Shown here: positions 1 through 64,000 of the stretch, in pieces
How the letters are laid out: the number at the start of each line of letters is the position of its first letter
How positions within the stretch are numbered: position 1 is the first letter of the stretch
Position numbers and translations under genes: made by a program
Notes under the pieces: model-generated
The model's database searches: none
Told to the model about the DNA's origin: nothing
The model's input: only the letters and a program-made list of their open reading frames with translations
NCBI GenBank assembly: GCA_900551865.1
Contig: URXV01000004.1
Span: forward strand, 5,597-69,596
Length of the DNA: 64,000 bases
Source of the DNA: an uncultured Rickettsiales bacterium
GTDB taxonomy: Bacteria > Pseudomonadota > Alphaproteobacteria > RF32 > CAG-239
Reading direction: 5' to 3'

Positions 1-72
1 GGCAAGCTCAATCTGGCGACGTCCATTGAAATGCAGGCTGCACGCATTGCCCAGTCATTGCCTGTCTTCTGA
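1..72 (+). CDS. 3' end of an unidentified CDS entering from upstream of the window
   Basis: Frame 1 is open from base 1 to TGA at 70-72 (..GKLNLATSIEMQAARIAQSLPVF*). Only 23 codons are visible and no family is recognisable. Confidence 0.2.
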   Translation, partial: GKLNLATSIEMQAARIAQSLPVF

Positions 73-160
73 TTTTTCAATTTTCAAATTACTAATTCAG
101 GCTTACGTTGTGATAATTTTGAATTGTATACCGAAAACCGTGTTGCTGCAGCCAAGACAG

Positions 161-829
161 TCATTTTATCGACCAGATTAAAGTATTCCCTGTATCAGCG
201 CAGAAGTCCTTGCTGGCGTATTTCTTTACCGGCAGAGAGTTCTCTCCGCCCCAGCTGAACAAATATGTTCCGGAAGAGTTGACTATTGTGATTTGTTCCA
301 CAACGACAAGTTCTTCCTTTGATAATATGCTTTCAGCGTAAGATATGCACTGAGCTTTGTTTAAGCCTGAAGCAACAATATCAAAAGTTGAAACGCGGGG
401 CATAACGGTTTCGGCTTTTTCTCCCGAACCAACCAAAACATTTAGCCCTCCGTCAAGAATAATTTTATTTCCGTGTATATATCGTTGAGATAAGACGTTG
501 CCTGTAATAAGATACTTTGTAGAAAGTCCCCAATAATCCGGCTTATCGGCATAATACGACCGAATTTCTTTCGAAAGTTCGAAAATGTCTTTCATATTGC
601 GTTCAATTTTTTCCTGTGAAGTCGAACAGGCATAAAACCCCGCAACAACAATTGCCATCGGAACAATCGCTTTGATAATAGTTTCCCGGTTACTGGCAAC
701 ATAAGCTTTAACCATTGGAATTCTACGGATAATATCCTCTTTATACTTCAGAAAAATATCAGTGCCCTGAATTTTGATATTTTTCAGTCGGGACATAATA
801 TTATCAAAATTGTCCTTATTAAACGCCAT
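161..829 (-). CDS. Pilin-like protein, candidate subunit of the type IVb pilus (PilS position), non-canonical N-terminus
   Basis: Last gene of the pilus operon, directly after the GspF-like gene. It has one hydrophobic helix (IIKAIVPMAIVVAGFYA) after a ~45-aa leader. A C-terminal Cys pair about 50 residues apart (AQCISYA ... DFCADTG) resembles the D-region disulfide of type IV pilins. No canonical Gly(-1)/Glu(+5) prepilin site is present. Confidence 0.35.
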   Translation of the reverse strand: MAFNKDNFDNIMSRLKNIKIQGTDIFLKYKEDIIRRIPMVKAYVASNRETIIKAIVPMAIVVAGFYACSTSQEKIERNMKDIFELSKEIRSYYADKPDYWGLSTKYLITGNVLSQRYIHGNKIILDGGLNVLVGSGEKAETVMPRVSTFDIVASGLNKAQCISYAESILSKEELVVVEQITIVNSSGTYLFSWGGENSLPVKKYASKDFCADTGNTLIWSIK

Positions 830-863
830 TGCCGCTTATTCCTGCTTCATTACCTCGGTCTTA

Positions 864-1985
864 TTATCCCATAGCGCTGGTAATCTGGTCTTGCATTTCA
901 AATACGCCAAACACCGCCCATGCAATAATACCGGAAATTGCAAACATTGCCACCATGTTCAAAATAGATGCTTTTTGTTCGACAGCCTCGGCCGATTCAT
1001 CCAGCCAGTCATTGGCAAGTCTGTCCAGTGCCTCTTCAAAGTTATCCAATTCGGCATAAATACGCAGGTCGGCAACAATCTCCTTATCCGGGAAATTTAA
1101 TTTGGATTTGGATAATGCTTGCCCCAGGTTATCGCCGTTTTTAATAAAATCCATTGCCCGGTCAATTCGTTCGCGCAAATAACGGTTTGAATCTTTTCTC
1201 AATGACGTCAGTGCCACGGAAATCGGCACGCCGCCTTTAATCAAGGCAGAAAGGGATAACAGCCAGGTAATTCCCATAAACATCTTGTACAAAGACCACG
1301 GCGGACAGTCGTCAATGGCTTTGCGCGTCGGGCCGGTCCAAATGCCGATTGTCGCATAAATTAATGCAAATATTGCCGGAAAAAACGCAAATGCCAACAA
1401 CCAGTTCTTTTGAATCCATAAAGATACGGCAACCAAATCCTTAGCCGTACCGGACCAGCGGGCATTCGGTGCGGCGTCCATCATTGGCGGAACCATGTAT
1501 GCGCCGATAGCATAAATAACCAATACAGACATAAGTAGCAGAAAGGAAGGATAAGCAATTGCCCCGATAATCGGTTTTAGCATTTTTTCCGTACCTTCGG
1601 CAACTTTAATTAAGTTCATTAATGCGCTTTCAAGGTCAGACATATCGCCCACCGAAAGCATCAGACGCTCTCGGCTCGGAGCCCAGCCTTTCAGTGCATC
1701 GGAAAACGCATTACCATTCTGCAGTGCCTTACCCCATGATGCAATTGCAATAGCCATTGGCTCGCCGGGATTTTTTCCGTTATCGGTAATACTGTCATAC
1801 ATAATATCAAGGGCATTCATCAATGAAAAACGGTTTCTCAACAATGAAGCTAGCTTTTTATACACTTTTAATCGGGCTTTGCCTGCCATTCCCACTCTGA
1901 ACTGGGCAAAGGAAACCTCCAGCGCACCCAAAGATTTCATCGCTTTATTAAAAGAACCGTTGCTTGTCTCCTCTTTTTTAGCCAT
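864..1985 (-). CDS. GspF/PilC-family inner-membrane platform protein (PilR in R64 thin-pilus naming)
   Basis: 373 aa with hydrophobic segments in a GspF-like arrangement (AYPSFLLLMSVLVIYAIGAY, LLAFAFFPAIFALIYATIGIW, MVAMFAISGIIAWAVFGVF). It lies 11 nt downstream of the GspE ATPase gene. Confidence 0.8.
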   Translation of the reverse strand: MAKKEETSNGSFNKAMKSLGALEVSFAQFRVGMAGKARLKVYKKLASLLRNRFSLMNALDIMYDSITDNGKNPGEPMAIAIASWGKALQNGNAFSDALKGWAPSRERLMLSVGDMSDLESALMNLIKVAEGTEKMLKPIIGAIAYPSFLLLMSVLVIYAIGAYMVPPMMDAAPNARWSGTAKDLVAVSLWIQKNWLLAFAFFPAIFALIYATIGIWTGPTRKAIDDCPPWSLYKMFMGITWLLSLSALIKGGVPISVALTSLRKDSNRYLRERIDRAMDFIKNGDNLGQALSKSKLNFPDKEIVADLRIYAELDNFEEALDRLANDWLDESAEAVEQKASILNMVAMFAISGIIAWAVFGVFEMQDQITSAMG

Positions 1986-1996
1986 TGGTCGTACCT

Positions 1997-3667
1997 CTAG
2001 TATACCGGACGTTGGTCAATCAAACCGCACCAGCGTTCGACTTCGTCCATATCAATCTGTCCTTTAATCATTCTTTCTATAGCGGCATCTTTTAACGGGC
2101 GTCCGTTTAACTCGCTGACCCAGTAGTCGATGGCCTTGGCGGTTTCATTGTCAATCATCAGGCGCAGAAAACGTGAATCCGGCAAAATAATTTCGTCAAC
2201 AGCCATTCTGCCTTTAAATCCTTTATATCCGCAGGCTTTGCACCCCGGACCACTGACATAAACGTTTTCAATGCCATAATCGCCCAAAGCATTACGTAAT
2301 CGCTCAAACTCGGGTGTTCCTTCTTTCGTTTTGATGGATTGCCTGCAATTGGGACACAATTTACGGAACAAACGTTGAGATACCAACCCCTTTACCAATT
2401 CAGGGTCGTTTAACAAATACGGTTGAATTCCCATATCGCGCAAACGCGTAACAATTGCCGGTGCAGAGTTGGCGTGAAGCGTTGTCCACACGCCGTGACC
2501 AGAAAGGGCGCCTTTAAAAGTCAATTCTGCCGTAGACAAGGAACGCGTTTCACCAACCAGAATAACATCAGGGTCGGAACGGAGTGCCGCAGACAAAGCT
2601 TTTGTAAATTGTTCGTTTTTCTCTTCTTCGGTATTGGCGTTTGTAACCGGCATTTGTCGCGCGCCCGGAATAGGATACTCAGGAGGATCCTCCACCGTCA
2701 GCAGGTTAATCTGATAGTTTTTTTCTTGTAATAGTTTAATTAGATTTCGTTGCAAGGTTGTTGATTTGCCGGAACCGGTCGGCCCGGCCACAACATTCAG
2801 GCCTACCGCCATACTGCGCATTTTATAAAATAAATCTTCTTCGTATTTGCCTAGGCCGAGCGAGCGTAAATCCGAACTTCCTTCCGGATTGTCATCGGCA
2901 TAAAGCAAACGCATAACCAGATATTGCGAACCAAACGCAATAGGGTTAAATTGTAAACGAATAGCCAAAACGTTATGCGGCAGCATCAATTTGCCTTTAG
3001 AACCACGCAAAGGAGTCGAACCAAGTTTTTGCGCACCTTGAAATTCGTTTTGCGAGTAGTTGGAGTCCGAAATATCCGCTGACGCAAAAACCGAACGGAC
3101 AAAAGCTTCGCCCCATTCGCCGCCATATTCGTTCTGTTTAACCATAATGCCGTTTTCACGAAACAATACCGTCGACGAAGAGCCAACAACAATATGTACG
3201 TCAGATACTTTCTTTTGCGAAGCGCGTTGAATAATATTGATGAAATCGATTTGCATTTGCATATCTTCAGCTTCTTCTGCAGATACATCAACAGTACCTG
3301 CACCGCGTTCTGCATATGCATAAATTGCCGCAATTTCATTTAGAGTAACATAGCGCGGCGCTTTAATCGGAATTTTTCTTCTTTTAACATTTGCTTCAAA
3401 GTTATATACTGCACCGTCAAAACGGTTGTCTTTCGATACCAGATAAGTTCCGTCGGAAAACAAGGCTAATAAGCGGCGTGTTTCATTGGATATCGCAAAT
3501 TCAGAACCATTAACCGTCAGCAATTTGTTATTATTTGCAAACAGCTGGTCAAATAAATTAACTTTTTTAACCTGAGAAGCTCCGGAATCTTCTTCTTCAA
3601 AGTTCGATTCCGCAGTTTTCTTCTCAAGTTCTTTTTCGTCTTTTTTTACTTCTTCCGCCATTTTCAA
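1997..3667 (-). CDS. GspE/PilB-family type IV pilus assembly ATPase (PilQ in R64 naming)
   Basis: Walker A GPTGSGKST, Walker B/Asp box DPDVILVGETR, His box GHGVWTTLHA, and a tetracysteine motif CPNC..CKAC. Confidence 0.9.
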   Translation of the reverse strand: MKMAEEVKKDEKELEKKTAESNFEEEDSGASQVKKVNLFDQLFANNNKLLTVNGSEFAISNETRRLLALFSDGTYLVSKDNRFDGAVYNFEANVKRRKIPIKAPRYVTLNEIAAIYAYAERGAGTVDVSAEEAEDMQMQIDFINIIQRASQKKVSDVHIVVGSSSTVLFRENGIMVKQNEYGGEWGEAFVRSVFASADISDSNYSQNEFQGAQKLGSTPLRGSKGKLMLPHNVLAIRLQFNPIAFGSQYLVMRLLYADDNPEGSSDLRSLGLGKYEEDLFYKMRSMAVGLNVVAGPTGSGKSTTLQRNLIKLLQEKNYQINLLTVEDPPEYPIPGARQMPVTNANTEEEKNEQFTKALSAALRSDPDVILVGETRSLSTAELTFKGALSGHGVWTTLHANSAPAIVTRLRDMGIQPYLLNDPELVKGLVSQRLFRKLCPNCRQSIKTKEGTPEFERLRNALGDYGIENVYVSGPGCKACGYKGFKGRMAVDEIILPDSRFLRLMIDNETAKAIDYWVSELNGRPLKDAAIERMIKGQIDMDEVERWCGLIDQRPVY

Positions 3668-3704
3668 ATATCCATAAACAATAATTCAATACGGTGTCAG
3701 AGGC

Positions 3705-5288
3705 TTATTTTTTGCTCTTTTCATCAGTTAGCCCCAAGGTCGGAACATAACCGTCAATGCTCCTGCCGACATATAAATAGTCATCGCTGCCGTCTCTGCT
3801 GAATTTTGCATAATCAGAGCCTATTTCGCTGAGAATATGTCCGGACGGCAGAGGTGAGCCAACCTTTAATGACAACGGTTGTCCGTCAATATCAATAACA
3901 TCAACAGTCATATTTCCGGCTCTTCCGCTGATGCCAAGAATGGCATATTTTGAACTCAGTTTTTCGGGAGCCTCTTCTTCAATCGGTTCTTCCGTTTCGG
4001 AGCTGATTGCAGAAACAGCTGCAGCATTGGCTGCAAGCACGGCAGCATTTGCGGCATTTTTATCCTTTAATTCCTCAATCGACTGCGATTTCAGATAAAG
4101 GCTGTTCTTGGCATTTTTTATAATTTGTGCATCTGCCTCAACCCTTTTGCGCAGTTGTTCGTTTCTTGCTTTCAAATTTTTGACGATTCGCTCAAAATTA
4201 GCCCGTGCTGCTTCTGCAACCTGAATATTTTTTGCCGAAGCTTCCAAAACTTTATTGATTCTCTGTTTAAAGAGCTCGATAAGTTCTTTCTTTTCTTCCT
4301 CCATCGCAGAAATCTGCGCATAAAGGTTTTCTTTCTCTTTCAGCCATTCCTGTTGGTTAACCAGCATTTGGTTCATATAGGCGTTCAGCAGCTTTCTTTG
4401 TTTCAAAACCTCAAATAGCTGTTCTTTGTCCAGCAATGCCTGCTTTTCCTGAAGAACCTGTGCTTCAATCTTTTTTTGCCGTTCCAAATCCTGAAGGCGC
4501 TGTTCTTCTTTTTGGCGGGCAAGATCATCAATATTTTTTTGCCGTATAGCCTTTTGTGCTTCAATTTCATTGCGAATTTTTTCCCGCCGCAATTCAAGCG
4601 TTAACAATGTCGTACTTTTTTCAATTTCAGACATTTGGGAAAACAAATCGCTGTCCATTTGCGATAATACGCTGTTTCCCAAAGCTTCAACCGGGTTTGC
4701 TTTATATTGGATATCTTTCGGCAAATCGGCATCGTTGATAGATGCTCCTCCTGTCTTGGACGCTGGCGCCGCATTATTGGCATTTTGCTGAGCCGGGGCA
4801 TTAATTGACTTCATTTTCAAGTCAAAATTAAAATCTTCTTTTGCTTGCGCCTGATTTTGCTGAGGTAAAGGAGCCGACACTGCTGTAGGCTGCGCAGCAG
4901 AAGTGTTTTTTGCCGCAGAAGAAACGGCAGCGTTATTTTGTGCTGGAGAAACAGGCGCATTTGCATTGGAATTGTCGGAAATTTTTGCATCTGCCGTATT
5001 TCCAGCGGCAGAAACTGAGTTGTTTGATCCGGCAGAACCGGTTTGCACGGTGGTATTTGCAACAGCCTTGGCTCTGGACGGGGAAACCAGTGCATTTGCG
5101 GGTTTATTCTGTTCAGACACGGCTTTTGCCGTTTCCTGATTGGAAACGTTAATAGGCAGGTTGGCTTCGTTAATCGAAACTACGGCCGCATTTACGGTTT
5201 GAACCTGCGCAGCACTCGCAAAAGCTATTGACACTGCCAGCCCTAAAAATCTGTTTTTGCTTTTACTGAACATAAATTGTCCCCTCAT
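3705..5288 (-). CDS. PilP-like pilus biogenesis protein with long low-complexity and coiled-coil insertion
   Basis: Contains a signal/anchor sequence (LGLAVSIAFASAAQVQTVNA) and an Ala/Asn/Ser/Gln-rich region. About 200 aa of charged heptads follow (QKEEQRLQDLERQKKIEAQVLQEKQ). The C-terminal beta-domain (KYAILGISGRAGNMTVDVIDIDGQPLSLKVGSPLPSGHILSEIG) resembles PilP. It sits between the PilO-like and ATPase genes. An alternative start is at 5273. Confidence 0.45.
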   Translation of the reverse strand: MRGQFMFSKSKNRFLGLAVSIAFASAAQVQTVNAAVVSINEANLPINVSNQETAKAVSEQNKPANALVSPSRAKAVANTTVQTGSAGSNNSVSAAGNTADAKISDNSNANAPVSPAQNNAAVSSAAKNTSAAQPTAVSAPLPQQNQAQAKEDFNFDLKMKSINAPAQQNANNAAPASKTGGASINDADLPKDIQYKANPVEALGNSVLSQMDSDLFSQMSEIEKSTTLLTLELRREKIRNEIEAQKAIRQKNIDDLARQKEEQRLQDLERQKKIEAQVLQEKQALLDKEQLFEVLKQRKLLNAYMNQMLVNQQEWLKEKENLYAQISAMEEEKKELIELFKQRINKVLEASAKNIQVAEAARANFERIVKNLKARNEQLRKRVEADAQIIKNAKNSLYLKSQSIEELKDKNAANAAVLAANAAAVSAISSETEEPIEEEAPEKLSSKYAILGISGRAGNMTVDVIDIDGQPLSLKVGSPLPSGHILSEIGSDYAKFSRDGSDDYLYVGRSIDGYVPTLGLTDEKSKK

Positions 5289-6555
5289 AATTCCATACGC
5301 CGTTATTATAACGTATATTATTAACCTTAAGTCCTGAAAATTTTGTTAACATCGGCTTCCAAATTTCGGGATCATACTTCGAATTAATTCTAAAGTTTAA
5401 AAAATTATATACCTTATTGCCGGCTTTTACTTTTCCGTTAGATAAAGAAATGCTCATATTCAGAGTCTGAAACAGGTCGTTTATCATATTTCTTAATTCG
5501 GACATCGTTTTTTTCGGAATCGAATTGACCTTCTTAACAGACTGAAACGGCATTGATATCGTAACGGTATTGCCCCTGTCGTCTATTGATTTATTGGTAA
5601 AGGTCATACCGGAATAGGATAAAGACATTTCAATCCATGACAATCTTCCGAATTCTCTTTTCCATGAAGTAACGGCCCCGGACGCCGAACAGGTAACGCC
5701 GCCATTCTTCCATCCCGGAGTCGATATGGCTACCAACGACTGAATGCTGTTACGACAATTGTCCAGCAGCCAAGTTGTATCAACCATGGATTCCCACGGT
5801 GCAGGAACGATTTTTTCCACTTCCTTGACGACTTTTTTCTTAGCCCTTCTGGTAACGACTTTGTTTTCTTGTGTTTTCGTTGCAAAAAAAGTATTGGCAA
5901 TAAACATGACAAGCCATGCGCCGGCTGCAATAGAAAGGACGACGACAATTGCCAGCTCTGCGCCGCGCAAAGCGTTAATCTTTTCCAGTTGGACGTCCAA
6001 ACCTTGCGAAAACACCTCAGAAATGTCTTTCTGCTCGGTTTCGTCGATTCCCCATTCGGCCGGTGCAATCTTTTTTGACCAGTCAGGAACGGAAAGCATC
6101 GACATAAACTGCTCTTTGGCGTCTTCTTCTTTGACGAACAAAACATCGCCGTCGGACAAAATAACATCGTTTCTGACACAAAGGTACCAATAGCCGGCAT
6201 CTACTTTAAAAACAGCCAAAAGGGAACTTGCATCGCTCATAGATGTAACCGCAGTTACCGCGGCAACATTCATTCCCTTTTTAAAGCCTTGGGAAGAAAC
6301 AGCCAATCCAAGCTGAGGGGATTTGCCGTGCTTGACGCAAAACAAATCTGCCCCGACCAAAACATTTTCGGCAGCCTCTTTCGCATCAAGAAAAGGGGCA
6401 TCAACGTTTTGCAGGCTTTCCCAGAAAATGCTTGCAGCATACTGTATACCGTCAACCGTAAAGCTTGACGCCCACTCTTTGCTGTTTTCCCGGGAAGGTT
6501 CAGCAGATAAATCTAATGCGCTATCCTCTTCTTCAGCCACGGTTCTCTCCCTCAA
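5263..6555 (-). CDS. PilO-like (type IVb PilO/PilO2) bitopic pilus assembly protein
   Basis: 430 aa with a single central TM (LAIVVVLSIAAGAWLVMFIANTFFA). Size and position immediately after the secretin match R64/PAPI-1 pilO. It has a 4-nt ATGA overlap with the secretin gene. Confidence 0.5.
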   Translation of the reverse strand: MRERTVAEEEDSALDLSAEPSRENSKEWASSFTVDGIQYAASIFWESLQNVDAPFLDAKEAAENVLVGADLFCVKHGKSPQLGLAVSSQGFKKGMNVAAVTAVTSMSDASSLLAVFKVDAGYWYLCVRNDVILSDGDVLFVKEEDAKEQFMSMLSVPDWSKKIAPAEWGIDETEQKDISEVFSQGLDVQLEKINALRGAELAIVVVLSIAAGAWLVMFIANTFFATKTQENKVVTRRAKKKVVKEVEKIVPAPWESMVDTTWLLDNCRNSIQSLVAISTPGWKNGGVTCSASGAVTSWKREFGRLSWIEMSLSYSGMTFTNKSIDDRGNTVTISMPFQSVKKVNSIPKKTMSELRNMINDLFQTLNMSISLSNGKVKAGNKVYNFLNFRINSKYDPEIWKPMLTKFSGLKVNNIRYNNGVWNYEGTIYVQ

Positions 6556-8162
6556 AATTTCATACGCGACTCAGGCATCAACGGTGATTCCAAAACAACA
6601 GGGGTCAGCAAGATAACTACAATGCTGCGCGTCTTTTCAACTTTTTCATGACCACCCAAAATATTGTTGTTGACCGGTCCCAAGCCTGCCTTGTCGCTGG
6701 ATGTTTCAACTCTTTCATAACCGGAAAGGACTAACGTTTCGCCGGATTTCAAAGCGACTTCCTGCGAAAATCCTCGTTCTTCAATAATCGGGTTTTGAAT
6801 GTATCCGGATTCTTCAGAACTGTCGAGGTTGACGTTTTCCAAATCAAGCAAATCGGAAAGGTTCAGGCTGAACAGCATCATCAACCGGCCGTGATCCATA
6901 ATTCTCGGCAAAACATCAAGCGTGAAACCTGTTTCAATTTCTTCCGTTTCAACCGTAACGTCATAACTGGCTTCGCCGCCGACGGTACCATTGTTCGTTT
7001 TGGTATATTCAGAAATATAATTCTGTGTTTTAACGACCTGAATTGGTGCCGGCTTGTTGTTCATTGTCGTAACCGTGCCGCTTGTAACCAGCGTCGTTAC
7101 GCCCTGTGTTGACAATGCCTGAATAGCGGCATTAACGGTAACGTCTCCGCTTAAAATCTTCATTGACATACCGCTGTTTCCGTCAACCAGTCCTGTAGGA
7201 CCGAAGTTGTTGTCCCCCAGCGTGATATTGCCGCCGGAAGCCGTTCTGTCCTTAAATGCCGCATCAAGGTCAAAGCCGAATCCCCTCGATTCGTCAACCT
7301 CAACCTGCAACACTTTGACGCTAATGGCAACTTGACGGGACAATCTTATATTCTGTTCATTGACAAATTTTGAAACCTTTTTGATTTCAGTCGGGGTTGC
7401 CGTAATTGTCAATGTACCGTTCATCGGATCCGTAACCAGGCTGGAACCTGCGCCAAGCATTGATTTTACGGCCGTCACGATATTCGCCCACAAGTCAATG
7501 CTTGAAATGCCGCTGGTAATACTGCCGCCGCCCGAAGAACTGCTGACGCTTGAAGTCATAGACGGTTTTGTCGGCAGCGTATACAGCGTAAACGTTTTAG
7601 TGGTATATTTATAAATGTATATCTCTCCGTGTTCATATTTCCACCAAACGCCGAAATGAGAGCAAACTTCGTCCAGCAATCCGCTTAAGGAGCCTTTGTA
7701 GGAAACAAGCATTCTTGACGTGTCAGACCATTTTGAACCGACTTTCGATACTGTCGGAGCATTTTTGTCTGCTGCAGCCTTAGCTGCGCCTTCAATTTGC
7801 GGAGCAAACCTGATTTTAATTGATGTAATCTGGCTAATCATATTGCCGATTTCATATAATGTTATAGGACGGTTGCTGACCAGGGTAACACCATCAGCAG
7901 CTTCGAGATAACCGGGCAGAGGCTTGTCGCCTTCATATTCTATCTCGCTCGTATCACCCAGCCAGATATCGTCTTTAATACGAATAACGTCTGTATCGGC
8001 AACTGTTTGCGGAGCTTTTGCATCTTCTTTGTACTTTATAGTCGCATCCACATCTCTTTCTATTGCAGCATCATAGTCGGTCGGTAGAGAACAAGAGGCC
8101 ACGCCCATAAGCAAAATGCCGGCAAATCCTGTCAAATATTTTCTGTTAGTATGCATTCTCAT
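6552..8162 (-). CDS. Lipoprotein secretin of the type IVb pilus (PilN-like)
   Basis: Lipobox MGVASC. The C-terminal secretin domain shows typical blocks (VTTLVTSGTVTTMNNKPAPIQVV, GFTLDVLPRIMDHGRLMMLFSLNLSDL, SGETLVLSGYERVE). Confidence 0.8.
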   Translation of the reverse strand: MRMHTNRKYLTGFAGILLMGVASCSLPTDYDAAIERDVDATIKYKEDAKAPQTVADTDVIRIKDDIWLGDTSEIEYEGDKPLPGYLEAADGVTLVSNRPITLYEIGNMISQITSIKIRFAPQIEGAAKAAADKNAPTVSKVGSKWSDTSRMLVSYKGSLSGLLDEVCSHFGVWWKYEHGEIYIYKYTTKTFTLYTLPTKPSMTSSVSSSSGGGSITSGISSIDLWANIVTAVKSMLGAGSSLVTDPMNGTLTITATPTEIKKVSKFVNEQNIRLSRQVAISVKVLQVEVDESRGFGFDLDAAFKDRTASGGNITLGDNNFGPTGLVDGNSGMSMKILSGDVTVNAAIQALSTQGVTTLVTSGTVTTMNNKPAPIQVVKTQNYISEYTKTNNGTVGGEASYDVTVETEEIETGFTLDVLPRIMDHGRLMMLFSLNLSDLLDLENVNLDSSEESGYIQNPIIEERGFSQEVALKSGETLVLSGYERVETSSDKAGLGPVNNNILGGHEKVEKTRSIVVILLTPVVLESPLMPESRMKF

Positions 8163-9252
8163 TCTCCATTGTTTCTATAACTATAACGCGGTTGCCTTTA
8201 TAATACGTTGCAATTGGTGCCGGTCTGGCTCTTGCAAATGCTCTGATTAAAGCTGAACTGACATCTGCAAATTTTCCTTTGAACATAACGCCTGCGCTTA
8301 AAATGTAATTGCGGTTCGTGTTCCAAAGCAGTTTCCAACCGGACATGGCGCTCCATTTCGTCAGCAATTCGCGCAGATTCTCACCTTCTTCGGCTTCCCA
8401 GGTCAGAACCGTATCGTCGCCGACCTGAATTTCATTAATGTCAACATCTGCCAGCAATTCTTTTTTGTTGCCGACATCGGTAAACTCAATATTCTCATCG
8501 TCAATATAATCGGCAATGTCAAAAGATTCTTCCGTAAATTCCGAAGTGATAACGTCGTCATCCATAATGTCGTCGCATTCTTCTTCGCAGACAATCTCGT
8601 AAGTTGAGCCGTCATTTATAACACTTTTCTTTGTTTCTTTCAATTCAATGTTGTCAGCGTGCCCGATTTCATTTTTAGGGGCGCCTGCAGGCTTGCGGAT
8701 AACAACTTTCCCGCTGGCTGTTTTTATCGGCTTAGGTTCAACCTTTAAAGGCTTCTGAGAATTTTGAGACTTCTGGGCTCTTTCGGCGGTCTGGGAGGCA
8801 GCCGGAGCGTAGTCTGCCGGATTCGTCTCCAGATTTAATGTTCCCGTTTCGCTGAAAATGCCGTCGTCCACCGTATATTTACGGTTGCTGTTTCTTCTGA
8901 CCGTATCGCCGACCGTTACGGGCTTGGTAACAATATCTTCTTCAATCCCCGGCTGAATCGTTGCCGTCAGATTATTGCCTGCAGACGACTGGGTGTAAAG
9001 ATGGTCTCTTTTGGTACGCTCGCCGTAAGCTCTGTAGTCAGCTTCCGTTTTTGTATAGTTTACCAACGCCGTGTCATTGCAGCTGATGCCGTTAACGCCA
9101 CAGCGGTCATAAGGGTTGATTGTTGCATCAATAACCGGCGCTTCTTCGGCTGTCAACGTATCTGTCTGCCCGTTGCTGCCGGAGAAGGAACCGCAGGCGG
9201 ACACGCCGCAAATACAGACTAAACAAAACGGTAATAAAAAATTCTTTTTCAT
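8146..9252 (-). CDS. PilL/TcpQ-like pilus lipoprotein
   Basis: Probable start is MKKNFLLPFCLVCICGVSAC (lipobox VSAC); the ORF is open to 9282. The C-terminal block LRELLTKWSAMSGWKLLWNTNRNYILSAGVMFKGKFADVSSALIRAF resembles the TcpQ/PilL C-terminal domain. It overlaps the secretin gene by 17 nt. Confidence 0.6.
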   Translation of the reverse strand: MKKNFLLPFCLVCICGVSACGSFSGSNGQTDTLTAEEAPVIDATINPYDRCGVNGISCNDTALVNYTKTEADYRAYGERTKRDHLYTQSSAGNNLTATIQPGIEEDIVTKPVTVGDTVRRNSNRKYTVDDGIFSETGTLNLETNPADYAPAASQTAERAQKSQNSQKPLKVEPKPIKTASGKVVIRKPAGAPKNEIGHADNIELKETKKSVINDGSTYEIVCEEECDDIMDDDVITSEFTEESFDIADYIDDENIEFTDVGNKKELLADVDINEIQVGDDTVLTWEAEEGENLRELLTKWSAMSGWKLLWNTNRNYILSAGVMFKGKFADVSSALIRAFARARPAPIATYYKGNRVIVIETMENENAY

Positions 9253-9358
9253 GTTTTGACCTATCTTTAAATCCAATCTCAATCAACCATAAATATTAAA
9301 ATTTAATTAATCAAGCTTAACACTTTATTTATAAGACGTTTATTTGTGGTAAAACGTT

Positions 9359-10732
9359 TTAAGGCAAATTCTGTTTAAGTTGCAAAGTCCTTATGATAAA
9401 AGCATTGGGCTCGGTTAACGAAAAGACGGTATCGACTTTTGAAAAATCTACGCCGTTGTTCATAAAAATAGTGTAAAGAAGATTCAGCCTTTTCCTTTGC
9501 AATTCAATCGGCGCTGTCGCATCCAGTCTGATTTGCAAATATGTCTTCTCTTCTTTTGCTTTTTCGGAAAAAGCTTTCAGCCAACGCAGGGTCTGGCCTG
9601 AAATTTCCGCTCTGTCCGGCTGGAATGAGAGCTTTAGCTCAGAGGGGATGATTTTGTTTTTGGCTTGCTCCTGTTTTGTCTCCTGAATGGTTTCATAAAA
9701 ACTGACCAAGGCATCATTGGAATTTATGGTTTCTTCTGCCTTGCTGGCGCCCTGACTGCTGTATGCGGGTGCAACTTTGGTTTTTGGTTTTGCTGCGGTG
9801 TCCGTTGGCTGTTTGTCTGAGAACCATGAAGATATGCTGTTGAGAAAGCCTTTTGATTCATCTTTTTTCTGCGCTGCAGTCGAAACTTTGGGGAGAATTT
9901 TTATGTTCTCTTCCGAAAGTTCGGGCTTAACCTCTTTTGCTTGTTGGGGAGTATTCTGGCGCCCTTGGGTGGGAACGCTGGCCTTTCTGCTGCCTTTAAT
10001 AAATGTGGGCGTGAGGTTTTCGTCATTTAATATTTCGTCCGGTATGGGAAAAATGATGCTTTGTTTAATTTTCTCGGCAACCTTATAGGAGATTTCCTGA
10101 TCTTCGTTTGCGGCTTGCTTGAAGTTATCGGTAAAAAGGTCTTGCGGTCGCTGGTCTTGATATTTTTCAAGCAGCTTCTTGTTTTTTATGTGTTTGCTCC
10201 CTTTTGCGACAACCCAGGGTGTATCGGGGATAAAATCTTCGCTGTCGGATAATGTGGATGTCGGCAGCATGGCAACTTTATTCTCGTCTTCGCTTTGAGC
10301 GATTTCCGCATTTAGATTTTGTTTGTCTGTATTTTCAAATTCAATCGGTATTGAACCGTCAATGTTAATGCTTAATATCTCGTCGTCTTCAATGCCGTTA
10401 ATGTCCTGCGGTGCGTAAGCTATCTCGGCGGTTTCTGTCTCGGGTAATTCTTTTTCGGAAAGGAAACGGAAAGTGTCTGCTTTGTCGGGGGCGGAAACTA
10501 AAGGGTTCGCTGTTAAGTCGGAAATCGCAGAGGTAGTAATAGTCTGCTTCTGTACTTTGGTCAAAATATCGGATGCGGCCTTGTTAATGGCCTCTTCTTT
10601 TGTTTTAAATAAATCAATTTTAATGTCCGCCTGAAGGGGGAGGCGCGTTTTGTCAGCCGCCGACGAATATAGCTGCCCGCCTACGGACATGCTAAATAAC
10701 GACAGGCTGAAGCCTAAAACAAAACTTTTCAT
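9359..10732 (-). CDS. Secreted protein of unknown function, first gene of the pilus operon
   Basis: Probable start is MKSFVLGFSLSLFSMSVGG (signal peptide); the ORF is open to 10759. The protein is acidic and low-complexity in the middle. No recognisable family. Confidence 0.5.
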   Translation of the reverse strand: MKSFVLGFSLSLFSMSVGGQLYSSAADKTRLPLQADIKIDLFKTKEEAINKAASDILTKVQKQTITTSAISDLTANPLVSAPDKADTFRFLSEKELPETETAEIAYAPQDINGIEDDEILSINIDGSIPIEFENTDKQNLNAEIAQSEDENKVAMLPTSTLSDSEDFIPDTPWVVAKGSKHIKNKKLLEKYQDQRPQDLFTDNFKQAANEDQEISYKVAEKIKQSIIFPIPDEILNDENLTPTFIKGSRKASVPTQGRQNTPQQAKEVKPELSEENIKILPKVSTAAQKKDESKGFLNSISSWFSDKQPTDTAAKPKTKVAPAYSSQGASKAEETINSNDALVSFYETIQETKQEQAKNKIIPSELKLSFQPDRAEISGQTLRWLKAFSEKAKEEKTYLQIRLDATAPIELQRKRLNLLYTIFMNNGVDFSKVDTVFSLTEPNAFIIRTLQLKQNLP

Positions 10733-10911
10733 ACCTCTCATAGGTAAAATATTCCCCAAAATTCACAATATAATCGGCTGCATTCGAAATATTAACCATA
10801 TTTTAAACATTAAATAGAATCTTTAGCAAGTATATTTACACAACTAATAACAACAAAATCATGTGTTTATGCATTTGCGCAAAACAAAAGCCGGATAATT
10901 GGCTCGCCGGG

Positions 10912-10931
10912 AGTGTGAAATTTTTGTTACA
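10912..10931 (+). promoter_or_regulatory. Conserved 20-nt box AGTGTGAAATTTTTGTTACA, copy 1, 120 nt upstream of the virB2-1 start
   Basis: An exact 20-mer is repeated at 11629-11648. It is partly palindromic (TGT-N12-ACA). It lies in the divergent pilus/T4SS intergenic region. Confidence 0.5.
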
Positions 10932-11050
10932 GAAGATGAAAATTATTAAAAAACAATTGGTTGCTTGTATTTTTAAGAGGCTTAAAAAACTTGAATTTTT
11001 TTCAAAATTGAGGTAAAGTAAATATGTATAATGAATTTAGGAGAACTGAT

Positions 11051-11398
11051 ATGAAAAATCTGAAAAAGATGTTGGTACTGTGCTCTTTGGCACTTGTATT
11101 CACGGCTGTGCTTGCCGATGCATCGTACGCTGAAAGCGTTATGGAAACCGGTATGAAAAAAGCTCTGGTTCTGTTCCAGCACATTAAAACCATTATTTTC
11201 GTAGTTGGTGCGTTTGGTTTGATTGGTATTGCGTTCCAGGCTATTTTCGGTAAGGTAAAATGGACATGGTTTGCTGGTCTTGCAGTTGGTTTGGCTATTC
11301 TGGCTGCGGCTGGTGCAATCGTAAACTACGCAACCGGCGGTAACATTAACGCTGGTCAGACGGGTGATACGTTCAGCCAGTCTGCTGACGGCTTGTAA
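11051..11398 (+). CDS. virB2: VirB2/TrbC-family T4SS pilin, paralogue 1
   Basis: RBS AGGAGA then ATG at 11051. Contains a signal peptide (..ADASYA) and two hydrophobic helices (IIFVVGAFGLIGIAF, FAGLAVGLAILAAAGAIV). About 115 aa. It is followed by its own terminator. Confidence 0.75.
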   Translation: MKNLKKMLVLCSLALVFTAVLADASYAESVMETGMKKALVLFQHIKTIIFVVGAFGLIGIAFQAIFGKVKWTWFAGLAVGLAILAAAGAIVNYATGGNINAGQTGDTFSQSADGL

Positions 11399-11426
11399 TC
11401 GGCAACTAACAAATAAAAAAGAAAAG

Positions 11427-11451
11427 AGCGTCGCTTTGCGGCGCTTTTTTT
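11427..11451 (+). terminator. Rho-independent terminator after virB2-1
   Basis: 8-bp stem AGCGTCGC/GCGGCGCT (one G-U pair), loop TTT, followed by T7. Confidence 0.7.
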
Positions 11452-11606
11452 ATCCGTAATATGCCGGCCTTATCCATGGGTGCCGTCTTATCTGTAATTC
11501 ATCGGTGTTATCCGCAGGGTATTGTTTTTCCTGTCACTTGTCGTTTTTATCTGCAAAGTGCCGTTTTCCACGCAATCTGTCGGTTTTGTCTGTAAAACAT
11601 CGTGCC
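11450..11606. repeat. Iteron-like array of about 8 degenerate direct repeats of 18-21 bp (TTATCYG-N7-GYCGKY)
   Basis: Units start at 11450, 11470, 11488, 11508, 11527, 11547, 11566 and 11586. Examples: ttatccgtaatatgccggcc, ttatccatgggtgccgtc, ttatctgtaattcatcggtg, ttatccgcagggtattgtt, ttatctgcaaagtgccgtt. Confidence 0.6.
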
Positions 11607-11628
11607 TGTTCGCGGTGCGCCTGATTTA

Positions 11629-11648
11629 AGTGTGAAATTTTTGTTACA
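11629..11648 (+). promoter_or_regulatory. Conserved 20-nt box AGTGTGAAATTTTTGTTACA, copy 2, 119 nt upstream of the virB2-2 start
   Basis: Exact copy of 10912-10931. Weaker similarity continues for about 24 nt downstream, ending in TAAAAA(A)CA in both copies. Confidence 0.5.
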
Positions 11649-11766
11649 AAACAGCAAAATAGCGTAAAAACATAAAGATAGGGAGAAAAGGAGAGATACG
11701 TTTTTGCTGGCTATTTTCTTATAATTATGTTATAATAAACATAATAATCGGGAGGGAGGTCTCGTA

Positions 11767-12102
11767 ATGTTTGGACTTGGACGCAAATACGGATTCTTTG
11801 TTATGGTATTGGGTGCCGCAATTCTGCTGACGCCTGTACCTGCATTTGCTGACGGAGCGTTTGGCGGGCTTATAGCTTCGGGGCGGGAAATATTTACAGG
11901 GCTGCGCGAGATTATTTATCCTGCATCCGCCGTCGGCATTATTGCCGTTTGTATCGGCGGCTTTTTCGGAAATATCAACTGGAAATGGCTGACGGCGATT
12001 ATTCTGGGGCTGGTTGTTATCAGCCTGTGCGCAGGATTTGTTTCCATGTTTGCTCCGGACGGGGCTGAATCTATAGCCGAAGATATCGCTTTGGGAAATT
12101 AG
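11767..12102 (+). CDS. virB2: VirB2/TrbC-family T4SS pilin, paralogue 2
   Basis: RBS GGAGGGAGG. Signal peptide ending PAFA. Two hydrophobic helices (AVGIIAVCIGGFFG, AIILGLVVISLCAGFV). 111 aa. Confidence 0.65.
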   Translation: MFGLGRKYGFFVMVLGAAILLTPVPAFADGAFGGLIASGREIFTGLREIIYPASAVGIIAVCIGGFFGNINWKWLTAIILGLVVISLCAGFVSMFAPDGAESIAEDIALGN

Positions 12103-12111
12103 GAGGGAACG

Positions 12112-12477
12112 ATGAACAGAAATATAAAAATAGCCTTTTTGTTTGCCGTATGCGCTGTTTCTGTCGTTTCTTTTTGTGGAGAAGCAGAAGCTGCTTCGGG
12201 CGTATTTGAAACGTTGCGGCAGAAAACGGCGACATTTGCTTCCCAGTTGCGTGTTTTTGCCTATGCCATATCCTGCTTTGGGATTGTAATGTTTACGTTT
12301 CTGGCCATCAGCGGCAAAATCAATTTCAAACATTTGGGATATATTTTTATCAGTTTGTTTATGTTGTCGGCAACGGGAGCTGTTATTGATTATTTCAGCG
12401 GCAGTCATGCCAATCTGAAGTCCGAATTTAATGATACGTATATGAATGCGGTTCCGCGCAGCAGCCTCGGAAGCTGA
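12112..12477 (+). CDS. virB2: VirB2/TrbC-family T4SS pilin, paralogue 3
   Basis: RBS AGGAGGG. Signal peptide ending AEA. Two hydrophobic helices (YAISCFGIVMFTFLAISG, GYIFISLFMLSATGAVI). 121 aa. It starts 9 nt after paralogue 2. Confidence 0.65.
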   Translation: MNRNIKIAFLFAVCAVSVVSFCGEAEAASGVFETLRQKTATFASQLRVFAYAISCFGIVMFTFLAISGKINFKHLGYIFISLFMLSATGAVIDYFSGSHANLKSEFNDTYMNAVPRSSLGS

Positions 12478-12588
12478 ATTTTGTCAGCCGTTTAATCTTA
12501 TTGCCATAATAAAAAATAGCTGAATTTAATAATTTTGTAAGATTTACCGGCTTAGAATTAAAAGAGAGATTCAACAGGGAGCTGGCTT

Positions 12589-12879
12589 ATGAAAGATGTT
12601 ATCCTGAAAGCAGTGGCTAATCCGCCCAAATTGTTTTGGGGGCCTGTTCTGCCGACAGCGCTGAATGCCGGTTTGCAGATACCGTTTATGTTTATGGCTA
12701 TCGGTATGGGTGATATCAATCCTCTGGTATTTTTAGTCAGTATTGTTTTGGGGCATTTGATTGTCGTAGCCCTCGGGGCAAAAGACCCCCACTTGTCGGG
12801 TATGATACAGGCTTTCGGCCAGACTAATGTTGTACCGCAGAACTTATACAAAGTGAAAGGGCATAAATTTGAACCTTGA
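12589..12879 (+). CDS. virB3: VirB3/TrbD-like T4SS protein
   Basis: 96 aa with N-terminal LFWGPVLPTALNAGLQIPFMFMAI plus a second hydrophobic helix. It lies immediately upstream of, and overlaps, virB4. Confidence 0.7.
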   Translation: MKDVILKAVANPPKLFWGPVLPTALNAGLQIPFMFMAIGMGDINPLVFLVSIVLGHLIVVALGAKDPHLSGMIQAFGQTNVVPQNLYKVKGHKFEP

Positions 12880-15322
12880 TTTTGACTTTTACACGCTTTT
12901 TATGGCCGGGCTGCAAAGCGCAGACGCGTTTGTTGCGACCTTTGGCATTATCGCTGCTGCCGCTATAGCGGTTTCCCTGGTTTCCAAAATAGGAACGTGG
13001 GTACTGCCGCAGCCGAGCGAGTCCCGCGTGGCTGACTTTCTGCCGTTTGACAGTCTTTTGTCAGACGGATCGACCCTGCGCTGCAGCAACGGGTCGTATG
13101 TCCGTGTGTTCAAGGTTGAAGGGGTGGATTTGACTTCGGCGCGCGAAGAAACGGTCTTGTCTATGTTTGAGGCGCGCAAATCCTGGCTGGATAATATGGC
13201 GGATTTGCAGATTACCTGTCGGGTAATTACCATCAGGGACCGGGTGCCGATGGAAAAAAACAAGGCCGACTTCGGCAATAAATGGCTGAAAATCGTTGAT
13301 GATACCTGGCGCGAAAATCTGAGCCGCGTTTATAAAAATGACCACTATATCATTCTGTCGATAGAAGATAAAAAAGACGCTGTCAAAGATTTAAACTATG
13401 CTTCGCAATCCGTCGTTGCTAATCTGAATGATTACGGTATCAAAGTTATGTACGAAGACGACGAAAGCCCGGCGGAAATGAGTCCCGTGTATCCGTTTGT
13501 CCGGGTGTTGAACCCGATCAGCCGCCCGGCGCCGAAAGCGCGCGGGGCGCAGGGGTTTCAATTAAAAGAGCTGTTGACCGCCGACGGAATTCATTTCACC
13601 GGCGAAGAAGGGGTTATCAAGTTTTTCTCCGGCGGCAAGGAAAAATTTGCCCTTACCATGGGGATAAGGAATTCCGGCGATTATATGGACGAAAGCATGA
13701 TTTCGTCGCTGCTGGCGATTGATTGCGAAATGACGGTTCTTCACAATATTCATCCGCTGTTTAAGCCCAAAGCGCGTATGATTTTGGTTCAGCAACAGAA
13801 AATGGCTGAAGTAACCAGCTTTTCCTCGGACGTTGTTGCGCAGTACAGTGAAGCGCTGGCTGCGATAGAAGACAGCGACGCCGACCACCAGTCGCTTGTT
13901 GAATATTCAATGAGTTTCATCTTAAAAGGCGATACGATGAAGGAAATTGAATTCGGCGAGAGTGAAGTCCAGCGTATCTGCCGGTTGTTCAGCGTAACGC
14001 CGGTTCGCGAAAACTGGATTGCTCAGGCAACATTTTTCAATCAGTTTCCGGGGTATGATACCTGTGGCAGAACATATTTTTATCTGTCAAGGATTGTATC
14101 GCTTGCCGTATCATTTGAACAATTGTCGACCGGCCTTCCGCGCAGTGACTGGGGCGAGGGTGCCATTACCGTTTTCCGCACCATGAGCGGGTCTCCGTAT
14201 CGTTTCCAGTTCCATATTTCCGCTGCTGAGTCAGCCGTGGCGCACTGCTGTATTGTCGGCCCGACCGGACAAGGTAAAACGACACTGCTGACGTTTCTGG
14301 CCGGACAGGCAATGCGGCACGGCGATTTGAAGGTCTATTTCTTTGACCGTCACCGCGGTGCGGAAATATTTACCCACATGGTACAGGGCGCCTATGTCGG
14401 CTTCAGCGGCGAACGCAAGAACGTATCGCTTAATCCTTTTGATTCCCGTGATACGATGAGCAACCGCGCTTTTCTCCGCAACTGGCTCAAGGCGATAACG
14501 ATGGCAAACGACGCGTTATCCGAACGTGAAGCCGCCCGGGCGGTTACGACGGCATTTGACTATCTGCGCCCGGAAGAGAGGGTTTTGAAAAACCTGTATA
14601 AGAGCTGTTTCTCTCCGACCGGCACGATGCGCCGCGAACTATACCGCTGGATAAACCCGGATCAGTACGGTAATATTTTTAACGCCGAGCACGATAGTCT
14701 TGATCTGAGCTCGAACCGCTTTGTCGCGTTTGACTTTACGGAGATTTTTGACGATGACACGCTGGCGGCGGCATCTATCAGCTATATTATGCATCGTATT
14801 CAGTCCGAAAGTACTGAAACCGGCGCTCCGGCTCTGATTATGATTGATGAAACGGCGCCGATGTTAAAACACGAAATGTTTCGTGACAATTTCATCAAAG
14901 GGCTTCAGGAAGGGCGTAAAAAACGCCAGGCATATCTTTGTGCGTTCCAACAGCCGAACATTGTTGACGAGCTGGGTGTCGGAGATGCCGTCCGCGGCCA
15001 GTGCAAGACGATGATTTTCTTCCGCAATACGCAGGCGACGCCGGAATCCTATGCCAAATGGAACCTGACCGACAGCGAGTATGATTTCATCAGCGGCAGG
15101 TCGTACCGCGACTGCCCGTATGCAATTTTGCTGAAACGTCCGGACGCCGGGGAAAACGGAGAGGGCGAGTCAGTTATTCTTGACGTTAATTTAAGCGGTC
15201 TCGGGCCTTATCTGAAGCTTTACAATTCAGGCATTAAAAACGTCTTGCTGGTGGAAAGTCTGGTCAAGGAATTCGGCGAAGACGGATTCGTAACCAAGTA
15301 TCTGGACGGTATGGGGGCATAA
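12869..15322 (+). CDS. virB4: VirB4/TrbE-family T4SS ATPase
   Basis: 817 aa. Walker A GPTGQGKTT, Walker B-like LIMIDE. The start is uncertain (TTG 12869 overlapping virB3, or ATG 12902). Confidence 0.9.
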   Translation: MNLDFDFYTLFMAGLQSADAFVATFGIIAAAAIAVSLVSKIGTWVLPQPSESRVADFLPFDSLLSDGSTLRCSNGSYVRVFKVEGVDLTSAREETVLSMFEARKSWLDNMADLQITCRVITIRDRVPMEKNKADFGNKWLKIVDDTWRENLSRVYKNDHYIILSIEDKKDAVKDLNYASQSVVANLNDYGIKVMYEDDESPAEMSPVYPFVRVLNPISRPAPKARGAQGFQLKELLTADGIHFTGEEGVIKFFSGGKEKFALTMGIRNSGDYMDESMISSLLAIDCEMTVLHNIHPLFKPKARMILVQQQKMAEVTSFSSDVVAQYSEALAAIEDSDADHQSLVEYSMSFILKGDTMKEIEFGESEVQRICRLFSVTPVRENWIAQATFFNQFPGYDTCGRTYFYLSRIVSLAVSFEQLSTGLPRSDWGEGAITVFRTMSGSPYRFQFHISAAESAVAHCCIVGPTGQGKTTLLTFLAGQAMRHGDLKVYFFDRHRGAEIFTHMVQGAYVGFSGERKNVSLNPFDSRDTMSNRAFLRNWLKAITMANDALSEREAARAVTTAFDYLRPEERVLKNLYKSCFSPTGTMRRELYRWINPDQYGNIFNAEHDSLDLSSNRFVAFDFTEIFDDDTLAAASISYIMHRIQSESTETGAPALIMIDETAPMLKHEMFRDNFIKGLQEGRKKRQAYLCAFQQPNIVDELGVGDAVRGQCKTMIFFRNTQATPESYAKWNLTDSEYDFISGRSYRDCPYAILLKRPDAGENGEGESVILDVNLSGLGPYLKLYNSGIKNVLLVESLVKEFGEDGFVTKYLDGMGA

Positions 15323-15327
15323 TTTTG

Positions 15328-15356
15328 TTGACAAAAAATAAAAAATATGGTACTAT
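15328..15356 (+). promoter_or_regulatory. Near-consensus sigma70-type promoter (TTGACA-17-TACTAT with TGn extended -10)
   Basis: -35 TTGACA at 15328-15333, 17-nt spacer, TGG then TACTAT at 15351-15356. It sits 40 nt upstream of ATG 15396. Confidence 0.6.
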
Positions 15357-15395
15357 ATCACTCAACAAACGTATTATTTGACAGGGAGGGAAATT

Positions 15396-16604
15396 ATGGG
15401 GAAATGTAAGCGGCATACAGCTATTATCCTTTGTTGCGCCTCGTTTTTAATAAACAAGCCGGCTTACGCGTTTTGGCCCGTACTGGATTTTGGCGAGATA
15501 ATTCCGATTGTTTCAAATGTAACAACCTCTCTGGATTCATTGTCCCAGACCAAATCTCAGTTGACTGAATTAAAAAACAGTCTGAAAGCGATTGGCGACA
15601 GTATAGATACCATTTCTCAGTTTAGTCAGGATTTACGCAATAATCTGGATGATATTGCGGATATCGCCAATGAAAGCGCTGGAATTGTCAATGATAATCT
15701 TGGAACAAACATAGATATTCAAAACGGCGTTACCGACGTTATTGACAAGGTAAATAATGTGCAAAGCGGATTAGTAAATAATGTTGTTGAGCAGACACAG
15801 GGCGCTTTGGATCAGGCTGACGGTATGGCAGATAAAGCAACATCGGGAATTGATACGGCACAAAAAACCGGCAAAGATGCGGAAGATTTGTTGAACAAGG
15901 CTCAGGAAAAGACCCAAAAGCCGAATGCTGATACGGAAAAATCCGGCAGTCAGGAAATATCGGGTTCCTCAACCCCTGTTTCGTCGCAGCCTGAAGCCGT
16001 AGAGGAAGAGGAGGAAGAAGAAGAAATCCCCGATATAAATGACATGGCCGCATTGCGGGAAGAAATAAAGGCAGGCTTTGTTGTGGCCAGAGATGAAAAT
16101 AAAAAAATGGCAGAACAGCTTAATGATGTTATGGATGCATCAGTCAGCGCCCTGAATAAAACGACTGAAGAAAGCCGTTTAGCACTGGAGAAATTAGCTC
16201 AGGCAATCAGGGATACCGACCGGCTGGATAAAAAGGACAAAGAGATGCTGGAGAAAAAAATAGGAGAACTGCAGGTTCGGCAGCAGCAGCTGTCTGACAG
16301 GATGATTGCGGTAGCCGAAAGCGCAAAGGACGAATATAACCTGGAATACCAAAATAAAATTGCCGACGGTATTGATAATTACGAAAAAGTTGTAGAGCGC
16401 TATTTGCGGGGGGATGCATCACGGGAAGAAGTTTTTTCTGCCGGAGAGAAATTAAAAGAGGATGCGGCATTGTTGAATGTTGCTCCCGATAAAGGGATTA
16501 TAGCAGAATTAAACAAAGATGCGGAGATGTTGAAATCGGAGTTTGCCGCTTTGGCAGCAGAAATCAGAACAACGGAAAAGAAAGGGAAAGAAACCGTAAA
16601 TTGA
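15396..16604 (+). CDS. Secreted coiled-coil T4SS-associated protein 1 (VirB5/TrbJ-like N-terminus)
   Basis: RBS GGGAGGG then ATG. Signal peptide ..KPAYA followed by FWPVLDFGEIIPIVSNV..KSQLTELKN. Contains a Glu8 run. The C-terminal block SAKDEYNLEYQNKIADGIDNYEK aligns with SAKEDYNEQYSEKVAAAFDSYSQ of the next ORF. Confidence 0.5.
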   Translation: MGKCKRHTAIILCCASFLINKPAYAFWPVLDFGEIIPIVSNVTTSLDSLSQTKSQLTELKNSLKAIGDSIDTISQFSQDLRNNLDDIADIANESAGIVNDNLGTNIDIQNGVTDVIDKVNNVQSGLVNNVVEQTQGALDQADGMADKATSGIDTAQKTGKDAEDLLNKAQEKTQKPNADTEKSGSQEISGSSTPVSSQPEAVEEEEEEEEIPDINDMAALREEIKAGFVVARDENKKMAEQLNDVMDASVSALNKTTEESRLALEKLAQAIRDTDRLDKKDKEMLEKKIGELQVRQQQLSDRMIAVAESAKDEYNLEYQNKIADGIDNYEKVVERYLRGDASREEVFSAGEKLKEDAALLNVAPDKGIIAELNKDAEMLKSEFAALAAEIRTTEKKGKETVN

Positions 16605-16703
16605 ATAAAAGAAACGGAAAATTAAGAGTATATCAATAAAGTTTCGCTTAGAATGGATTTGCTCGCAGGCCTATGAACCAAAGATTATTAGGGAGGACAC
16701 GAA

Positions 16704-18938
16704 ATGAGTAGGAAAACAGTAAACGGAAAAATTGCAGTAATGGCTGTAATCTGCAGCTTTCTTATTGCAGTGCGCCCGGTACATGCGTTCGTGTGGCCTG
16801 TAATCGATTTGACAGAAATAGTTTCCTTTACAAACAGCATCAGTACAGGGCTAAACCGGATTACCAACGCCAAAAGTCAGTTGGATAATGTAACCAATAC
16901 GATTAAAACAATTGGAGATCAGGTCGCTTCGGTTAAAAAATACGCAGCCGATTTAAAAGGGACAATAACCAATATCAAAGACAGCGTAAGTACGATTACC
17001 GATAATATTGAAGAGACGACCGATAATGTGTCGGGCATTGTTGATGATGTCAATAATACGCTTAACGGTGCAGGCACGACCGAAAATGAAAATGCGGAAA
17101 CGACGGTTGACAGCGTAAACGAACAAGTTGATTCGGGTGCTTCGGAAGAAGATGTACAGACGGTTGTTGATGAAGCCAAAAAAGAATCGGAGACCGTAAG
17201 GGAAAATGTTAACAAGACATTTGATGAAGCCGATAAAGCTATCAATGAATCGCTTGACGCCGCCAATCAGGCCTTGGATATGCTTGTCGACAGCGTTAGC
17301 GGATATGAAGGGCTGAGTGATGAAGAACGCGCCGGATTCGAACAGGAAGCCGGAAATATCAAAAATGATATTGACGGATTAAAGGATACTTCGTCAGACA
17401 TCATCGCTTCCGCTAAGGAAGACTATAACGAACAGTACAGTGAAAAAGTCGCGGCGGCATTTGACAGCTACAGTCAGGCTGTCAGCGATTATTACTCGGG
17501 AAAAACCGACCGCGAAGCGTTAAATCAGGCCGGTGAGGATTTTAAAAACAGCGTAGCTTCCCTTGATGCCGGAATAGACCAGAGCGTTATCGACGGGTTA
17601 GTTGCAAATGCGCAGGAAATTGCAGATAAGATTGATGCGCTTGAAGAAAATATGATGAACAGCATCAGCAATTCAGGGGATTATTCAGACGGCAGTGAGC
17701 AGATGTCTTTTTTAAGGCCGCAAATGCAAGAAAAGTTTGTACGGTCTGGTAAAGTATATGCTTTCGATTTTCACTCGGAAAACTTGTCTTTTTTTCTGAA
17801 AGGGGTTTATGCCGAAGATGCCGATAAAAGTTTTTTGCTGTCTAAAGAACTGGCATGCGATAATTTGGATGTTGCCGACGTAGAAGAAAATCCCGGAAAG
17901 TTAAGAACCTGCGTTGTAAAGGCTAAAACTGAAAAAGACCTGTATCCGAATGCATTCAAAGAAGAACTGTATAAGGATTATCAGAAAAACGGCGTTTACA
18001 AACACATCATTGAAGATTATAGCATTGCCAATATTGTCAGTTTAAGCAAGGCCAAACAATTTTCTGCGACTTGGGGGAGTTTGGAACCGGACGATGACAG
18101 CAATAAGGGAACGCTGTATGTCTTGCGCAAAACCCTGAAAGACGTAGACAATACGCGTAACGGTTTTGCCTTAATGGGGATGACCGATATTGAATCGCCC
18201 AAACTATGGAGCGAAATTCGCCGTATTGACGCATTGAACCGTGCTAAGGCCATGGCGCAGGATTTTGAACGCGGAACGACGCTTTTTTTGGACGGACGCG
18301 ATTCCGAGTTTGTCGAAGCAACCAAAAGGAATTGGGGAACAATGCAAAACGATGACTTGGATGCCAATGAAAATAAGGCAGTAAAAGGAAAAGCCGTTTT
18401 TTCAAATGTAATCTTGTCAATCTGCGGTCTGCGCGCCAAAGATATTTCCGTTTCGGAAATAAATAAAACCGATACGGCATCTATTGCCCAGAAAGAAAAG
18501 AATTTGGCTGATTGCCTGTTTAAATATGCTGAGGCTGCCAGCAAAGGGACAAGCAATGGTTCTGCCATAGGGGCAGATCCCGAGGCCGCCAAAAAAGAAT
18601 GGCGCGATAAACAGACTAAGGCCTATAACGATTCTGCATTTAATAATCTGACACTGGCGGTGGTAAATAACTATAAATCAAGTTTGGACTATGTTGATCC
18701 TAAAAAGCTGCCTGATCCGGATAAGGATAAAAACATTGTCAGTATGCAGGACGGGTTGAAGGAAAGTACGACAACCAAAGACGACTATGCTGCCGGAGCT
18801 CAGATAAACTACTATTCGACACAGCAGATTTTAAGCATAGTAGATGCGGATGCTCAAAATCAGCAGACGGAAATTTTGAAAGATTTGGCAACGTTTGATT
18901 ATAACTATTTTGGCAAAACCACGGGTGGAGAAGGCTGA
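16704..18938 (+). CDS. Secreted coiled-coil T4SS-associated protein 2, paralogue of protein 1 with an extra ~430-aa C-terminal domain
   Basis: Signal peptide ..RPVHA followed by FVWPVIDLTEIVSFTNS..KSQLDNVTN. The N-terminal ~310 aa are collinear with the previous ORF. Confidence 0.5.
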   Translation: MSRKTVNGKIAVMAVICSFLIAVRPVHAFVWPVIDLTEIVSFTNSISTGLNRITNAKSQLDNVTNTIKTIGDQVASVKKYAADLKGTITNIKDSVSTITDNIEETTDNVSGIVDDVNNTLNGAGTTENENAETTVDSVNEQVDSGASEEDVQTVVDEAKKESETVRENVNKTFDEADKAINESLDAANQALDMLVDSVSGYEGLSDEERAGFEQEAGNIKNDIDGLKDTSSDIIASAKEDYNEQYSEKVAAAFDSYSQAVSDYYSGKTDREALNQAGEDFKNSVASLDAGIDQSVIDGLVANAQEIADKIDALEENMMNSISNSGDYSDGSEQMSFLRPQMQEKFVRSGKVYAFDFHSENLSFFLKGVYAEDADKSFLLSKELACDNLDVADVEENPGKLRTCVVKAKTEKDLYPNAFKEELYKDYQKNGVYKHIIEDYSIANIVSLSKAKQFSATWGSLEPDDDSNKGTLYVLRKTLKDVDNTRNGFALMGMTDIESPKLWSEIRRIDALNRAKAMAQDFERGTTLFLDGRDSEFVEATKRNWGTMQNDDLDANENKAVKGKAVFSNVILSICGLRAKDISVSEINKTDTASIAQKEKNLADCLFKYAEAASKGTSNGSAIGADPEAAKKEWRDKQTKAYNDSAFNNLTLAVVNNYKSSLDYVDPKKLPDPDKDKNIVSMQDGLKESTTTKDDYAAGAQINYYSTQQILSIVDADAQNQQTEILKDLATFDYNYFGKTTGGEG

Positions 18939-19636
18939 TGAAAAAGAAACTGTGTATAGCCCTGTTCCTTTCTTTGTTCGTGTATACGAGAGAAGCGTAT
19001 GCAATTTTTGACATAATGGCAAAAGTGCAGTCGGCGCTGGAACTGTATAAGGATGTAGAAAATAAGGTTCAGCAATATACCAAAAAGCTGCGCGATATAG
19101 AAAAGAGGGCGCGGCAGGGGTTTGACTTGGCAAGCAGCTGTTACAAAAACCCGAAACAATGTGATCCGAAAGCTCTGGAGGCTTTTGCCAAGGATTCGGA
19201 AAGTTATGTAAAAAGCATGAAGGAGATTAGGGTTATGCCGGGCGCCGAAGAGCTGAAAAAAGGCGATTTGAAGAAAAAAAGCGACAAAAGCCTGGCGCAA
19301 ACGGTTGAAACCAGCTATATTTACCAGCGCGGCCAGGGGGATGATATTGAAAAGACCAGTGAAAACCGCCGTTTGATTAATGCCGTCATAGCGGATGATG
19401 CGGCGCTGCTGTTTGCCAAGGGCGTTTCGGCACGACAGAGCATACTCGTCGAAGACGGTTCTCTGTATCAGGTTGAATTCAAAAAGAATAATATTGATGA
19501 AATTCTAAATGCGCAAAACATCGTAGCTATCGCGACACAACAGCGTTTGAACCGGATTTTGGAGCTTCGCGCATATATGGCGAGCGCGGGAGCGACGGCT
19601 GAACTGACGCGTCAAACCAGAGAAGCGGATGAATAG
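18938..19636 (+). CDS. VirB5/TrbJ-like secreted protein (best size match to canonical VirB5)
   Basis: 232 aa. Signal peptide ..REAYA then IFDIMAKVQSALELYKDVENKVQQ. Helical throughout. One-nt overlap (TGATG) with the upstream gene. Confidence 0.4.
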   Translation: MKKKLCIALFLSLFVYTREAYAIFDIMAKVQSALELYKDVENKVQQYTKKLRDIEKRARQGFDLASSCYKNPKQCDPKALEAFAKDSESYVKSMKEIRVMPGAEELKKGDLKKKSDKSLAQTVETSYIYQRGQGDDIEKTSENRRLINAVIADDAALLFAKGVSARQSILVEDGSLYQVEFKKNNIDEILNAQNIVAIATQQRLNRILELRAYMASAGATAELTRQTREADE

Positions 19637-19648
19637 GGGAGGCAGGCA

Positions 19649-20995
19649 ATGAAAAAACAGTTAATTGCAACGGCATTAATCTTCTCGCTGGCACTCGGTC
19701 CCAAACCTGCCGCAGCGTTGATTATTGATGCGCCGACGCTGGCAGCAAAAATCAGCGAATGGGCAGGTAAGCTTGCCGATGCCTCAACGCAGATAACGAC
19801 ACACGTTTCTCAGGCAAAACAGATGACGTCGCAGGGCTTCAATAAGGAAGAACTTTTCGGACTGGCTAAAGAATATGCGACCGAAAACGGTAAAAAACTG
19901 GTTCAGGAAAAAATGAAAAAAGTTGTCGAGGGAACCAAAAAGAAAAACAAGGATAAGCTTCAGGCAGAGCAGGATGCTTATGTAGAAGGGCGTAATCTGT
20001 ATTATGACGAAAAAATCGGCATCGTTGAAGAAAGCATAAAAGAAACCAGAAGTTTGCAGGCGTCAAAAGAAAGCGAACGCGACCAGAAAAGGGCGGAAGT
20101 CCAGCAAAAGAAAGCCAAATACGAAAGTGTAAAGCATATTCCCGGTGAAGCTGAAAAGGCGCAGGATGAATATATGACAGCCCAGATGGAATATGATGCG
20201 CTGGTTGCGGCGTGTACAGAACTGGATACTTTGGCTATAACGCTGGAGTCCCAGCGCGATACGCTGGAAAATGAAAAAGCCAAGGTTGGAACTTCGGAAG
20301 ACCCGCAGTATGTATCGTATCAGGCCCGTCTGAAAGAATTAGATGCTGATAAAGAAGACGAAACTTTTGTCAGCAAAGTAGCAGATGAGGAAGATATTGA
20401 ATGGAGTATGAAGAGTAATCCGGATATCGTCAACCAGTTTACGCCGACTGAAGAGGACTATAAAAAATTTATTGAACGTTATTTTTATGATCCGGAAGAG
20501 TTGGGCAGCGCGTCGGGCGATGAAGGGCGCATTATGCACCAGACAAAAATTGATGCCGTTGCGCGCGAACGGAAGTACTTGCTGACCAATACGGCGGCGC
20601 ATCTTTTACAGGTAACGGCAACGCTGCGGCGTGAGATTCCGGTGCGAACCGAAATAATTGACGAAATGTTCAAAAACACGCCCAAAGCTACCGGCGAGTT
20701 GGAGGCTATTTCGTCTTATTCGGCAACCAGAATAGAAAATATGAAGGCTCTGCTGATGTATGCCAAACTGCAAAGCGCCCGCTTGCAGTATATGGCGGCA
20801 AGAGAACTTTTGAATCTGAACGGTGTAAAAACGCCGAACGGAACCTATAAGGATTTTGATTTGGAAAAATATATTCTGACTAAGGAATATGTTGATAAGA
20901 TTGTAAAAGAGGCTGATACGGCCAACAATGCCGTAACCGCGGTGGAAGAAAATTACAAAGTTAACGGGGAGGACTACCAATGGTTAAAAAATTAA
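19649..20995 (+). CDS. Secreted coiled-coil T4SS-associated protein 4
   Basis: 448 aa. Signal peptide ..KPAAA then LIIDAPTLAAKISEWAGKLADASTQI. Charged helical repeats. No membrane helices, so it is not VirB6/TrbL despite its position. Confidence 0.45.
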   Translation: MKKQLIATALIFSLALGPKPAAALIIDAPTLAAKISEWAGKLADASTQITTHVSQAKQMTSQGFNKEELFGLAKEYATENGKKLVQEKMKKVVEGTKKKNKDKLQAEQDAYVEGRNLYYDEKIGIVEESIKETRSLQASKESERDQKRAEVQQKKAKYESVKHIPGEAEKAQDEYMTAQMEYDALVAACTELDTLAITLESQRDTLENEKAKVGTSEDPQYVSYQARLKELDADKEDETFVSKVADEEDIEWSMKSNPDIVNQFTPTEEDYKKFIERYFYDPEELGSASGDEGRIMHQTKIDAVARERKYLLTNTAAHLLQVTATLRREIPVRTEIIDEMFKNTPKATGELEAISSYSATRIENMKALLMYAKLQSARLQYMAARELLNLNGVKTPNGTYKDFDLEKYILTKEYVDKIVKEADTANNAVTAVEENYKVNGEDYQWLKN

Positions 20996-23900
20996 GATTG
21001 CTGCAATGCCTGCTCCTGAGTGTCGTCATCTTGGGTGCAGAGGTAAAAAAGGCAGATGCATTCTTTTTATTGCCGCCGATGCCTTGGGACATTGAAGTCG
21101 ATATCCCCGGCAATGCCAATAAGGTGGTGTCCAATCTGAAAGCTTATTACCGCCAGCTTCAGACGATTAAATCCGAGCTGAACAGCCAAAAGCTTGAAGT
21201 TCTTAAAAAAGGACAGGTTTTTGCTTTTGTATCCGAAAAACTTAAAAGCGAAGGCGGTAAAAATAAAACCCCGGGCAAGGGAAAATTACAAAACAATGCC
21301 GAGCTGGGCATCAGCAAAGGCGGCCTTGATGAAGAAGAAAATTTCAATGCTTTCCATACGCTGTTTTTCACCTATCCTCCCGAAAGCGACTATCCGGACA
21401 ACTATCCGGCGGTGAAGACGGCATATAAACACAAGGCAATTGAATATAAGCAGGATGTAATAATGGAAACCTACCTGACCGGAAGGGTAACGGAAGATTA
21501 TCTGGGTTTAGTAGAAAAGACCATTGAGCGGTTGGATAATTGCCAGAAAGGGCTGTATACTAAGGAAGAAATGGCCGAACACTGCGTCTTTTTCGGTTTG
21601 CAGATGGCTTATGTCGAGCCGGAAAAGGCCGAGCCTGAAGGCGATCCGGAAAATAGTGAAAACCCCGGTCAGTACGGCGAAATTATGAACGCCTATATCG
21701 TAACGACGGTGTATGACCGCCTGATGCGTATGGTAGAAGACTTGACAGCGGCGGAAGCACAGTTTATGTCTGCTAAGCAGATTGATATGGTTGATCCGAT
21801 AAATCCTGATGACCAGCAGAGTTCGGCCGAGGATTATCTTGATAACGGATATCGTTTTGCTTATAATGAAAGCCGCACCTATGCCCATGCTAAAGGAACG
21901 ATGCTTGGCGGCGACTACATTCGCAGCGAAGAATGCAAAAACGGTGGCAAAAACTGCCCCGGACTGAACGAGGATAATGCCGAGCTCAAAAATGCGGACG
22001 ATACGGCAATTTTAGGAAAACTGCAACCGATTGACGAGCAGATTAATCAGGCGATGAACCTGCATAACTTAAAGGCTCAGCTGGGCGAATATAAGTCTCA
22101 GTACCGTAAATATTTGAAAGCTAAAGAAATTCATGAGCGTATGCTGAAAGTTCTGGAAAAGAGCGATCAGTGCACGGCCGGATTCTTTGACCGTTACAGT
22201 AATGGCCAGGGGGCATCTATCTGGTACGGCGGCAGCGCTCCGGCCAAAGCTAACGACCATGACAGTCGTTCCGGGCTCTCCCGTACTGTAATAGAAGAGT
22301 ACCAGAAAGATACGACGGATACGATATTGGGAACGAAAAGCAGTGAATGTGACGGGTTTTATGAAAGCTGCCCCGACGGGTATCGCTTGGATGAAACCAA
22401 TCCTTGCCAATACGAAGACGCTTCGGGCAAGACTGTAACCAGTTCAACCATGTTTGCCTGCGTATTGGATACGGTTACGTCAGATACGGAACCAAAAGAA
22501 GGTGATTATCCTAAAGTAGATTTTAATCCAAAGCTGGAAAGAATGAATTTTGAAGACGGAACCTCAAAATCAGGTTATGAGGAAGCCGGAGAGGAGATTA
22601 TAAACAATCGCGAATATAATGATACCGATTTCCTGATAGACGGAACGCAGGCCGATGATATCCAGACAGATAACCGTGTAAAGGCCGAAAAAGGCTGGCG
22701 CATAGGATACAATCACGTTATGGAACTGACTGAAAACGGCACCTTGCAGTTTGAACCCTGGAACGACCAGAAGAACCTGCAATCCGAATATCTGCGCAAT
22801 AAATATCGGAATATGCGGATGATAGTCAAAGCCGTAGACGAAGGTATGATGTCCTATCGCGTGGCTAAGACTCAGGCGGAGAAATATGGCAGAGTAGGGC
22901 CGATTGAAAAAGTGTTGCCTGCTGTTACCGCGTGTAAATTAACAACCGATGCAACAAAAGATGCCTGGAATCAGGAATGTGGTGATTTCAGCTTAACAAA
23001 TTCAAATCCTGGCGGAGATACCGCATCTTATTCTGGTACCAGGACCATAATGTGTACCTGCTACAACAGCGACGGTGAACCCTATAGCTGCTCCAAGATA
23101 CTGCACTGTAGTATCAGCGGCAGCAATGATACGGGGTGGATTACGGGAAGCAAAGAGGAAGGGTGTGTACCGACGACGGTTCCGATAAAATATGACCAGC
23201 GTATAAAATCCCTTTCCGGCGGCTGCGCTTTCCCGAAAGCAAATACCACCTATGAGGCTTCATTGGAAGACAAAAGCGGAAAATGTCCGGGAACGTGGGA
23301 TTTCAGTACGAAATTCCTTGTTCAGAAATATATGCCGGCCGTTGTTGGCAGCTGGAAAAATGGCGGCGGTTTTGAAAGCACCTGCCCGGGCAGTCTGGAT
23401 TCGCAAACTACCCATCTGTTTGACAATACACATGCAGCCGGACGGGTAGTAGCTTCTGACCGCTTTGAGGATATTCTGAAAAAGCGTAAAGAAGTGGAAC
23501 AAAGGCTTCAGAGTATGGTTACGCAGTATGAAAGCGAAATGAAGTCGCTGAAGGCTCAGCTGAAGTCAACCATTGAAGCGCGCAAATCGCACAGCGAACG
23601 CTTAAGCCAGGCAACGGATACCAAAAATGAAGCCGTGCAGGAGCGTCAGCGTTCTCTGCAAAGGGTAACTGCGATTGAAAATCAGATTAACGATTTGAAA
23701 AACAACCGTATACCGGCCTTGCAGGAACGTCTTGCCGGCAGAAATCCGAAGCCTGAAAAACTGCAAAAGGATTTGGATTCTATCCTGACCGGCGCCGGTG
23801 AAGATTTGGAAAAATATGAAAATCCGACCCTTGCGCAGAAAATCGGTCAGATTCCGGCGCTGGAAGAAGAACTTGCCTATATCTGCAAAAAGGCTCCGGC

Positions 23901-26436
23901 AAAAGACAAGGAATGTGCGCCGTACAGCGGCAAGTCCAATCAATATGACCCGTATGAAAATATTGAAGACGAAGACGATATTTTCAAAAATGTCGCCGAG
24001 TTGGAAAATACGATAACAACGGCTCAGGTAACAATGGACAGTGCGCAGTCTATGCTGGATGTGCTTCAGGACCAGATTGACAGCCTTAGCGAACAGATAA
24101 GGGAGCGCGCATCCCGCTTTGCCAAGGAATATCTGGCTGCCGCGGAGCAGGGACAGCAGGAAATTGAAGCTGCCAACAAAGAATTTGAAGACAAGCTTGA
24201 AACCAAGGATGACGGCAGTGAGCCAGACCGTATGGTTAATAATAACCGCCGTTGGTGCAAAAAAGACGGGTTCTTGGGAATTGGCTGCAGGGAATACAGC
24301 CACGAATATAAATTTGACAACCTTAAATGGACGATGGCGAGAGTTATGTTCGGCAACGGTACGTCAAACAGCGAAGGGGCCGTAGACGGTGAATTGCCGG
24401 GAATTGTCAATGATACGATAGACGAGCGCTGGTTCAAAAACAACTGGTCGCAGTACCCGCAGAAACTGTCAAGTGTCGGTGTTGTTCGCAAGTTTGTGGT
24501 TGCATGTGGCAACTGTATGGCAGATGCGGGAGTCCCTGATAAAAACGAACCATACACGCCGGATAGTTTAGCTCAGGCAGTCAAGAAACAGGCGATGAAA
24601 GAAGCTGTTGATGCGCTCGCAGGAGCTGGCGGATATATTCCGAAAGCCGATGAAATTATCAAAGATGAAGTTGATTCGGCGGTAAAGGAAATTACGACCG
24701 TTATGGAAGAATGGGGCGTAACCGGAGAAGACGGCGTAGCGCCGAATGAAGCCATATACAAGCATGCAAATTATGCAGGCAATGGCGAAGGTAACGGCGG
24801 ACAGGCTGTAACGGCTCGCCATTACAAACTGATTGACGAGCTGAAACAGGCCGAGCATCAATCTGAACTTGATGCAGCAGAAATTGCATTGGAAGAAAGT
24901 TTCGGTATCCCGTCCGGTATTGTAACCGATGACGATTTCTTTGCCGGGTTGCCTGCTCGCGGTGCATATACGGTAACTGTTCCGTCATATGGCAAACAGC
25001 CTGAAAAACTCAAGTTTGATGAAAATGACGGACGCGATTATATGGCGCCGCACCGGCCGTTGCTGAATTTGGCGCCGATAAGGGAAGTGTTCTATTTCAG
25101 TGCTATGGATTATGACGATGTTCCGCAGGAAAACGGCGCGCCGTCGCTTTCAACGCTGGTTGACCGGAAATATAAAAATACCGAGGGCGTTGAACCTGTA
25201 GAATATTTGCCGGAGACCTGGCGTTATCTTCTTGCGACGCCGAATATGCGCAATGAGCCGACACCGAAATATCAGCAGACGTTTGTTGAACGGTCTTATG
25301 GCAAAGACAAGTTAAAAGACTATATAAACAATAAAGATATCGGTGGTAAAGAAGAACACTACCGCGCAATAATCGGACGCGCCGGCGTATATCCGTGCAA
25401 GCTTGGCGGTACGGTAATTGACGAAGGGGGCGGCGATGGTGTCGGCGATATGAGCTTTAAACGGCGCAGTTCAATCCCGGCCGGAGCTAATACCGAAACC
25501 TGTCAGGAAGTAGAACTCCATAAAAACGGCGTTCGCCATTTGCTGGCAGATCACAATGCCAAGGATGAAGGCAAGTCAAAAGCCTTGCAGGGAAGTCTGG
25601 GCAGCACGTCCGAACCGATGTACACAAACTACAGCGAATTAGGGCAGTTTCTGAACGGTGATTTGAAATATCGTCCGATGCTGAAGAATATATATGATTA
25701 TTTGCTGGATGAAAATAATCAGGACAACAGTATCGAACGCCAGCGCGGAGATTTGGCGACGTTTAAGCGTAACGTTATCGGTGGATTCCTTGAAGCTGTA
25801 AATGCCGAACATAATGCGCAGAAGACATTGGATAACAATAAGGAAGACGTTGTTAATTCTCTGAAGAACTTGTGTACGCAGCTGCATAACTTTGGGGAGA
25901 GCGTCAACGGCGAGGCCTGCGAAGATGAAAGCGACAGTACCTGTGCTGATCAGATTGCAGAACAGTGTGCAGCCTATATTATGGATAACGGAGGTCTGGC
26001 GAAAAATGCAGCTGATGACAAATATGAGGTTGATTGTGCCCAATCTTCCGGCGGTTCCTATTACGAGCAGATATTCTGCAAACTGAATGACCTGAAAGAT
26101 GAGGCTATTGCCAAAGCCCATCAGGGGTATTCCGAAACAGACAGCGATGGAACCACGGTTACCTATGTCGGTTTCGATAACCTGAAAGGGGAAGCTTCTG
26201 CTACGGATTCTGACAGGGTTAAAGAGCGCATTCAGGAAATTGAGGATTATTTCGGAGCCTTTGAAGCCGATGCCGATGAAGTATCTTATATTCAGCCGAA
26301 AGCGACAAAAGCGTCTGTAACTGAAGACGTCAAAGAGGCTAAGGCCAACTGGGAAGCTTCGCGTGCGGCGGAAGAGGAGGGTATAACCTCAATGGATAAT
26401 CAGAGTCAGGCGGTAGCTTACTGTCCGGTATATTAA
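20980..26436 (+). CDS. Giant (1818 aa) secreted, Cys-rich, coiled-coil-containing T4SS-associated protein
   Basis: RBS GGGGAGGA. Signal peptide ..KKADA then FFLLPPMPWDIEVDIPGNANKVVSNLKAYYRQLQTIKSEL. Cys clusters include CKNGGKNCPG, CDGFYESCPDGYRLDETNPC and CTCYNSDGEPYSCSKILHC. A central ~250-aa coiled coil is present. No TM helix follows the signal peptide. Confidence 0.55.
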   Translation: MVKKLRLLQCLLLSVVILGAEVKKADAFFLLPPMPWDIEVDIPGNANKVVSNLKAYYRQLQTIKSELNSQKLEVLKKGQVFAFVSEKLKSEGGKNKTPGKGKLQNNAELGISKGGLDEEENFNAFHTLFFTYPPESDYPDNYPAVKTAYKHKAIEYKQDVIMETYLTGRVTEDYLGLVEKTIERLDNCQKGLYTKEEMAEHCVFFGLQMAYVEPEKAEPEGDPENSENPGQYGEIMNAYIVTTVYDRLMRMVEDLTAAEAQFMSAKQIDMVDPINPDDQQSSAEDYLDNGYRFAYNESRTYAHAKGTMLGGDYIRSEECKNGGKNCPGLNEDNAELKNADDTAILGKLQPIDEQINQAMNLHNLKAQLGEYKSQYRKYLKAKEIHERMLKVLEKSDQCTAGFFDRYSNGQGASIWYGGSAPAKANDHDSRSGLSRTVIEEYQKDTTDTILGTKSSECDGFYESCPDGYRLDETNPCQYEDASGKTVTSSTMFACVLDTVTSDTEPKEGDYPKVDFNPKLERMNFEDGTSKSGYEEAGEEIINNREYNDTDFLIDGTQADDIQTDNRVKAEKGWRIGYNHVMELTENGTLQFEPWNDQKNLQSEYLRNKYRNMRMIVKAVDEGMMSYRVAKTQAEKYGRVGPIEKVLPAVTACKLTTDATKDAWNQECGDFSLTNSNPGGDTASYSGTRTIMCTCYNSDGEPYSCSKILHCSISGSNDTGWITGSKEEGCVPTTVPIKYDQRIKSLSGGCAFPKANTTYEASLEDKSGKCPGTWDFSTKFLVQKYMPAVVGSWKNGGGFESTCPGSLDSQTTHLFDNTHAAGRVVASDRFEDILKKRKEVEQRLQSMVTQYESEMKSLKAQLKSTIEARKSHSERLSQATDTKNEAVQERQRSLQRVTAIENQINDLKNNRIPALQERLAGRNPKPEKLQKDLDSILTGAGEDLEKYENPTLAQKIGQIPALEEELAYICKKAPAKDKECAPYSGKSNQYDPYENIEDEDDIFKNVAELENTITTAQVTMDSAQSMLDVLQDQIDSLSEQIRERASRFAKEYLAAAEQGQQEIEAANKEFEDKLETKDDGSEPDRMVNNNRRWCKKDGFLGIGCREYSHEYKFDNLKWTMARVMFGNGTSNSEGAVDGELPGIVNDTIDERWFKNNWSQYPQKLSSVGVVRKFVVACGNCMADAGVPDKNEPYTPDSLAQAVKKQAMKEAVDALAGAGGYIPKADEIIKDEVDSAVKEITTVMEEWGVTGEDGVAPNEAIYKHANYAGNGEGNGGQAVTARHYKLIDELKQAEHQSELDAAEIALEESFGIPSGIVTDDDFFAGLPARGAYTVTVPSYGKQPEKLKFDENDGRDYMAPHRPLLNLAPIREVFYFSAMDYDDVPQENGAPSLSTLVDRKYKNTEGVEPVEYLPETWRYLLATPNMRNEPTPKYQQTFVERSYGKDKLKDYINNKDIGGKEEHYRAIIGRAGVYPCKLGGTVIDEGGGDGVGDMSFKRRSSIPAGANTETCQEVELHKNGVRHLLADHNAKDEGKSKALQGSLGSTSEPMYTNYSELGQFLNGDLKYRPMLKNIYDYLLDENNQDNSIERQRGDLATFKRNVIGGFLEAVNAEHNAQKTLDNNKEDVVNSLKNLCTQLHNFGESVNGEACEDESDSTCADQIAEQCAAYIMDNGGLAKNAADDKYEVDCAQSSGGSYYEQIFCKLNDLKDEAIAKAHQGYSETDSDGTTVTYVGFDNLKGEASATDSDRVKERIQEIEDYFGAFEADADEVSYIQPKATKASVTEDVKEAKANWEASRAAEEEGITSMDNQSQAVAYCPVY

Positions 26437-26473
26437 GAGGGACTGCACAGGTTAAGGGGTAAAGAAGCAGACA

Positions 26474-27232
26474 ATGGCTAATTTGATAAATCAAAAGATT
26501 TTGCGTATTGCCGACAAAGGGAAAGCCAAAGAGCCTCCCGCGTTCATCACGGAAGATGTTGTTGAAGTCCGTCGCGCAAAGCTGATTTATTACAAATGGA
26601 TATCGCGATTAATGGCGATGTTGGCCACTGTTTCGCTTCTTTACGGCGTTTGTACCACATTATCCATTTTAAAACTGGCTCCGGAAATAGTCATTGACCC
26701 GCAGATGTTTGTTGAGCTGTCTGATTCGCAGTCGCTTGTTAAAAGAGAACATATTAACCGCCGGATGGATTCGCGGGAAAAAATGATGATTAACTTTATG
26801 AAACAATATGTCGAACTGCGAAACACCTATATCAAAGACGAGCGGGAAATGAATAACCGTTGGCTTTGGGGTGGTCTTGTATCGTACTTGTCAACGTATA
26901 AGGTTTACAAGGAGTTTGAAAAAGTGTTTCCCAAACTGCGGGCAGAAATGGTAGAGAACAATTCCAGCCGCTCGGTAGAAATCCTGTCGGTTGAACGTAC
27001 CGGCGGCGAAAACAGCAATACTTGGAAAATTGAGTTCAAAACCTATGACTATACGTTTAAAAGCGACCGTTTAAGCCGCCGGTCCAGCGTTACGCCGACA
27101 ATTACCGAAAGGTATTGGACCGCCAACATCCGCGGTTATGTCGACCCGAACCGGAGAACGGCATACCGTCGCCTGCTAAATCCTCTCGGATTTGTCGTCT
27201 ATAGTTATTTTCAAAGCGAAATCGAGATTTAA
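26474..27232 (+). CDS. virB8: VirB8/TrbF-family protein, paralogue 1
   Basis: 252 aa. N-terminal cytoplasmic tail, one TM (LMAMLATVSLLYGVCTTLSIL), then a periplasmic domain with YVELRNTY..EM..RW and the C-terminal NPLGFVVYSY motif. Confidence 0.75.
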   Translation: MANLINQKILRIADKGKAKEPPAFITEDVVEVRRAKLIYYKWISRLMAMLATVSLLYGVCTTLSILKLAPEIVIDPQMFVELSDSQSLVKREHINRRMDSREKMMINFMKQYVELRNTYIKDEREMNNRWLWGGLVSYLSTYKVYKEFEKVFPKLRAEMVENNSSRSVEILSVERTGGENSNTWKIEFKTYDYTFKSDRLSRRSSVTPTITERYWTANIRGYVDPNRRTAYRRLLNPLGFVVYSYFQSEIEI

Positions 27233-27375
27233 AATATTGTTAAACATTTTCGTGCTATACTAAACATGGTGCAATTTAGCCTGTTGATAAGTTGCGGCAA
27301 TTTATTTTCTCGTTAGACTTTTAAAATTAAAAGTTCTAATTATATAAAAGGGTTATTTTAAAAAGAGGAAAAACC

Positions 27376-27564
27376 ATGTATAAAGCGCTGATTTTGGTAT
27401 TTGCCGTCTTAATTTTAGCCGCCTGCAATCTGGTTGGCAGCTATTACGAGCCTGAACCCGTCGGAATAGGCAAAGACGTGTACGAACTTAAGCTTTCTCC
27501 CTGTGCCTGTATAGAGGTGGAACTGCCGAAGACGCTGCCGGACTGGTTCCGGGCAATGAGCTGA
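27376..27564 (+). CDS. Small lipoprotein (VirB7-like by size and context)
   Basis: 62 aa. RBS AAGAGGA. Lipobox LAAC (MYKALILVFAVLILAAC). It lies between the two virB8 paralogues and upstream of virB9. Confidence 0.45.
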   Translation: MYKALILVFAVLILAACNLVGSYYEPEPVGIGKDVYELKLSPCACIEVELPKTLPDWFRAMS

Positions 27565-27580
27565 ATTAGAGGTACGGTTG

Positions 27581-28345
27581 ATGGCTGAACAGATTTCTTC
27601 TGACAATACAAAAAAACTGCTCTTGGAGGGAGGCGGAGCCAAAGCGGCGCCGCAGCCTCGTCCGGCACGCCCGCACCGGCGTCCCGGAAATGCGGATATT
27701 GTTGTCGAGAATGCAACGGAAAAGCGTTATCTGTGGACGGCGCGGGCTTTTGCCATCATCTTTGCCGTCAGCCTGTGCTGTAATTTGATTCTGACGTATG
27801 TCGTATTCGCCATAATGCCGCTGTATCGGATTGAACCGTATTTGTTCAGTTTTTCAAACAAAGAAGACCAGATATATACTATCCATCCGGTGAAAAATAT
27901 CTATGAACATAAATATTTGACGGAAATTTTTGTCAGGGAATATGTCCTTCTTCGTAATACGTTTGTTAATGATGTTGAAGAAATGGAACAGCGTTGGGGG
28001 GCTGGCAGTACGATACAGGAGATGTCCGCAACCGGAGTTTATGATAAGTTTCGCAAGGAATTTGCCGATGCGGCGATTGAACTTATCCGCAAGCATAATA
28101 TTACCCGTAACATAAAGATTTCTTCCGTAACCGAGGTTGGCGGTGTAAACGGTGAAACCTGGTGGCAGGTGGAGTTTCGGGTTGAAGATATGATGCCGGA
28201 ATATGAAACGCCCCGTTTGAGCGTGTGGGTGGCTTCCGTTAAGATAAGATACCGTGCCAAACGGGTTAAATTTGGCGAAAGGCTGAAAAATCCGTTGGGA
28301 TTTACCGTCCTTGACTATAAACAGGTTGAACGCAAAACAAATTAA
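27581..28345 (+). CDS. virB8: VirB8/TrbF-family protein, paralogue 2
   Basis: One TM (FAIIFAVSLCCNLILTYVVFAIM). Motifs YVLLRNTF..EMEQRW and NPLGFTVLDY. ATG at 27581 is preferred over TTG at 27578. Confidence 0.75.
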   Translation: MAEQISSDNTKKLLLEGGGAKAAPQPRPARPHRRPGNADIVVENATEKRYLWTARAFAIIFAVSLCCNLILTYVVFAIMPLYRIEPYLFSFSNKEDQIYTIHPVKNIYEHKYLTEIFVREYVLLRNTFVNDVEEMEQRWGAGSTIQEMSATGVYDKFRKEFADAAIELIRKHNITRNIKISSVTEVGGVNGETWWQVEFRVEDMMPEYETPRLSVWVASVKIRYRAKRVKFGERLKNPLGFTVLDYKQVERKTN

Positions 28346-28367
28346 TTGAATGTTTAGGGTATGCATA

Positions 28368-30356
28368 ATGACTAAAGTATTGAACATTTTATCAGCGGCA
28401 ATTTTATCGTTGGGGGCGCTTGCAACTTTGGCCGAGGCTCAGGTAACCAAAGATAATCTGGATCAGAACGCAGACCAGAGCCAGGGGAATTATGCAGCTA
28501 CCAATTTAAATTATTTGGGGGGCGTCGGATCGCTTGGTATGATGCAAAGCGCGTGGAAGGACCCTCTGCAGCACATGGGAGAAGGGCAGACACGGCCGGG
28601 GTATACCAAATATTATTGGACACCGGAATTGGTTTTGCCGGTCAGAGTCCGCGAGGGAATGTATACTCTGATTAATTTTCCGAATTGGGAAGTTATTGAG
28701 AATGTCTATATCGGCGACGGACAGTCGTTTAATGCGGAAATACAAGGGCCTTCAAGTTTGATGGTTTACCCGGATTCGTCGCAGTTTGTCGGAGTGGATA
28801 CCAATATGATTGTTTTTGGTCGATCCGGTAATAAATATGTTTTTTATGTTCAAAGTGAAACGGTAAATACCGACCGCATTACTAATGCTATTATTGATAT
28901 AGAAGTCGTTAAAAACCGTCAGAATGCCAACGGCTCTGCGGTTATCGGAGCGGGAACAGGCGGCGGCCACATAAACGCCAACAGTTACAGCCAGGACGGA
29001 ACCAGTGCGGATGCAACGTTTACGCGTAATTTGCAAAAAGAGGACTGGATTGAAAAAATTCCTGTCGATCCGACGAAATTCAGGTTTGATATTGAAGTAT
29101 ATGTTCCCAATCCCGACGATATTGTTATTGCGCCGGAGCGCGTTTGGCGTGATAACATATTCACATATATTGATTTGGGAGACAAAGCTCTGACTGCGGT
29201 ACAACGGCCGATTGTTACATTGATTGTCGAACGTTCCGAAACACCCGTAGGCTTCCGGACAGCCGGGCCGAACAACCGTTTGATTATTGTTGAAGGCATG
29301 GGAGATATGGTTTTGCGCAGCGGAAAACGGATTGTTTGCCTGAAGCTCCGTCGCGCAGATTCTGACGGGTTGGAAAATACCGTTTATGCCAAAACGAACG
29401 AGTGGGATCTTCAGTCGGCGCATGCTTCCAAGCCGGAAAATGGCCTTGAAACCGGGCAGTATGAGGACGTGTACGGTAATGGCGGAGCCTCTCGGCCGAC
29501 CATGGGAAATAATAGTACGTCGGGAAATAACAGTGCATCTGGAAATAGTGGCACATCAGGAACCGGTGCGGCATTTTTTGAAAATAATTCATTTTCTGGA
29601 ACGCAAAATGCGACACAAAATAGTGGCGGCTTAAGCTATGAAGACATCATAAGCGGGCAAAAAGTCCCGGCCGGCAATGCAAATCAGTCTGGCAGGCAGC
29701 CGTCTTCAGGAGAAATGTCGCTAAACGATGCCTCCGCATTAAATTCTATTCCGAAAGCAACGCCTGTTGTTGCTCCGGTACAGAATAAACAGGATAATAC
29801 AACAGCTCCGCATCCGTCTCTGTCCGGGCAATATGACGTCAAGGCCGGCGGTGGTGCAGAACTTGTTACGCCGGAATACAACGGGAAACAGGATGTTTCG
29901 ATAACATATCAGAAGGATAAAGTTCAGGGTACTCCGGCGGCAGGAACACCGGCCGTGGGGAATTCGTCCAATAACTCAAGCCCCGTGCTGATTACGCCCA
30001 AAGAAGATGCCGCTGATAAAAACGCTGTTGTTTCCGCAGAAACGGAAGCTTTGCTGAAAGAATTCCGTGACGGCAAGGCTTTTGCCAATGTTGATGAAAG
30101 CAATATTTCTATTGAATTGGGAACGGATGAAGACGTGAATAATCTTGAAAAGTTGTGGAACGATATTTCCAAAAATTATTCAGCCGCTATAGGAAAATAT
30201 CAGCCCTTTTATTCGGTGGACACGCCTGCCGATGGTCAGGGGAGAGAAGTTTTTCATCTCCGCGTCGGGCCGGTAAAGTCATTGGATGAAGGGGATAATA
30301 TTTGCAGCCAGCTTGGGCGTAACGGTATCTTTTGCAGCGTGGTCAGAATACAATGA
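28368..30356 (+). CDS. virB9: VirB9/TrbG-like protein with low-complexity linker and C-terminal SPOR-like domain
   Basis: Signal peptide MTKVLNILSAAILSLGALATLAEA; the ORF is open from 28350. VirB9-like N- and C-domains are present (YYWTPELVLPVRVREGMYTLINFP.., IFTYIDLGDK..PIVTLIVERSETPVGFR..RLIIVEG). A Gly/Asn/Ser-rich linker follows, then the SPOR-like end. Confidence 0.7.
   Translation: MTKVLNILSAAILSLGALATLAEAQVTKDNLDQNADQSQGNYAATNLNYLGGVGSLGMMQSAWKDPLQHMGEGQTRPGYTKYYWTPELVLPVRVREGMYTLINFPNWEVIENVYIGDGQSFNAEIQGPSSLMVYPDSSQFVGVDTNMIVFGRSGNKYVFYVQSETVNTDRITNAIIDIEVVKNRQNANGSAVIGAGTGGGHINANSYSQDGTSADATFTRNLQKEDWIEKIPVDPTKFRFDIEVYVPNPDDIVIAPERVWRDNIFTYIDLGDKALTAVQRPIVTLIVERSETPVGFRTAGPNNRLIIVEGMGDMVLRSGKRIVCLKLRRADSDGLENTVYAKTNEWDLQSAHASKPENGLETGQYEDVYGNGGASRPTMGNNSTSGNNSASGNSGTSGTGAAFFENNSFSGTQNATQNSGGLSYEDIISGQKVPAGNANQSGRQPSSGEMSLNDASALNSIPKATPVVAPVQNKQDNTTAPHPSLSGQYDVKAGGGAELVTPEYNGKQDVSITYQKDKVQGTPAAGTPAVGNSSNNSSPVLITPKEDAADKNAVVSAETEALLKEFRDGKAFANVDESNISIELGTDEDVNNLEKLWNDISKNYSAAIGKYQPFYSVDTPADGQGREVFHLRVGPVKSLDEGDNICSQLGRNGIFCSVVRIQ
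30102..30353 (+). other. SPOR-like peptidoglycan-binding domain at the VirB9 C-terminus
   Basis: ISIELGT..FHLRVGPVKSLDEGDNICSQLGRNGIFCSVVRIQ parallels the FtsN-type SPOR ending (..RVVIGPVKGKENADSTLNRLKMAGHTNCIRL) in its shared G-P-V-K core. Confidence 0.55.
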
Positions 30357-33300
30357 ACGAAAATACCCGTTTTGAAGAATATGAAAGAAAAACCAGAAAA
30401 ATAATCCTTACGATAGGAATTATTGCCGGCATTTTTTTCCTGTTCGGACTGCTGGTAATTTCGTCGGACGAAGAAAATTATAACCCGGAAGAAACCTCTC
30501 CTGATTTTGTTGAAAACCAGAATATTCTTCCTGATGTTTCTGTTGATACGGAGCCGGTGTTTATAGATGCGGAGGACACGCCTGCTTCAGAGCGAAAAAA
30601 GCCGATTAAGGTTACTCCGGCTCAAATTAACATGAACAAATTTATCCTCGGTGTAGATACGCAGAATCAGAGTGTCTTAACTATTGGAACCGACGGCAGC
30701 GAAAGTATCCATATTGAGCGGGTTGAGTTGGTGGAAGAGACAGAAGACGGATTTGAGTTTCGAGACAAATGCCGCAATCGGGATTTGCGCGGAGATGAAA
30801 CCTGCAACGTTCTGATAACATGGGTGCCGCATCTTCCCGGAAATGTACAGAATAATTTTAAAATAATCTGGTATGAAACCAGATTGGATAAATCAAGTGC
30901 AAAATCGGAAGAAGTCAGCATAAAGGGAAGTGCGGTTTATCCGGAGGACACGCGCCAGGGGTGCGATGCGTCAACGGGGTGCAGCATCGGTGGCGACGGT
31001 ATAGGCGCCCATCGCTTGGCAATAGGGCCGAATGGCGAAATTATCGGCTATATAGACGAAGCGGGAAATGTACATGACCGGGACGGCAATATTATCGGCC
31101 GCGTTAATGAAGACGGAATGGTTGTCGATTCTGACGGTAATATTATTGGCGTTGCCCAAAATATGAAATTGGCTTATGACAAAGACGGCAACATTATCGG
31201 CTATGTCAAAACCGACGGCACCGTTGTCGATTTGCAGGGAGAAGTTATCGGCAAGGCTCTTCCGGACGGAACGATTGTGAACAGCAAAGGCGAAGTTATC
31301 GGCAAAGCTGTTGAAGCCGGATTTGTTTATGATGAAAATGGCAAAATAATCGGCCGGGTTCTGCCTGACGGAACCGTGGTGGACATCAATGACCCCAAAA
31401 AAATAATCGGCCGGCTGAATGAAAACGGCGAGGTTGTTGATGAAAACGGTAACGTTATCGGTAAGGTAACATCTTCCGGCAATATTGTAGTCGATGAAAA
31501 CGGCAATGTCCTCGGCGTCGTAATGCCTGATAACAGCGTTGTGGACAAAGACGGCAATATAGTCGGTTATGTTGATGAAAACGGCAATGTTTACCGGGTA
31601 GCTGAAGAAAAAATCGGTACCAACGGTGAGAGCCGGAAAATCGTTTATGACAAAGACGGCAAAGCCGTCGGTTATGTTGATGAAAACGGCAAGGTCGTTA
31701 AATTTTCAAAAGACGATAAGCCGAAAGTCATCGGGAAAGTCGGTGCCAGCCGGCGTTTGGCTTACGATAAGGATGGCAATGTTATCGGGTATGTCGATAA
31801 AGACGGAACAGTCAGGGATTTCAAAGGCAACACCATTGGCAAAATGGATAAAGACGGCAATATTGTCGGCAAAGACGGGAAAATAATTGGTAAAGCCGGA
31901 GCTTATGCCAAATTAGCCTTAGATAAGGACGGAAAAGTCATCGGGCATATTGACGAACAGGGGCGCGTCTTCGACCACAATGGAAAACACATCGGCAATG
32001 TTGATAAGAACGGCAATATCATAAGCACGGAGCGTGCCGGCAATTCGGCGGATAAAAAGCGCATTGCGTTGGGGAAAGATGGCAAACCAATCGGTTATAT
32101 TGATGATGACGGCAATGTTGTTGATTTTGATGGAAATGTTATAGGCAAAGTTAATGATAAAGGCGACATCATAGATAAAAACGGCCGCAGGATAGGAAGT
32201 GCCGGCGATTATGCGACTCTTGCTTTTGATAAAAGCGGCAAGGTAATGGGAATAGTTGATGATAAAGGACGGGTCATCGGCAAAGACGGAAAATTGCTGG
32301 GGTTTGTTGACAAAGACGGTAAAATTATCGGAACAAACGGCAAGATAATCGGCAAAGCAGGAACTTCCCGCCGGCTCGCCTATGATAAAAACGGCAAGTT
32401 TATAGGATATGTCGATACTGACGGCACGGTAAAGGGATGCGGTGGTATAGTCTTAGGAAAAGTTGATAAAGACGGTAATATTTTGGATAAAAATAACCGC
32501 GTAATTGGCAAAGCCGGAGAAGTCAGGGAACTGGCATTTAACGGCAAGGGCGTGTTTATCGGCTATATAGACGATAAAAAACGCGTAATCGATTGCAGCG
32601 GCAAAATAATCGGTGTTGTTGATAAAAACGGGAACATTATTGAATCCAGCGGCGAAAATCTTGGTACCGCCGGAAATTTCAAACGTCTTGCGTATGACAA
32701 AGACGGCAAGGTGATTGGCTATGTAACGCCTGACGGTACTGTAAAGGATTTCAAGGGTAATCTCATCGGCAGAATGTCTGCAGACGGAACAATATTGGAT
32801 AAGAAAGGTCGGGCTGTCGGCAAGGCCGGCGATTTTAGGAAAGTTGCAACGGACAAAAACGGCAATATTATCGGTTATGTTGATGAACATGGCCGTGTTG
32901 TTGACGAGAAAGGTAAAATTGTCGGTTTTATAGATAAAAACGGCAATGTAGTCAAAGCCGGAGATACCGTCATCGGCAAAACCTGCGTCAGAAAGAAAGT
33001 TGTTTATAACCGGCGCAACCAGATTATAGGTTTTGTAGAAGCCAATGGTACCGTAAAAGACTTCAATAACAAAGTTATCGGCAATGATAAAAATGGAGAT
33101 GTGGCTGATACCAAAGGAATTCTAATTGGAAAGACCGGCATAGCTTTGAATGTTGTCCGCCGGAGTGACGATGTCGTTATCGGTTATGTTGACGATAAAA
33201 ACTATGTGCGCGGTAATGAAAACAAAATTGCCGGTCTGGTTGATTTAAAAGGAAATGTGCTGGCCGTCAGGGAAAATATCATTGGAAAACTGGATGCAGA

Positions 33301-36300
33301 TAAGAAGACGCTGCGTGATAAAGGCGGTGAAATTATCGGTTATATGAAAAACAATAATTTCGCTTTTGATAAAAGCAATGAAATAATCGGATATGTAAAT
33401 GACAAGGGCGAAGTTGTCGCATCGGGAGAGATAATTTGTACGGCCTGCAAGAGCGCTAGGCTCGCTTATGATAAAAATGGCAATATCCTCGGATATGTTG
33501 ATGAAAACGGCAATGTTATCGGACCCGACGGAAAAATTGTCGGATATGTGGATAAAGACGGCAATGTTATAGGCGCCAATGGCGAAATAATCGGAAAAAT
33601 CGGCGATGGCCGCAGGCTGGCTCTTGATAAAAACGGTAAAGTCATCGGCTATATTGAGCCGGACGGCACAGTGAAGGATTTCAAAGGAAACATCCTTGGC
33701 AAAGTCGATAAAGACGGCAATATTGTTGACAAGGACGGCAACATCATCGGCAAAGCCGGTGCGGAACGCCGCCTGGCATTAGATAAAGATGGAAAGGTTC
33801 TCGGCTATGTCGATGAAAACGGGCGGGTTATCGATGAAAACGGCAATGTACTGGGGATGGTCGACAAAGATGGCAATATTATCGGAATTAACGGCGATAT
33901 TATCGGCTCGGTGGGCGAAGCCAAAAATCTGGCGTACGACAAAGACGGCAATATAATAGGCTACGTTGGCGAAAATGGCGAAGTCAGGGATTTTGCCGGA
34001 AATACGCTGGGGTATGTCGACGATAACGGTAATATTCTCAATAATACCGGAGAAATTATAGGTTCAGTCGGCAAAAATGGCAAATTAGCTTATGACAAGG
34101 ATGGCAATGTTATCGGATATGTTGATGAAAACGGCAACGTTTACGACTTTGATGGAAATTTAATCGGTAAAGCCAATCCTGACGGTACAATTACGGATCA
34201 ATACGGCCGGGTCATTGGCAGGGTAGGGGGAACCGCCGGGCTGGCTGTTGACAAAGACGGCAATGTTATCGGTTATATCGGCGAAGACGGAAACGTCTAT
34301 AAAGAAAACGGCGAACTGTTGGGTTTTCTGGATGATGACGGCAACGTCGTCGGGGTAACCGGAGAAGTCTTGGGAAAAGCGGATATAAGCAAGCGTTTGG
34401 CTTATGATAAGGACGGCAAAGTTATTGGTTACATTGATGATGATGGAACGGTTCATGATTTTGACGGCAATTTAGTCGGATATTTGGGCGAAGACGGGAC
34501 GATTCATGATATCAATGGCAATATCATCGGCAAAGCCGGAGATTTGTCCAAAGTTGTAGTTGACGAAAACGGCAAAGTTATCGGCTATGTTGATGATAAA
34601 GGACATGTAATAGGAAATGGCGGCAAGGTGATTGGGTTTGTTGCTGAAGACGGAACTGTTCATGGCAGCAGCGGAGAGGTAATCGGTCGCCTTGCGCAAA
34701 ATGGCAGCGGAACATTGAGCGTTGTTAATCGCCGGGCAGTATTGGACGGTAACGGCAATGTTATCGGCTATGTCGATGAAAATGGCAATGCCCGTGATTT
34801 TGACGGTAATATTTTAGGAACCGTGCAGGAAGACGGCAGCATTAAAGATTCTTCGGGAAAGATTGTCGGCCGGGCTGGCGACAATATGGAGTTTACTGCT
34901 GATGAGAACGGAAAGATTACCGGAAAAGTGGGGGAATATTCAAATCTGGCCGTGGATAATGACGGCAATGTTATAGGTTATGTTGGAAAAGACGGAAAAG
35001 TATATGATGCTGACGGGTTGGTAATAGGATTTATTGATGAGAATGGAAACGTCATCACCTCACGGGGTATTAAAATCGGCGCCGTCATAAAGAAGGATAT
35101 GATAGCTGTTTCCCCGAACGGATACAGCTTGGGAAGCATCAACAATCGCGGAGAAGTCGTTAATGCCAAAGACGAGGTTATTGGCAAAATACTGCCGAAT
35201 TCATTAATTCGGGCAACGGAAGGCAACAGCATTATCGGCAAAACGGTTGTCGGCGGTTTGGCTGTAGGCTGGGGATGCAGGCACTACGGATATGTTGACC
35301 GCGATGCAAAGGTAAAAAAAGACGGACAGGATACCGGATACCGGATGTTATTTGACCGCAGCATTGTAGATAAAGACGGCAATTATACCGGCGACGTAGC
35401 CAAAATAGGCTGGGTTCGGGATGATAAATGCAATATCATCGGCAAAGCCGGTTCTGACGGCTATGTGCGCGGCGAAAACGGGGAGTATGTCGGCTGTGTC
35501 AATCCTGACGGAGGAGTTTTGAATCCTGACGGAAAAGTCATCGGAAAAGTTTTTGAAATGTCCTATGCCCTGTATTACAGCGGCGAGATGATGGGACTGC
35601 TGACCCCGGACGGAAGCATTAAGTCAGGAGCCGGAACGGTTGGATGTGCAAATCTTCAAGGAGAGGTTCTGAACAAGGACGGTTTTATCGTTGGACAGGT
35701 GATGGACAAGTCTCAGGCGTATGATTTAAATGGAAAATTTATAAATAATTTATCAACATTCGGTTATGACAGCACGGAAGTTATTCCCAATACTAAAATT
35801 CTCTTGAACCGCCTTATTGTTAACCCGAAAAAAGAAATAAAGGGAATAGTGCTGCCTGAGAAAAATATAGTTGTCGATTCTAACGGTAAAGTTATCGGAC
35901 ATCTGTTTGCCGATGGTTATGTTTACAATCAAAAAGGCATTGCCGTAGACAGATTCATTTATGACGGAAGTTCTTTTTATGCAAACCGTCCCGGACGGCT
36001 TTTGCCGCAAGGGAATGTAGTGGATTTTAACGGTGATTATATTGGCTTTGTCAATGGTGATGGTACGGTTATAGATGTTTTGGGAACAGTTCTGGGACGA
36101 ATTGATGCCAAAGGTCGGATGTTTAACGAAAAAGGAGAATATAAAGGCGGAGTTCTACAAACCGGAGTTGGAATTGGGTATGACGGTTCGTATCTTGGAT
36201 ACGTCAGTAAAAGCGGCAAAGTGATTGACGTAGACGGCAATATGAGCGGGCTTGTCAGCTCAGACGGGCATGTGCTTGATAAAAATAAACAGATTATCGG

Positions 36301-36940
36301 CGAAGTCATCGGCGAAGATATTGTCATAGATGTTCAGGGCAATGTAAAAGGGTATCTGAACGCGTTCGGAGATATCATTGACGTTGAAGACAAAATTGCG
36401 GCGACAGTCCTTCCCGGCGGTACGTCAAACAAAAACTATAGTGTCCTGAAACATGGGGTCGTTTTGGATTATTCGGGGCGCATAATCGGGCAGGTCGTAG
36501 CGGATGGGTCGGTAGTTTCGGCTGACAATCGCCGCATCGGAAAAATACTGAGCTCAGGGCAGGCTGTTAATGACAGGGGGATTCTCTTAGGAGAAATCGT
36601 TGAAGGGGATATTGTAATAAACGAACAGGACAAAGTGGTTGGTTTTGTTAATGCCGAAGGAAAAGTACTGGACGAGGAGCAGTCTGTTATAGGAAAAATG
36701 ATTTCTTCAAATTTAGTTGTAGATAACAATGGAAAAATTATGGGACATCCGTATAAAATAGGTGCTAATATACTAGGGAACGGAGGAAAATATTTTGGTC
36801 GCCTTGCCCCGAACGGCAATGTGCTGAGTATAACAAACGGAAGGATTGGATATTTGAAGAGCAACGGCTCATATATAAATATCAGAAATCAGGTTTCCGG
36901 ATATGTATTGGATGAAGTCGCTCAAAACCGGAGGAACTGA
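30353..36940 (+). CDS. Giant single-pass membrane protein made of ~100 copies of a 17-residue repeat
   Basis: ATG at 30353 overlaps the virB9 stop (ATGA); the ORF is open from TTG 30332. Short basic N-tail plus one TM (IILTIGIIAGIFFLFGLLVI), then a ~170-aa non-repeat domain. The rest, to the C-terminus, is the unit (I/V/L)G-x-(V/I)-x-x-DG-x-(V/I)-x-D-x-x-G-x-(V/I). Confidence 0.85.
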   Translation: MNENTRFEEYERKTRKIILTIGIIAGIFFLFGLLVISSDEENYNPEETSPDFVENQNILPDVSVDTEPVFIDAEDTPASERKKPIKVTPAQINMNKFILGVDTQNQSVLTIGTDGSESIHIERVELVEETEDGFEFRDKCRNRDLRGDETCNVLITWVPHLPGNVQNNFKIIWYETRLDKSSAKSEEVSIKGSAVYPEDTRQGCDASTGCSIGGDGIGAHRLAIGPNGEIIGYIDEAGNVHDRDGNIIGRVNEDGMVVDSDGNIIGVAQNMKLAYDKDGNIIGYVKTDGTVVDLQGEVIGKALPDGTIVNSKGEVIGKAVEAGFVYDENGKIIGRVLPDGTVVDINDPKKIIGRLNENGEVVDENGNVIGKVTSSGNIVVDENGNVLGVVMPDNSVVDKDGNIVGYVDENGNVYRVAEEKIGTNGESRKIVYDKDGKAVGYVDENGKVVKFSKDDKPKVIGKVGASRRLAYDKDGNVIGYVDKDGTVRDFKGNTIGKMDKDGNIVGKDGKIIGKAGAYAKLALDKDGKVIGHIDEQGRVFDHNGKHIGNVDKNGNIISTERAGNSADKKRIALGKDGKPIGYIDDDGNVVDFDGNVIGKVNDKGDIIDKNGRRIGSAGDYATLAFDKSGKVMGIVDDKGRVIGKDGKLLGFVDKDGKIIGTNGKIIGKAGTSRRLAYDKNGKFIGYVDTDGTVKGCGGIVLGKVDKDGNILDKNNRVIGKAGEVRELAFNGKGVFIGYIDDKKRVIDCSGKIIGVVDKNGNIIESSGENLGTAGNFKRLAYDKDGKVIGYVTPDGTVKDFKGNLIGRMSADGTILDKKGRAVGKAGDFRKVATDKNGNIIGYVDEHGRVVDEKGKIVGFIDKNGNVVKAGDTVIGKTCVRKKVVYNRRNQIIGFVEANGTVKDFNNKVIGNDKNGDVADTKGILIGKTGIALNVVRRSDDVVIGYVDDKNYVRGNENKIAGLVDLKGNVLAVRENIIGKLDADKKTLRDKGGEIIGYMKNNNFAFDKSNEIIGYVNDKGEVVASGEIICTACKSARLAYDKNGNILGYVDENGNVIGPDGKIVGYVDKDGNVIGANGEIIGKIGDGRRLALDKNGKVIGYIEPDGTVKDFKGNILGKVDKDGNIVDKDGNIIGKAGAERRLALDKDGKVLGYVDENGRVIDENGNVLGMVDKDGNIIGINGDIIGSVGEAKNLAYDKDGNIIGYVGENGEVRDFAGNTLGYVDDNGNILNNTGEIIGSVGKNGKLAYDKDGNVIGYVDENGNVYDFDGNLIGKANPDGTITDQYGRVIGRVGGTAGLAVDKDGNVIGYIGEDGNVYKENGELLGFLDDDGNVVGVTGEVLGKADISKRLAYDKDGKVIGYIDDDGTVHDFDGNLVGYLGEDGTIHDINGNIIGKAGDLSKVVVDENGKVIGYVDDKGHVIGNGGKVIGFVAEDGTVHGSSGEVIGRLAQNGSGTLSVVNRRAVLDGNGNVIGYVDENGNARDFDGNILGTVQEDGSIKDSSGKIVGRAGDNMEFTADENGKITGKVGEYSNLAVDNDGNVIGYVGKDGKVYDADGLVIGFIDENGNVITSRGIKIGAVIKKDMIAVSPNGYSLGSINNRGEVVNAKDEVIGKILPNSLIRATEGNSIIGKTVVGGLAVGWGCRHYGYVDRDAKVKKDGQDTGYRMLFDRSIVDKDGNYTGDVAKIGWVRDDKCNIIGKAGSDGYVRGENGEYVGCVNPDGGVLNPDGKVIGKVFEMSYALYYSGEMMGLLTPDGSIKSGAGTVGCANLQGEVLNKDGFIVGQVMDKSQAYDLNGKFINNLSTFGYDSTEVIPNTKILLNRLIVNPKKEIKGIVLPEKNIVVDSNGKVIGHLFADGYVYNQKGIAVDRFIYDGSSFYANRPGRLLPQGNVVDFNGDYIGFVNGDGTVIDVLGTVLGRIDAKGRMFNEKGEYKGGVLQTGVGIGYDGSYLGYVSKSGKVIDVDGNMSGLVSSDGHVLDKNKQIIGEVIGEDIVIDVQGNVKGYLNAFGDIIDVEDKIAATVLPGGTSNKNYSVLKHGVVLDYSGRIIGQVVADGSVVSADNRRIGKILSSGQAVNDRGILLGEIVEGDIVINEQDKVVGFVNAEGKVLDEEQSVIGKMISSNLVVDNNGKIMGHPYKIGANILGNGGKYFGRLAPNGNVLSITNGRIGYLKSNGSYINIRNQVSGYVLDEVAQNRRN
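31620..35080 (+). repeat. Higher-order in-frame tandem repeat (~57 aa / ~170 nt, about 20 copies) inside the giant gene
   Basis: The recurring block is KAG-x4-LAYDKDGKVIGYVDEDGTVKDFKGNxIGKVDKDGNIVDKDGxIIG. Many exact 15-20-nt DNA matches recur, such as gataaagacggcaatattgt. The copy number is an estimate by eye. Confidence 0.7.
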
Positions 36941-36941
36941 T

Positions 36942-39900
36942 TTGCGCATTAAGATATTTGGATTAGGCAGGATTATATTGTCTGCGGCGTTGTTTTGGAG
37001 TATCAGCCAGAATGCCGTTGCAGCAGATATGAGTGCGCTTAATTTTAATGGAGATCTTATCGGTAAAGTCATTCCGGACGGTTCTGTTATTAACTTCAAT
37101 AATGAGCTTGTCGGTCATATTACGGCTGACGGCTTTGTGTTAAATGAGGATAACAGCCTGGCAGGCGGCATTGTTCCGCAGGGAATAGCCATATCTTATA
37201 ACAACAGCATCTTGGGAAAAGTCAACAATGACGGTTCTGTAACATCAATTAACGATAATCTTGTCGGAAAGGTTCTGCCCAATGGTTTGGTTGTAAATGA
37301 TAATTATGATGTACTGGGAGCCGTGGTCTCTCCCGGGCTAGTTTACAATGATTCGGGCAGTATCGTCGGAAGAGTTTCCGGAGACGGGCGTTTTTATAAT
37401 CTTGCGGGAGAAAATTCGGGGTTTGTAACCGCGGCAGGATATGCTTACGGCTATGCCGGAAGCGAAAGAAAAATCTTTTTGGCCGGCAGGTTGATTTCTT
37501 CCAAGATGGTTGTTTCATCGCAGGGGAAATTTTTGGGAAGTATCGCCCCGGACGGAAAAGTAATTGATTTGAAGAAAAATGTTATCGGCAATATTCACGC
37601 CAACGGTTTTGCATACAGCCCAGACAATCAGGTAATAGGCCATGTTGTCGAGGGCGGGTATGCTTTTGCTCTTGACGGAAGTTATATGGGGGTTGTCAGC
37701 TACAACGGAGAAGTCGTCAATAATGGTACGGTTGTTGCCCTGGCAGTTAGCGGCAATCGCGTTATTAACAGGGAAGGCGGCATTATTGGCTTTACCGTAA
37801 GTATGTCTGCTACGGCTAATACGTTGGACGGGAAATATCTCGGGCGGATTACGGCAGACGGAAAAATCGTACGGGGGCGAAATAAGGTTGGAAAAATCGG
37901 CGCATCCGGGCATGTTATAGATGACAAAGGGACGATTATTGGCACCGTAAATGCAACCGGGCCGATATTTGATTATTTAGGACAGCTTCGGGCAAATGCT
38001 TCGATTGGCGGAAAGGTCGTTTCTTTGGAAGGCGTTGACTTGGGGATAATGAAATCCGATGAAGCTTTTGATGGCAACGGCAAACGCATCGGTAAAATCT
38101 TGTCTGAGCGGCTAAATTTTAACAACAGCAATGACTTCATCGGTATCAGTGGCGTTAATTCAGTTTTGGAAGTTGGCGGAAAAACTTATAGAATATCGCC
38201 TTATGGCTATGTTTTCAATGAAACGGGAAATGTTAACGGAAGAAATTTCAACTTTGGCGACATTTATTCTCCTGAGGGAACAGCCCTGTCCTACACATCA
38301 GGCAATGGAAAAACAGAAAACGGTTCTCTGAATGAAATTGCTCGATTAACCGGCTCCGGTATATTTCTGGATAAAAATGATAAGCCGTTAGGTAAAATAA
38401 TTGAAGACAAATATATAACGGACTTTTCTGGAGAAAGTCTGGGAACTGTCAATTCGACAAATCTGGTTGTAAACGGGCAGAATAAGGCTTTTGCCAAAGT
38501 ATTGCCGGATGGCAGCGTTGTGAGCCTTTCCGGTCGGATTTCCCGGAATTACGGTAGAGCCGGAAGTGCCCCGGTAAGCATCAGCATAAACGGCGACTAT
38601 CTGGGAACGAATTTAATAAGCGGACAGGTTGTAAACGGAAATGAAACGGTCGGAAAAATAAGCTCTAACGGATACGTTTTGGATAACATGGGAGCGTTGT
38701 ACGGAACTGCTCTCTCTATGGGAGCCGTTGTTTCGCCTGAGTGCGGATTTTTAGGCGTAGTTTCTGACGGCGGAGAGGCAAGAACAAGCAAAGACGCATA
38801 TTTGGGAATGGTTTTGGCAAATGGTCAGGTTGTTAATGAAACGGAGCAGGTCGTCGGCCATGTCATCCACCCGCGTACGGTAATTGGCGAAAACGGAACG
38901 TCAATTGGGGTGTTAAGTCCGTTGGGAACGGCTCTGAACTATAAAAATCAGAATTTGGGATGTCTGGATATCAATGGTAAAGTTCGAAATGCCCAGAAAG
39001 AAATTATCGGTCAGATAATCCCGTATATGTCGGTAATGGGGTTTGATGATAAAATTATCGGATATACGGATTTTTATGGTAATGTGGCAGATAGTTCCGG
39101 AATTCAAACCGCTGTTATTGATTTAGACGGCAGTATTAAGGCCAAAGATGGGCGCAATATTGGTGTTCCTTTTAAATACACGGTAGCTTTTGACCGGAAT
39201 AACGTTTATCTTGGGCGCGTAAAGGCTGATGGCAGTGTAGTTTCCGATAGCGGCGAAACTTTGGGGCAAGTTAGGTATAACGGCGAAGTAATCACTAAAA
39301 ATGGCGGGAACGGCTACGCGTTATATGATTTGTATGTCTATGACAATGAGGGGAAAACCGTCGGATATATCGCCAAAAACGGTCGGGTTTACAGCGTAAT
39401 GGGAGAAATTATCGGAACTGTTTATCAGGGATTTGTACTGGATAAAAAACAGAATTTAATCGGTAGAGGAGCAAGGGGCTATGAAATTCTTGATGCGCAG
39501 AAACAGGTAATAGGTCATTTGAAGTTAGATGGTTCGGTTGTTAATGTCAAAAATGTAGAAGTTGGAAAACTTCAGCCGGATGGAAAGGTAACGGATGCTG
39601 GCGGCAACGTAATTGCTGTGGCCGAAAAACTCCAATATTATCAAAAACCGGTTGAACCGGAAAATGGAGTAAAGACGGCTGTTGAAACCAAAGGTGAAGA
39701 AACGGAAAATAAAACTCCGGCAGACGAAATTCATGAACAAGACGAAACTGATAAAACAGCAGAAAGCAGTGATGCGCAGTCAGGCATATCCACGGAGGAA
39801 GAAAATATCCCGGAGCTGACCGAGGAAGAAAAAGAGGCCGCTGATACCAAAATAAACCATAAAGTCATAGGGATAGCCGTAACACCGGGAGGAAGGTATA

Positions 39901-41264
39901 TCGGTGATGTATACAGCAATAATAAGGTAATAGATGAAACCGGAACCGTTGTTGGCAACATGGGAGAAAATGGCGAAATCACCGATAACGAGGGGAATAC
40001 GGTAGGCTCTCTGCAAGAGCAGAAATCGGAAGATGCCAAAAATATTAATACAAGATGGTGGCAGCAGATTGCAAGCGGAGCTACGGTTAATCCCTGGGAT
40101 TACCGAAACGAAGTAACCAATGTCGGTCCCGGCGGCGGTATAGGTCCCGGCGGCAGATATAATCCGAAACGTGCCGCTATATTGTCCCAGCTGCAGGAAG
40201 AGCGCCGTAGGACAATGACTGCGGCAAAAGTAATGCCCGGCTATAATGCTGCTTCATACACCGGTTGGCAGGACGATTGGGGGATAAACCGGGCAGTTTC
40301 GACTTTGCGGGTTAATATGGATAATATGATTACCGCAGATAAACCGATACCGGCTGTTTTGGCCAGATCCTTGATTTCTTTGGGTGAAGCGCCTGTTACT
40401 GCAATTGTGGAAAGGAATGTGTACGGAGATTCGGGGCGTAACGTTATTATTCCGGCCGGAAGCCGGGTAATCGGCGGGCTGCAGACAGTAGATGTAGAAA
40501 GCCGTTTTGACAATTCAAGTGGCGGTGTCAAACTTGAAATATCTTGGAGCAGGATAATTCGTCCTGACGGGATTGCATTTCTTCTGGATGCAGGAAGGAC
40601 GCAGACCGGTGATGCGCAGGGGCGCGGTGGCGGCGCTTTGGGATATGTTGATGAACAGCTGGTCAAAAAATATACGTTGCCAATCGTAGGAACGATGGTC
40701 AGCTCGGCAATAACGTATATGATGGCTGCTGATGAAGACAGTACCGGAGAGGTGGAAACGTCCAAACAGCAGGCAGCAACAGATGCCCGGCAGGAATTTA
40801 TGGATAAGATGGATCAGATATTGCAGGAAATTATTGACAGCAAATCGCAAATTCAGCCGGTTACCTATGTTCCGGCCGGAACAAGAATAATCATTTATCC
40901 GATGACCGATTTGTGGCTGAGAAGTACGAAAGATATTGAAAAGAACGTTGAGACAGCGCGTCCGGGCGGCGGAGACGGCGGTTTGGTCAACGAAGTATAT
41001 CCTGACGATGGCGGGACAAGAAGCACATCTCAGGTAGAAGGAAATAATGCCAATAACAGCCAGAAGGTTATTTTGGGCAATCAGGCGCAGACCAACAATA
41101 ATAGCGGTGGTGATGGCCTTGTAAACGAAAATCCGCAGAATAATCCGAATGCTCCTCAGCCGAGAAAGAATATCGGGGCAATTCCGCCGCCGGCAGCAGA
41201 CGGATCGGTCACGGAAGCTCCCGAGAGTGAAGAAGAAATATCCGGCGATATTGAACTGTTCTAA
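36942..41264 (+). CDS. virB10: VirB10/TrbI-family protein with ~900-aa N-terminal 17-residue-repeat region (CagY-like architecture)
   Basis: RBS GGAGGA then TTG at 36942 (the ORF also has ATGs at 36903 and 36912). N-terminal anchor/signal IFGLGRIILSAALFWSISQNAVA. About 50 repeat units follow (LIGKVIPDGSVINFNNE, LVGHITADGFVLNEDNS ...), then an acidic linker. The VirB10 C-terminal domain is at 40335-40920 (PAVLARSL..VTAIVERNVYGDSGRNVIIPAGSRVIG..WSRIIRPDG..TYVPAGTRIIIYPMTDLW). A ~110-aa Gly/Asn/Pro-rich tail ends the protein. Confidence 0.8.
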   Translation: MRIKIFGLGRIILSAALFWSISQNAVAADMSALNFNGDLIGKVIPDGSVINFNNELVGHITADGFVLNEDNSLAGGIVPQGIAISYNNSILGKVNNDGSVTSINDNLVGKVLPNGLVVNDNYDVLGAVVSPGLVYNDSGSIVGRVSGDGRFYNLAGENSGFVTAAGYAYGYAGSERKIFLAGRLISSKMVVSSQGKFLGSIAPDGKVIDLKKNVIGNIHANGFAYSPDNQVIGHVVEGGYAFALDGSYMGVVSYNGEVVNNGTVVALAVSGNRVINREGGIIGFTVSMSATANTLDGKYLGRITADGKIVRGRNKVGKIGASGHVIDDKGTIIGTVNATGPIFDYLGQLRANASIGGKVVSLEGVDLGIMKSDEAFDGNGKRIGKILSERLNFNNSNDFIGISGVNSVLEVGGKTYRISPYGYVFNETGNVNGRNFNFGDIYSPEGTALSYTSGNGKTENGSLNEIARLTGSGIFLDKNDKPLGKIIEDKYITDFSGESLGTVNSTNLVVNGQNKAFAKVLPDGSVVSLSGRISRNYGRAGSAPVSISINGDYLGTNLISGQVVNGNETVGKISSNGYVLDNMGALYGTALSMGAVVSPECGFLGVVSDGGEARTSKDAYLGMVLANGQVVNETEQVVGHVIHPRTVIGENGTSIGVLSPLGTALNYKNQNLGCLDINGKVRNAQKEIIGQIIPYMSVMGFDDKIIGYTDFYGNVADSSGIQTAVIDLDGSIKAKDGRNIGVPFKYTVAFDRNNVYLGRVKADGSVVSDSGETLGQVRYNGEVITKNGGNGYALYDLYVYDNEGKTVGYIAKNGRVYSVMGEIIGTVYQGFVLDKKQNLIGRGARGYEILDAQKQVIGHLKLDGSVVNVKNVEVGKLQPDGKVTDAGGNVIAVAEKLQYYQKPVEPENGVKTAVETKGEETENKTPADEIHEQDETDKTAESSDAQSGISTEEENIPELTEEEKEAADTKINHKVIGIAVTPGGRYIGDVYSNNKVIDETGTVVGNMGENGEITDNEGNTVGSLQEQKSEDAKNINTRWWQQIASGATVNPWDYRNEVTNVGPGGGIGPGGRYNPKRAAILSQLQEERRRTMTAAKVMPGYNAASYTGWQDDWGINRAVSTLRVNMDNMITADKPIPAVLARSLISLGEAPVTAIVERNVYGDSGRNVIIPAGSRVIGGLQTVDVESRFDNSSGGVKLEISWSRIIRPDGIAFLLDAGRTQTGDAQGRGGGALGYVDEQLVKKYTLPIVGTMVSSAITYMMAADEDSTGEVETSKQQAATDARQEFMDKMDQILQEIIDSKSQIQPVTYVPAGTRIIIYPMTDLWLRSTKDIEKNVETARPGGGDGGLVNEVYPDDGGTRSTSQVEGNNANNSQKVILGNQAQTNNNSGGDGLVNENPQNNPNAPQPRKNIGAIPPPAADGSVTEAPESEEEISGDIELF
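37050..39600 (+). repeat. 17-residue repeat region of the VirB10-like protein
   Basis: Same periodicity and consensus as the upstream giant, but more diverged and less charged. A few more units follow the acidic linker (39860-40010). Confidence 0.65.
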
Positions 41265-41293
41265 AGTTTAATACTGTCGGGCAGGCTTCAAAA

Positions 41294-41322
41294 CTTGACG
41301 AAAAAGGGCAGACGTGGTACAA
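41294..41322 (+). promoter_or_regulatory. Near-consensus sigma70-type promoter (TTGACG-17-TACAAT with TGn) upstream of virB11
   Basis: -35 TTGACG at 41294-41299, 17-nt spacer, TGG then TACAAT at 41317-41322. It sits 41 nt upstream of ATG 41363. Confidence 0.55.
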
Positions 41323-41362
41323 TAAAACAAAATGGAAAATATTTTTTTGGAGTAAGAAAGTT

Positions 41363-42343
41363 ATGGGAAAGTTGGACGATGAGGTGCTCTGCTCCGTTTT
41401 GAGGCCGCTTGCCTATTGGTATGAACAGGAAAATATCGAGGAAGTTGCAATCAACCATCCCGGAGATATTTGGCTCCGCTTGCGCGGAAAACGGGCTTTT
41501 CCTTGGGTAAACTATAAAGACCCCAAACTCTCAAGAGAATATTTGACCAATCTTCTGCATATTATTGCCAATTTGAATGATCAGGAGTTTGATCCTATTA
41601 ACGGGTCTCCTGTAGTTTACGCCCGAATTCCCGGAGGGCATCGTTTCACCGGCGTGGCCGGAAAAAACATTGAATACGATTTGGACGATTCGGCAACGGG
41701 GGGCATAGCCATAACAATACGTCTTCATACGGATGATGTTGCTTTCGGTTTTGGCGATTACGGGCTGGAGCAAGGTAAAAGGCTAAAGGAAATAAATCCG
41801 TTAAAAAACATAAAAGACCCGGATGACGCTTATGAACGTCTTCTTCTTGCGTTACGCCGCGGAGACCATATTCTTGTCAGCGGTGGTACCGGTACCGGTA
41901 AAACGACGTTGTTGAACAATTTGCTAAAGCTTTTGGATATTCATAAGAGGGTTATTACCGTAGAGGATACGCGGGAACTTAATGTGCCGCAGCCAAACCA
42001 TGTTCACATCGTCCTGTCGCGTACGGAACAGACTAACAGTATGGATTATTCCAAAGTTATCGACTTGATTGTGCGTTTTACGCCTGATGCCATTATTGGC
42101 GGTGAGATTTCAACCAGCAATGCTGCCGCCATCTGGGAACTGATGGGTTCCGGTCATGATAACTGCTTGGCGACAATCCATGCGGAAAGTTCGACTGCTG
42201 CCTATGAAGCGTTTGTAAAACGTATAATGCGCACTCAGCCTCACATTGATGTGGAAAAAACCATTGAAGAAATGCGTCGCAAACTCCATGTCGTCCAAAT
42301 TGTCCGAGATGGAAACATCCGCGGCATAACCGAAATCACCTGA
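41363..42343 (+). CDS. virB11: VirB11/TrbB-family T4SS ATPase
   Basis: 326 aa. Walker A GGTGTGKTT, VITVEDTRE, and His box GHDNCLATIHA. Confidence 0.9.
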   Translation: MGKLDDEVLCSVLRPLAYWYEQENIEEVAINHPGDIWLRLRGKRAFPWVNYKDPKLSREYLTNLLHIIANLNDQEFDPINGSPVVYARIPGGHRFTGVAGKNIEYDLDDSATGGIAITIRLHTDDVAFGFGDYGLEQGKRLKEINPLKNIKDPDDAYERLLLALRRGDHILVSGGTGTGKTTLLNNLLKLLDIHKRVITVEDTRELNVPQPNHVHIVLSRTEQTNSMDYSKVIDLIVRFTPDAIIGGEISTSNAAAIWELMGSGHDNCLATIHAESSTAAYEAFVKRIMRTQPHIDVEKTIEEMRRKLHVVQIVRDGNIRGITEIT

Positions 42344-42393
42344 AAACGGATAACGGAAATTTTATCGGAATTCCTTGCGCAAAACAGCAAATG

Positions 42394-43035
42394 TTACAGC
42401 AAATCTGCCGTTTCTGCCTTTAGCTCATCTAAATACAAATTTTTTTCCGAACTTGTTTTCAGAACCGTAACATGGGCAGCTGTATGTTCTCTGACAATTT
42501 TATCCGTTGCCGTCAAAACCTTTTCCAGTTCTTTGGCGCTTATCTTGTCAATTTTGGTTAAGACAATCTGATAAGTTACCGCAGCTTTGTCCAGCATTTC
42601 CATAATTTCCTCATCGATTTTTTTTATGCCGTGGCGGGAGTCAATCAATAAAAAAACTCTCCTTAGGGTTGCCCTGCCAACTAAATAGGAATTAATCAGT
42701 TTCTGCCAGTTTTTAACAATATCTTTCGGAGCCTTGGCAAAACCATAACCGGGTAAATCAACCAGATAGAGTTTGTCATCAAGGTTAAAATAATTGAGCT
42801 GCTGTGTCCGTCCCGGCGTCGACGAAGTTTTTGCCAGTTTTTTTTGGCCGAAAAGAGCATTAATCAAACTGGATTTCCCGACATTGGAGCGGCCGGCAAA
42901 AGCCACTTCCACCCTGTCGCCGTCCGGTAGCTGATTCAAATTTGCAACACTTAAGACGAAATCGCATTTTTTATTAAAAAGTTCCCGTCCGCGTGCCAAA
43001 CGCTCTTTTTTTTCTTCAGAGATGTCTTCAGCCAT
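42394..43035 (-). CDS. engB: Ribosome biogenesis GTPase EngB/YihA
   Basis: G1 GRSNVGKSS and G3 DLPGYG. It follows yidC with a 1-nt overlap. Confidence 0.9.
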   Translation of the reverse strand: MAEDISEEKKERLARGRELFNKKCDFVLSVANLNQLPDGDRVEVAFAGRSNVGKSSLINALFGQKKLAKTSSTPGRTQQLNYFNLDDKLYLVDLPGYGFAKAPKDIVKNWQKLINSYLVGRATLRRVFLLIDSRHGIKKIDEEIMEMLDKAAVTYQIVLTKIDKISAKELEKVLTATDKIVREHTAAHVTVLKTSSEKNLYLDELKAETADLL

Positions 43036-44756
43036 TACTCTACTCCGTTTTTGCGCATAATCGCTTTTTGCTGGATGATAGACAGGATATTGCTCAAAGT
43101 CCAGTAAATAACCAGACCGGAAGCAAAATGGCCGAGCATAAAGGTAAAGAATACCGGCATCAGGGCAAACATCCTCGCCTGGTCTTTATTAACCGGTGCC
43201 GGATTAAGTTTTTGCTGCATCCACATGGTGAACCCCATAAAGATGGGCCATAAGCCGATATCAATAAATCCCGGAACATAAATATGAAGAATTTGCGACA
43301 GTGTCAGCGGATCCGGGGCAGACAGGTCTTTAATCCAGCCGATAAACGGGGCATGCCGAATCTCAATTGCAATGTTCAAAACCTTATACAGTGAGAAAAA
43401 TACCGGAATTTGAATCAGCAGCGGCAGACAGCCCGAAGCCGGATTAATCTTTTCCCGCTTATAAAGTTCCATTGTCGCCTGCTGAATAAGCATTTGATTG
43501 TCGCCGTATTTGCTGCGGATATCGTTGATTTTCGGCTGCAGTGCTTTCATCTTTGCCATACTTGTATAAGACTTGTTGGCAATAGGGAACATGCACAACC
43601 TGAGCAAAGCGGCAAAAAGCAAAATAGCCCAGCCCATATTGCCGAGAAAGCCGTACAAAAAGTCCAAGATATAAAAGAACGGCTTTGTCAGGAAATAATA
43701 CCAGCCGAAATCAACAGCCAAATCAAACTTGGGAATATGGTTTTCTTTGGTATATTTATCCAGAAGTTTCACCTCTTTGGCTCCTGAAAACAGTCTATAG
43801 GAATAAGAGGCCTCTCCGCCGGCAGGAAGGATAACCCTTGACCCAAGAAAATCAGCCTGATAGTTGTAATCGCCGTTATTTTTAAAAGTTACTTTGGCTT
43901 TGTCTTGGTTGCCGAGGATTAAAGCTGAAAACCAATAGCGGTCAGAAAAGCCAAGCCAGCCGCCGGAAGTTTCAAAACTCTCGCTGTCATCGCTGTCTAA
44001 ATCTTTGTATTTTAGTTCATGAAGCGTATTGTTAATAACGCCGTTCATACCTTCATGCACAACGGAGCGCGTTTGAGCCATATCTTTTATATTGCGGCTG
44101 ATAAGGGCATAAGGGAACAGCTCGATTTCTTCTTTTGTATTGTTTACAACAGTGTCATCAATCGTAAAAAGATAATTTTTATCCATAGAAATTTTTCTGG
44201 TAAATATAAGTCCTTGTCCGTTTTCCCAACTCAAAACGATAGGTTTGTCAGGCGTAAGAGCAGTATCCTGCGTCCTCCAGATGGTATTGGCCGTCGGCAA
44301 TGCCAGATTCTTGTCCAATGAAAGCCATCCCAAGTCAGCAAAATATTGGTTTGCCGTTTGAGCAGGTTTTAACAATTCGACTTTGGAACTGTTTTCCTCT
44401 AAAGAAACGTTATATTTTGTCAGATACAAATCGTCAAAACGGGCGCCTTTTAGCCTGATGCTTCCGGCAACGGAATTATTTTCAAATTTAATACGGGCAT
44501 CTTCGGCAACAGCATCTTCGGTTGTTTTAACTGCTGCGGGAGAAACCTTTTCGGCAGCAGGATGTTTGAATTGCTCCGTAGCCTGTTCAATTTCGGATAT
44601 TTGCCGCTGGACAGCGCTCTTCTTGTCAATGCCGAAAAAATAGTTGACGGAATAAATGGCAATAAAGGACAATAAAATTGCCAGCGACAGAGATCTCAAT
44701 TCATCTTTCATCTTTAATATGTCTCCTGCAGTATTGTTTCTCTTTAATAATTTCAC
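43035..44756 (-). CDS. yidC: Membrane protein insertase YidC
   Basis: 573 aa. N-terminal TM, a large periplasmic domain, and a C-terminal 5-TM core (GCLPLLIQIPVFFSLY). Confidence 0.9.
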   Translation of the reverse strand: MKLLKRNNTAGDILKMKDELRSLSLAILLSFIAIYSVNYFFGIDKKSAVQRQISEIEQATEQFKHPAAEKVSPAAVKTTEDAVAEDARIKFENNSVAGSIRLKGARFDDLYLTKYNVSLEENSSKVELLKPAQTANQYFADLGWLSLDKNLALPTANTIWRTQDTALTPDKPIVLSWENGQGLIFTRKISMDKNYLFTIDDTVVNNTKEEIELFPYALISRNIKDMAQTRSVVHEGMNGVINNTLHELKYKDLDSDDSESFETSGGWLGFSDRYWFSALILGNQDKAKVTFKNNGDYNYQADFLGSRVILPAGGEASYSYRLFSGAKEVKLLDKYTKENHIPKFDLAVDFGWYYFLTKPFFYILDFLYGFLGNMGWAILLFAALLRLCMFPIANKSYTSMAKMKALQPKINDIRSKYGDNQMLIQQATMELYKREKINPASGCLPLLIQIPVFFSLYKVLNIAIEIRHAPFIGWIKDLSAPDPLTLSQILHIYVPGFIDIGLWPIFMGFTMWMQQKLNPAPVNKDQARMFALMPVFFTFMLGHFASGLVIYWTLSNILSIIQQKAIMRKNGVE

Positions 44757-44800
44757 TCTTTCTAATATAAAAAAGCCGTTTTGTAAAGCATTATAGGGGG

Positions 44801-45097
44801 TTAATCCGTATCTTTGTTTTGTAGCCGGGGATTCTGCTTTGTTTGTTCTTTTGCCTGAGGAACGGGGTCATAGCCGGAGCCGCCCCAGGGATTGCATCGA
44901 AGCAGGCGCTTTATGCCTAAAATGGAACCGTGGAACAAGCCGTGCTCCTGAATGGCCTGCAGCATATATTCCGAACAGGTTGGCGTATAGCGGCAGGCAT
45001 GAGGCAGCAATGGCGATATCCATTTTTTATAAAACCGCAGCGAAGATGTAACGAAAACAAACAGAATATTGCGGCAAATATGGAGAGCTTTTTTCAT
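44801..45097 (-). CDS. yidD: Membrane protein insertion efficiency factor YidD
   Basis: [31 protein letters not shown] motif. Confidence 0.85.
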
Positions 45098-45105
45098 TGT
45101 GCCTC

Positions 45106-45522
45106 TTAGGCAACGGAGTTGTCAGGCTTTACCGGAACAGCATCGTCGCAAGGCGTGTCACGGTTTTCATCGTTTTGTGGAACAAAGTTTTTATTAATGC
45201 GTTTAATGGCATAAATAACATCTTTTTTCAATTCCTTGAAATTGCATTCGGCAGTAGAAAGCCGTGCAATAAAAACATAATCAACCCCGGGCGCGGCATA
45301 ATGCGGCAAAACGTCTCTGGCAATAGCGCGCAACCGTCGTTTGCTTTTGTTGCGGATAACGGCATTGCCGATTCTTTTGGTTGCGGTATAACCGGTCATA
45401 ATGTCCGGTGTTGCAGATAAACTATGAGCCGCCTGAAGAACCATATTGTGTGTTGCAACATGAAAACTCTGGGCGACCCGTAGAAAATCTTTTCTTTTTT
45501 TAAAAGTAAGTATTTTTGTCAT
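45106..45522 (-). CDS. rnpA: Ribonuclease P protein component
   Basis: Small basic protein between rpmH and yidD. Contains the RNase P protein-like block [20 protein letters not shown]. Confidence 0.8.
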
Positions 45523-45533
45523 CTGCTTATAAA

Positions 45534-45668
45534 CTAAGCTGAAAGTCTTTTACGACCTCTCGCGCGGCGGGCAGCCAAAACCTTGCGGCCGCCGGCAGTT
45601 GCCATACGGGTACGAAATCCGTGACGGCGGGCTCTTACCAGCTTACTGGGTTGATAGGTACGTTTCAT
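45534..45668 (-). CDS. rpmH: 50S ribosomal protein L34 (not in the supplied ORF track)
   Basis: The reverse-strand translation is [44 protein letters not shown]. Confidence 0.9.
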
Positions 45669-45873
45669 ATTAAATCTCCGGTTAGTTATTAATTATTTAA
45701 AGGCAGGCTAAACGGCCGCCTCTCGGTTTACGCAACCTCTTATAAAAGCAAATATCTAAGAAGTCAATATTTTTTTGCACCCCGGACCGATGGCGTAAAA
45801 ACAAAGAAATGACTTGAAAAATAAAATAGTTGTGTTATAAAACTTATATATTTTGGAGGTTTGCGTTCTTGCC

Positions 45874-46230
45874 ATGATTATAGACAGCAAAAATGAAACA
45901 CAAAAAAGTATTTTGACCAATAAGTGTTTTTATCAGACGACAGCTCAAATTATGCATGAATTTGAGAAAAAGGGATATGCTAATTCGGCTGATGAAACCG
46001 CTAAAGTTATTGCTGCATATCATGATTTGGTTCAGAAAAAAGCCAAAAATAACTTTAGCAAAGATTATAATGAGGCATTTAAAAAAATTGACGATGCCAT
46101 TAAGGGGCTGGCCAATAAGGTATTTTACGGATATGAAAATAAAAGTCTTGACTATGCCTATAAATCATTTGCAAAATTTGACTATATTAATGCTATAATC
46201 GGTCGCCAGAGAATTAAAAAGAAACTCTGA
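45874..46230 (+). CDS. Small hypothetical protein (AT-rich orphan)
   Basis: RBS GGAGG then ATG at 45874. Lys-rich and helical. No recognisable family. Confidence 0.4.
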   Translation: MIIDSKNETQKSILTNKCFYQTTAQIMHEFEKKGYANSADETAKVIAAYHDLVQKKAKNNFSKDYNEAFKKIDDAIKGLANKVFYGYENKSLDYAYKSFAKFDYINAIIGRQRIKKKL

Positions 46231-46432
46231 TTTTTCCCCATTTATCCTTTTTTTTAAATTAAAGTAAGGATTTCTTATCTGTCCAATAATGCTCTGTCCG
46301 GTGCATATTCGGCCAAATAAGGGTATTTCCTCAACAGGCTTGTTGATTCTTTATAATCTTGATTTGCCAAGACGGGAAAAGGAGCATACGATAAAAACAT
46401 AACATAATATTATATTGCAAAAGGATTTCGAT

Positions 46433-47407
46433 ATGTCTGAAATTTCTGTTATTGGCAGTGGCCGTTGGGGAACTTTCCTTGCCTGGTATGCTGCAAACTG
46501 CTGCGGAATGGAGAGGGTGAAAATATACAGCCGTCCGACATCTCCCGATTTTATTGAATTGAAGGAAACGCGCAAAAATGCATATTTGTCGTTGTCGGAC
46601 AATATGTTTCTGTATGAAAAAGTTTCGGAAGTCTTGGATAACGATTTTATCATTATCTCTATTGGCAGCCAACATCTGCGTTCGTTGGCAAAAGAGTTGA
46701 ACGGGTATAATGTCGCCGGTAAAACCTTTTTGCTGGCAATGAAAGGACTGGAAGAACCAAACGCAACGTTGTTGAGTACGGTTATGCGTGAGGAAATTAA
46801 GCAGCCGATTCATATTGCGACCTTAGGCGGGCCGGGGCATGTTCAAGATTATATGAAAAAAGTTCCGTCCTGTGCCGTGATAGACAGCGATGAGGAAGAG
46901 GTTAAAGGCCGTGTTATCAAAATGCTGCAAAGTGATTTGATACGGTTTTATTATGGTGCAGATTTTATAGGCAATCAGATAGGTGCGGCGCTCAAAAACG
47001 TTATTGGCATAGCGGCAGGTATTTTGGATGGTCTGGAATGGTATGGGTTAAAAGGCGCACTGATGGCGCGTGCACCGGTAGAGGTCGGGCGCTTTATTAA
47101 GCATTTTGGCGGCAATCCGATGACTGCTTATGGGCTGTCTCATTTGGGGGATTATGAGGCAACGCTGTTTTCGAAGCATAGTCATAATCGTATGTTTGGA
47201 GAAATGTTTGCTAAAGGAGAGGGGTTTGGCAAATTGGCCGAGGGATATTATACCCTAAAGGCAGTAAAAAATATTGCCGACAGGGAAAACATCAATATGC
47301 CGATATGTCAGGCTTTATATAAAGCTGTGTACGAAGGGGCAGATGTAAAGCAGACTATTCGCTCAATGTTTGACCGCGACCTCAAACATGAGTTTGAGCA
47401 GTTCTAA
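46433..47407 (+). CDS. gpsA: NAD(P)H-dependent glycerol-3-phosphate dehydrogenase family protein
   Basis: N-terminal Rossmann motif ISVIGSGRWGT. Also GPGHVQD and ALKNVIGIAAGI blocks. The ORF is open from 46415. Confidence 0.75.
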   Translation: MSEISVIGSGRWGTFLAWYAANCCGMERVKIYSRPTSPDFIELKETRKNAYLSLSDNMFLYEKVSEVLDNDFIIISIGSQHLRSLAKELNGYNVAGKTFLLAMKGLEEPNATLLSTVMREEIKQPIHIATLGGPGHVQDYMKKVPSCAVIDSDEEEVKGRVIKMLQSDLIRFYYGADFIGNQIGAALKNVIGIAAGILDGLEWYGLKGALMARAPVEVGRFIKHFGGNPMTAYGLSHLGDYEATLFSKHSHNRMFGEMFAKGEGFGKLAEGYYTLKAVKNIADRENINMPICQALYKAVYEGADVKQTIRSMFDRDLKHEFEQF

Positions 47408-47433
47408 ATTTTTATTTTTTCAATATGTAAGTA

Positions 47434-47462
47434 AAAGCGCTGATTTTTAATGTCAGCGCTTT
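47434..47462. terminator. Bidirectional hairpin terminator between convergent gpsA and recF
   Basis: Perfect 10-bp stem AAAGCGCTGA/TCAGCGCTTT with a 9-nt loop, flanked by A/T runs. Confidence 0.65.
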
Positions 47463-47498
47463 AAGTATTATCTTTTGTGGAAAGGCGCTGCTTAAAAA

Positions 47499-48734
47499 TC
47501 AACCGAGGACAATTTCCCGAACCGTATTGTCTTTGACTTCAAAAAATTGAGCGTTTTCTCTGATGCTTAAAAATTCAAATAAAGTTGTTGTCGTAAGCCA
47601 GGCCTGTAAATGCATTGCTTTTATTTTTGACAGCAGGGCGTCTTTTTTAGAGTCGTCCAAATGGGCGGCAACCTCGTCAAGCAGCAATATCGGCGGGATT
47701 CCTCGGCTGTGAAGCAGAGATTTTGCCTGCGCCAGTATAATGCTCAGTAAAAGGGATTTTTGTTCCCCGGTAGAACAGAGACCCGCAGGAACATTTTTCT
47801 TTTTATAAACGGCGCATAAATCCGTTTTGTTAATGCTGCTGCTTGAATCGTTGAATAAAATACTGCGTCTTTGGTTAAACAGGGATTCTCGATAAAAGTC
47901 TTCAACGTAAATTGCCGGTTTTGTATCCAGCATTTGTTCAATAGTGCCGTCAAGGGTCAATACGGCCTCGGGAAAAACATCGTCGGGATTCTGTTCAATG
48001 AAAGCATTAAGCTTTTGTACCTGTTCCCTGCGTGCGGCAGCGATGGCAACGCCGATTCCTGACATCTGCTCTTCTAATGCCGTCAGCCAGGAATTATTTA
48101 CATTCCCGCTTTTTAATATTTGCTGCCATTGCCGGTATAAATTTTCGTATGAGGAAAGTCTGCGAGCGTGTTCTGTGTCAAAAGCATAGACAATCCGGTC
48201 CAAAAAACTGCGCCGAGGTTGGGTTCCGCCAAGAAAGAGGCGATCCATTTGCGGTGTAACCCAAATGATGGATAAATAATTTCCTAACTCGTTTTGTGAA
48301 GGCAGTTTCTGGTTATTGACTTGGACGATTCGCCTTTCTACTTCTTTGGCTTCATTGAAATCAGTTTCTTTCATGACACTTTCTACGGCAGTACCCAAGC
48401 TGAATTCCTCGCCGGCTTTTTCAATTTGTGCCGAAACAGCCCAGCCGCTGTTGTTGATAAAAACAGGAGTCTTTTGCTTATCCGCCAAAAAATCAAAAGT
48501 CTTAATTTCGGAAAGTTTTGCGCTGCGCAAACCGCGCCCTTGCGATAAAAAAGAAACAGCTTCCAAGACATTGGTTTTGCCGCTTCCATTTTCGCCGCTC
48601 AGAATAATAAACGGCTGCGTCAAGTTTAAGCGCAGATATTTATAGTTCCGAAAATTAACTAAGGTCAGGCGCCTGACGGCAGACCCAACCTTAGTTTCTT
48701 CTTTGTTTGTATTCGAATAAACCGCTGCGCTCAC
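47499..48734 (-). CDS. recF: DNA replication and repair protein RecF
   Basis: Walker A GENGSGKTNVLEA and LLLDEVAAHLD. It lies directly downstream of dnaN. Confidence 0.9.
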   Translation of the reverse strand: MSAAVYSNTNKEETKVGSAVRRLTLVNFRNYKYLRLNLTQPFIILSGENGSGKTNVLEAVSFLSQGRGLRSAKLSEIKTFDFLADKQKTPVFINNSGWAVSAQIEKAGEEFSLGTAVESVMKETDFNEAKEVERRIVQVNNQKLPSQNELGNYLSIIWVTPQMDRLFLGGTQPRRSFLDRIVYAFDTEHARRLSSYENLYRQWQQILKSGNVNNSWLTALEEQMSGIGVAIAAARREQVQKLNAFIEQNPDDVFPEAVLTLDGTIEQMLDTKPAIYVEDFYRESLFNQRRSILFNDSSSSINKTDLCAVYKKKNVPAGLCSTGEQKSLLLSIILAQAKSLLHSRGIPPILLLDEVAAHLDDSKKDALLSKIKAMHLQAWLTTTTLFEFLSIRENAQFFEVKDNTVREIVLG

Positions 48735-49853
48735 TTAGATTCTCATTGGCATCAGAACATAAATGGCACTGTTGTCGGAAGTGTCGTTGATAACGGTAGC
48801 GGCGGCACTGCCGGACAAACTGAAACGAACTTCTTCGCCTTTAATTTGTGCTAAAATATCCAACAGATAACGGAAGTTATAACCGGTATCAATCGATTCC
48901 TTGTCATATTTTGCTTCTAGTTCTTCGGTAGCGTTACCCAACTCGGCATTTGATGCTGCAATAGTTACATGATTCGTATCTGTTATCATGCGGATTCCCC
49001 TGCTTCTTTCGGTAACAACGGAAACACGGTCAACCGCAGCAGCCAGCTCCTTCACGTTAACTTCAAGAATTTTATCGTTGTCGGTCGGGATAACGCGCTC
49101 ATAGTCAGGGAAAGTTCCGTCAATAAGCTTAGAAGTCAAAGTGATGTCTTCAAAAGAAATGCGCACTTTGTTTTCAGACAAAGCCATCGTAACGTTGTCA
49201 GTCGACGCGTCATCAAGCAGCTTTCTGATTTCCAAAACAGATTTTCTCGGAATAATAACTCCTTCAAGCTTTTCAGCCCCATCGGGTAACGGGGATTCGG
49301 CACAGGCAAGCCGATGTCCGTCTGTCGCTACAACGCGGAGAACTTTGGCATCACCTTCGTTTTTAGCATGAACATATAAGCCGTTCAAATAATAGCGCGC
49401 TTCTTCCACCGAAGCAGAAAACTGCGTGCGGTCAATCAAAGTCTTCAGTTCATCACGGCTGATGTCAAAATTAATCGGCAGGTCATCACCGGATATAATC
49501 GGAAAATCTTCGACACCGATAGTTGATAATGAAAATTTAGAACGCCCGGACGCAATACTTAAAGCATTCTTGTCGTCAGGGTAAGTTATTTCGACATCCG
49601 AGCCGTCGGAAAGTTTCCTGACAATGTCATAAAGCATATGAGCCGGAGCTGTCGTAGCTCCTTCTTCAATAACTTTCGCTTCAACGATTTCGGTAATCTC
49701 AATATCCATATCCGTTGCTTTAAAGTTAATGCTTCCGCCTTTGGCTTCGATTCGGACATTCGATAAAACCGGAATCGTATTCCTTTTCTCAACAATGCTC
49801 TGTACATGGCTGAGAGTCTTTAACAGATGTGCACGTTCAATTGTAAATTTCAT
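48735..49853 (-). CDS. dnaN: DNA polymerase III beta sliding clamp
   Basis: 372 aa. MKFTIERAHLLKTLSHVQSIVEKRNTIPVLSNV start and LMPMRI end. It sits between dnaA and recF. Confidence 0.9.
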   Translation of the reverse strand: MKFTIERAHLLKTLSHVQSIVEKRNTIPVLSNVRIEAKGGSINFKATDMDIEITEIVEAKVIEEGATTAPAHMLYDIVRKLSDGSDVEITYPDDKNALSIASGRSKFSLSTIGVEDFPIISGDDLPINFDISRDELKTLIDRTQFSASVEEARYYLNGLYVHAKNEGDAKVLRVVATDGHRLACAESPLPDGAEKLEGVIIPRKSVLEIRKLLDDASTDNVTMALSENKVRISFEDITLTSKLIDGTFPDYERVIPTDNDKILEVNVKELAAAVDRVSVVTERSRGIRMITDTNHVTIAASNAELGNATEELEAKYDKESIDTGYNFRYLLDILAQIKGEEVRFSLSGSAAATVINDTSDNSAIYVLMPMRI

Positions 49854-49979
49854 TATTTTTATCCTAAAAAAAGACTTATCTTTATCTTCTTACACTCTAC
49901 CACAAATCAGCAAAAGCAGAAGTCAAAAAATAAGTCTTCAACAATTTTTTTGTTTAAGCCCAAAATCCGGAAAACCAAA

Positions 49980-51446
49980 TCAGTTTTCAAGAGTCCGTCT
50001 TAAAATTTCAATGTTTTCAGCCAAGGACTGATCCTCAATAATCAGTTCCTCAACTTTCCGAACCGCATGCATAACCGTCGTGTGGTCGCGGTCAAACTTG
50101 CGTCCGATTTCCGGCAGCGAACGCGATGTGAGCTGCTTAGCCAGATACATAGCTACCTGCCTCGGTCTGGCAACCGTTCTTGCTCTGCGCGAAGATTGGA
50201 GCTCTTTTACTGAAATATTAAAATGTTCGGCAACTTTCTTTTGAATTTCATCAATCGTTGTTTTTCTGTCAATGGAACGCAACATATCTTTAAGAACGTC
50301 CTGCGTCATATCAAGCGTGATTTCTTTGCCGGAAAGCAGCTGCGAATGTGCGGCGACTCTTTTAAGGGAACCTTCCAGTTCGCGAACATTAGAGGTAATC
50401 TTCTGTGCCAGAAATTCGGCAACCTTTTGCGGAAGATCGATTCCCATTAATTCTGCCTTTTTTTGCAGTATTCCCATTCTCAATTCAAAATTCGTCGGCA
50501 TAATATCTACCACCAATCCGCCGACCAAACGTGATTTCAGGCGCTCTTCGATTCCGTCCAAATCCGTCGGCGACTTGTCTGCCGAAATAATAACTTGCTT
50601 GCCCTCTTCAACCAATGAACTGAATGTATGGAAAAACTCTTCCTGAGTAGTTCCTTTGTTTCCCATAAATTGAAAGTCATCAACCATCAGGACATCTACG
50701 GAACGGAACTGTTCCTTAAAGGCTGCGGTATCTTTGTAGCGCAGGGCTTTCACGAATTTATAAACGAATTGTTCGGCCGTTAGATAAATAACGTTGCGAT
50801 TCGGATCATTTTTTTTAATGTGCCAGATAATTGAGTGCATCAAATGCGTTTTGCCCAAACCAACGCTGGAATACAGAAACAAAGGGTTAAAAGAAACATT
50901 TTTAGATTCGGCGACCTTACGGGCGGCAGCATAAGCAAACTCATTGGTCTTTCCGACAACAAAATTTTCAAAAGTATAATTGGGGTTTAATGGAGCGCCG
51001 TTAGTCGTATTGCTGTTGCTTTTTATGCTGTCATTGGCAAGATTGGCTCCGGCAACAAGCCCAAACGAACTGCTGTTAATGTTACAGCCATAAATGTTTT
51101 GCGGTGTCGGTGTCGAGGATATCTTTTTTAACAAGGATGTATCAACGCTGCGCCGGTCGCTGAAACCTGTCTGTACGATAAAGTTTATTTTTTTGATGTT
51201 CGGATTCTGCTGTTCCCATATTTTATTGATTCGATCCGAATAATGAGTTACAACCCAGTTTTTCATGAAAGCCGTCGGAGCGCAAATATTCATTACCCCG
51301 TTACTGAAGTCTCCGACTGTAAGCGGTTTCAGCCAACTGTCAAACGCAGTCTCCCCAAACTCCATTTTTAACTGGCTGCAAATTTGGCTCCATTGGGTAT
51401 CAATGGGTCTTCCCTCACTTACATATGCTTCTTCTGCCATATCCAT
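49980..51446 (-). CDS. dnaA: Chromosomal replication initiator DnaA
   Basis: AAA+ Walker A GLGKTHL, and a C-terminal DNA-binding block RDHTTVMHA. Confidence 0.9.
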   Translation of the reverse strand: MDMAEEAYVSEGRPIDTQWSQICSQLKMEFGETAFDSWLKPLTVGDFSNGVMNICAPTAFMKNWVVTHYSDRINKIWEQQNPNIKKINFIVQTGFSDRRSVDTSLLKKISSTPTPQNIYGCNINSSSFGLVAGANLANDSIKSNSNTTNGAPLNPNYTFENFVVGKTNEFAYAAARKVAESKNVSFNPLFLYSSVGLGKTHLMHSIIWHIKKNDPNRNVIYLTAEQFVYKFVKALRYKDTAAFKEQFRSVDVLMVDDFQFMGNKGTTQEEFFHTFSSLVEEGKQVIISADKSPTDLDGIEERLKSRLVGGLVVDIMPTNFELRMGILQKKAELMGIDLPQKVAEFLAQKITSNVRELEGSLKRVAAHSQLLSGKEITLDMTQDVLKDMLRSIDRKTTIDEIQKKVAEHFNISVKELQSSRRARTVARPRQVAMYLAKQLTSRSLPEIGRKFDRDHTTVMHAVRKVEELIIEDQSLAENIEILRRTLEN

Positions 51447-52221
51447 CTCCCACAGTTAGATATTGTTACATAAATTCATAGTTATTTATTGTTATCCTGA
51501 AAATTCCGCCGCAGCTGTTCTGTATGCCAAATGTAAATGCTTTATGTTTAATATACTTGTACGTGACACGGGCTGTTACACCGGTTTGCGTAATCTATGA
51601 AAAGCTGACATATGTTACTGAAAGCTGTTTTCGAAATTTTCCGTTAACATATTTAATATCAAAATAATTTAATAAACTTATACCGTTATATCGCGAAATC
51701 CCGATACAAACAATATGACGCCATAAAACCAAAATCCGATTCTCCGTTTCGGAAATGTCGGCATTATAGCGAAAGCTCAAGCAAAATCTGAATACAATCA
51801 TACTATCTCACATTTAGGATATTATTTAAAAATATCCTTAGTAAATTTATTCAAAATTTACTTGAGGCGGCGGAATTCACCGCTTCACCAAATTATTATA
51901 CGGTTTCTTTTCATCATGCCGGCAACGCACATTCCATATCTTTAGGAATCTCTGGTTGCAGGCAAAAGTTGCCGTAAAATAATAAAAGTGCTATCATCAG
52001 AGAAAGTATCGAATTTTTTTTTATTACAAAGCCTGTCAGATTTTTTTTGATATGCCAAGCTTCAATTATAAAGTTCAACTCTCTTTGCTCTCATCTCATA
52101 ACATGGTGAAACCATACGAAATAAAAATATAAAAGACAATAGCATATTTTAAGAAAATTTAAATAAAACTGCTTGACACAGATTCTAAAAAAGATTCGTA
52201 ACAAGTCTTTGAAAAATAAAC

Positions 52222-52262
52222 AAAAAAGCGCAAACACCCTCTAACAGAAACGGTGCTTGCGC
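52222..52262 (-). terminator. Rho-independent terminator downstream of rpsT
   Basis: 11-bp stem GCGCAAGCACC/GGTGTTTGCGC (one mismatch), followed by T6 on the minus strand. Confidence 0.6.
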
Positions 52263-52287
52263 AACTGAAAAATCAAGAAAAGAAAAA

Positions 52288-52548
52288 CTACAGAGCTTTT
52301 ACTTTTTGGCTTAAACGCGAAATTGTACGGGAAGCCTTGTTTTTGTGAAATACGCCTTTCTGGGCAGCTCTCATCATTTCGCTCTCAGCAACTTTTAAAG
52401 CCGTCGATGCTGATTCCTTATCACCGGACAGAACCGCTGCAATAACTTTTTTTACAAAAGTTCTGACTCTGCTTCTGCGTGCGCCGTTGATAATGCTTCT
52501 TTTGTTGTTTCTGTTTATTCTTGTTTTTGCCGATTTATGGTTGGCCAT
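52288..52548 (-). CDS. rpsT: 30S ribosomal protein S20
   Basis: [30 protein letters not shown].. is a typical S20 N-terminus. Confidence 0.9.
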
Positions 52549-52654
52549 ATTTTTTATCCTGTCTTAAAATTTAAGTTAAACACAAATAAAATTCTGACAC
52601 ACTTATACTCTATAATCCGGGATAGTCAACAGATTTTTTTAAAAATCGTTAAAT

Positions 52655-53029
52655 TTAGCTTTTATTTTTCAAACTGATGCTGATTTTTAAAGGTGTTGTT
52701 TCAACTTGGTTTATTTCCAGAATGTCATTTTCTCTGCTGAATTGCAGAAATGTCGCGCTTCCGGCTTGTTCCGTCCAGCCGAGCTGTGGCAGAGTCTCTC
52801 GGTAAAATTTTTGTATATCGGCGAAATTTTTTTTGCGGACGGCGACCAGTTGCGCTTCAAGATACCGGGTTTCTTCGTTTCCGAATGCAATATCATCGCT
52901 TTCAATCTGCTTTAAGCCTTCCATTAGGGGGATGTCCTCAAAGCCGGAAACGAAATTTTTGGCAAAAGCTTCGGCTGATGTAAAACATAATCCGCAGATA
53001 AGTGTGAAAAAGAAAAATATTTTGTTCAT
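52655..53029 (-). CDS. Small secreted hypothetical protein
   Basis: Signal peptide MNKIFFFFTLICGLCFTSAEA. 124 aa. Confidence 0.5.
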   Translation of the reverse strand: MNKIFFFFTLICGLCFTSAEAFAKNFVSGFEDIPLMEGLKQIESDDIAFGNEETRYLEAQLVAVRKKNFADIQKFYRETLPQLGWTEQAGSATFLQFSRENDILEINQVETTPLKISISLKNKS

Positions 53030-53088
53030 ATTGGTTACCTCTGTTTTGTATTGTTTTCGTCAAAGTTTCATTTTATTGCGCAGATAGA

Positions 53089-53925
53089 TTACTTTTGCAA
53101 ATGGCTGCAGTAAAAAGTTGAACGTCCTCCCTGTATGATTTTTTTAATGCCTTCGGTACAACCGTCGCAAGTACAGTCCGGACATCTCTGTCCGGCTTTT
53201 CCATAAACGCAGTGCATATGCTGGAAATATCCCATGCTGCCGTCGGGCTTGCGATAATCGCGCAGAGTCGAACCTCCGGCATCTATGGCTTTTTGCAGAG
53301 TCTCCCGTACGGCGTTAATAAGGTTGGAAATTTCTTGTTTTGATAAGCTGCAACATTCTCTTAGCGGGGAGATTCTTGCAGCATATAATGCTTCTGAGGC
53401 ATAAATGTTGCCGATTCCGTTGACAATGCTTTGATCTAGAAGGGCGATTTTAATGGCGGTTTTTTTATGGCAGAGTTTGGCTGAGAAATAATCCGCGTTA
53501 AACTGCTCGTCAAAAGGATCTGGCCCGGTGTGTGAAAATAAGCTGCAGGTTCTTAAATCGGATGTCTTTGTACAGGTCATCAATCCAAAACGGCGGGCAT
53601 CGTTAAACGTCAGGATTCCTCTTGTCGTAACGATAATAATATGGTCGTGTTTTTCTAAAACGGCAGGAAGTGTATCGGTAATTTTAACTTTTCCGCTCAT
53701 GCCGAAATGCCAGACCAGGCTGAAACCGTTGTTCAAATCCAAAACGGCATATTTGGCAATTCGAGATACCTTTAATATTGCAGCTCCCTCAAGCGTATCT
53801 TCAAAATCAGCGGGAACGGGAATGCGAAATCTTCTGTTACGCACGATTACCTTTTTGATAACGGCGCCTTCTACCGCTTTTCTCAGAGCCTCTTTGATTG
53901 TTTCTACTTCTGGCAGTTCGGGCAT
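53089..53925 (-). CDS. mutM: Formamidopyrimidine-DNA glycosylase
   Basis: Start MPELPEVETI (the ORF is open to 53955). C-terminal zinc finger CPDC..GRSTFYC. Confidence 0.9.
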   Translation of the reverse strand: MPELPEVETIKEALRKAVEGAVIKKVIVRNRRFRIPVPADFEDTLEGAAILKVSRIAKYAVLDLNNGFSLVWHFGMSGKVKITDTLPAVLEKHDHIIIVTTRGILTFNDARRFGLMTCTKTSDLRTCSLFSHTGPDPFDEQFNADYFSAKLCHKKTAIKIALLDQSIVNGIGNIYASEALYAARISPLRECCSLSKQEISNLINAVRETLQKAIDAGGSTLRDYRKPDGSMGYFQHMHCVYGKAGQRCPDCTCDGCTEGIKKIIQGGRSTFYCSHLQK

Positions 53926-54090
53926 TGCTAATCCTTTTATTTGCATATATTTCAAAAATAACCGCTAATTTGACGGGAAGCGACTACAAACTTTTGTTTA
54001 TGCACCAGCATTTTTTGCATTATTGTTTGACTAGTGTCGCGATTTATATTAATATCAAAAAGATTTTAACTTAAAAAAGAGAGGATTGTC

Positions 54091-54648
54091 GTGATAAAAA
54101 CTGCTTCGGCAAGAAAAAGGGCTCGTAAATATTTTGCGCCGCAAAATGAAGGAGTGCATCGCAAGTGCGACCATCCGGGCTGCAATAAGGATGGAGAATT
54201 TAAAGCCCCGAAAGACCGGAGTCTGAAAGATTATTACTGGTTCTGTCTGGAACACGTGCAGGAATATAACTCCCGCTGGAATTACTATACGGATGATAAC
54301 AGCGAACCGGAACACGAAGCCTTTCGCAAAAAGACGCGTTTCAGCGGATTTCATTCCAAAATTAAATATAAATTCGGTTGTGATTTAGATGAAGAGCTTG
54401 AGTTTCTTCATGGGTTTTCCGGATATGAAAAAGTATCCGACAATGTTTATTTCAGTCGGGAAGACCGCTGCGAAATGGAACATTTGGAGTTGTCTGCCGA
54501 GGAATTTAATCTTGACAACTTAAAAAAACAGTACAAAAAACTGGCCAAAGCCTGCCATCCGGATTTGAATCCGGACGATAAGGAAGCCGAAGAAAAGTTC
54601 AAACGTTTGACTGCCGCTTATAAAAAACTGCTGGAAAAGCTCTCCTGA
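54091..54648 (+). CDS. J-domain protein with N-terminal Cys/His region (alphaproteobacterial type)
   Basis: GTG start with RBS AGAGAGGA. C-terminal J domain with [20 protein letters not shown] (HPD motif). Confidence 0.75.
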
Positions 54649-54712
54649 CTGCGGCAGAAAAACTGATTCGGTTAAAAAAGCGGACTTTTCATTTTAAGAA
54701 AAGGCTGTCGGT

Positions 54713-57700
54713 TCAAAGCGAAAGCTCATAAAGTTTTGCCGCGTATTTTCTTATCGTATCCAATCGAGTCTTGTATACGGTCAAATCCCTTTCGACAAAC
54801 AGTTTCTGATCTGGGCGGACTTTTATGGCGCCGCCCTGCCGGTTAATAAAGTCCATAAGCTTGTCGACGTTTCTAAACGTATTGTTATGAAAAGCTATCA
54901 AGATACCGCGCGCGCCGGCTTCAATGCGTTCAATGCCGCACATTGCGCAGATTTGTTTTATTTCAACTGTCTTAAGCAGGTTTTCGACCTCTTCGGGAAC
55001 TGGGCCGAAGCGGTCAATCAACTCTTCGCGCATATCATTGATTTCTTCAACTGTTTTAAGGCCGCCAATGCGCTTATAAAGCCCGAGTCTTACGCCTAAG
55101 TCCGCCACATATTTTTCCGGAATGATAATCGGAACGCCGGTAAGAATTTGTACAGTCCAGTCTGTATCAGTCGCGGCAGTTTGAGAATTTTTATCGGATT
55201 CTCCTGCTTTCAAACGGTTGATTTCCTCTTCCAGTAAATGATGGTAAAGAGCGATACCGACATCTTTTATGTGCCCCGATTGTTCTATTCCGAGAATGTT
55301 TCCTGCGCCGCGGATATCCAGATCATGGTTGGCCAGAGAAAAACCGGCGCCGAGTTGGTTGAGTGCCTGCAGAATATTCAGCCTTTTTTCGGCAATCGGT
55401 GTCAGCGTTTTTTTGTTGGGAATGGTAAAATAACAGTAGCCGCGGAGTTTTGAACGGCCGATTCTTCCGCGCAGCTGATACAGTTGAGCCAACCCGAACA
55501 TATCTGCCCGGTAAATAATCATCGTATTGACGTTGGGCATGTCAATTCCCGATTCGATAATTGTCGTTGCCAAAAGAATGTCCGCCTTGCCATCGGCAAA
55601 GTCACACATAACGTCTTCCAGGTGGGACGGGGACATTTGGCCGTGAGCCACAGCGATTTTAATGTCCGGAACCAGTTCCCGGAGTTTTGGCTCAATTTGC
55701 AGAATGTCCGATACGCGGGGGCATACGAAAAATATCTGTCCGCCACGATATTTCTCACGGTATATAGCTTCCCTTATCATAACTTTGTCAAAAGGCATGA
55801 CAAACGTTCTTGCTGCCAGACGGTCGACTGGCGGAGTCGCAATAATACTGAGCTGTTTAACTCCGGTCAGAGAAAGCTGCAATGTCCGGGGAATGGGTGT
55901 GGCGCTGAGTGTCAGGATATGAACGTCGGATTTCAGCTGTTTCAGGCGTTCTTTGTGTGCAACGCCAAAATGCTGTTCCTCATCAACAATCAAAAGTCCC
56001 AGATTGCAGAATTCAATATCCTTAGCCAACAGTGCATGAGTGCCGATAACGATTTCCAAACTGCCGTCTTTCAGTCCCTGCTTAATCTCTCTGGCTTCTT
56101 TGGGCGTAACCAGCCGTGACAGCATCTTGACCTTAACCGGAAAGCCGCTCAGACGTTTCTTGAAGTTCAGATAATGCTGGCGCGCCAGCAGAGTCGTCGG
56201 TACTATCAGGGCAACCTGCGCACCGCCTGTAGCCACCGTAAAAGCAGCCCGCAGCGCAACTTCCGTTTTGCCGAAACCGACATCGCCGCAGATAAGCCTG
56301 TCCATCGGCATACCAAGCGACAAATCGTGAATAACATCTTTTACGGCGTTCAGTTGGTCATCGGTTTCAGTATAAAGAAACCGGCTGCAGAACTCGTCAT
56401 AAAGACCTCGTTCGGGAACAAATATCTCCGCTTTTTTCATCCGCCTTTGTGCTGCGATTTTAATCAGTTTTTCCGCAATGTCTTTAATCTTTTCTTTGAC
56501 GCGAGATTTCTTTGCTTCCCAGGCTGAACCGCCGAGCGTGTCCAGCGCCACATTGCTGTCTTCGGCGCCGTAGCGGCTGATGACGTCAATGTTTTCCACC
56601 GGAACATAAAGTTTGTCGTTATTGGCGTATATCAGCTTCAGGCAGTCGTGCGCTACGCCGTCTGTTACGATATTCTCCAGCCCTTCAAATCTGCCGATGC
56701 CGTGTTCAATGTGAACGACATATTCGCCGATATTGAGGGATGATATGTCGGCAATAAGATTTTCGGCAGAAACCTTTTTGTGCGCACGGATATTCTTGCG
56801 TTCGCCCCAGATGTCCTGTTCCGTAACGATAAAATAGTTGTGGCTGGTAAAGCCGTGTTGCAGTTCAAGTCTGATTAGGGCAATTTTTCCTTTGGCGGTT
56901 TCTTTTTCCGCTTGTGCCCAAGTTTCGGAAACAGCAAGGTTTTTAATTTTGTTTTCGGTGAGGATATTTTTCATCCGGTCAAGAGAACCGTCGCTGTAGC
57001 AGCAAATAATCCTTTTTTTATCTTTGTTGCGGCCGAATTCCTGCGCCAAATCTTCATAAACCGTCAGGTTATTGATGTTTTTTAATGAGGCAAATATTTT
57101 TTGCGGAGTCGCTCCATAATCTGTAACATCACTGCTTTCCGGTATAGAGCGCTTGGAAAATAAGACATAGCGCCGGCGATGAATTTGCGCTGCAAAATTT
57201 TGCGCATCAAGGAACAAAAGTTCCGGTGGTACGGGACGGTACTTGTCAATATCGGAAACTTCACGGATTTTCAAAGCTTCCAGCCGCGCTTCATAGTGGT
57301 CGGCAATCGTTTCTTCTTTTGCCTTCAGAGCATTGTCGGCATCAACGCCCAGAAAAATGTCGGCACCTGGCAGATAGTCAAACAGCGTCGGCAGGCCGCC
57401 GTCATAAAAAAACGGCAGCCAGTTTTCCATGCCGAGATATTTCTTTCCTTCCGAAATGCTTTCGTATAATTCGTCTTTAAGCCCCTCTGCGCCAAAAGCC
57501 TCACGATATTTGGAGCGGAATGTCTTAATGGTGTTCTTGTCAAGCACAACCTCGTTGGCGCTGTCAAAGCTGTAAAAATTTAAATCCTCCGTACTGCGCT
57601 GCGTTTCCACTTCAAACAATCTCAGCCGTTCGATTTCGTCGTCAAACAAATCAATGCGCAGCGGCTGTTCGGCTCCGCTGGGAAAAATGTCGATGATATC

Positions 57701-58195
57701 TCCCCGTACGGCATATTCACCCGATTCCATAACTTGCTCAACGCGGGTATAGCCGTTGACCGCTGCATAGTGCAAAAATTCGTCAAAATTAAGTTTCCCG
57801 CCGACTTGGATGTTTTTGCGCGTGTTTAAGAATATTTTTTTCGGCGGCAGTTTTTGAATTGCTGCGCCGATACTGGTCAGCACAATGCGCTGTTTTTTTG
57901 CCCCTGCATCCAAAACAAGTTTAGCCAGCGTTTCAATGCGTTTAGATAAAATTGCGGCATTAGGCGATACTCGGTCATATGGGACAGTATCCCATGCCGG
58001 CAAAGTAAGAATGTTTGCTTCCGGCTGAAGAAAAGAGAGTGTTTCATAGACTTGGTTAAGGCTGATGCCGTCGCTCAAAATACAGAGGATGTCCCGATCC
58101 GTTTCTGCAAGCAAATCCCGTATGGCAAAAGCTTCGGCGTCTTTGGCTACGCCGGCAAGGGTTTTTTTGTTGTATTTTTCAAAATCATTAGACAT
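54713..58195 (-). CDS. mfd: Transcription-repair coupling factor Mfd
   Basis: 1160 aa. Helicase motifs GDVGFGKTEVALRAAF, DEEQHFGV and QLRGRIGRS. Confidence 0.9.
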   Translation of the reverse strand: MSNDFEKYNKKTLAGVAKDAEAFAIRDLLAETDRDILCILSDGISLNQVYETLSFLQPEANILTLPAWDTVPYDRVSPNAAILSKRIETLAKLVLDAGAKKQRIVLTSIGAAIQKLPPKKIFLNTRKNIQVGGKLNFDEFLHYAAVNGYTRVEQVMESGEYAVRGDIIDIFPSGAEQPLRIDLFDDEIERLRLFEVETQRSTEDLNFYSFDSANEVVLDKNTIKTFRSKYREAFGAEGLKDELYESISEGKKYLGMENWLPFFYDGGLPTLFDYLPGADIFLGVDADNALKAKEETIADHYEARLEALKIREVSDIDKYRPVPPELLFLDAQNFAAQIHRRRYVLFSKRSIPESSDVTDYGATPQKIFASLKNINNLTVYEDLAQEFGRNKDKKRIICCYSDGSLDRMKNILTENKIKNLAVSETWAQAEKETAKGKIALIRLELQHGFTSHNYFIVTEQDIWGERKNIRAHKKVSAENLIADISSLNIGEYVVHIEHGIGRFEGLENIVTDGVAHDCLKLIYANNDKLYVPVENIDVISRYGAEDSNVALDTLGGSAWEAKKSRVKEKIKDIAEKLIKIAAQRRMKKAEIFVPERGLYDEFCSRFLYTETDDQLNAVKDVIHDLSLGMPMDRLICGDVGFGKTEVALRAAFTVATGGAQVALIVPTTLLARQHYLNFKKRLSGFPVKVKMLSRLVTPKEAREIKQGLKDGSLEIVIGTHALLAKDIEFCNLGLLIVDEEQHFGVAHKERLKQLKSDVHILTLSATPIPRTLQLSLTGVKQLSIIATPPVDRLAARTFVMPFDKVMIREAIYREKYRGGQIFFVCPRVSDILQIEPKLRELVPDIKIAVAHGQMSPSHLEDVMCDFADGKADILLATTIIESGIDMPNVNTMIIYRADMFGLAQLYQLRGRIGRSKLRGYCYFTIPNKKTLTPIAEKRLNILQALNQLGAGFSLANHDLDIRGAGNILGIEQSGHIKDVGIALYHHLLEEEINRLKAGESDKNSQTAATDTDWTVQILTGVPIIIPEKYVADLGVRLGLYKRIGGLKTVEEINDMREELIDRFGPVPEEVENLLKTVEIKQICAMCGIERIEAGARGILIAFHNNTFRNVDKLMDFINRQGGAIKVRPDQKLFVERDLTVYKTRLDTIRKYAAKLYELSL

Positions 58196-58264
58196 TTGCG
58201 CACATATCGGTTATTAACATACTTATAAATAACCTAAACCCGAAATTTGTAAAGAACATAAATT

Positions 58265-60346
58265 ATGCGTCCGAGTATTTTATATCCGCTGTTTGCTCCG
58301 ATTGAAGGGCTGAAAGGAATTGGCGACAAATATGCCAAGTTGGTAAAAAATCTTTGCGGAGAAAAAGTTATTGACGTTTTGTTTCATCTGCCGGCTTCTG
58401 TAGTCGACAGGACATGGATGCCGCCGCTCGTTTCGGCACAAAATGGCAGAATATGGACCGGGATTGTAACTGTTACCGAACACCAGCCGCCGCAGACGCG
58501 CAAACATCCGTATCGGATTTACTGTACAGACGGCACGGCGGAGCTTGTATTGGTATTTTTTAAGGTATATGCCGATTCGCTGGTAAAAAACTACCCCATT
58601 GGCGGCCAGCGTGCCATTAGCGGAAAATTGGAGTATTTTAACGGCCTCTGGCAAATGAGCCATCCTGATTACTCCGTACCGGCGGCAATGCTGCCGCAGA
58701 TAGCCCGGCAGGAACCGGTTTATCCGCTGACGGCCGGAGTTACCAATAAAATGGTCTGCCGGCTGGAAGAAGAGGCTCTGCAAAAGGTTCCGGAATTGCC
58801 GGAATGGCAGCTTCCGGAGTCGCTGGGAAATTTGGAATATATCAGCTTTAATGAGGCCTTACAGCGTGTGCACCATCCCCGGAGTCCTGCGGATTTGCTG
58901 CCGTCGTCGGCAGCCCGCCGCCGGCTGGCGTATGATGAGATATTGTCTAACCAGCTGGCTTTGGCCTTTATTCGCCAAAAAGTACGGCAACAGAAAGGGC
59001 GGAGCTTTACAGGAACCGGCATACTGTATCAAAAAGTGCTGTCGGCGTTGCCGTTTGCGCTGACAGAGGCTCAGGAAGGGGCGCTTGCAGAAATTACGGC
59101 AGATCAGAATGCGCCGTATAAAATGCTGCGTCTGCTGCAAGGCGATGTCGGTTCCGGCAAAACGGTCGTTGCCCTGTTGAGTATGCTGAAAGTCGTGGAA
59201 GAGGGGGCGCAGACCGCACTTATGGCTCCGACGGAAATTCTGGCCAAACAGCATTATGAAACTATAAGCACTCTTAGCGGTTCTGTCGGCATTCGGATAG
59301 GGCTTTTGACCGGAAAACTCAGGGCCAGAGAGAAAAAAGAAGTATATGCCAAGCTTGCCGCCGGAGAAATTGACATACTTGTCGGCACGCATGCTTTGTT
59401 TACGGAAGACGTGGTATTCAAAGACCTGGGATACGTTGTTATTGACGAGCAGCATCGGTTTGGCGTCAATCAGCGTCTGTCGCTTTCCTCTAAAGGGAGT
59501 TTATGTGATGTGCTTGTTATGACGGCAACGCCGATTCCGCGAAGCCTTCTGTTGACGGCGTACGGCGATATGGACTATTCTAAAATCGGCGCGCTCCCGG
59601 CCGGGCGCAAACCGTCGCAGACTGTTGTTATGAATGTTAAAAAAATGCCGGACATTATTGCCGCCCTGCGGCGCAAATTGGATGAAGGAGCCCGCGCATA
59701 CTGGGTCTGTCCGTTGGTTGAGGAGTCGGAAAAGTCGGATTTGGCCGCTGCTGCTGAACGCCATGAAATGCTGCAACAGTATTTTGGCAATAAGGTAGGC
59801 TTGATTCACGGCAAAATGAAAGAAACCGAAAAAGATGCTGTAATGGAAGAGTTTAAATCCGGAATCAAAACGCTTTTAGTAGCAACGACAGTCATTGAGG
59901 TCGGCGTTAATGTGCCCGAGGCGACAATTATGATTATCGAACATGCCGAGCGATTTGGATTGGCGCAGCTGCATCAGCTGCGTGGTAGAATAAAACGAGG
60001 TTATGAGGCGGGAACATGTATCTTGCTGTATGCCTATCCGCTGAGCAATATTGCCAAAGAGCGTTTAAATATTATGAAACAGACCGAAGACGGCTTCTAT
60101 ATTGCCGAAAAAGATTTGGAACTTCGCGGCGGTGGGGAAATATTGGGCACCCGCCAGTCGGGGTTTACGCAATTTAAACTGGCGGATATGTCCTGTCATC
60201 AGGATTTGTTGCTTCGTGCCCGTGATGATGTGCAGAATATCTTAAAAAATGATTTTCGGCTGGAGACGCCCCGGGGACAGGCGTTAAAGGTGTTGTTATA
60301 TCTTTTTGAACAAAATGAGGCGGTAAAGACATATCTTGCCGGTTAG
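58265..60346 (+). CDS. recG: ATP-dependent DNA helicase RecG
   Basis: 693 aa. Motifs GDVGSGKTVVALL, DEQHRFGV and QLRGRIKRG. Confidence 0.9.
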   Translation: MRPSILYPLFAPIEGLKGIGDKYAKLVKNLCGEKVIDVLFHLPASVVDRTWMPPLVSAQNGRIWTGIVTVTEHQPPQTRKHPYRIYCTDGTAELVLVFFKVYADSLVKNYPIGGQRAISGKLEYFNGLWQMSHPDYSVPAAMLPQIARQEPVYPLTAGVTNKMVCRLEEEALQKVPELPEWQLPESLGNLEYISFNEALQRVHHPRSPADLLPSSAARRRLAYDEILSNQLALAFIRQKVRQQKGRSFTGTGILYQKVLSALPFALTEAQEGALAEITADQNAPYKMLRLLQGDVGSGKTVVALLSMLKVVEEGAQTALMAPTEILAKQHYETISTLSGSVGIRIGLLTGKLRAREKKEVYAKLAAGEIDILVGTHALFTEDVVFKDLGYVVIDEQHRFGVNQRLSLSSKGSLCDVLVMTATPIPRSLLLTAYGDMDYSKIGALPAGRKPSQTVVMNVKKMPDIIAALRRKLDEGARAYWVCPLVEESEKSDLAAAAERHEMLQQYFGNKVGLIHGKMKETEKDAVMEEFKSGIKTLLVATTVIEVGVNVPEATIMIIEHAERFGLAQLHQLRGRIKRGYEAGTCILLYAYPLSNIAKERLNIMKQTEDGFYIAEKDLELRGGGEILGTRQSGFTQFKLADMSCHQDLLLRARDDVQNILKNDFRLETPRGQALKVLLYLFEQNEAVKTYLAG

Positions 60347-60749
60347 CCTTCTGGATAAAAGGCTATAATTAGTTGGTTTTATTAAGAAATGTCAAACAAA
60401 TATAACCGGGTTTGAAAGCTGCGGGATAATGCCTATATTAGCGGCGAAACGTTACATGCCTGAAAGTCAAACGGCTGGAAGGCGGTAAAATAAGCCATAG
60501 CGGTGAATATACCGCACTGTTCATTAGCAGCTTTCAACTTCCAGTCATCTTTTTAGAAAACTCTGTTATTGCCGGAAAAGTTTAATATTAGCGTATGGTT
60601 AGATAAAATGTCAGGGTAAGTTTAATAGACCGTTTTGAAATCTTAGCGAATATTTTACTAATCTATGCTCATATTCAATATATAAATTGTTGCCCGTACT
60701 CGGTGTATGAAGCAACGGGAAATTTGCATAAAGCAACGGGAGAAAAAGA

Positions 60750-61787
60750 ATGCCTTGTTACCTGATAACCGGTGGCGCCGGATTTTTTGGAACGGTTTTA
60801 AAACAGCACTTGCTGGAGCAGGGAGCCGAATGTGTCAGTATAGATTTGGAACCGGATTCGTTTCGGCATCCGCGTTTTACTGCTTATCAGGGAGATATAA
60901 ATGATGACAGCCTTATGGAAAAGATATTCTCGGTGCATAAGCCCGAAGCAGTTTTTCATTGTGCCGCCTTGCTGGCACATGTCAAAAAGGATTTAAAACG
61001 CCTTTGGCATGCTAATGTGGACGGAACACGGAACGTTTATGATTTTGCCTTAAAATACGGCGTGAAGAAAATAGTTTTTATTTCCAGCAATTGCTTGTGG
61101 GCAAAAAACTTTGATTCTCCCGTTACGGAAGATGAAGCGCCTAATCCTGTTGAAATATACGGAAAATCGAAGCTTGAAGGCGAAAAAATTTTGTTGTCCC
61201 AGCCCGATAAAATAAACAGCATCATCTTTCGCAGCCCGACGATAATGGACGAAGGGCGTCTGGGATTATTGGGCATCTTGTTTGAATTCATCGATGAAGG
61301 GCGGAAACTGCCGATGGTCGGCGATGGAACCAACCGCTACCAGTTTATTTATGCCAAAGATTTGGCGAAAGCCTGCGAATTGGCTCTTGCCGCGGATTAT
61401 TCCGAAGTCTTTAATATCGGCGCAGATGAAGTCAAAAGCTTTAATGAAGTGTATCAGTACGTTATCGATAAGTCCGGTTCCGGTTCCCGGTTGTTTCATT
61501 TTCCGAAACTGCCGATGATATGGGCGATGAAGGTCTGTTTTTGGCTGGGAATTTCTCCTTTAGGGCCTTACCAGTATAAAATGATTGCTTCCAATTTTAT
61601 TTTTGATACTTCCAAAATAAAAGAAAAGTTAGGATTTTGTCCGACTTTGAAAAATGAAGAGATGCTTTTGCGGGCTTATGAGTTTTACCATCAAAATAAA
61701 AACGAAATCTTAAACCGCAAAGACGTTTCCGCACATAATTCAGTCGCCAAAATGGGTGTGATAAAAATTCTGAAATGGCTGATGTAA
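60750..61787 (+). CDS. NAD-dependent epimerase/dehydratase family protein
   Basis: TGGAGFFG Rossmann motif and YGKSK catalytic YxxxK. Confidence 0.8.
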   Translation: MPCYLITGGAGFFGTVLKQHLLEQGAECVSIDLEPDSFRHPRFTAYQGDINDDSLMEKIFSVHKPEAVFHCAALLAHVKKDLKRLWHANVDGTRNVYDFALKYGVKKIVFISSNCLWAKNFDSPVTEDEAPNPVEIYGKSKLEGEKILLSQPDKINSIIFRSPTIMDEGRLGLLGILFEFIDEGRKLPMVGDGTNRYQFIYAKDLAKACELALAADYSEVFNIGADEVKSFNEVYQYVIDKSGSGSRLFHFPKLPMIWAMKVCFWLGISPLGPYQYKMIASNFIFDTSKIKEKLGFCPTLKNEEMLLRAYEFYHQNKNEILNRKDVSAHNSVAKMGVIKILKWLM

Positions 61788-61788
61788 A

Positions 61789-62560
61789 TCAGCTGCTGCG
61801 ACGCAAATTATGTATAAAGCAGCAAAGTTTGTATGCTGTATAGGCAAATACATAATTTATGCCGAGCCATTTTTCGTAGATGGCAACAAAAATTCCTAAG
61901 GAGAATTCCGGGATATGTCCAATGGCGTTGGCATACAGGCCGATACCGGTGCCACAGTATTTCATCCAGTATAAGGCAATGAGAAGATAAGAAAAACAAA
62001 TCAGAACAATATTGCTGATATCCTTTTGAATAAATTTGTACAGAAAAAGAAACAATAAGTAAAGCTGAATAATCAGGGAAAAGAACCACCACGGCCCGCA
62101 AACCAGAAACAGCGTTTCCGGCGAAAGATTTGTTGTCAGGGACAATACGTACAAGACTGCTTTATAATTAACTTTTGGTACAATAACAAGATACAGGCCG
62201 ACACTGCATAAAAAAAAGCAGATAAATTTTTACAATATGCCGTCCGATAAATCTTATATTCCTCTCGGTATGACGGTTTGCAAAAGATTTTGTCAAGCCG
62301 TATCCGCTAAGAAAAATGAACAGATAAACCCCGTAAAATCCCCAAAATGAAAATAAACAGTTTATAGCGTCAGGCCATGTAAAGTCCTGTAAAAAGCGTA
62401 AAAAATACATCGGGTAAAAATGCATTTCGTTTTCATAAGTTACAGGCGGCACCCAATGAAAAAAATTGTGCGACATAATGCACAATATTGCAAAGCCCTT
62501 CAAAAATAATGTCTGAACAGGGGTAAGATAACAATATTTAGAAATCATCACAGCCCTCAT
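61789..62560 (-). pseudogene. Acyltransferase-3 family gene interrupted by a frameshift in a homopolymer
   Basis: Two adjacent ORFs in different frames (62168-62560 and 61789-62154). The N-terminal part has LKGFAILCIMSHNFFH and IFLSGYGL motifs. Removing one base from A8 at 62210-62217 joins both into one frame. Confidence 0.65.
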
Positions 62561-63080
62561 CTACAATTTCTTTAGCAATATCATAGTCAAATCCTGCCCG
62601 GATGAGTGTTCCGAGATCTTTTTGGCGGAAGTTTTTGCGTTCTTCTTCACCGTTTCTGAAACAGCCGATTTTTTTCTTTTGGGCAAAATTTAAGGCAGTA
62701 TCTTTTTCCGAATAGTTTGCCTCTTCAAAAACTGAGGAAATGGTTTTCTCGTCAATGCCTTTTTGTTTTAATTTTTGCTCAATATAGCGTTTGGGCTTTC
62801 CTGCATTCAGATACCCGTTGACTTTAAATTCGGCAAACCGTCTGTCATTAATAAAATTATGGCTCAAACATTCATCTATGACCTCCTCCGCCCATTGATA
62901 GGCTTCAGAGGGATTATATTCTTTGTTTACGAAAGCATATTTGTCGATTCTTCGTTTTAATACCTGGCGCAGAGTTTCTTCAGAACTTTCAAAACGTTCA
63001 AGATAATACAGGGCTATATTGCGCAGCCTTGCTTTAGTGGGTGCTTTGGGGGCATTTTTTTTCGTTTTTTCTGTAAACAC
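62538..63080 (-). CDS. recX: Recombination regulator RecX
   Basis: 180 aa. ARLRNIALYYLERFESSEETLRQVLKRR and repeated helical modules with INDRRFAE. Confidence 0.75.
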   Translation of the reverse strand: MFTEKTKKNAPKAPTKARLRNIALYYLERFESSEETLRQVLKRRIDKYAFVNKEYNPSEAYQWAEEVIDECLSHNFINDRRFAEFKVNGYLNAGKPKRYIEQKLKQKGIDEKTISSVFEEANYSEKDTALNFAQKKKIGCFRNGEEERKNFRQKDLGTLIRAGFDYDIAKEIVDEGCDDF

Positions 63081-63150
63081 TTGAAAATTACCTTTTTATA
63101 TACTAGCTTAACCGTAAGATATATCTTTAATTATATAGAGGAATAAAAAA

Positions 63151-64000
63151 TTGGCTAATAAAAATTTTGATGAGTGCGTATCTTTTTTGATTGACAATGG
63201 GCTGTTTGTCGGCCGGATTTGCCGCTTGGAAAACGTGTTAAAGACAATTATTGCAAAACACGGGTACATGAAAAACGTTTCCGCCGCTTTGTCCGAAAGC
63301 ACTGCCTTGGCCGTGCTTCTTGCCAATGCCCTGAAGTTTGAAGGGCTTTTTACGCTTCAGATGCAGGGAAACGGGCCGGTATCGACTGTCGTCGTTGACG
63401 TAACATCGGACGGAAAGTTGCGCTCATGCACCAATTATGACAAAGAGCGCTTGGAGAAGGCTTTTGCCTTGCGCAAAAATGAGGGGGAAATAGAAGCAAC
63501 GCCGCATCTGTTAGGGGAAGGAACGCTTGCTTTTACAATTGATGACGGCAAAAATAATTATCATCAGGGGGTTGTCGACCTGCAAGGAAAGACACTGGAG
63601 GAATGCGCTTTGCGCTATTTCAAACAGTCAGAGCAGATTGAAACGATGCTGCGGTTGTTTGTAGATGTTCCGGCGGAAGAGGATGGAGAATGGAAGGCGG
63701 GTGGCATTATCGTGCAGCGTATTCCTGAAATCGGCGGTAAAAATATTGATAAGGAGCAGCTGCCGGAACTTCGAAACGAAGCTGAAATTTTAATGAATTC
63801 GCTGACGGCTGAGGAATTGTTTGATGAAAATTTAAGCTTACAGGAAATACTGCACCGATTGTATCATGCCAACGGCTTATCCGTAACCAAGGATAACCAT
63901 TATGAATTTTGTTGCCGGTGCAGCCGGGAGAAACTGCTGAAAACGCTGCGTGGATTTTCTGAAGATGACTTGGCCTCAATGCTGGACGAAAATTCAAAAA
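63151..64000 (+). CDS. hslO: Redox-regulated chaperone Hsp33 (5' part; continues past the window end)
   Basis: TTG start after GAGGA. Contains LKFEGLFTLQMQGNGPVS and GGIIVQRIPE blocks plus the first zinc-centre motif CRCSREK. No stop occurs before base 64000. Not in the ORF track. Confidence 0.8.
   Translation, partial: MANKNFDECVSFLIDNGLFVGRICRLENVLKTIIAKHGYMKNVSAALSESTALAVLLANALKFEGLFTLQMQGNGPVSTVVVDVTSDGKLRSCTNYDKERLEKAFALRKNEGEIEATPHLLGEGTLAFTIDDGKNNYHQGVVDLQGKTLEECALRYFKQSEQIETMLRLFVDVPAEEDGEWKAGGIIVQRIPEIGGKNIDKEQLPELRNEAEILMNSLTAEELFDENLSLQEILHRLYHANGLSVTKDNHYEFCCRCSREKLLKTLRGFSEDDLASMLDENSK

Follow-up and report, generated by a model that had tools for sequence, protein, structure and literature searches.

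Two genes in the virB10 slot of a T4SS operon

The window analyzed here, a 64,000-nucleotide stretch of DNA from an uncultured Rickettsiales bacterium, contains a T4SS operon in which all of the genes described below lie on the plus strand. Two virB8 paralogues (26474-27232 and 27578-28345, spanning 26474-28345; Pfam VirB8 twice) flank a small VirB7-like lipoprotein gene (about 27376-27564) with the lipobox ...LILAAC; all three are gene calls in locus L001. Next comes a virB9 homologue (28350-30356) that encodes a CagX domain and a C-terminal SPOR domain (Pfam), and the last gene of the operon encodes the VirB11 ATPase (41363-42343; Pfam T2SSE), found in the identical position across all related loci examined. 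VirD4, VirB6, and VirB2 were not identified within the 64-kb window.

Between virB9 and virB11 lies a giant gene, virB10-N (30353-36940), followed by a second gene, virB10-C. The virB10-N ORF runs from the ATG at 30353 to the TGA at 36938-36940 and encodes 2195 aa, in line with the protein of about 2200 residues reported in the initial annotation; its placement inside a T4SS operon also holds, given the virB8, virB9, and virB11 genes that surround it. The stop codon of virB9 overlaps the start codon of virB10-N in an ATGA (30353-30356), supporting the proposed translational coupling.

The N-terminal anatomy first described as a basic tail, one TM helix, and a unique domain can now be refined. 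The cytoplasmic tail, MNENTRFEEYERKTRK (aa 1-16, 30353-30400), contains three residues conserved family-wide; in our alignment of the N-module (A1), Y10 is invariant and N15 and R16 are at least 90% conserved. A hydrophobicity scan and AlphaFold2 (helix 6-37, pLDDT 80-96) place the single TM helix at aa ~17-37 (30401-30463); the protein crosses the membrane once, as first described, and most of it lies outside the cytoplasm. An acidic, proline-containing linker follows (aa 38-84, 30464-30604; pI 4.05 from composition), predicted to be disordered (pLDDT <50 for residues 46-76), and leads into an all-beta domain (aa 85-205, 30605-30967; pLDDT ~90). Foldseek matches in the PDB (6fvi, E=1e-6; 2e6j, TM(target) 0.71) mark it as an Ig beta-sandwich of the ASH/PapD/MSP-like type, with an invariant Cys140/Cys151 pair plus a second Cys pair; together with Y10, the invariant positions of the alignment are C140, C151, W157, P159, and W173.

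The downstream gene, virB10-C (36942-41264; 1440 aa; gene call in L001), had been described as a VirB10 homologue with the same repeat. Indeed, it matches Pfam Bflower_2 in seven stretches (E=6e-54) as well as TrbI and the NCBIfam VirB10/ComB10 domain. Its product starts with a Sec signal peptide (aa 1-27, cleavage between AVA and AD) that is conserved in orthologues along with the mature N-terminus, and continues with degenerate beta-flower hairpins (aa 28-~900), an acidic linker (aa 901-980), the TrbI barrel (aa ~1121-1340; nt ~40302-40961), and a C-terminal tail ending in LF.

A super-repeat of three beta-hairpins

The remainder of VirB10-N is repetitive. By autocorrelation, its self-identity is 0.199 at lag 17, compared to 0.084 +/- 0.006 in shuffled sequence, which upholds the 17-residue unit seen initially; at lags 52 and 104 it is 0.231 and 0.208. 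The strongest periodicity is thus that of a 52-aa super-repeat, made up of three hairpins, with the consensus LAYDKDGNVIGYVDENGNVxDFDGNxIGKVDKDGNIVDKDGNIIGKAGxxRR. A regular array of ~26 such super-repeats (~78 hairpins) spans aa 222-1580 (31016-35092). With a strict 17-aa profile, 70 units were detected in the protein versus 0.25 in shuffles; most are spaced by 17 or 18 residues, or by 34 or 35 at places with a diverged third hairpin, and there are 172 [DNEQ]xxG turn motifs versus 80.5 +/- 7.3 in shuffles. In an AlphaFold2 model of residues 1037-1348, the 312 aa form 36 strands, so that a hairpin recurs every 17.3 aa; dividing the region 222-2195 by this value yields ~114 hairpins, making the estimate of about a hundred repeats a fair one. 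The periodicity said to continue to the last residues is regular only to about residue 1580; the remainder (aa 1581-2195, 35093-36937) consists of degenerate hairpins with four Cys and is present in all split-form orthologues.

The repeat was thought to fit no described family, but a Pfam HMM search places it in Bflower_2 (474 bits, E=7e-145), Bflower (318 bits), and DUF3659 (203 bits), with E-values across the three of 7e-145 to 4e-61 and scores far above the gathering thresholds. These families (PF21785, PF21784, and PF12396; clan CL0395) share the beta-flower fold, which was defined in 2023 from AlphaFold models, has no known function, and according to its authors has no match among solved structures (Durairaj et al. 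2023, PMC10584680). VirB10-N resembles them in its family scores, in its hairpin units with [DNEQ]xxG turns, and in the lack of a solved counterpart: a Foldseek search of the repeat-segment model against the PDB gave no global match. In contrast, described beta-flowers are mostly small single domains of ~100 aa, some of them lipoproteins, whereas the ~114 hairpins of VirB10-N make up a single array of 2000 aa attached to the anchor module of a T4SS protein, with turns that are all short and no enclosed helix predicted.

AlphaFold2 models the repeat segment entirely as short beta-strands, supporting the view of VirB10-N as a beta-hairpin repeat protein. Because the confidence of this model is moderate (pLDDT 71, pTM 0.35) and dips every ~52 aa, the hairpins of the array may be arranged as closed flowers, as half-flowers, or as one unbroken sheet. 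Of the suggested stack of hairpins forming a fibre or solenoid, the short strands are thus borne out, but the higher-order arrangement is not established by the model.

Split and fused forms of VirB10

We compared the locus with those of 155 relatives in reference genomes, all of them gut or rumen MAGs. Homologues fall into three classes: anchor and repeats only (1216-1581 aa, ending in ...EVAKNRRN); anchor, repeats, and TrbI in one chain (about 2100-2600 aa); and signal peptide, EITAIDFNGDLIGKVIPDG, repeats, and TrbI (about 1500-1900 aa). Complete TrbI proteins carrying this N-module all have at least 2085 aa. Other species contribute 79 of the loci: 47 carry the split form, 12 carry the fused form, and 20 were not assigned to either. 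The gene order virB8-virB9-[virB10 or N+C]-virB11 is kept in 12/12 fused and 7/7 split loci examined, the fused relatives, from uncultured gut and rumen Alphaproteobacteria, having one gene between virB9 and virB11. The organisms carrying either form are uncultured.

The alignments show that the N-terminal part of VirB10-N is homologous to and colinear with single-chain VirB10: residues 1-220 match fused VirB10 1-215, and residues 220-440 match 216-405 of the fused protein P0024 with 55% identity. VirB10-C aligns with the fused proteins over their last ~1400 aa, including TrbI. Residues 1580-1800 of VirB10-N and 28-250 of VirB10-C both map to fused ~357-570, and the repeat regions all cross-align at ~25% identity; either fission or a partial tandem duplication may have given rise to the split. 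The virB10 slot in this lineage is occupied by two genes, one encoding anchor, Ig-like domain, and repeats and the other signal peptide, repeats, and TrbI. The proposal of a new kind of T4SS component does not stand, given that the tail, TM helix, Ig-like domain, and first repeats all have counterparts at the single-chain VirB10 N-terminus. Because of this homology and the slot shared with the downstream gene, we interpret VirB10-N as half of VirB10, or a paralogue of it, that lacks TrbI. Probably a VirB10 was expanded by beta-flower-type repeats and divided between two polypeptides, of which VirB10-N keeps the anchor in the inner membrane. It is almost certainly a structural component of the T4SS, as initially proposed.

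The junction between the two genes is compact. A Shine-Dalgarno sequence for virB10-C, GGAGGA (36930-36935), lies within the last virB10-N codons, which encode NRRN, and the TTG start of virB10-C is at 36942. The Shine-Dalgarno sequence is embedded in the NRRN codons in 48/50 split loci, the exceptions (L041 and L043) being the two most divergent. Across split loci, the second gene starts 1-8 nt past the stop of the first, the stop codon and relative frame vary, and the AxA signal-peptide site of VirB10-C is conserved. Conservation peaks at the termini on either side of the split (78% vs 67-71%, and 79% vs 59-65%). In VirB10-N, this local maximum comprises the last 95 aa, with a C-terminal motif, ...SGY.L.EVA.NRRN, common to P0001-P0023 and the split loci; since NRRN is constrained by the embedded Shine-Dalgarno sequence, the argument from conservation is weaker for those residues.

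Candidate roles of the repeat array

Canonical VirB10 is a single chain of about 380-400 aa, with a proline-rich linker that lets it reach across both membranes. VirB10-N/C resembles VirB10/TraF of A. tumefaciens, pKM101, and R388 in its N-terminal cytoplasmic tail and single TM, in the slot between virB9 and virB11, and in the TrbI barrel encoded at the 3' end. In place of the linker, however, are about 1500-3000 aa of hairpin repeats and the Ig-like domain, and in the barrel half a cleavable signal peptide takes the place of the anchor.

The closest analogues are CagY and DotG/DotF; in agreement with the initial annotation, no model T4SS is known to carry this repeat. CagY of the Helicobacter pylori Cag T4SS is a VirB10-family protein, several-fold above canonical size, with long tandem repeats before a conserved C-terminal TrbI-like domain, and its core complex is enlarged with a periplasmic ring (PMC9371333, PMC6761968). 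Like VirB10-N/C, it is repeat-expanded, but it is one polypeptide rather than two, its repeats are alpha-helical modules (Delahay 2008, cited in PMC9371333), compared to the all-beta hairpins of VirB10-N, and its DNA repeats are near-identical and recombine in frame, whereas copies in virB10-N are 60-79% identical. The two-protein arrangement of anchor and barrel is closer to that of Legionella and Coxiella, where DotG (IcmE), a VirB10 homologue with variable central repeats and a conserved TrbI C-terminus, works with DotF (IcmG), a separate inner-membrane-anchored periplasmic protein (PMC6761968). DotG, in contrast, keeps its own N-terminal anchor and has pentapeptide repeats, none of which were detected in VirB10-N with Pfam, and DotF is not VirB10-derived, unlike VirB10-N, whose homology is to the N-terminal part of VirB10 in its relatives.

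As proposed for the CagY repeat regions, the array might instead lie on the surface or face the host, as an adhesin or immune-modulating fibre that reaches past the outer membrane with a host-driven copy number. CagY repeats are reported to be surface-exposed and recombining, and exposure has also been argued for the variable repeats of DotG (PMC6761968). The bacteria live in the gut, the ~114 hairpins far exceed what is needed to cross the periplasm, the length of the anchor-and-repeats protein in split loci varies across species (about 1090-2250 aa), and among close orthologues identity is lowest (54-58%) across residues 881-1580, with 18% gap columns in 1037-1580. We nevertheless consider this unlikely: the N-terminal TM anchor of VirB10-N is uncleaved, its cytoplasmic tail is conserved, it lacks any domain of the outer-membrane or autotransporter type, the divergence of its DNA repeats makes rapid CagY-style in-frame recombination unlikely, and its partner is constant in length (1440-1442 aa among the members listed of a 90% cluster of 697).

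The modules could also bind peptidoglycan or lipids and so fix the machine in the envelope, with the VirB10 bridge no longer their main role; in favour are the peptidoglycan-binding SPOR domain of the neighbouring VirB9 and strongly charged blocks in the array (pI 9.3 for 469-1036, pI 4.4 for 1037-1580). No beta-flower is known to bind a ligand, however, and VirB10-N lacks both aromatic-rich motifs and any of the known peptidoglycan-binding ones and matches only repeat families in Pfam. Such a scaffold, which we consider unlikely, would be compatible with VirB10-N being half of a VirB10.

A toxin-encapsulating Rhs/YD-repeat shell lying in the operon by chance is very improbable. VirB10-N shares with these proteins beta-hairpin repeats of a 'YD..G' flavour, weak summed scores that nevertheless exceed cut-offs (Pfam RHS_repeat, 64 bits; NCBIfam YD_repeat_2x, 91 bits), local hairpin likeness to Rhs cores (Foldseek), and its sole PDB sequence match, the Rhs toxin Tse5 (E=0.008). 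Yet no individual YD stretch is significant, beta-flower models score far higher, and the N-module is common to VirB10 proteins; the 17-aa period (not about 20-21), the missing core motif (DPxGL / PxxxxDPxGL), and a TM-score to Rhs cores of about 0.10 largely refute this reading, and no C-terminal toxin domain was found in VirB10-N. Finally, although VirB10-N is highly repetitive and lacks TrbI, the VirB10-defining domain, a decaying virB10 fragment or assembly artefact is refuted by conservation: ORFs are intact in 47 other species, the C-terminal region and embedded Shine-Dalgarno sequence are kept, the partner has gained a conserved signal peptide, the identical protein occurs on at least 24 contigs from different assemblies (the index lists 28 assembly-collection blocks), and the DNA repeats are diverged.

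If VirB10-N is the anchored half of VirB10, N-in topology would leave ~2150 of its residues on the periplasmic side, arranged as a series of small all-beta modules, and translational coupling would supply the two halves in near-equal amounts. From their co-occurrence, coupling, and local conservation, we infer that they associate physically; this would be non-covalent, through the repeat arrays, with docking probably via two conserved stretches, the C-terminal ~95 aa of VirB10-N and, in VirB10-C, the first ~100 residues of the mature protein. The conserved tail would contact inner-membrane ATPases, like the VirB10 N-terminus in model systems, and the paired halves would restore the bridge from inner to outer membrane made by single-chain VirB10. 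With ~30 modules per pair, far more than crossing the periplasm would take, the array must do more than form a bridge. Repeated around the ring according to its stoichiometry, it would form an enlarged periplasmic scaffold with a role like that of the CagY/CagX periplasmic ring or of DotG together with DotF.

The repeat array of VirB10-N

The gene virB10-N runs on the (+) strand from an ATG at 30353 to a TGA at 36938-36940 and encodes 2195 aa; its start overlaps the virB9 stop codon in an ATGA (30353-30356), just as the initial annotation had proposed. In an autocorrelation analysis, the self-identity of VirB10-N reaches 0.199, 0.231, and 0.208 at lags of 17, 52, and 104 residues, respectively, compared with 0.084 ± 0.006 for shuffled sequences; therefore the 17-residue unit described in the initial annotation is real. 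The dominant order, however, is a 52-residue super-repeat of three hairpins with the consensus LAYDKDGNVIGYVDENGNVxDFDGNxIGKVDKDGNIVDKDGNIIGKAGxxRR. A strict 17-aa profile matches 70 units (0.25 in shuffles), and dividing the repeat region (residues 222-2195) by 17.3 aa yields ~114 hairpins, in good agreement with the hundred or so copies first estimated by eye. The statement that the protein is periodic to its last residues holds in part: there are ~26 good super-repeats in residues 222-1580, but in residues 1581-2195 the hairpins are degenerate and contain Cys, even as the repeat sequence continues up to the C-terminus. Two blocks within the array differ in charge; residues 469-1036 (31757-33460) have a pI of 9.3 and 13% Lys, while residues 1037-1580 (33461-35092) have a pI of 4.4 and the opposite net charge, which could favor electrostatic pairing within or between molecules.

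A gene this repetitive might have been an artefact of assembly. The exact VirB10-N sequence is encoded on at least 24 contigs and is listed in 28 blocks of the indexed assembly collection; two of these records are a contig of 108 kb from a human-gut metagenome and a Logan assembly. It is absent from the clustered protein collection. At the DNA level, the repeat copies are only 60-79% identical to each other and TRF finds almost no tandem repeats in virB10-N. Given this divergence and the number of identical contigs, collapse or expansion of the repeats during assembly is therefore no concern.

The initial annotation held that the repeat fits no described family; this is not the case. VirB10-N matches three Pfam families far above their curated gathering thresholds, our criterion for membership: Bflower_2 (PF21785; 474 bits against a cut-off of 38, E=6.7e-145, 22 stretches), Bflower (PF21784; 317.7 bits against 25, E=4e-96), and DUF3659 (PF12396; 203.2 bits against 24.8, E=4e-61). 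PF21785 and PF21784 belong to clan CL0395. The beta-flower families were created from AlphaFold models by Durairaj et al. 2023 (PMC10584680), who define the fold as a shallow barrel built from 8, 10 or 12 short strands, with 4-, 5- or 6-fold symmetry and a semiconserved [DNEQ]xxG at the hairpin tip; they have no solved structure and no assigned function.

The beta-hairpin character of the repeat, already suspected at the outset, is supported both by its turns and by structure prediction. The [DNEQ]xxG motif occurs 172 times in VirB10-N versus 80.5 ± 7.3 times in shuffles, and every turn of the repeat consensus reads D-x-[DN]-G. We discarded the idea that these turns are Ca-binding DxDxDG loops, since the actual motif, D-x-D-G, is not the canonical loop; we take it to be a typical tight beta-turn. 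AlphaFold2, given an alignment of 11 non-overlapping paralogous and orthologous segments, models residues 1037-1348 entirely as short beta-strands (36 in 312 aa) with moderate confidence (pLDDT 71, pTM 0.35) that dips every ~52 aa, at each linker of the three-hairpin unit. Foldseek finds no global match to this model in the PDB (TM at most 0.16), only similarity to local hairpins in TcdA CROPs, Rhs cores, and choline-binding repeats.

A competing family assignment is to the YD/Rhs repeats, for which the scores added over all stretches lie above the cut-offs (RHS_repeat 64 bits, TIGR01643 91 bits); the Rhs toxin Tse5 is also the sole match (E=0.008) when the PDB is searched with the VirB10-N sequence. 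We rejected this identity because the single stretches all score below the cut-offs and VirB10-N contains neither a toxin domain nor the DPxGL of the PxxxxDPxGL autoproteolysis motif of the Rhs core. The period is 17 aa versus ~20-21 aa for YD repeats, and the TM-score of the repeat model to Rhs cores is ~0.10.

A VirB10 homologue divided between two genes

A search of 5.8 billion proteins with an E-value limit of 1e-10 returned 935 matches to VirB10-N, and the top 120 of these fall into three architecture classes. Class (i) proteins (1216-1581 aa) have the tail, transmembrane (TM) helix, domain, and repeats of VirB10-N, lack TrbI, and share its terminal motif, ...SGYxLPEVAKNRRN. In class (ii) (about 2100-2600 aa), the N-module (tail, TM helix, acidic linker, and Ig-like domain) and repeats are followed by the TrbI (VirB10) barrel in a single, fused chain; the few members with a source name are annotated as 'hypothetical' or as 'DUF3659 domain-containing protein [Alphaproteobacteria bacterium]'. 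In class (iii) (about 1500-1900 aa), a Sec signal peptide and EITAIDFNGDLIGKVIPDG form the N-terminus, and repeats and then TrbI make up the rest. TrbI (PF03743) has no match in the 2195 aa of VirB10-N; it is found in the product of the next gene, virB10-C (36942-41264, (+) strand), with E=3e-29 in Pfam and agreement from NCBIfam. This gene belongs to class (iii): it starts with a TTG at 36942, with GGAGGA six bases earlier (36930-36935), and VirB10-C begins with MRIKIFGLGRIILSAALFWSISQNAVA and, past the predicted cleavage site, ADMSALNFNGDLIGKVIPDG....

By blastp, residues 1-220 of VirB10-N align to residues 1-215 of fused proteins, and residues 220-440 align to residues 216-405 of the fused homologue P0024 with 55% identity; VirB10-C aligns to the C-terminal ~1400 aa of fused proteins, through TrbI. 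Residues Y10, C140, C151, W157, P159, and W173 are invariant in an alignment of the N-module with fused VirB10s. As judged from these alignments, the N-terminal, predicted cytoplasmic tail and the single TM anchor of VirB10-N are homologous to those of TrbI-containing proteins. AlphaFold2 run on the N-module alignment predicts the TM helix, an acidic linker that is disordered, and, with confidence, a beta-sandwich spanning residues 85-195 with an ASH/PapD/MSP Ig-like fold (Foldseek: 6fvi, E=1e-6; 2e6j, TM(target) 0.71).

In a profile search of 1.84 billion representatives, all complete TrbI proteins with the full N-module are at least 2085 aa long. Short N-module proteins (170-574 aa) looked like candidates for ancestral, repeat-free VirB10s; all of them lack TrbI and break off in the middle of a domain or repeat, showing that they are fragments. 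In the same search, the Ig-like domain alone is widespread among unrelated giant tandem-Ig proteins. A profile including this ASH-like domain (aa 85-205, 30605-30967) matches 8798 cluster representatives, among them proteins that reach 7259 aa and carry 10-39 copies in tandem, which argues that it is part of a large family of bacterial tandem-Ig proteins, most of them unannotated; Pfam offers only a weak match to Ig-CFAP74_2 (E=0.045).

A scan with the TrbI alignment, in which a single genome stood for each GTDB species, found 155 relatives, all of them in gut or rumen MAGs of uncultured Alphaproteobacteria, and the window itself is identical to 'MAG: Acetobacter sp. 46_36' (MNTT01000014.1). 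The 79 best loci outside the window's own species comprise 47 that are split, with an N-part of about 1090-2250 aa counted from the N-module, and 12 that have a fused gene of about 2170-2670 aa; the remaining 20 are unclassified, many of them showing a C-part of the signal-peptide type while the gene upstream of it was not recovered. All 12 fused loci have the order virB8-virB9-virB10-virB11, and in the window and in 7/7 split loci examined both genes fill the exact virB10 slot between virB9 and virB11. The repeat protein had been put forward as a new kind of component; its homology to fused VirB10s over the N-module and first repeats, together with the position of the gene pair, speaks against this. 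That it is a structural part of the T4SS, built of beta-hairpins, is upheld.

We compared the N/C junction of the window (36926-36944, (+) strand) with those of the related loci L001-L082. Of 50 split loci, three of which are copies of the window's own, 48 have the C-part Shine-Dalgarno sequence inside the last codons of the N-part, AAy-CGG-AGG-AAy, which encode NRRN; it is absent in L041 and L043, the two most divergent. Here a translational signal enforces the conservation of a protein terminus. Translation of the C-part begins 1-8 nt past the N-part stop, and the signal peptide at its N-terminus has a conserved AxA cleavage site. Fusion of the two products by read-through or frameshifting is excluded as a general rule, because the stop codon (TAA in 25 loci, TGA in 20, TAG in 5) and the relative frame (0, 1, and 2 in 15, 20, and 15 loci) vary, while the Shine-Dalgarno, start codon, and signal peptide are conserved. 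Taken with the 47 split loci and their slot order, the embedded Shine-Dalgarno and the conserved signal peptide indicate that the split is an old arrangement of two translationally coupled genes that has been maintained, and that virB10-N is no pseudogene.

In both halves, conservation peaks locally at the terminus next to the split. Identity is 78% over the final 95 aa of the N-part, compared with 67-71% in flanking regions, and 79% over the ~100 aa that open the mature C-part, compared with 59-65% across its other repeats. This pattern fits a docking interface, but the terminal NRRN is also constrained by the Shine-Dalgarno. The central regular array (residues 881-1580) is the least conserved part of VirB10-N at 54-58% identity, and indels make up 18% gap columns in residues 1037-1580, so the repeat copy number drifts between species. 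As for the origin of the split, residues 1580-1800 of VirB10-N and 28-250 of VirB10-C both map onto residues ~357-570 of fused proteins; residues 1581-2195 and VirB10-C residues 28-900 share ~25% identity, as do all the repeat regions, such that fission and partial duplication look alike.

The surrounding T4SS operon

The VirB9/CagX homologue (28350-30356, (+), 668 aa) carries a SPOR domain at aa 596-666 (Pfam, E=4e-4); such a C-terminal peptidoglycan-binding domain is unusual on VirB9 and suggests that the T4SS is tied to the cell wall. Between two virB8 paralogues lies a gene for a small lipoprotein, MYKALILVFAVLILAAC... (~27376-27564, (+)), with a lipobox and no match to a family model, which is probably VirB7. 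A VirB3-like hydrophobic ORF (~12580-12873, (+)), likewise with no family-model match, is directly upstream of virB4. Five consecutive genes between virB4 and virB8 (15378-26436, (+)) encode proteins of 408, 744, 232, 448, and 1818 aa that share a signal peptide, an N-terminal AF(V)WPV(I/L)D..EI.. motif, and coiled-coil-like sequence; Pfam and NCBIfam assign no family to any of them, and by position they may be VirB5/TrbJ-like paralogues. The largest differs in length between strains, as it measures 1802 aa in a second assembly (L002). Within the 64-kb window, we recognized no VirD4 coupling protein, polytopic VirB6, VirB2 pilin, or relaxase.

Divergent from the operon is a complete type IVb (bundlin/Tcp-like) pilus cluster on the (-) strand (161-9282), encoding a Bundlin-like pilin (161-829), a T2SSF platform protein (864-1985), a T2SSE ATPase (1997-3667), a PilO-like protein (5263-6555), a secretin (6552-8162), and a TcpQ-like protein (8146-9282). 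IncI plasmids also combine a T4SS with a type IVb pilus. Unlike in those plasmids, the locus here is chromosomal, since the operon ends at virB11 and adjoins engB-yidC-rnpA-rpmH on the opposite strand.

Proposed assembly and comparison with expanded VirB10 proteins

Tentatively, we propose that an entire clade of gut and rumen Alphaproteobacteria may build its T4SS around a VirB10 in which beta-flower modules of 1500-3600 aa replace the periplasmic linker, and that in one subclade separate inner- and outer-membrane halves may reassemble through their repeat arrays. VirB10-N probably sits N-in in the inner membrane with about 2150 residues in the periplasm, and VirB10-C, exported by Sec, probably supplies the outer-membrane barrel. 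Association of the two through their hairpin arrays would recreate a trans-envelope VirB10, and the ring stoichiometry of the pair would produce an enlarged periplasmic scaffold. The array may also bind peptidoglycan or lipid, given the SPOR domain on the neighboring VirB9 in the first case and the relevance of the Tubby clan to the array in the second. It may even reach the cell surface.

The known parallels of the N/C pair are CagY, and DotG with DotF. The repeat region of CagY is alpha-helical and contributes to a periplasmic ring (PMC9371333). Like CagY, the fused relatives, and the N and C proteins taken together, have a large repeat region between the anchor and TrbI. Unlike the alpha-helical modules of CagY, the repeats are predicted to be all-beta, and unlike its near-identical DNA repeats, which undergo in-frame recombination, the diverged virB10-N copies go almost unseen by TRF. 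DotG has variable pentapeptide repeats and its partner DotF is a separate inner-membrane protein (PMC6761968); in contrast, the pentapeptide-repeat family is absent among the Pfam matches of VirB10-N. The repeat family is thus described but uncharacterized, and repeat-expanded VirB10 homologues are already a known kind. Our searches of the literature on DUF3659, beta-flower, and RF32 with T4SS turned up no account of this architecture. Two features appear to be new to the searchable literature: the use of beta-flower hairpins as a VirB10 expansion across a clade of gut Alphaproteobacteria, and the conserved separation of the anchor half of VirB10 from its barrel half.

These data flag an unstudied T4SS in common human-gut Alphaproteobacteria; the evidence is comparative and computational, and the uncultured hosts limit its immediate tractability. 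This VirB10 variant inserts thousands of residues of a fold known solely from AlphaFold models, and it gives the uncharacterized beta-flower and DUF3659 families a cellular context, as a periplasmic part of a secretion machine; if the model is true, this would be the first functional context for the beta-flower fold.

VirB10 is, to our knowledge, the sole T4SS subunit that spans both membranes in one chain, and in model systems it is thought to relay conformational changes, driven by ATP at the inner membrane, to the pore in the outer membrane. A naturally occurring, conserved split of VirB10 into two co-translated polypeptides challenges the need for covalent continuity and offers a system in which to test that need. 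If the proposed model is correct, reassembly of the halves would be a natural test of whether coupling between the inner-membrane ATPases and the outer-membrane gate depends on a covalently continuous VirB10.

Follow-up and report, generated by a model that had tools for sequence, protein, structure and literature searches.

The virB9 gene of a type IV secretion system (T4SS) cluster, located within the window (the whole 64-kb stretch of DNA that was analyzed), was found to encode a VirB9 homolog that is fused through a long variable linker to a C-terminal domain with a predicted SPOR fold. We lean toward the reading that this domain binds the peptidoglycan glycan of its own cell and anchors or positions the T4SS. 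Literature searches on VirB9 or T4SSs with a SPOR domain and on the T4SS of RF32 returned no description of the fusion. In the literature searched, the VirB9-SPOR arrangement is thus undescribed for T4SSs, and it is a variant of a known theme, namely, peptidoglycan-binding modules on envelope-spanning machines.

The protein of 668 aa is encoded by a single unbroken open reading frame (ORF) at 28350..30356 (plus strand), whose parts follow each other in this order from the N terminus to the C terminus:
28368..28439, plus strand: Met7 as the probable true start, with the Sec signal peptide MTKVLNILSAAILSLGALATLAEA, ending before Q (conserved residues; signal peptide read by eye)
28467..29414, plus strand: VirB9/CagX region, aa 40 to 355 (Pfam PF03524 and conservation)
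29415..30101, plus strand: variable Ser/Gly/Ala/Asn-rich linker, aa 356 to 584, 229 aa (composition, indels, and low identity)
30102..30353, plus strand: conserved C-terminal domain with predicted SPOR fold, aa 585 to 668, 84 aa (Pfam SPOR, AF2, Foldseek, and conservation)
The original prediction had described this order of VirB9, long low-complexity linker, and SPOR domain, which was borne out by Pfam, the homolog alignment, AF2, and Foldseek. It had also placed the start at 28368, and this start fits the family better than 28350: Met7 and Lys9 are near-invariant in homologs, and aa 1 to 20 are absent (gapped) in about one-third of them. The signal peptide was recognized by eye, with an AxA motif after the hydrophobic core; Ala30 and Gln31 are invariant among homologs.

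The Pfam CagX/VirB9 profile (PF03524) matched aa 86 to 331 with 54.6 bits, above the gathering score of 34.2. The VirB9 region consists of an N-terminal and a C-terminal β-domain with a variable Gly-rich loop between them (aa ~187 to 222). Identity to homologs reached 0.85 to 0.97 per 20-aa block across aa 40 to 355 and was only 0.41 to 0.56 at aa 181 to 220; the β-domains had been predicted to extend to about position 29350, close to the end of this conserved stretch. The cutoff of the NCBIfam VirB9 equivalog TIGR02781 was not reached (34.7 versus 217.7 bits, with only aa 91 to 172 aligned), and on these profile scores the protein is classified as a divergent member of the VirB9 superfamily and not as a P-type equivalog. 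It shares the CagX match, the signal peptide, the position between virB8 and virB10, and an adjoining small lipoprotein with VirB9/TraO/TrbG/CagX of type IVA T4SSs, and by homology it would form the core ring in the outer membrane together with VirB7 and VirB10. Typical VirB9 proteins have a length of ~250 to 300 aa, whereas the protein studied here is ~2.5 times longer due to the linker and the SPOR-like domain.

The linker had been predicted to be of low complexity and to comprise ~250 aa. It is indeed long, variable, and of low complexity (S29, G27, A26, N23, T16, P14, and Q12; G/N/S/T/P/Q/A account for 64% of the residues), but it measures 229 aa and contains conserved motifs. In homologs, its length ranges from 147 to 267 aa (median, 197 aa), indels are abundant, and identity drops to 0.03 to 0.48 over aa 361 to 560. 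A full-length AF2 model, which was built on 32 sequences and is of low confidence (mean pLDDT of 45), showed the linker without secondary structure and with pLDDT values below 50. The conserved short motifs are EDVY (372 to 375), FF..F (409 to 415), PK (468 to 469), GQ.D (493 to 496), P.YN (508 to 511), S.NNS.PV.I (539 to 548), and T..LL.EF (565 to 572), and their strong conservation suggests that the linker does more than tether.

Three independent lines (Pfam, AF2, and Foldseek) assign the SPOR fold to the C-terminal domain. In the full protein, Pfam SPOR (PF05036) matched aa 596 to 666 marginally, with 21.2 bits against a cutoff of 21 (E = 3.8e-4); when only the last 84 aa were searched, the score rose to 25.5 bits (E = 1.7e-5). 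An AF2 model of the last 115 aa displayed the order β-α-β-β-α-β (β1, 586 to 593, ISIELGTD; α1, 596 to 614; β2, 618 to 624; β3, 634 to 640, VFHLRVG; α2, 645 to 656; β4, 663 to 666) with pLDDT values mostly of 90 to 95 and of ~77 in the β2-β3 loop. The best three PDB matches in Foldseek were all SPOR domains (RlpA 6i09, CwlC 1x60, and RlpA 6i05) and include RlpA bound to denuded glycan. The match to 6i09 had an E value of 4.3e-4, a TM score of 0.79, and an rmsd of 2.2 Å, and the matches below the top three were generic ferredoxin-like folds with an rmsd of >5 Å. Sequence searches of the PDB by phmmer (last 84 aa) and hmmsearch (family profile) yielded nothing at E ≤ 10, and the link to the solved SPOR structures is by fold comparison only. 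Alignment of family profiles by hhalign with a two-sequence FtsN/CwlC alignment covered only β2/β3-α2, with probabilities of 3.6% and 35% that serve residue equivalence and not homology; it reproduced the G-P-V-K core shared with FtsN that had been pointed out originally. Across 119 homolog clusters, identity in the domain is 0.77 to 0.95. The preservation of such a domain behind an indel-rich linker of low identity indicates selection on the C terminus. Cys652 and Cys662 are invariant in homologs, so that a disulfide probably stabilizes the domain, and the Cys pair together with the signal peptide fits a periplasmic location.

Like the SPOR domains of FtsN, DamX, DedD, RlpA, and CwlC, the domain comprises ~80 aa in an RNP-like β-α-β-β-α-β fold and carries the β3 motif (R/V)xGP(V/F), and as in FtsN and DamX it stands at the C terminus after a long low-complexity linker. 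In contrast to these proteins, its host is a secretion system subunit and not a divisome protein or wall hydrolase, its Pfam score lies only at the threshold (with distant members below it), and the Cys pair connects α2 with β4, whereas that of FtsN connects β1 with β4 (Cys252/Cys312). Further differences concern the ligand site. Among the ligand-contacting residues of SPOR domains, only the Gln in β1, which contacts the MurNAc lactyl carboxylate, is highly conserved (PMC6895207). This canonical residue (FtsN Gln251, RlpA Gln270, DamX Q351) corresponds to Glu589 here and in 119 of 120 homologs, and 21 of 22 diverse subclade members have Glu or Asp at this position (Gln in the remaining one). 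The conserved SPOR Phe four residues further on is replaced by Asp593 (120/120 homologs), and the loop that joins β1 to α1 is acidic (DED). Since β1 lies outside the Pfam SPOR match, which begins at profile position 15, the equivalence of Glu589 and Gln was derived from the ungapped extension of that match (position 15 = Val596), the β1 register in AF2, and the QVGAF/ELGTD motif rather than from superposition. The basic patch of SPOR domains (RlpA R302, R309, and R311; FtsN R285) is kept: hhalign placed His636 at FtsN Arg285 (= RlpA Arg309) and Arg638, two residues on, at RlpA Arg311. No variation occurs at His636, Arg638, or Arg666; in 119 of 120 homologs, position 632 is occupied by Lys or Arg; and distant family members have Arg at the FtsN Arg285 position. 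Glu589, Asp593, His636, and Arg638 form the invariant polar residues on the face that matches the glycan-binding sheet of SPOR domains.

The fused gene is genuine and conserved. At least 119 homolog clusters of >550 aa (among the 120 listed) share the whole architecture, and the gene order around virB9 is kept in 27 of 29 related loci from metagenome-assembled genomes. Divergent versions of this C-terminal module are found at the end of 43 of 94 related long VirB9 representatives (~45%; 0.7 expected by shuffling). Profile iteration retrieved 25 of the 43, and the other 18 align to those with an hhalign probability of 95% (E = 1.9e-8). PF05036 itself matched 11 of the 94 distant representatives at E ≤ 0.01 (best, 3.5e-6), and its precomputed annotation is present on many fragments. 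VirB9 (WP_203447098.1) of the T4SS on megaplasmid pMVF16-3 of Microvirga sp. VF16 (cluster at 671088-686254) carries a divergent version of the domain below the Pfam SPOR threshold; Microvirga thus offers a cultured host in which function could be tested.

The gene lies in a full virB2-virB11 cluster, with two virB8 genes upstream and virB10 and virB11 downstream:
Upstream of VirB4: three VirB2-like small ORFs (assigned by eye)
12589-12879, plus strand: VirB3-like ORF upstream of VirB4 (assigned by eye)
12869..15322, plus strand: VirB4 ATPase (Pfam CagE_TrbE_VirB)
26474-27232 and 27578-28345, plus strand: two VirB8 paralogs (Pfam PF04335, 51 and 68 bits)
27376..27564, plus strand: 62-aa lipoprotein with lipobox LAAC between the virB8 paralogs (ORF list and synteny)
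30332..36940, plus strand: 2,202-aa bitopic protein of β-flower repeats (PF21785, 474 bits, and PF21784)
36903..41264, plus strand: VirB10 with a TrbI domain (aa 1143 to 1339; PF03743, 102.5 bits) and a β-flower repeat insertion (PF21785, 181 bits)
41363..42343, plus strand: VirB11 ATPase (Pfam T2SSE, 95 bits)
The 62-aa lipoprotein is 77 to 100% identical and syntenic in 28 of 29 related loci and has no match in Pfam or NCBIfam; it is a VirB7 candidate and a likely partner of the C-terminal β-domain of VirB9. The β-flower protein, which has one N-terminal transmembrane-like segment, directly follows virB9 in 28 of 29 related loci, here overlapping its stop codon. The T4SS is chromosomal, origin proximal, and vertically inherited in uncultured gut and rumen Alphaproteobacteria. 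These carriers are widespread, and the T4SS probably has a central role in their interactions with other cells.

A VirB1 transglycosylase had appeared to be absent, and we likewise detected none in the 64-kb window. A Pfam scan of 38 ORFs returned no SLT or lysozyme-like match, and a crude scan for SLT motifs, run on every ORF segment of ≥100 aa, gave hits in RecG and in an antisense ORF only, and in none of the T4SS ORFs. The hypothetical proteins of the Microvirga T4SS cluster were also free of SLT matches. Four ORFs of the cluster (408, 232, 448, and 1,818 aa) could not be assigned a function.

How T4SSs are fitted into and held in peptidoglycan is only partly understood, with VirB1 lytic transglycosylases and DotK of Legionella as the known elements. 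The conservation of the fusion in a large clade without recognizable VirB1 in its clusters points to anchoring or positioning through the core ring. In the mechanism that we propose, the two VirB9 β-domains would build the core ring of the outer membrane complex, and each VirB9 copy would continue as a flexible periplasmic tether of ~150 to 270 residues. The SPOR-fold domain at the tether end would bind the glycan backbone via its exposed β-sheet face, and a ring of such domains would anchor or position the machine in the sacculus. A wall-binding fold within VirB9 would mean many tethered wall-binding domains per machine; the usual symmetry of the T4SS core is 14-fold, which, if it holds, would give 14 domains. 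There is precedent in DotK (IcmN), which like our domain is a peptidoglycan-binding-type module on a T4SS outer membrane core: this lipoprotein of the type IVB core (Dot/Icm) in Legionella binds peptidoglycan sacculi and promotes the polar localization of the machine (PMC10266036; PMC7511231), for which it is required (PMC10266036). However, DotK is a lipoprotein in its own right, and its OmpA-like domain recognizes the peptide stem, whereas here a SPOR fold, in known cases a glycan binder, is fused to VirB9 of a type IVA-like system by a long tether. Wall-binding-type domains at the outer membrane ring are also found in type IVa pili (AMIN domains of the PilQ secretin; LysM in TsaP and FimV), where AMIN and LysM modules direct the machine to poles or sites of division without a dedicated wall hydrolase (PMC5285504; PMC10653833). 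Those cases differ in the fold, the machine, and the N-terminal position of the module, and the SPOR case is known from sequence and model.

A narrower form of peptidoglycan binding was the idea of the original prediction, in which the domain acts as a septal or polar address tag that replaces VirB1. It would recognize denuded glycan produced by division amidases, so that VirB9 and the T4SS would be preinstalled during the opening of the wall at the site of division or the new pole, and a dedicated lytic transglycosylase would be unnecessary. The best structural match, RlpA in complex with denuded glycan, speaks for this idea, as does the lack of SLT matches or motifs in the T4SS ORFs of the window and among the Microvirga hypothetical proteins. 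However, the scan covered 64 kb of the genome, VirB1 may lie elsewhere, and any of the four unassigned ORFs could hide a wall hydrolase; the link between the SPOR domain and the absence of VirB1 is drawn by analogy. Moreover, the carboxylate of Glu589 would face the lactyl carboxylate of MurNAc, so that canonical binding should be disfavored. The replacement of the canonical Gln makes specificity for denuded (septal) glycan uncertain, and we consider the address tag unlikely. We also put forward, as a doubtful suggestion, that the VirB9-associated domains constitute a distinct SPOR subfamily recognizing a cell wall feature other than denuded MurNAc-lactyl glycan. If this were true, a clade of alphaproteobacterial T4SSs would possess its own peptidoglycan "address" and a VirB1-independent installation in the wall. 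Such a feature could be, for example, sugars that bear an amine after de-N-acetylation, or the ends of strands around the hole that the machine occupies. For research on SPOR domains, the proteins provide a naturally occurring variant in which the key Gln is replaced.

We judge it improbable that the SPOR fold was co-opted to bind a T4SS component (VirB10, the β-flower proteins, or the pilus) or to oligomerize without binding peptidoglycan. The loss of the canonical Gln and Phe, the mixture of acidic and basic residues on the invariant surface, and linker motifs that resemble docking sites would all suit a protein-protein module. On the other hand, the basic residues that match the SPOR glycan patch are kept, and tethers of such length and variability are more often seen where a remote matrix has to be reached than where subunits make fixed contacts. 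A further comparison is Xanthomonas citri VirB7, also a T4SS core subunit with an acquired small α/β domain that decorates the outer membrane complex. Its extra C-terminal N0 domains reportedly contact each other to make up a rigid ring at the periphery; the SPOR-like domain, in contrast, sits on a disordered tether of ~200 aa. As further evidence against such a module, distant domain-bearing VirB9 proteins (loci L030 and L031) are encoded in ordinary virB8-virB11/virD4 clusters that lack β-flower proteins, so that the domain does not depend on these partners. Two domain-only searches retrieved the domain only in VirB9 proteins or their fragments, which would also suit a protein-protein module; however, the matches were only short fragments of this VirB9 family, which say little about other architectures and lend little weight to exclusivity.

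It is very unlikely that the extension threads to the cell surface and that the domain binds the exposed wall of target cells (e.g., Gram-positive cells) or host glycans. The composition of the stalk and the Cys pair would be compatible with an extracytoplasmic or extracellular site, and the carriers live in dense gut communities, but VirB9 lies under the membrane in solved T4SS core complexes, and the sequence gives no hint of a translocation domain or of export of the C-terminal extension across the outer membrane.

An artifact, be it a separate ORF joined by a sequencing or assembly error or a chance SPOR match, has a negligible probability, despite many short SPOR-only ORFs among metagenome gene calls and one lineage (P0347) with the gene called as two ORFs on 22 contigs, given the full-length homolog clusters, one continuous ORF at each of 27 species-level loci with a full match, and the mutual independence of fold and profile evidence. 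A conserved split of the gene was rejected for P0347, the best-sampled case, since the lesion at this spot differed among three assemblies, with an insertion in one, a run of N in another, and a stop codon in the third. Two of these three assemblies had a coverage of only 3.6 to 4.6x, and the split reflects assembly problems or decay.

The virB9-SPOR gene belongs to a T4SS cluster with the order VirB2-like (three copies), VirB3, VirB4, five further ORFs, VirB8, lipoprotein, VirB8, VirB9-SPOR, β-flower giant, VirB10, and VirB11. The features of the cluster and its downstream neighbors considered here are as follows.

11024-12879, + strand: small VirB2-like membrane ORFs, three in tandem (124, 111, and 121 aa), then a VirB3-like ORF, ahead of VirB4
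15378-26436, + strand: five consecutive ORFs of 408, 744 (coiled-coil), 232, 448, and 1818 aa, after VirB4
27376-27564, + strand: 62-aa lipoprotein between two virB8 paralogues, 77-100% identical in 28/29 related loci
28350-30356, + strand: virB9-SPOR, a single ORF of 668 aa
30332-36940, + strand: β-flower giant, 2202 aa, bitopic (PF21785, PF21784, DUF3659), between virB9 and virB10
36903-41264, + strand: VirB10, 1453 aa, with six β-flower repeats ahead of the TrbI domain
42394-51446, - strand: yihA (engB) and yidC directly downstream of the T4SS, then recF, dnaN, and dnaA a few kilobases on

Because Met7 and Lys9 were nearly invariant among homologues, which start at this second Met, and residues 1 to 20 were gapped in about one-third of them, the codon at 28368 (Met7), taken as the start in the original prediction, is likely the true one. 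A typical signal peptide follows Met7 and ends in AEA/Q, with Ala30 and Gln31 invariant in homologues. When the full protein was searched against Pfam, both profiles matched above their cut-offs: CagX/VirB9 at aa 86-331 (54.6 bits; cut-off, 34.2) and SPOR (PF05036) at aa 596-666 (21.2 bits; cut-off, 21). The last 84 aa alone scored 25.5 bits against SPOR (E 1.7e-5). Since the two matches flank a stretch of 229 aa (aa 356-584) consisting to 64% of G/N/S/T/P/Q/A, the predicted layout of VirB9, long low-complexity linker, and SPOR-like end was correct, with coordinates essentially as proposed.

The structure of the C-terminal domain was predicted with AlphaFold2 from the last 115 aa and 36 family sequences. 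The model had the fold β1(586-593)-α1(596-614)-β2(618-624)-β3(634-640)-α2(645-656)-β4(663-666), with a block pLDDT of 90-95 over most of the domain that dropped to about 77 between β2 and β3. A Foldseek search of the PDB returned SPOR structures as the top three matches. The best was the RlpA SPOR domain in complex with denuded glycan (6i09; E 4.3e-4, target TM 0.79, rmsd 2.2 Å over 84 columns), followed by CwlC (1x60) and apo RlpA (6i05); generic ferredoxin-like proteins with an rmsd of >5 Å came below these. The core said to be shared with FtsN was recovered by hhalign ('FHLRVGPVKSLDEGD' versus FtsN 'NRVVIGPVKGKENAD'), using an FtsN sequence identical to PDB 1UTA.

A homology search yielded 1540 significant relatives. 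The best 120 of these homologue clusters were 61-99% identical to VirB9-SPOR, with a query coverage of at least 96% except for one 393-aa fragment. In a per-position conservation profile of 119 homologues of >550 aa, identity was 0.85-0.97 in the VirB9 part, 0.03-0.48 with numerous indels in the linker (aa 361-560), and 0.77-0.95 in the C-terminal domain; the linkers of homologues were 147-267 aa long (median, 197). The fusion was continuous in all 119, which speaks against a separate ORF created by a sequencing error. Among species-representative genomes, 29 related loci were found, and the match reached residue 668 in 27 of them. Their hosts are uncultured Alphaproteobacteria from the guts of humans, mice, ruminants, and other animals. 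Some of these genomes are mislabelled 'Acetobacter sp.', and the window DNA is 95-97% identical to the MAG 'Acetobacter sp. 46_36'. The order virB8a, 62-aa lipoprotein, virB8b, virB9-SPOR, β-flower giant was kept in 27/29 loci, the other two being truncated at a contig end. The β-flower giant directly followed virB9 in 28/29, and VirB10 came next in every locus whose contig reached far enough. Judged from this conservation, VirB9-SPOR is a real fusion gene under selection. Short 'SPOR-only' metagenome ORFs were rejected as separate genes; they are either fragments cut off at contig ends or the result of local lesions in an assembly. In one gut lineage (L032-L034, about 5900-6050), virB9 was called as two ORFs, one of about 437 aa and a 116-aa SPOR ORF. 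In this case, the best sampled, three assemblies, two of them at only 3.6-4.6x coverage, carried three different lesions at one linker position (a 5-nt insertion, an N run, and a TAA stop); this spot is an assembly-error or strain-variation hotspot, or gene decay.

The distribution of the module was surveyed, as the original prediction had proposed, by searching 1.84 billion representative proteins (50% clusters) exhaustively with a profile, which gave 496 VirB9 relatives at E<=0.001. The best 150 of these included 94 long representatives (330 aa or more). With an iterated domain profile, 25 of these were found to end in the domain, and a further 18 had a Cys-x(7-13)-Cys-x(1-12) ending, giving 43/94 with the module versus 0.7 expected by shuffling. 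Profile-profile comparison aligned the tails of the 18 to those of the 25 over 87 columns (hhalign probability 95%, E 1.9e-8); Pfam SPOR itself was detected in 11/94 at E<=0.01. Named sources were mostly 'Alphaproteobacteria bacterium' MAGs, and many members had no name or a protein name only. One cluster with the module was from cultured species of Microvirga. The 731-kb plasmid pMVF16-3 of Microvirga sp. VF16 carries virB9-long (L031, cluster 671088-686254) in the order relaxase, virB2, virB3, a 2.4-kb ORF where virB4 would lie, three hypothetical ORFs, a small ORF weakly matching a lipoprotein signal, virB8, virB9-long, virB10, virB11, and virD4. Its VirB9 (550 aa) ends in a divergent form of the same Cys-pair domain, below the Pfam SPOR threshold. 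A distant metagenomic member showed an unassigned gene followed by virB9, virB10, virB11, and virD4. Given this spread, which includes Microvirga and distant metagenomic clusters, the module is an old trait of a VirB9 clade, and it does not depend on the gut lineage's β-flower proteins. With its cultured host, the relaxase- and VirD4-associated Microvirga system could serve as an experimental model.

None of the papers searched describes a fusion of VirB9 to a SPOR domain, and NCBI names these proteins 'TrbG/VirB9 family' only. Because precomputed Pfam annotation assigns PF05036+PF03524 to a few members, databases implicitly contain the architecture. That machines spanning the envelope carry modules which bind the wall is well known; new here are the fusion of a SPOR-fold module to VirB9, its altered ligand residue, and its clade-wide spread.

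In RlpA-glycan structures, the backbone makes most glycan contacts, and the sole highly conserved ligand side chain of SPOR domains is a Gln (RlpA Q270, FtsN Q251, DamX Q351) that touches the MurNAc lactyl carboxylate and GlcNAc; a basic patch is present without being conserved, and a Phe is frequent four residues after the Gln (PMC6895207). The Pfam match begins at profile position 15 (Val596), and ungapped back-extension from there equated position 8 (Gln) with Glu589 and position 12 (Phe) with Asp593. The AlphaFold2 β1 strand and the motif ELGTD versus QVGAF gave the same register. Among the best 120 of the 1540 homologues, Glu589 was present in 119 and Asp593 in all; in the wider subclade, 21 of 22 diverse members had Glu or Asp at the Gln-equivalent position and one had Gln. 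In place of the amide of canonical SPOR domains, the sheet face thus has a carboxylate. His636 aligned to FtsN Arg285 (RlpA Arg309), a position occupied by Arg in distant members, and Arg638 to the position of RlpA Arg311. With His636, Arg638, and Arg666 invariant and residue 632 Lys or Arg in 119/120 homologues, the basic side of the sheet is retained. Cys652 (α2) and Cys662 (β4 start) were the only residues invariant across the whole subclade, implying a disulfide unlike that of FtsN, which joins β1 and β4. Fold and residue conservation together identify the C-terminal domain as a SPOR-fold module whose sheet face is strongly conserved and bears a carboxylate. Peptidoglycan binding is the most economical putative function; denuded-glycan specificity cannot be assumed.

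We consider it fairly probable that the VirB9 protomers of the outer-membrane core carry a periplasmic tether, disordered and about 200 residues long, each ending in a disulfide-stabilised SPOR-fold domain predicted to bind wall glycan. We estimate the span of a random coil of this length at about 10 nm, or as much as tens of nanometers if extended, so that the tether should bridge the distance between the sacculus and the core's outer-membrane layer. A ring of wall anchors would then surround the secretion machine. There are precedents: the Legionella core complex contains DotK, a sacculus-binding protein that promotes localisation to the pole (PMC10266036), and PilQ has AMIN domains by which pilus machines are pre-installed at sites of division with no dedicated hydrolase (PMC5285504).

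The original prediction was that the SPOR-like domain could anchor or position the T4SS at septal or polar peptidoglycan and might relate to the apparent absence of VirB1; in its fuller form, septal targeting would take the place of VirB1. The apparent lack of VirB1 was borne out within the window: no VirD4, relaxase, or VirB1 was found in the 64 kb, none of the 38 ORFs scanned had an SLT or lysozyme Pfam match, and a motif scan of the T4SS ORFs revealed no SLT motifs. The Microvirga pMVF16-3 cluster likewise had no recognisable transglycosylase. In the window, the unassigned ORFs of the T4SS cluster could hide a hydrolase. The Gln-to-Glu change weakens the septal proposal, which we regard as a plausible sub-case but an unlikely one. 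The same change keeps alive a protein-protein role of the domain, as do short linker motifs (29415-30101, + strand; aa 356-584) conserved at >=80% across 120 homologues (EDVY, FF..F, PK, GQ.D, P.YN, S.NNS.PV.I, and T..LL.EF), whose sequences suggest docking sites for partners; we give this role a still smaller chance than septal targeting.

The T4SS is chromosomal; since the replication-origin gene set lies within a few kilobases, it is a core system and not a mobile element. The three VirB2-like ORFs, the VirB3-like ORF, and the duplicated VirB8 recall the Rickettsiales vir homologue (rvh) systems, which are rich in paralogues. The 62-aa lipoprotein, which has no family assignment, is likely the VirB7 equivalent. 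The β-flower giant consists almost throughout of about 27 β-flower repeats; to our knowledge, giant β-flower arrays have not been reported as T4SS components. None of the five ORFs after VirB4 could be placed in a specific family of Pfam or NCBIfam, weak, sub-threshold coiled-coil-type matches being all that the 744-aa ORF gave. In a crude hydropathy scan, none of the five had a multi-TM profile such as VirB6 should show. Four of them were compared across MAGs (the 408-aa ORF lay beyond the flanks examined), where they were present and fast-diverging, at about 30-99% identity. A divergently transcribed type IVb pilus cluster (1-10759, - strand) adjoins the T4SS and encodes a bundlin-like pilin, a T2SSF platform, a T2SSE ATPase, a PilO-like protein, a secretin, and a TcpQ-like protein.

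Follow-up and report, generated by a model that had tools for sequence, protein, structure and literature searches.

Profile scans with Pfam and NCBIfam place the genes of a virB-type cluster, in the order VirB8, VirB8, VirB9, giant, VirB10 and VirB11, on the window, by which we mean the whole 64,000-nucleotide stretch of DNA that was analysed. The VirB9/CagX homologue (668 aa, 28350..30356, + strand; Pfam CagX, E=1.7e-14) carries a signal peptide, a long linker of low complexity and, at its C-terminus, a SPOR domain (E=3.8e-4). Its stop codon overlaps the ATG of the giant (ATGA), a 4-nt overlap that is also present in the gene calls of loci L088-L095. The translated giant (30353..36940, + strand) is 2195 aa long from this ATG, and we read it as the probable N-terminal, inner-membrane-anchored half of a split VirB10. 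It is followed by the VirB10 homologue itself, hereafter the C-half, whose gene most likely spans 36942-41264 (+ strand), and by a VirB11 ATPase (41363..42343, + strand; NCBIfam TIGR02788, E=4.8e-47; Pfam T2SSE). The C-half thus occupies the slot between virB9 and virB11, as canonical VirB10 does. The order around the VirB10 gene is kept in every locus with enough flanking sequence, and wherever a genome locus extends far enough, the giant lies upstream of it. As part of the explanation that we favour with fair assurance, we take the cluster to be a chromosomal, vertically inherited type IV secretion system (T4SS) of the P-type, hosted by uncultured gut and rumen Alphaproteobacteria.

The preliminary description of this DNA, made by eye, had placed VirB10/TrbI barrel motifs at 40335-40920 and proposed that profile searches should delimit the domain. 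The Pfam TrbI profile (PF03743, E=3.3e-29) does so at aa 1143-1339 of the open reading frame (40329..40919, + strand), with 102.5 bits (cut-off 35) and coverage of profile positions 2-188 of 188. Sequence searches of the PDB with phmmer returned ComB10 (2bhv, E=3e-18), TrwE (E=6.5e-6) and CagY (E=5e-4), and a Foldseek search with the C-half model matched the corresponding domains of VirB10, TrwE, CagY, ComB10, TraF and DotG (E=5e-10 to 2e-4), with TM scores (target) of 0.5-0.6 against 6gyb_C, 8rt6_A, 7o3j_A, 3jqo, 2bhv, 6x6k and 9ngw. The model also contains the helix-loop-helix 'antenna' of the TrbI domain (aa 1251-1314, 40653-40844, + strand) in its expected position, with helices at model residues 998-1022 and 1034-1061, corresponding to aa 1251-1275 and 1287-1314; the pLDDT of 43-67 in this region is as expected of a monomer model. 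Both NCBIfam equivalog cut-offs were missed (T4SS_VirB10, 89.6 versus 220 bits; T4SS_ComB10, 118.5 versus 300 bits). On sequence grounds the C-half is a divergent member of the VirB10 family, assignable to neither equivalog.

The open reading frame at 36903-41264 exists as first described, but its start had to be corrected to a TTG codon at 36942, downstream of a Shine-Dalgarno sequence. At this junction (36930..36944, + strand) the Shine-Dalgarno GGAGGA occupies 36930-36935 and the giant's TGA stop 36938-36940, so that the TTG lies one base past the stop. The resulting protein has 1440 aa in the window. Gene calls in other assemblies use the TTG start too (eight contigs agree) and give 1442 aa there, and the homologue P0121 begins at the same codon. 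From this start the protein opens with a Sec-type signal peptide (MRIKIFGLGRIILSAALFWSISQNAVA; 36942..37022, + strand), with a predicted cut before ADMSALNF. The -3/-1 rule is obeyed at the aligned site in all 71 C-half orthologues, with Ala (65) or Ser (6) at position -1 and Ala (50), Val (11), Leu (4), Ser (3), Thr (2) or Gly (1) at position -3. The sequence is variable before the predicted cut and highly conserved right after it; indeed the mature N-terminus is the conservation maximum of the protein, and the first ~150 mature residues are strongly conserved. The hydrophobic peak of the segment (1.65, Kyte-Doolittle) is similar to that of the VirB9 signal peptide, against 2.88 in the giant. 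Judged by the -3/-1 rule, the signal peptide looks cleavable, and the C-half is therefore predicted to lack a membrane anchor. The cytoplasmic tail and transmembrane (TM) helix of a VirB10 are not on this chain; both are on the giant.

Given that both proteins begin with a hydrophobic segment, we considered whether the 1440-aa protein might instead be a complete VirB10 held by an uncleaved signal anchor, with the giant as an accessory periplasmic or envelope protein such as a peptidoglycan-binding scaffold or spacer. The SPOR domain on VirB9 and the annotation of relatives of the beta-flower, the repeat type described below, as cell-wall-binding (PMC10584680) would suit such a role, as would the threefold variation in the length of the giant's array between species, which resembles that of a less constrained accessory. 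This reading has to contend with the classic cleavage pattern in 71 of 71 orthologues, with the weak hydrophobic peak and with strong conservation that begins directly after a variable segment. It also leaves aside one-piece relatives, which join the N-terminus of the giant to a TrbI domain and occupy the same slot in the three loci read. We regard it as unlikely.

Downstream of the predicted cut, the C-half contains ~51 degenerate beta-hairpin units of 17 aa (37023..39638, + strand), conserved position by position among orthologues. The count extrapolates the density of modelled hairpins to aa 41-913, and three more units lie past the linker; the ~50 copies of a 17-residue unit, common to the giant, that were first noted by eye are in keeping with it. 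The period is real, as BLOSUM autocorrelation has its peaks at lags of 17, 34 and 51, and Pfam Bflower_2/Bflower profiles match the repeats above the gathering score in seven stretches (181 bits). In the AlphaFold2 model, aa 254-913 form ~75 strands, or 37-38 hairpins, which make up a single confident body (pLDDT ~90-95, pTM 0.60). The two proteins have a unit framework in common, [ILV]-G-x-[VI]-x-x-[DN]-G-x-[VI]-x-[DN]-x-[DN]-G-x-[ILV], in which the D/N-G pairs at positions 7-8 and 14-15 are the [DNEQ]xxG hairpin tips of beta-flowers. A hidden Markov model built from the giant's units recovered just 32 units of the C-half, 12 of them at E<0.01, so the C-half units are far more degenerate than those of the giant. 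The Gly positions are nevertheless invariant, repeat by repeat, along the whole C-half array among orthologues that are 34-96% identical. Foldseek found no credible match for the array in the PDB, the low-probability matches being to Tc-toxin/RHS shells, beta-propellers and BamB. A weak YD/RHS-repeat signal was also seen in the repeats, both in profile scans and by Foldseek.

The Pro-rich periplasmic linker of VirB10 is absent from the C-half, and the hairpin array and an acidic linker are found instead. The linker, reported by eye at 39640-39860, lies at aa 913-988 (39639..39866, + strand; pI 4.26, 23% Glu), is poorly conserved among orthologues and is predicted to be disordered (pLDDT 29-43). 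A short helix and the three further hairpin units follow (39867..40013, + strand; model strands 735-786, pLDDT 83-90) and lead to the TrbI domain. Beyond the barrel, the Gly/Asn/Pro-rich tail of the preliminary description proved to be rich in N, G, E and P (aa 1340-1453, 40920..41264, + strand), and is predicted to be disordered; its end is conserved (PPP...ADGS...LF).

The giant had been proposed to supply a VirB10-type N-terminus, and we find a short conserved cytoplasmic tail (TRFEEYERKTRK), its motif present also in the one-piece proteins, followed by a TM helix at aa 17-37 (30353..30463, + strand). The helix is indicated by a Kyte-Doolittle peak of 2.88 at aa 17-35, by a stretch free of charged residues whose median length over 71 orthologues is 22, and by a model helix at residues 4-37. 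Next comes a putative ASH/PapD-like Ig domain with two invariant Cys residues (~aa 85-195, 30605..30937, + strand). Matches to the giant's N-terminus by phmmer include tandem-ASH proteins such as P0232, which has 15 ASH domains, and Foldseek relates the Ig domain to MSP, CEP192-ASH, HYDIN and VesB with probabilities of 0.96-1.0, albeit with weak E-values and from a low-confidence model. A Pfam scan of the giant at E≤10 returned no ASH match, alignment of its N-terminal domain with the ASH region of short VirB10s by hhalign was not significant (probability 0.3%), and a sequence search of the N-terminus against the PDB gave no match. The same low-confidence model gave a weak Foldseek match to teneurin. 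Beyond it lies an array of ~113 beta-hairpin units of 17-18 aa, arranged in super-repeats of 52 aa (17+17+18) (31025..36892, + strand); Pfam Bflower_2 matches it above the gathering score in 25 stretches (474 bits), and autocorrelation peaks at 52, 104 and 17. The giant's last codons are conserved, at least in part because the Shine-Dalgarno sequence of the next gene is embedded there.

A VirB10 with an extremely long stretch of repeats ahead of its C-terminal domain recalls CagY of Helicobacter pylori (PMC2194252, PMC3585145, PMC5954226), and a CagY-like architecture had been suggested for this locus. Direct DNA repeats are very numerous in the cagY gene and recombine in frame (PMC2194252, PMC3585145). 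By analogy, the arrays described here could form a contingency device, in which in-frame recombination alters the number of repeats and so tunes or switches the T4SS within populations. Between species the giant does gain and lose modules of 52 and 104 aa, with indels of 104, 206-209, 367 and 466 aa and total lengths of 1035-3151 aa, and its gene holds one exact repeat of 26 nt. In the C-half gene, by contrast, no exact direct repeat is longer than 12 nt (a non-repetitive control gene reaches 13 nt), the repeat copies are 60-75% identical, and Tandem Repeats Finder, almost empty overall, reported nothing within 36942-40800. Variation in repeat number among related strains or bins, a comparison that had been proposed at the outset, was not seen: all 15 listed species-cluster variants of the C-half are 1442 aa long, and in eight of eight contigs from one species, assembled independently, the VirB10 half has 1442 aa and the giant 6588 nt, the giant's length being taken from contigs that carry P0121. 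Length change is thus seen for the giant alone and between species, with the C-half fixed in length, and the repeat-by-repeat invariance of Gly positions also speaks against frequent recombination. For the VirB10 half the contingency model is largely refuted, and as an account of the locus we consider it very improbable. For reference, the window's two proteins and the giant of L001, with either start codon, have no exact match in the protein collection.

What stands of the likeness to CagY is the layout, and the analogy is only architectural. The C-terminal domain of the C-half matches CagY structures (6x6k, 6odi, 8cb2), and CagY matches nothing else in the protein. CagY repeats belong to another sequence family, whereas those of the window are beta-hairpin units of the Pfam beta-flower type, and CagY is one chain with recombining DNA repeats, whereas here there are two chains lacking repeat identity at the DNA level. 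DotG (IcmE) of Legionella and Coxiella likewise has a TrbI-like C-terminal domain after a repeat-containing middle of variable length (PMC6761968), and the C-half domain matches DotG in 9ngw and 7muq. DotG, however, has pentapeptide repeats and belongs to type IVB systems, whereas the window pair has a period of 17 (not 5 or 10), a VirB-type gene set and a split.

Repetitive genes are error-prone, and in one metagenome contig (L092) the giant is itself broken into pieces of 1196 and 856 aa. We therefore weighed whether the division between giant and C-half might be an artefact of a frameshift or mis-assembly, or the product of programmed recoding, with a single polypeptide really being made. 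Six loci have both frames in phase, with nothing but a stop codon between them, as such a reading would have it. The relation between the frames differs from locus to locus, however, so there is no conserved recoding, and on this ground a programmed frameshift or readthrough was rejected. Both genes occur together in 68 species loci; in every one of these they lie side by side as separate, translationally coupled genes, and the layout of stop, Shine-Dalgarno, start and signal peptide is the same, with a fresh signal peptide after the stop every time; these loci come from many independent projects. An artefactual split is, in our judgement, scarcely credible.

The suggestion that the C-half might be one half of a split VirB10 gains support from its signal peptide, from the giant's anchor and from related proteins, at least seven in number and 1930-2350 aa long, that hold a giant-type N-terminus and a TrbI region in a single chain. 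These were found by exhaustive phmmer searches; a word-indexed search that used residues 1-240 of the giant had returned only 14 contig-end fragments. The N-termini of P0267, P0268, P0304, P0333, P0338, P0342 and P0332 match giant residues 1-230 (E=1e-9 to 8e-19), and their TrbI regions are 42-48% identical to that of the C-half. All five that were scanned (P0267, P0268, P0304, P0333 and P0338) have both Bflower and TrbI matches in Pfam. P0267 is co-linear, over its N-terminal part, with residues 2-1505 of the giant, and it is also co-linear with residues 25-1326 of the VirB10 half. Three loci were read (P0267, P0268 and P0338), in independent assemblies from NCBI, ENA and JGI, and in each the one-piece gene follows virB9 and precedes virB11. 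The one-piece proteins end in [LMI]F, as the C-half ends in LF. The mature N-terminus of the C-half best matches residues ~290-515 of all seven; the best co-linear alignment of P0267 with the C-half begins at residue 586, which conflicts with this position, and the repeat register leaves the site of the proposed fission ambiguous. Shorter one-piece VirB10s also exist, composed of a TM helix or lipobox, an ASH domain and TrbI; Pfam detects ASH in P0221, and P0223 has an ASH-like domain by eye together with a Pro-rich linker.

Based on these observations, we conclude that the giant (30353-36940) and the C-half (36942-41264) are probably the two halves of one VirB10, separated by a gene fission inside the beta-hairpin array. 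Fission is preferred over fusion on grounds of parsimony. The one-piece ASH/beta-flower VirB10s share with the window pair the cytoplasmic motif, the TM helix, a putative ASH-like domain, the repeat type and the TrbI domain. They differ in being single chains of 1930-2350 aa, whereas the window lineage has two chains totalling ~3635 aa, the second with a new signal peptide.

Canonical VirB10 is a protein of ~380-400 aa in which one chain contains a cytoplasmic tail, a TM helix, a Pro-rich linker and the barrel; TrwE, recovered among the PDB matches, has 395 aa. The barrel and antenna of the C-half are like those of the canonical proteins (Agrobacterium tumefaciens VirB10, pKM101 TraF, R388 TrwE and Xanthomonas citri VirB10). 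Here, however, the tail and TM helix are on a separate upstream protein, the barrel chain opens with a signal peptide, and ~51 + 113 beta-hairpin units replace the linker. In the mechanism that we propose, the N-half would be anchored in the inner membrane and extend its array into the periplasm, and the C-half would be exported by Sec, cleaved and assembled with VirB9 into the outer-membrane cap. The halves would then re-associate non-covalently, much as the preliminary description had conjectured with a joining through like repeats, and probably through the first ~150 mature residues of the C-half, restoring the bridge between inner and outer membrane that is a single chain in ordinary VirB10. 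The hairpin arrays may stand in for the Pro-rich linker and, at ~14 copies per machine, would produce an unusually massive periplasmic core, which the SPOR domain of VirB9 suggests is tied to peptidoglycan. Within this core the C-half array could be a fixed structure, and the N-half array a spacer extensible between species by modules of 52 or 104 aa.

A more far-reaching version of the split-VirB10 reading can be offered only tentatively, and we would put it at somewhat below even chances. VirB10 might work as two non-covalent chains whose arrays dock edge to edge, the inner-membrane half acting as a modular molecular ruler (52/104-aa modules, 1035-3151 aa) that sizes a multi-megadalton, peptidoglycan-tethered core, with the system vertically inherited next to the replication origin and lineage-wide in abundant gut commensals. 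If true, a two-chain docked VirB10 with a ruler half would represent a previously undescribed architecture for a T4SS.

In Gram-negative type IV secretion systems VirB10 serves as the bridge in both a structural and an energetic sense. It is thought to need one chain from inner to outer membrane to pass on ATP-driven conformational signals, and models of channel gating assume a single polypeptide across both membranes. A natural, lineage-wide fission would provide a comparative system for asking whether this covalent continuity is needed. The comparison is helped by the extant one-piece relatives, relative to which the C-half would have gained a signal peptide and the N-half grown to as much as 3151 aa.

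The repeats would also give the recently named beta-flower its first clear machine context. Beta-flower proteins (PF21784/PF21785, clan CL0395) were described by Durairaj et al. 2023 (PMC10584680) and, like the window pair, are built from hairpin units with [DN]xxG-type turns. As described, a beta-flower is a small single domain (~96-116 aa, 4-6 petals), whereas here 50-115 hairpins form uninterrupted arrays inside a core protein of a secretion system. Our literature searches (beta-flower/T4SS, RF32/T4SS, DUF3659 and split or truncated VirB10) found no paper on the split beta-flower VirB10 family.

The family is present in at least 304 species-level genomes, and relatives come from uncultured Alphaproteobacteria that live in the guts of humans, mice and ruminants. 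The locus flags a conserved chromosomal T4SS in these bacteria. The VirB10 half of a single species is present in 101 blocks of the sequence collection.

Profile search bore out the VirB10/TrbI motifs that the preliminary description had placed at the C-terminus of the ORF at 36903-41264 (plus strand): residues 1143-1339 match Pfam TrbI with E=3.3e-29, far over the gathering score. Over this stretch the NCBIfam models for ComB10 and VirB10 also give matches, with scores under their equivalog cut-offs, and the region matches the solved structures of ComB10 (E=3e-18), TrwE and the CagY C-terminal domain by sequence. Foldseek analysis of an AlphaFold2 model retrieved the VirB10-family outer-membrane domains of X. 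citri, R388, pKM101, Cag, ComB, F and Dot/Icm (E=5e-10 to 2e-4), and the model has a helix-loop-helix where the VirB10 antenna sits. An acidic linker and a tail after the barrel, rich in N/G/P/E, are present as described, and both are predicted to be disordered. The tail ends in a conserved, disordered PPP..ADGS...LF (41180-41261), and its terminal aromatic residue may be likened to outer-membrane-protein C-terminal signals.

The 17-residue repeat region reported for this protein was likewise confirmed by its periodicity, and the repeats belong to the Pfam beta-flower families, which Durairaj et al. 2023 (PMC10584680) derived from AlphaFold models. Residues 254-913 were modelled as an unbroken run of ~75 short strands with pLDDT of 90-95. 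Because the overall pTM is 0.60 for 1200 residues despite 260 being disordered, the prediction suggests that the array is one body and not beads on a string. The hairpin unit may be a remote relative of YD repeats. For the 2195-aa giant encoded directly upstream (30353-36940, plus strand), RHS/YD-repeat models reach E=1e-17 (Pfam RHS_repeat) and E=2e-26 (TIGR01643), with each stretch on its own falling short of significance; a low-confidence model of the giant's N-terminal 450 residues weakly matches teneurin, and the model of the VirB10 homologue weakly matches Tc-toxin shells.

In an ordinary VirB10, a short cytoplasmic tail leads into a single membrane helix, which is followed by a Pro-rich linker and the barrel. 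The most likely start of the VirB10 homologue is TTG 36942, one base past the TGA of the giant and 7 bases past GGAGGA; the matching TTG is the start chosen by the gene calls of other assemblies. Its N-terminus reads MRIKIFGLGRIILSAALFWSISQNAVA|ADMSALNF, with the predicted signal-peptide cut at the bar. Across 71 orthologues, variable residues precede a conserved mature start, with Ala (65) or Ser (6) at -1 and Ala, Val, Leu, Ser, Thr or Gly at -3, a predicted cleavage pattern that is the signal peptidase I rule. The hydrophobic peak (1.65) is level with that of the VirB9 signal peptide (1.72) and far under that of the giant's helix (2.88). At the N-terminus of the giant is a conserved charged motif, TRFEEYERKTRK, which is LTHSExYxKKTNR in more distant members, followed by an uncharged helix of 17-28 residues that has no AxA site. 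After the helix comes an Ig-like domain in which two Cys are invariant; this domain matches tandem ASH-domain proteins (phmmer) and, in a Foldseek search from a low-confidence model, MSP, ASH and HYDIN folds. As one protein has a predicted signal peptide and the other a membrane helix, the two are topologically complementary.

Decisive evidence that the two proteins are the halves of a split VirB10 came from an exhaustive search with the first 230 residues of the giant, taking representatives <50% identical to one another. These residues match the N-termini of seven proteins of 1930-2350 aa (P0267, P0268, P0304, P0333, P0338, P0342 and P0332) whose TrbI regions are 42-48% identical to that of the window and which all terminate, like the VirB10 half, in [LMI]F. 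The five that were scanned against Pfam (P0267, P0268, P0304, P0333 and P0338) each have beta-flower repeats and, at the C-terminus, TrbI, and P0267 is co-linear with residues 2-1505 of the giant and 25-1326 of the VirB10 half. Three assemblies, each from a different source, place the single gene immediately after VirB8(-VirB8)-VirB9 and ahead of VirB11, the slot that the giant and the VirB10 half fill in the window. The split proposed at the outset is thus supported by both the complementary N-termini and the one-piece relatives.

We considered whether the split could be an artefact or the product of recoding. All 68 loci having both genes argue against this: the two are separate in every one, with the downstream frame abutting or overlapping the giant's stop in a frame relationship that varies. 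More distant alphaproteobacterial VirB10s are about 510-530 aa long; P0221 has a lipobox-type N-terminus, a Pfam ASH domain and then TrbI, and in P0223 an N-terminal TM is followed by a domain that looks ASH-like by eye, then by a Pro-rich linker and TrbI. The most parsimonious series runs from TM-ASH-linker-TrbI, through insertion of a hairpin array, to fission within that array, the downstream half acquiring a signal peptide, and then to modular expansion of the upstream half.

The preliminary description had also likened the protein to CagY, whose repeat region is encoded by numerous direct DNA repeats, with in-frame recombination among them altering T4SS function (PMC2194252, PMC3585145, PMC5954226). 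In contrast, the VirB10 half showed neither DNA-level repeat identity nor length variation within the species. The longest exact direct repeat in its gene is 12 nt, no more than in a non-repetitive control gene, the repeat copies are 60-75% identical as DNA, and Tandem Repeats Finder reported almost nothing in the gene. Length is nearly constant among orthologues at 34%-96% identity, and their Gly residues are invariant repeat by repeat; therefore, each repeat has its own identity. In a 697-member species cluster, 15/15 listed variants are 1442 aa, and in eight independently assembled contigs of that species (L088-L095) the VirB10 half is 1442 aa and the giant 6588 nt. These observations largely rule out a variable gene of the CagY type for the VirB10 half. 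In one of the eight, L092 (1411-7999), the giant was called as two ORFs of 1196 and 856 aa within a 6589-nt span, a frameshift that reflects either an error in sequencing or assembly or the decay of this copy into a pseudogene. Across species, giants range from 1035 to 3151 aa and differ from that of the window by blocks of 104, 206-209, 367 and 466 aa, multiples of its 52-aa (17+17+18) super-repeat.

We propose that the N-half would be anchored in the inner membrane with its conserved tail on the cytoplasmic side, and that the C-half would be exported by Sec, cleaved, and together with VirB9 build the outer-membrane cap; non-covalent contacts would rejoin the halves. VirB10 tails contact T4SS ATPases, and a candidate site for such contact is the motif (S/T)xSExY(I/V)(K/R)K(T/S)NR or FEEYERKTRK, common to giants and one-piece VirB10s, directly preceding the membrane helix (30353-30400). 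Across the 71 orthologues, identity to the window is 0.70-0.74 over the first ~150 residues of the mature C-half, a level of conservation similar to that of the TrbI core (0.69-0.83), which fits a putative interface between the halves. The conserved extreme C-terminus of the giant is weak evidence, because its last codons hold the Shine-Dalgarno sequence of the next gene.

A literature search for a split VirB10 or for beta-flower repeats in a secretion system found no paper, and database names are only 'TrbI/VirB10 family protein' or 'DUF3659 domain-containing protein'. What is new is a variant form of VirB10; the type of secretion system is already known. The split raises the question of whether VirB10 must cross the envelope as a single chain, and offers natural one-piece and two-piece forms for comparison.

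Homologue searches returned ~1000 public proteins with the Bflower and TrbI architecture (1374-1767 aa among 120 listed), and a scan of one genome per species confirmed at least 304 loci, nearly all of them in uncultured Alphaproteobacteria from the guts of humans, mice, ruminants and other animals. The order ORF1818, VirB8, VirB8, VirB9, giant, VirB10, VirB11 is constant in every locus with enough flank. The nearest public record, MAG 'Acetobacter sp. 46_36', is 96% identical in the VirB10 half and 99% in the giant. Three bins labelled Lachnospiraceae, Bacteroidaceae and Lactobacillaceae (L039, L059 and L063) contain the alphaproteobacterial locus and are probably mis-binned contigs or mislabelled MAGs. 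Most database matches to the giant's N-terminus (P0135-P0148) are short fragments on 1-4 kb contigs; the full-length protein is under-represented because its repeat array often breaks short-read assemblies.

The T4SS genes of the window lie on the plus strand. Three small VirB2-like ORFs (11024-11398, 11767-12102 and 12112-12477; 124, 111 and 121 aa) each have a signal-like segment and two more hydrophobic segments, the VirB2/TrbC pilin pattern; a long minus-strand ORF overlapping them (11725-12408) is probably spurious. A VirB3-like ORF (12589-12879; 96 aa) overlaps the start of VirB4 (12869-15322). For the five ORFs between VirB4 and VirB8 (15378-26436; 408, 744, 232, 448 and 1818 aa), no Pfam assignment is convincing, and none has more than one hydrophobic segment; the last (20980-26436), also without a confident family, keeps its position in other species at only 19-67% identity. 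Two VirB8 paralogues (26474-27232 and 27578-28345) precede VirB9/CagX (28350-30356; 668 aa), in which ~250 aa of low-complexity sequence rich in Asn/Ser/Gly/Gln and a C-terminal, peptidoglycan-binding SPOR domain are unusual for VirB9 and suggest a core tethered to the cell wall. The giant and the VirB10 half follow, and then VirB11 (41363-42343). VirD4, a relaxase and a polytopic VirB6 were not found within the 64-kb window.

Directly downstream are the housekeeping genes engB, yidC, gpsA, recF, dnaN and dnaA, and the cluster is therefore chromosomal. Its end lies about 6-9 kb from recF-dnaN-dnaA, with engB, yidC and gpsA between (42394-51446), and thus beside the presumed replication origin; this neighbourhood is kept in related species, and in L088-L095 rnpA and rpmH also adjoin yidC. 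On the minus strand, 161-10759 holds a separate type IVb-pilus/T2SS-like cluster encoding a TcpQ-domain protein, a secretin, a PilO-like protein, a T2SSE ATPase and a T2SSF platform protein.
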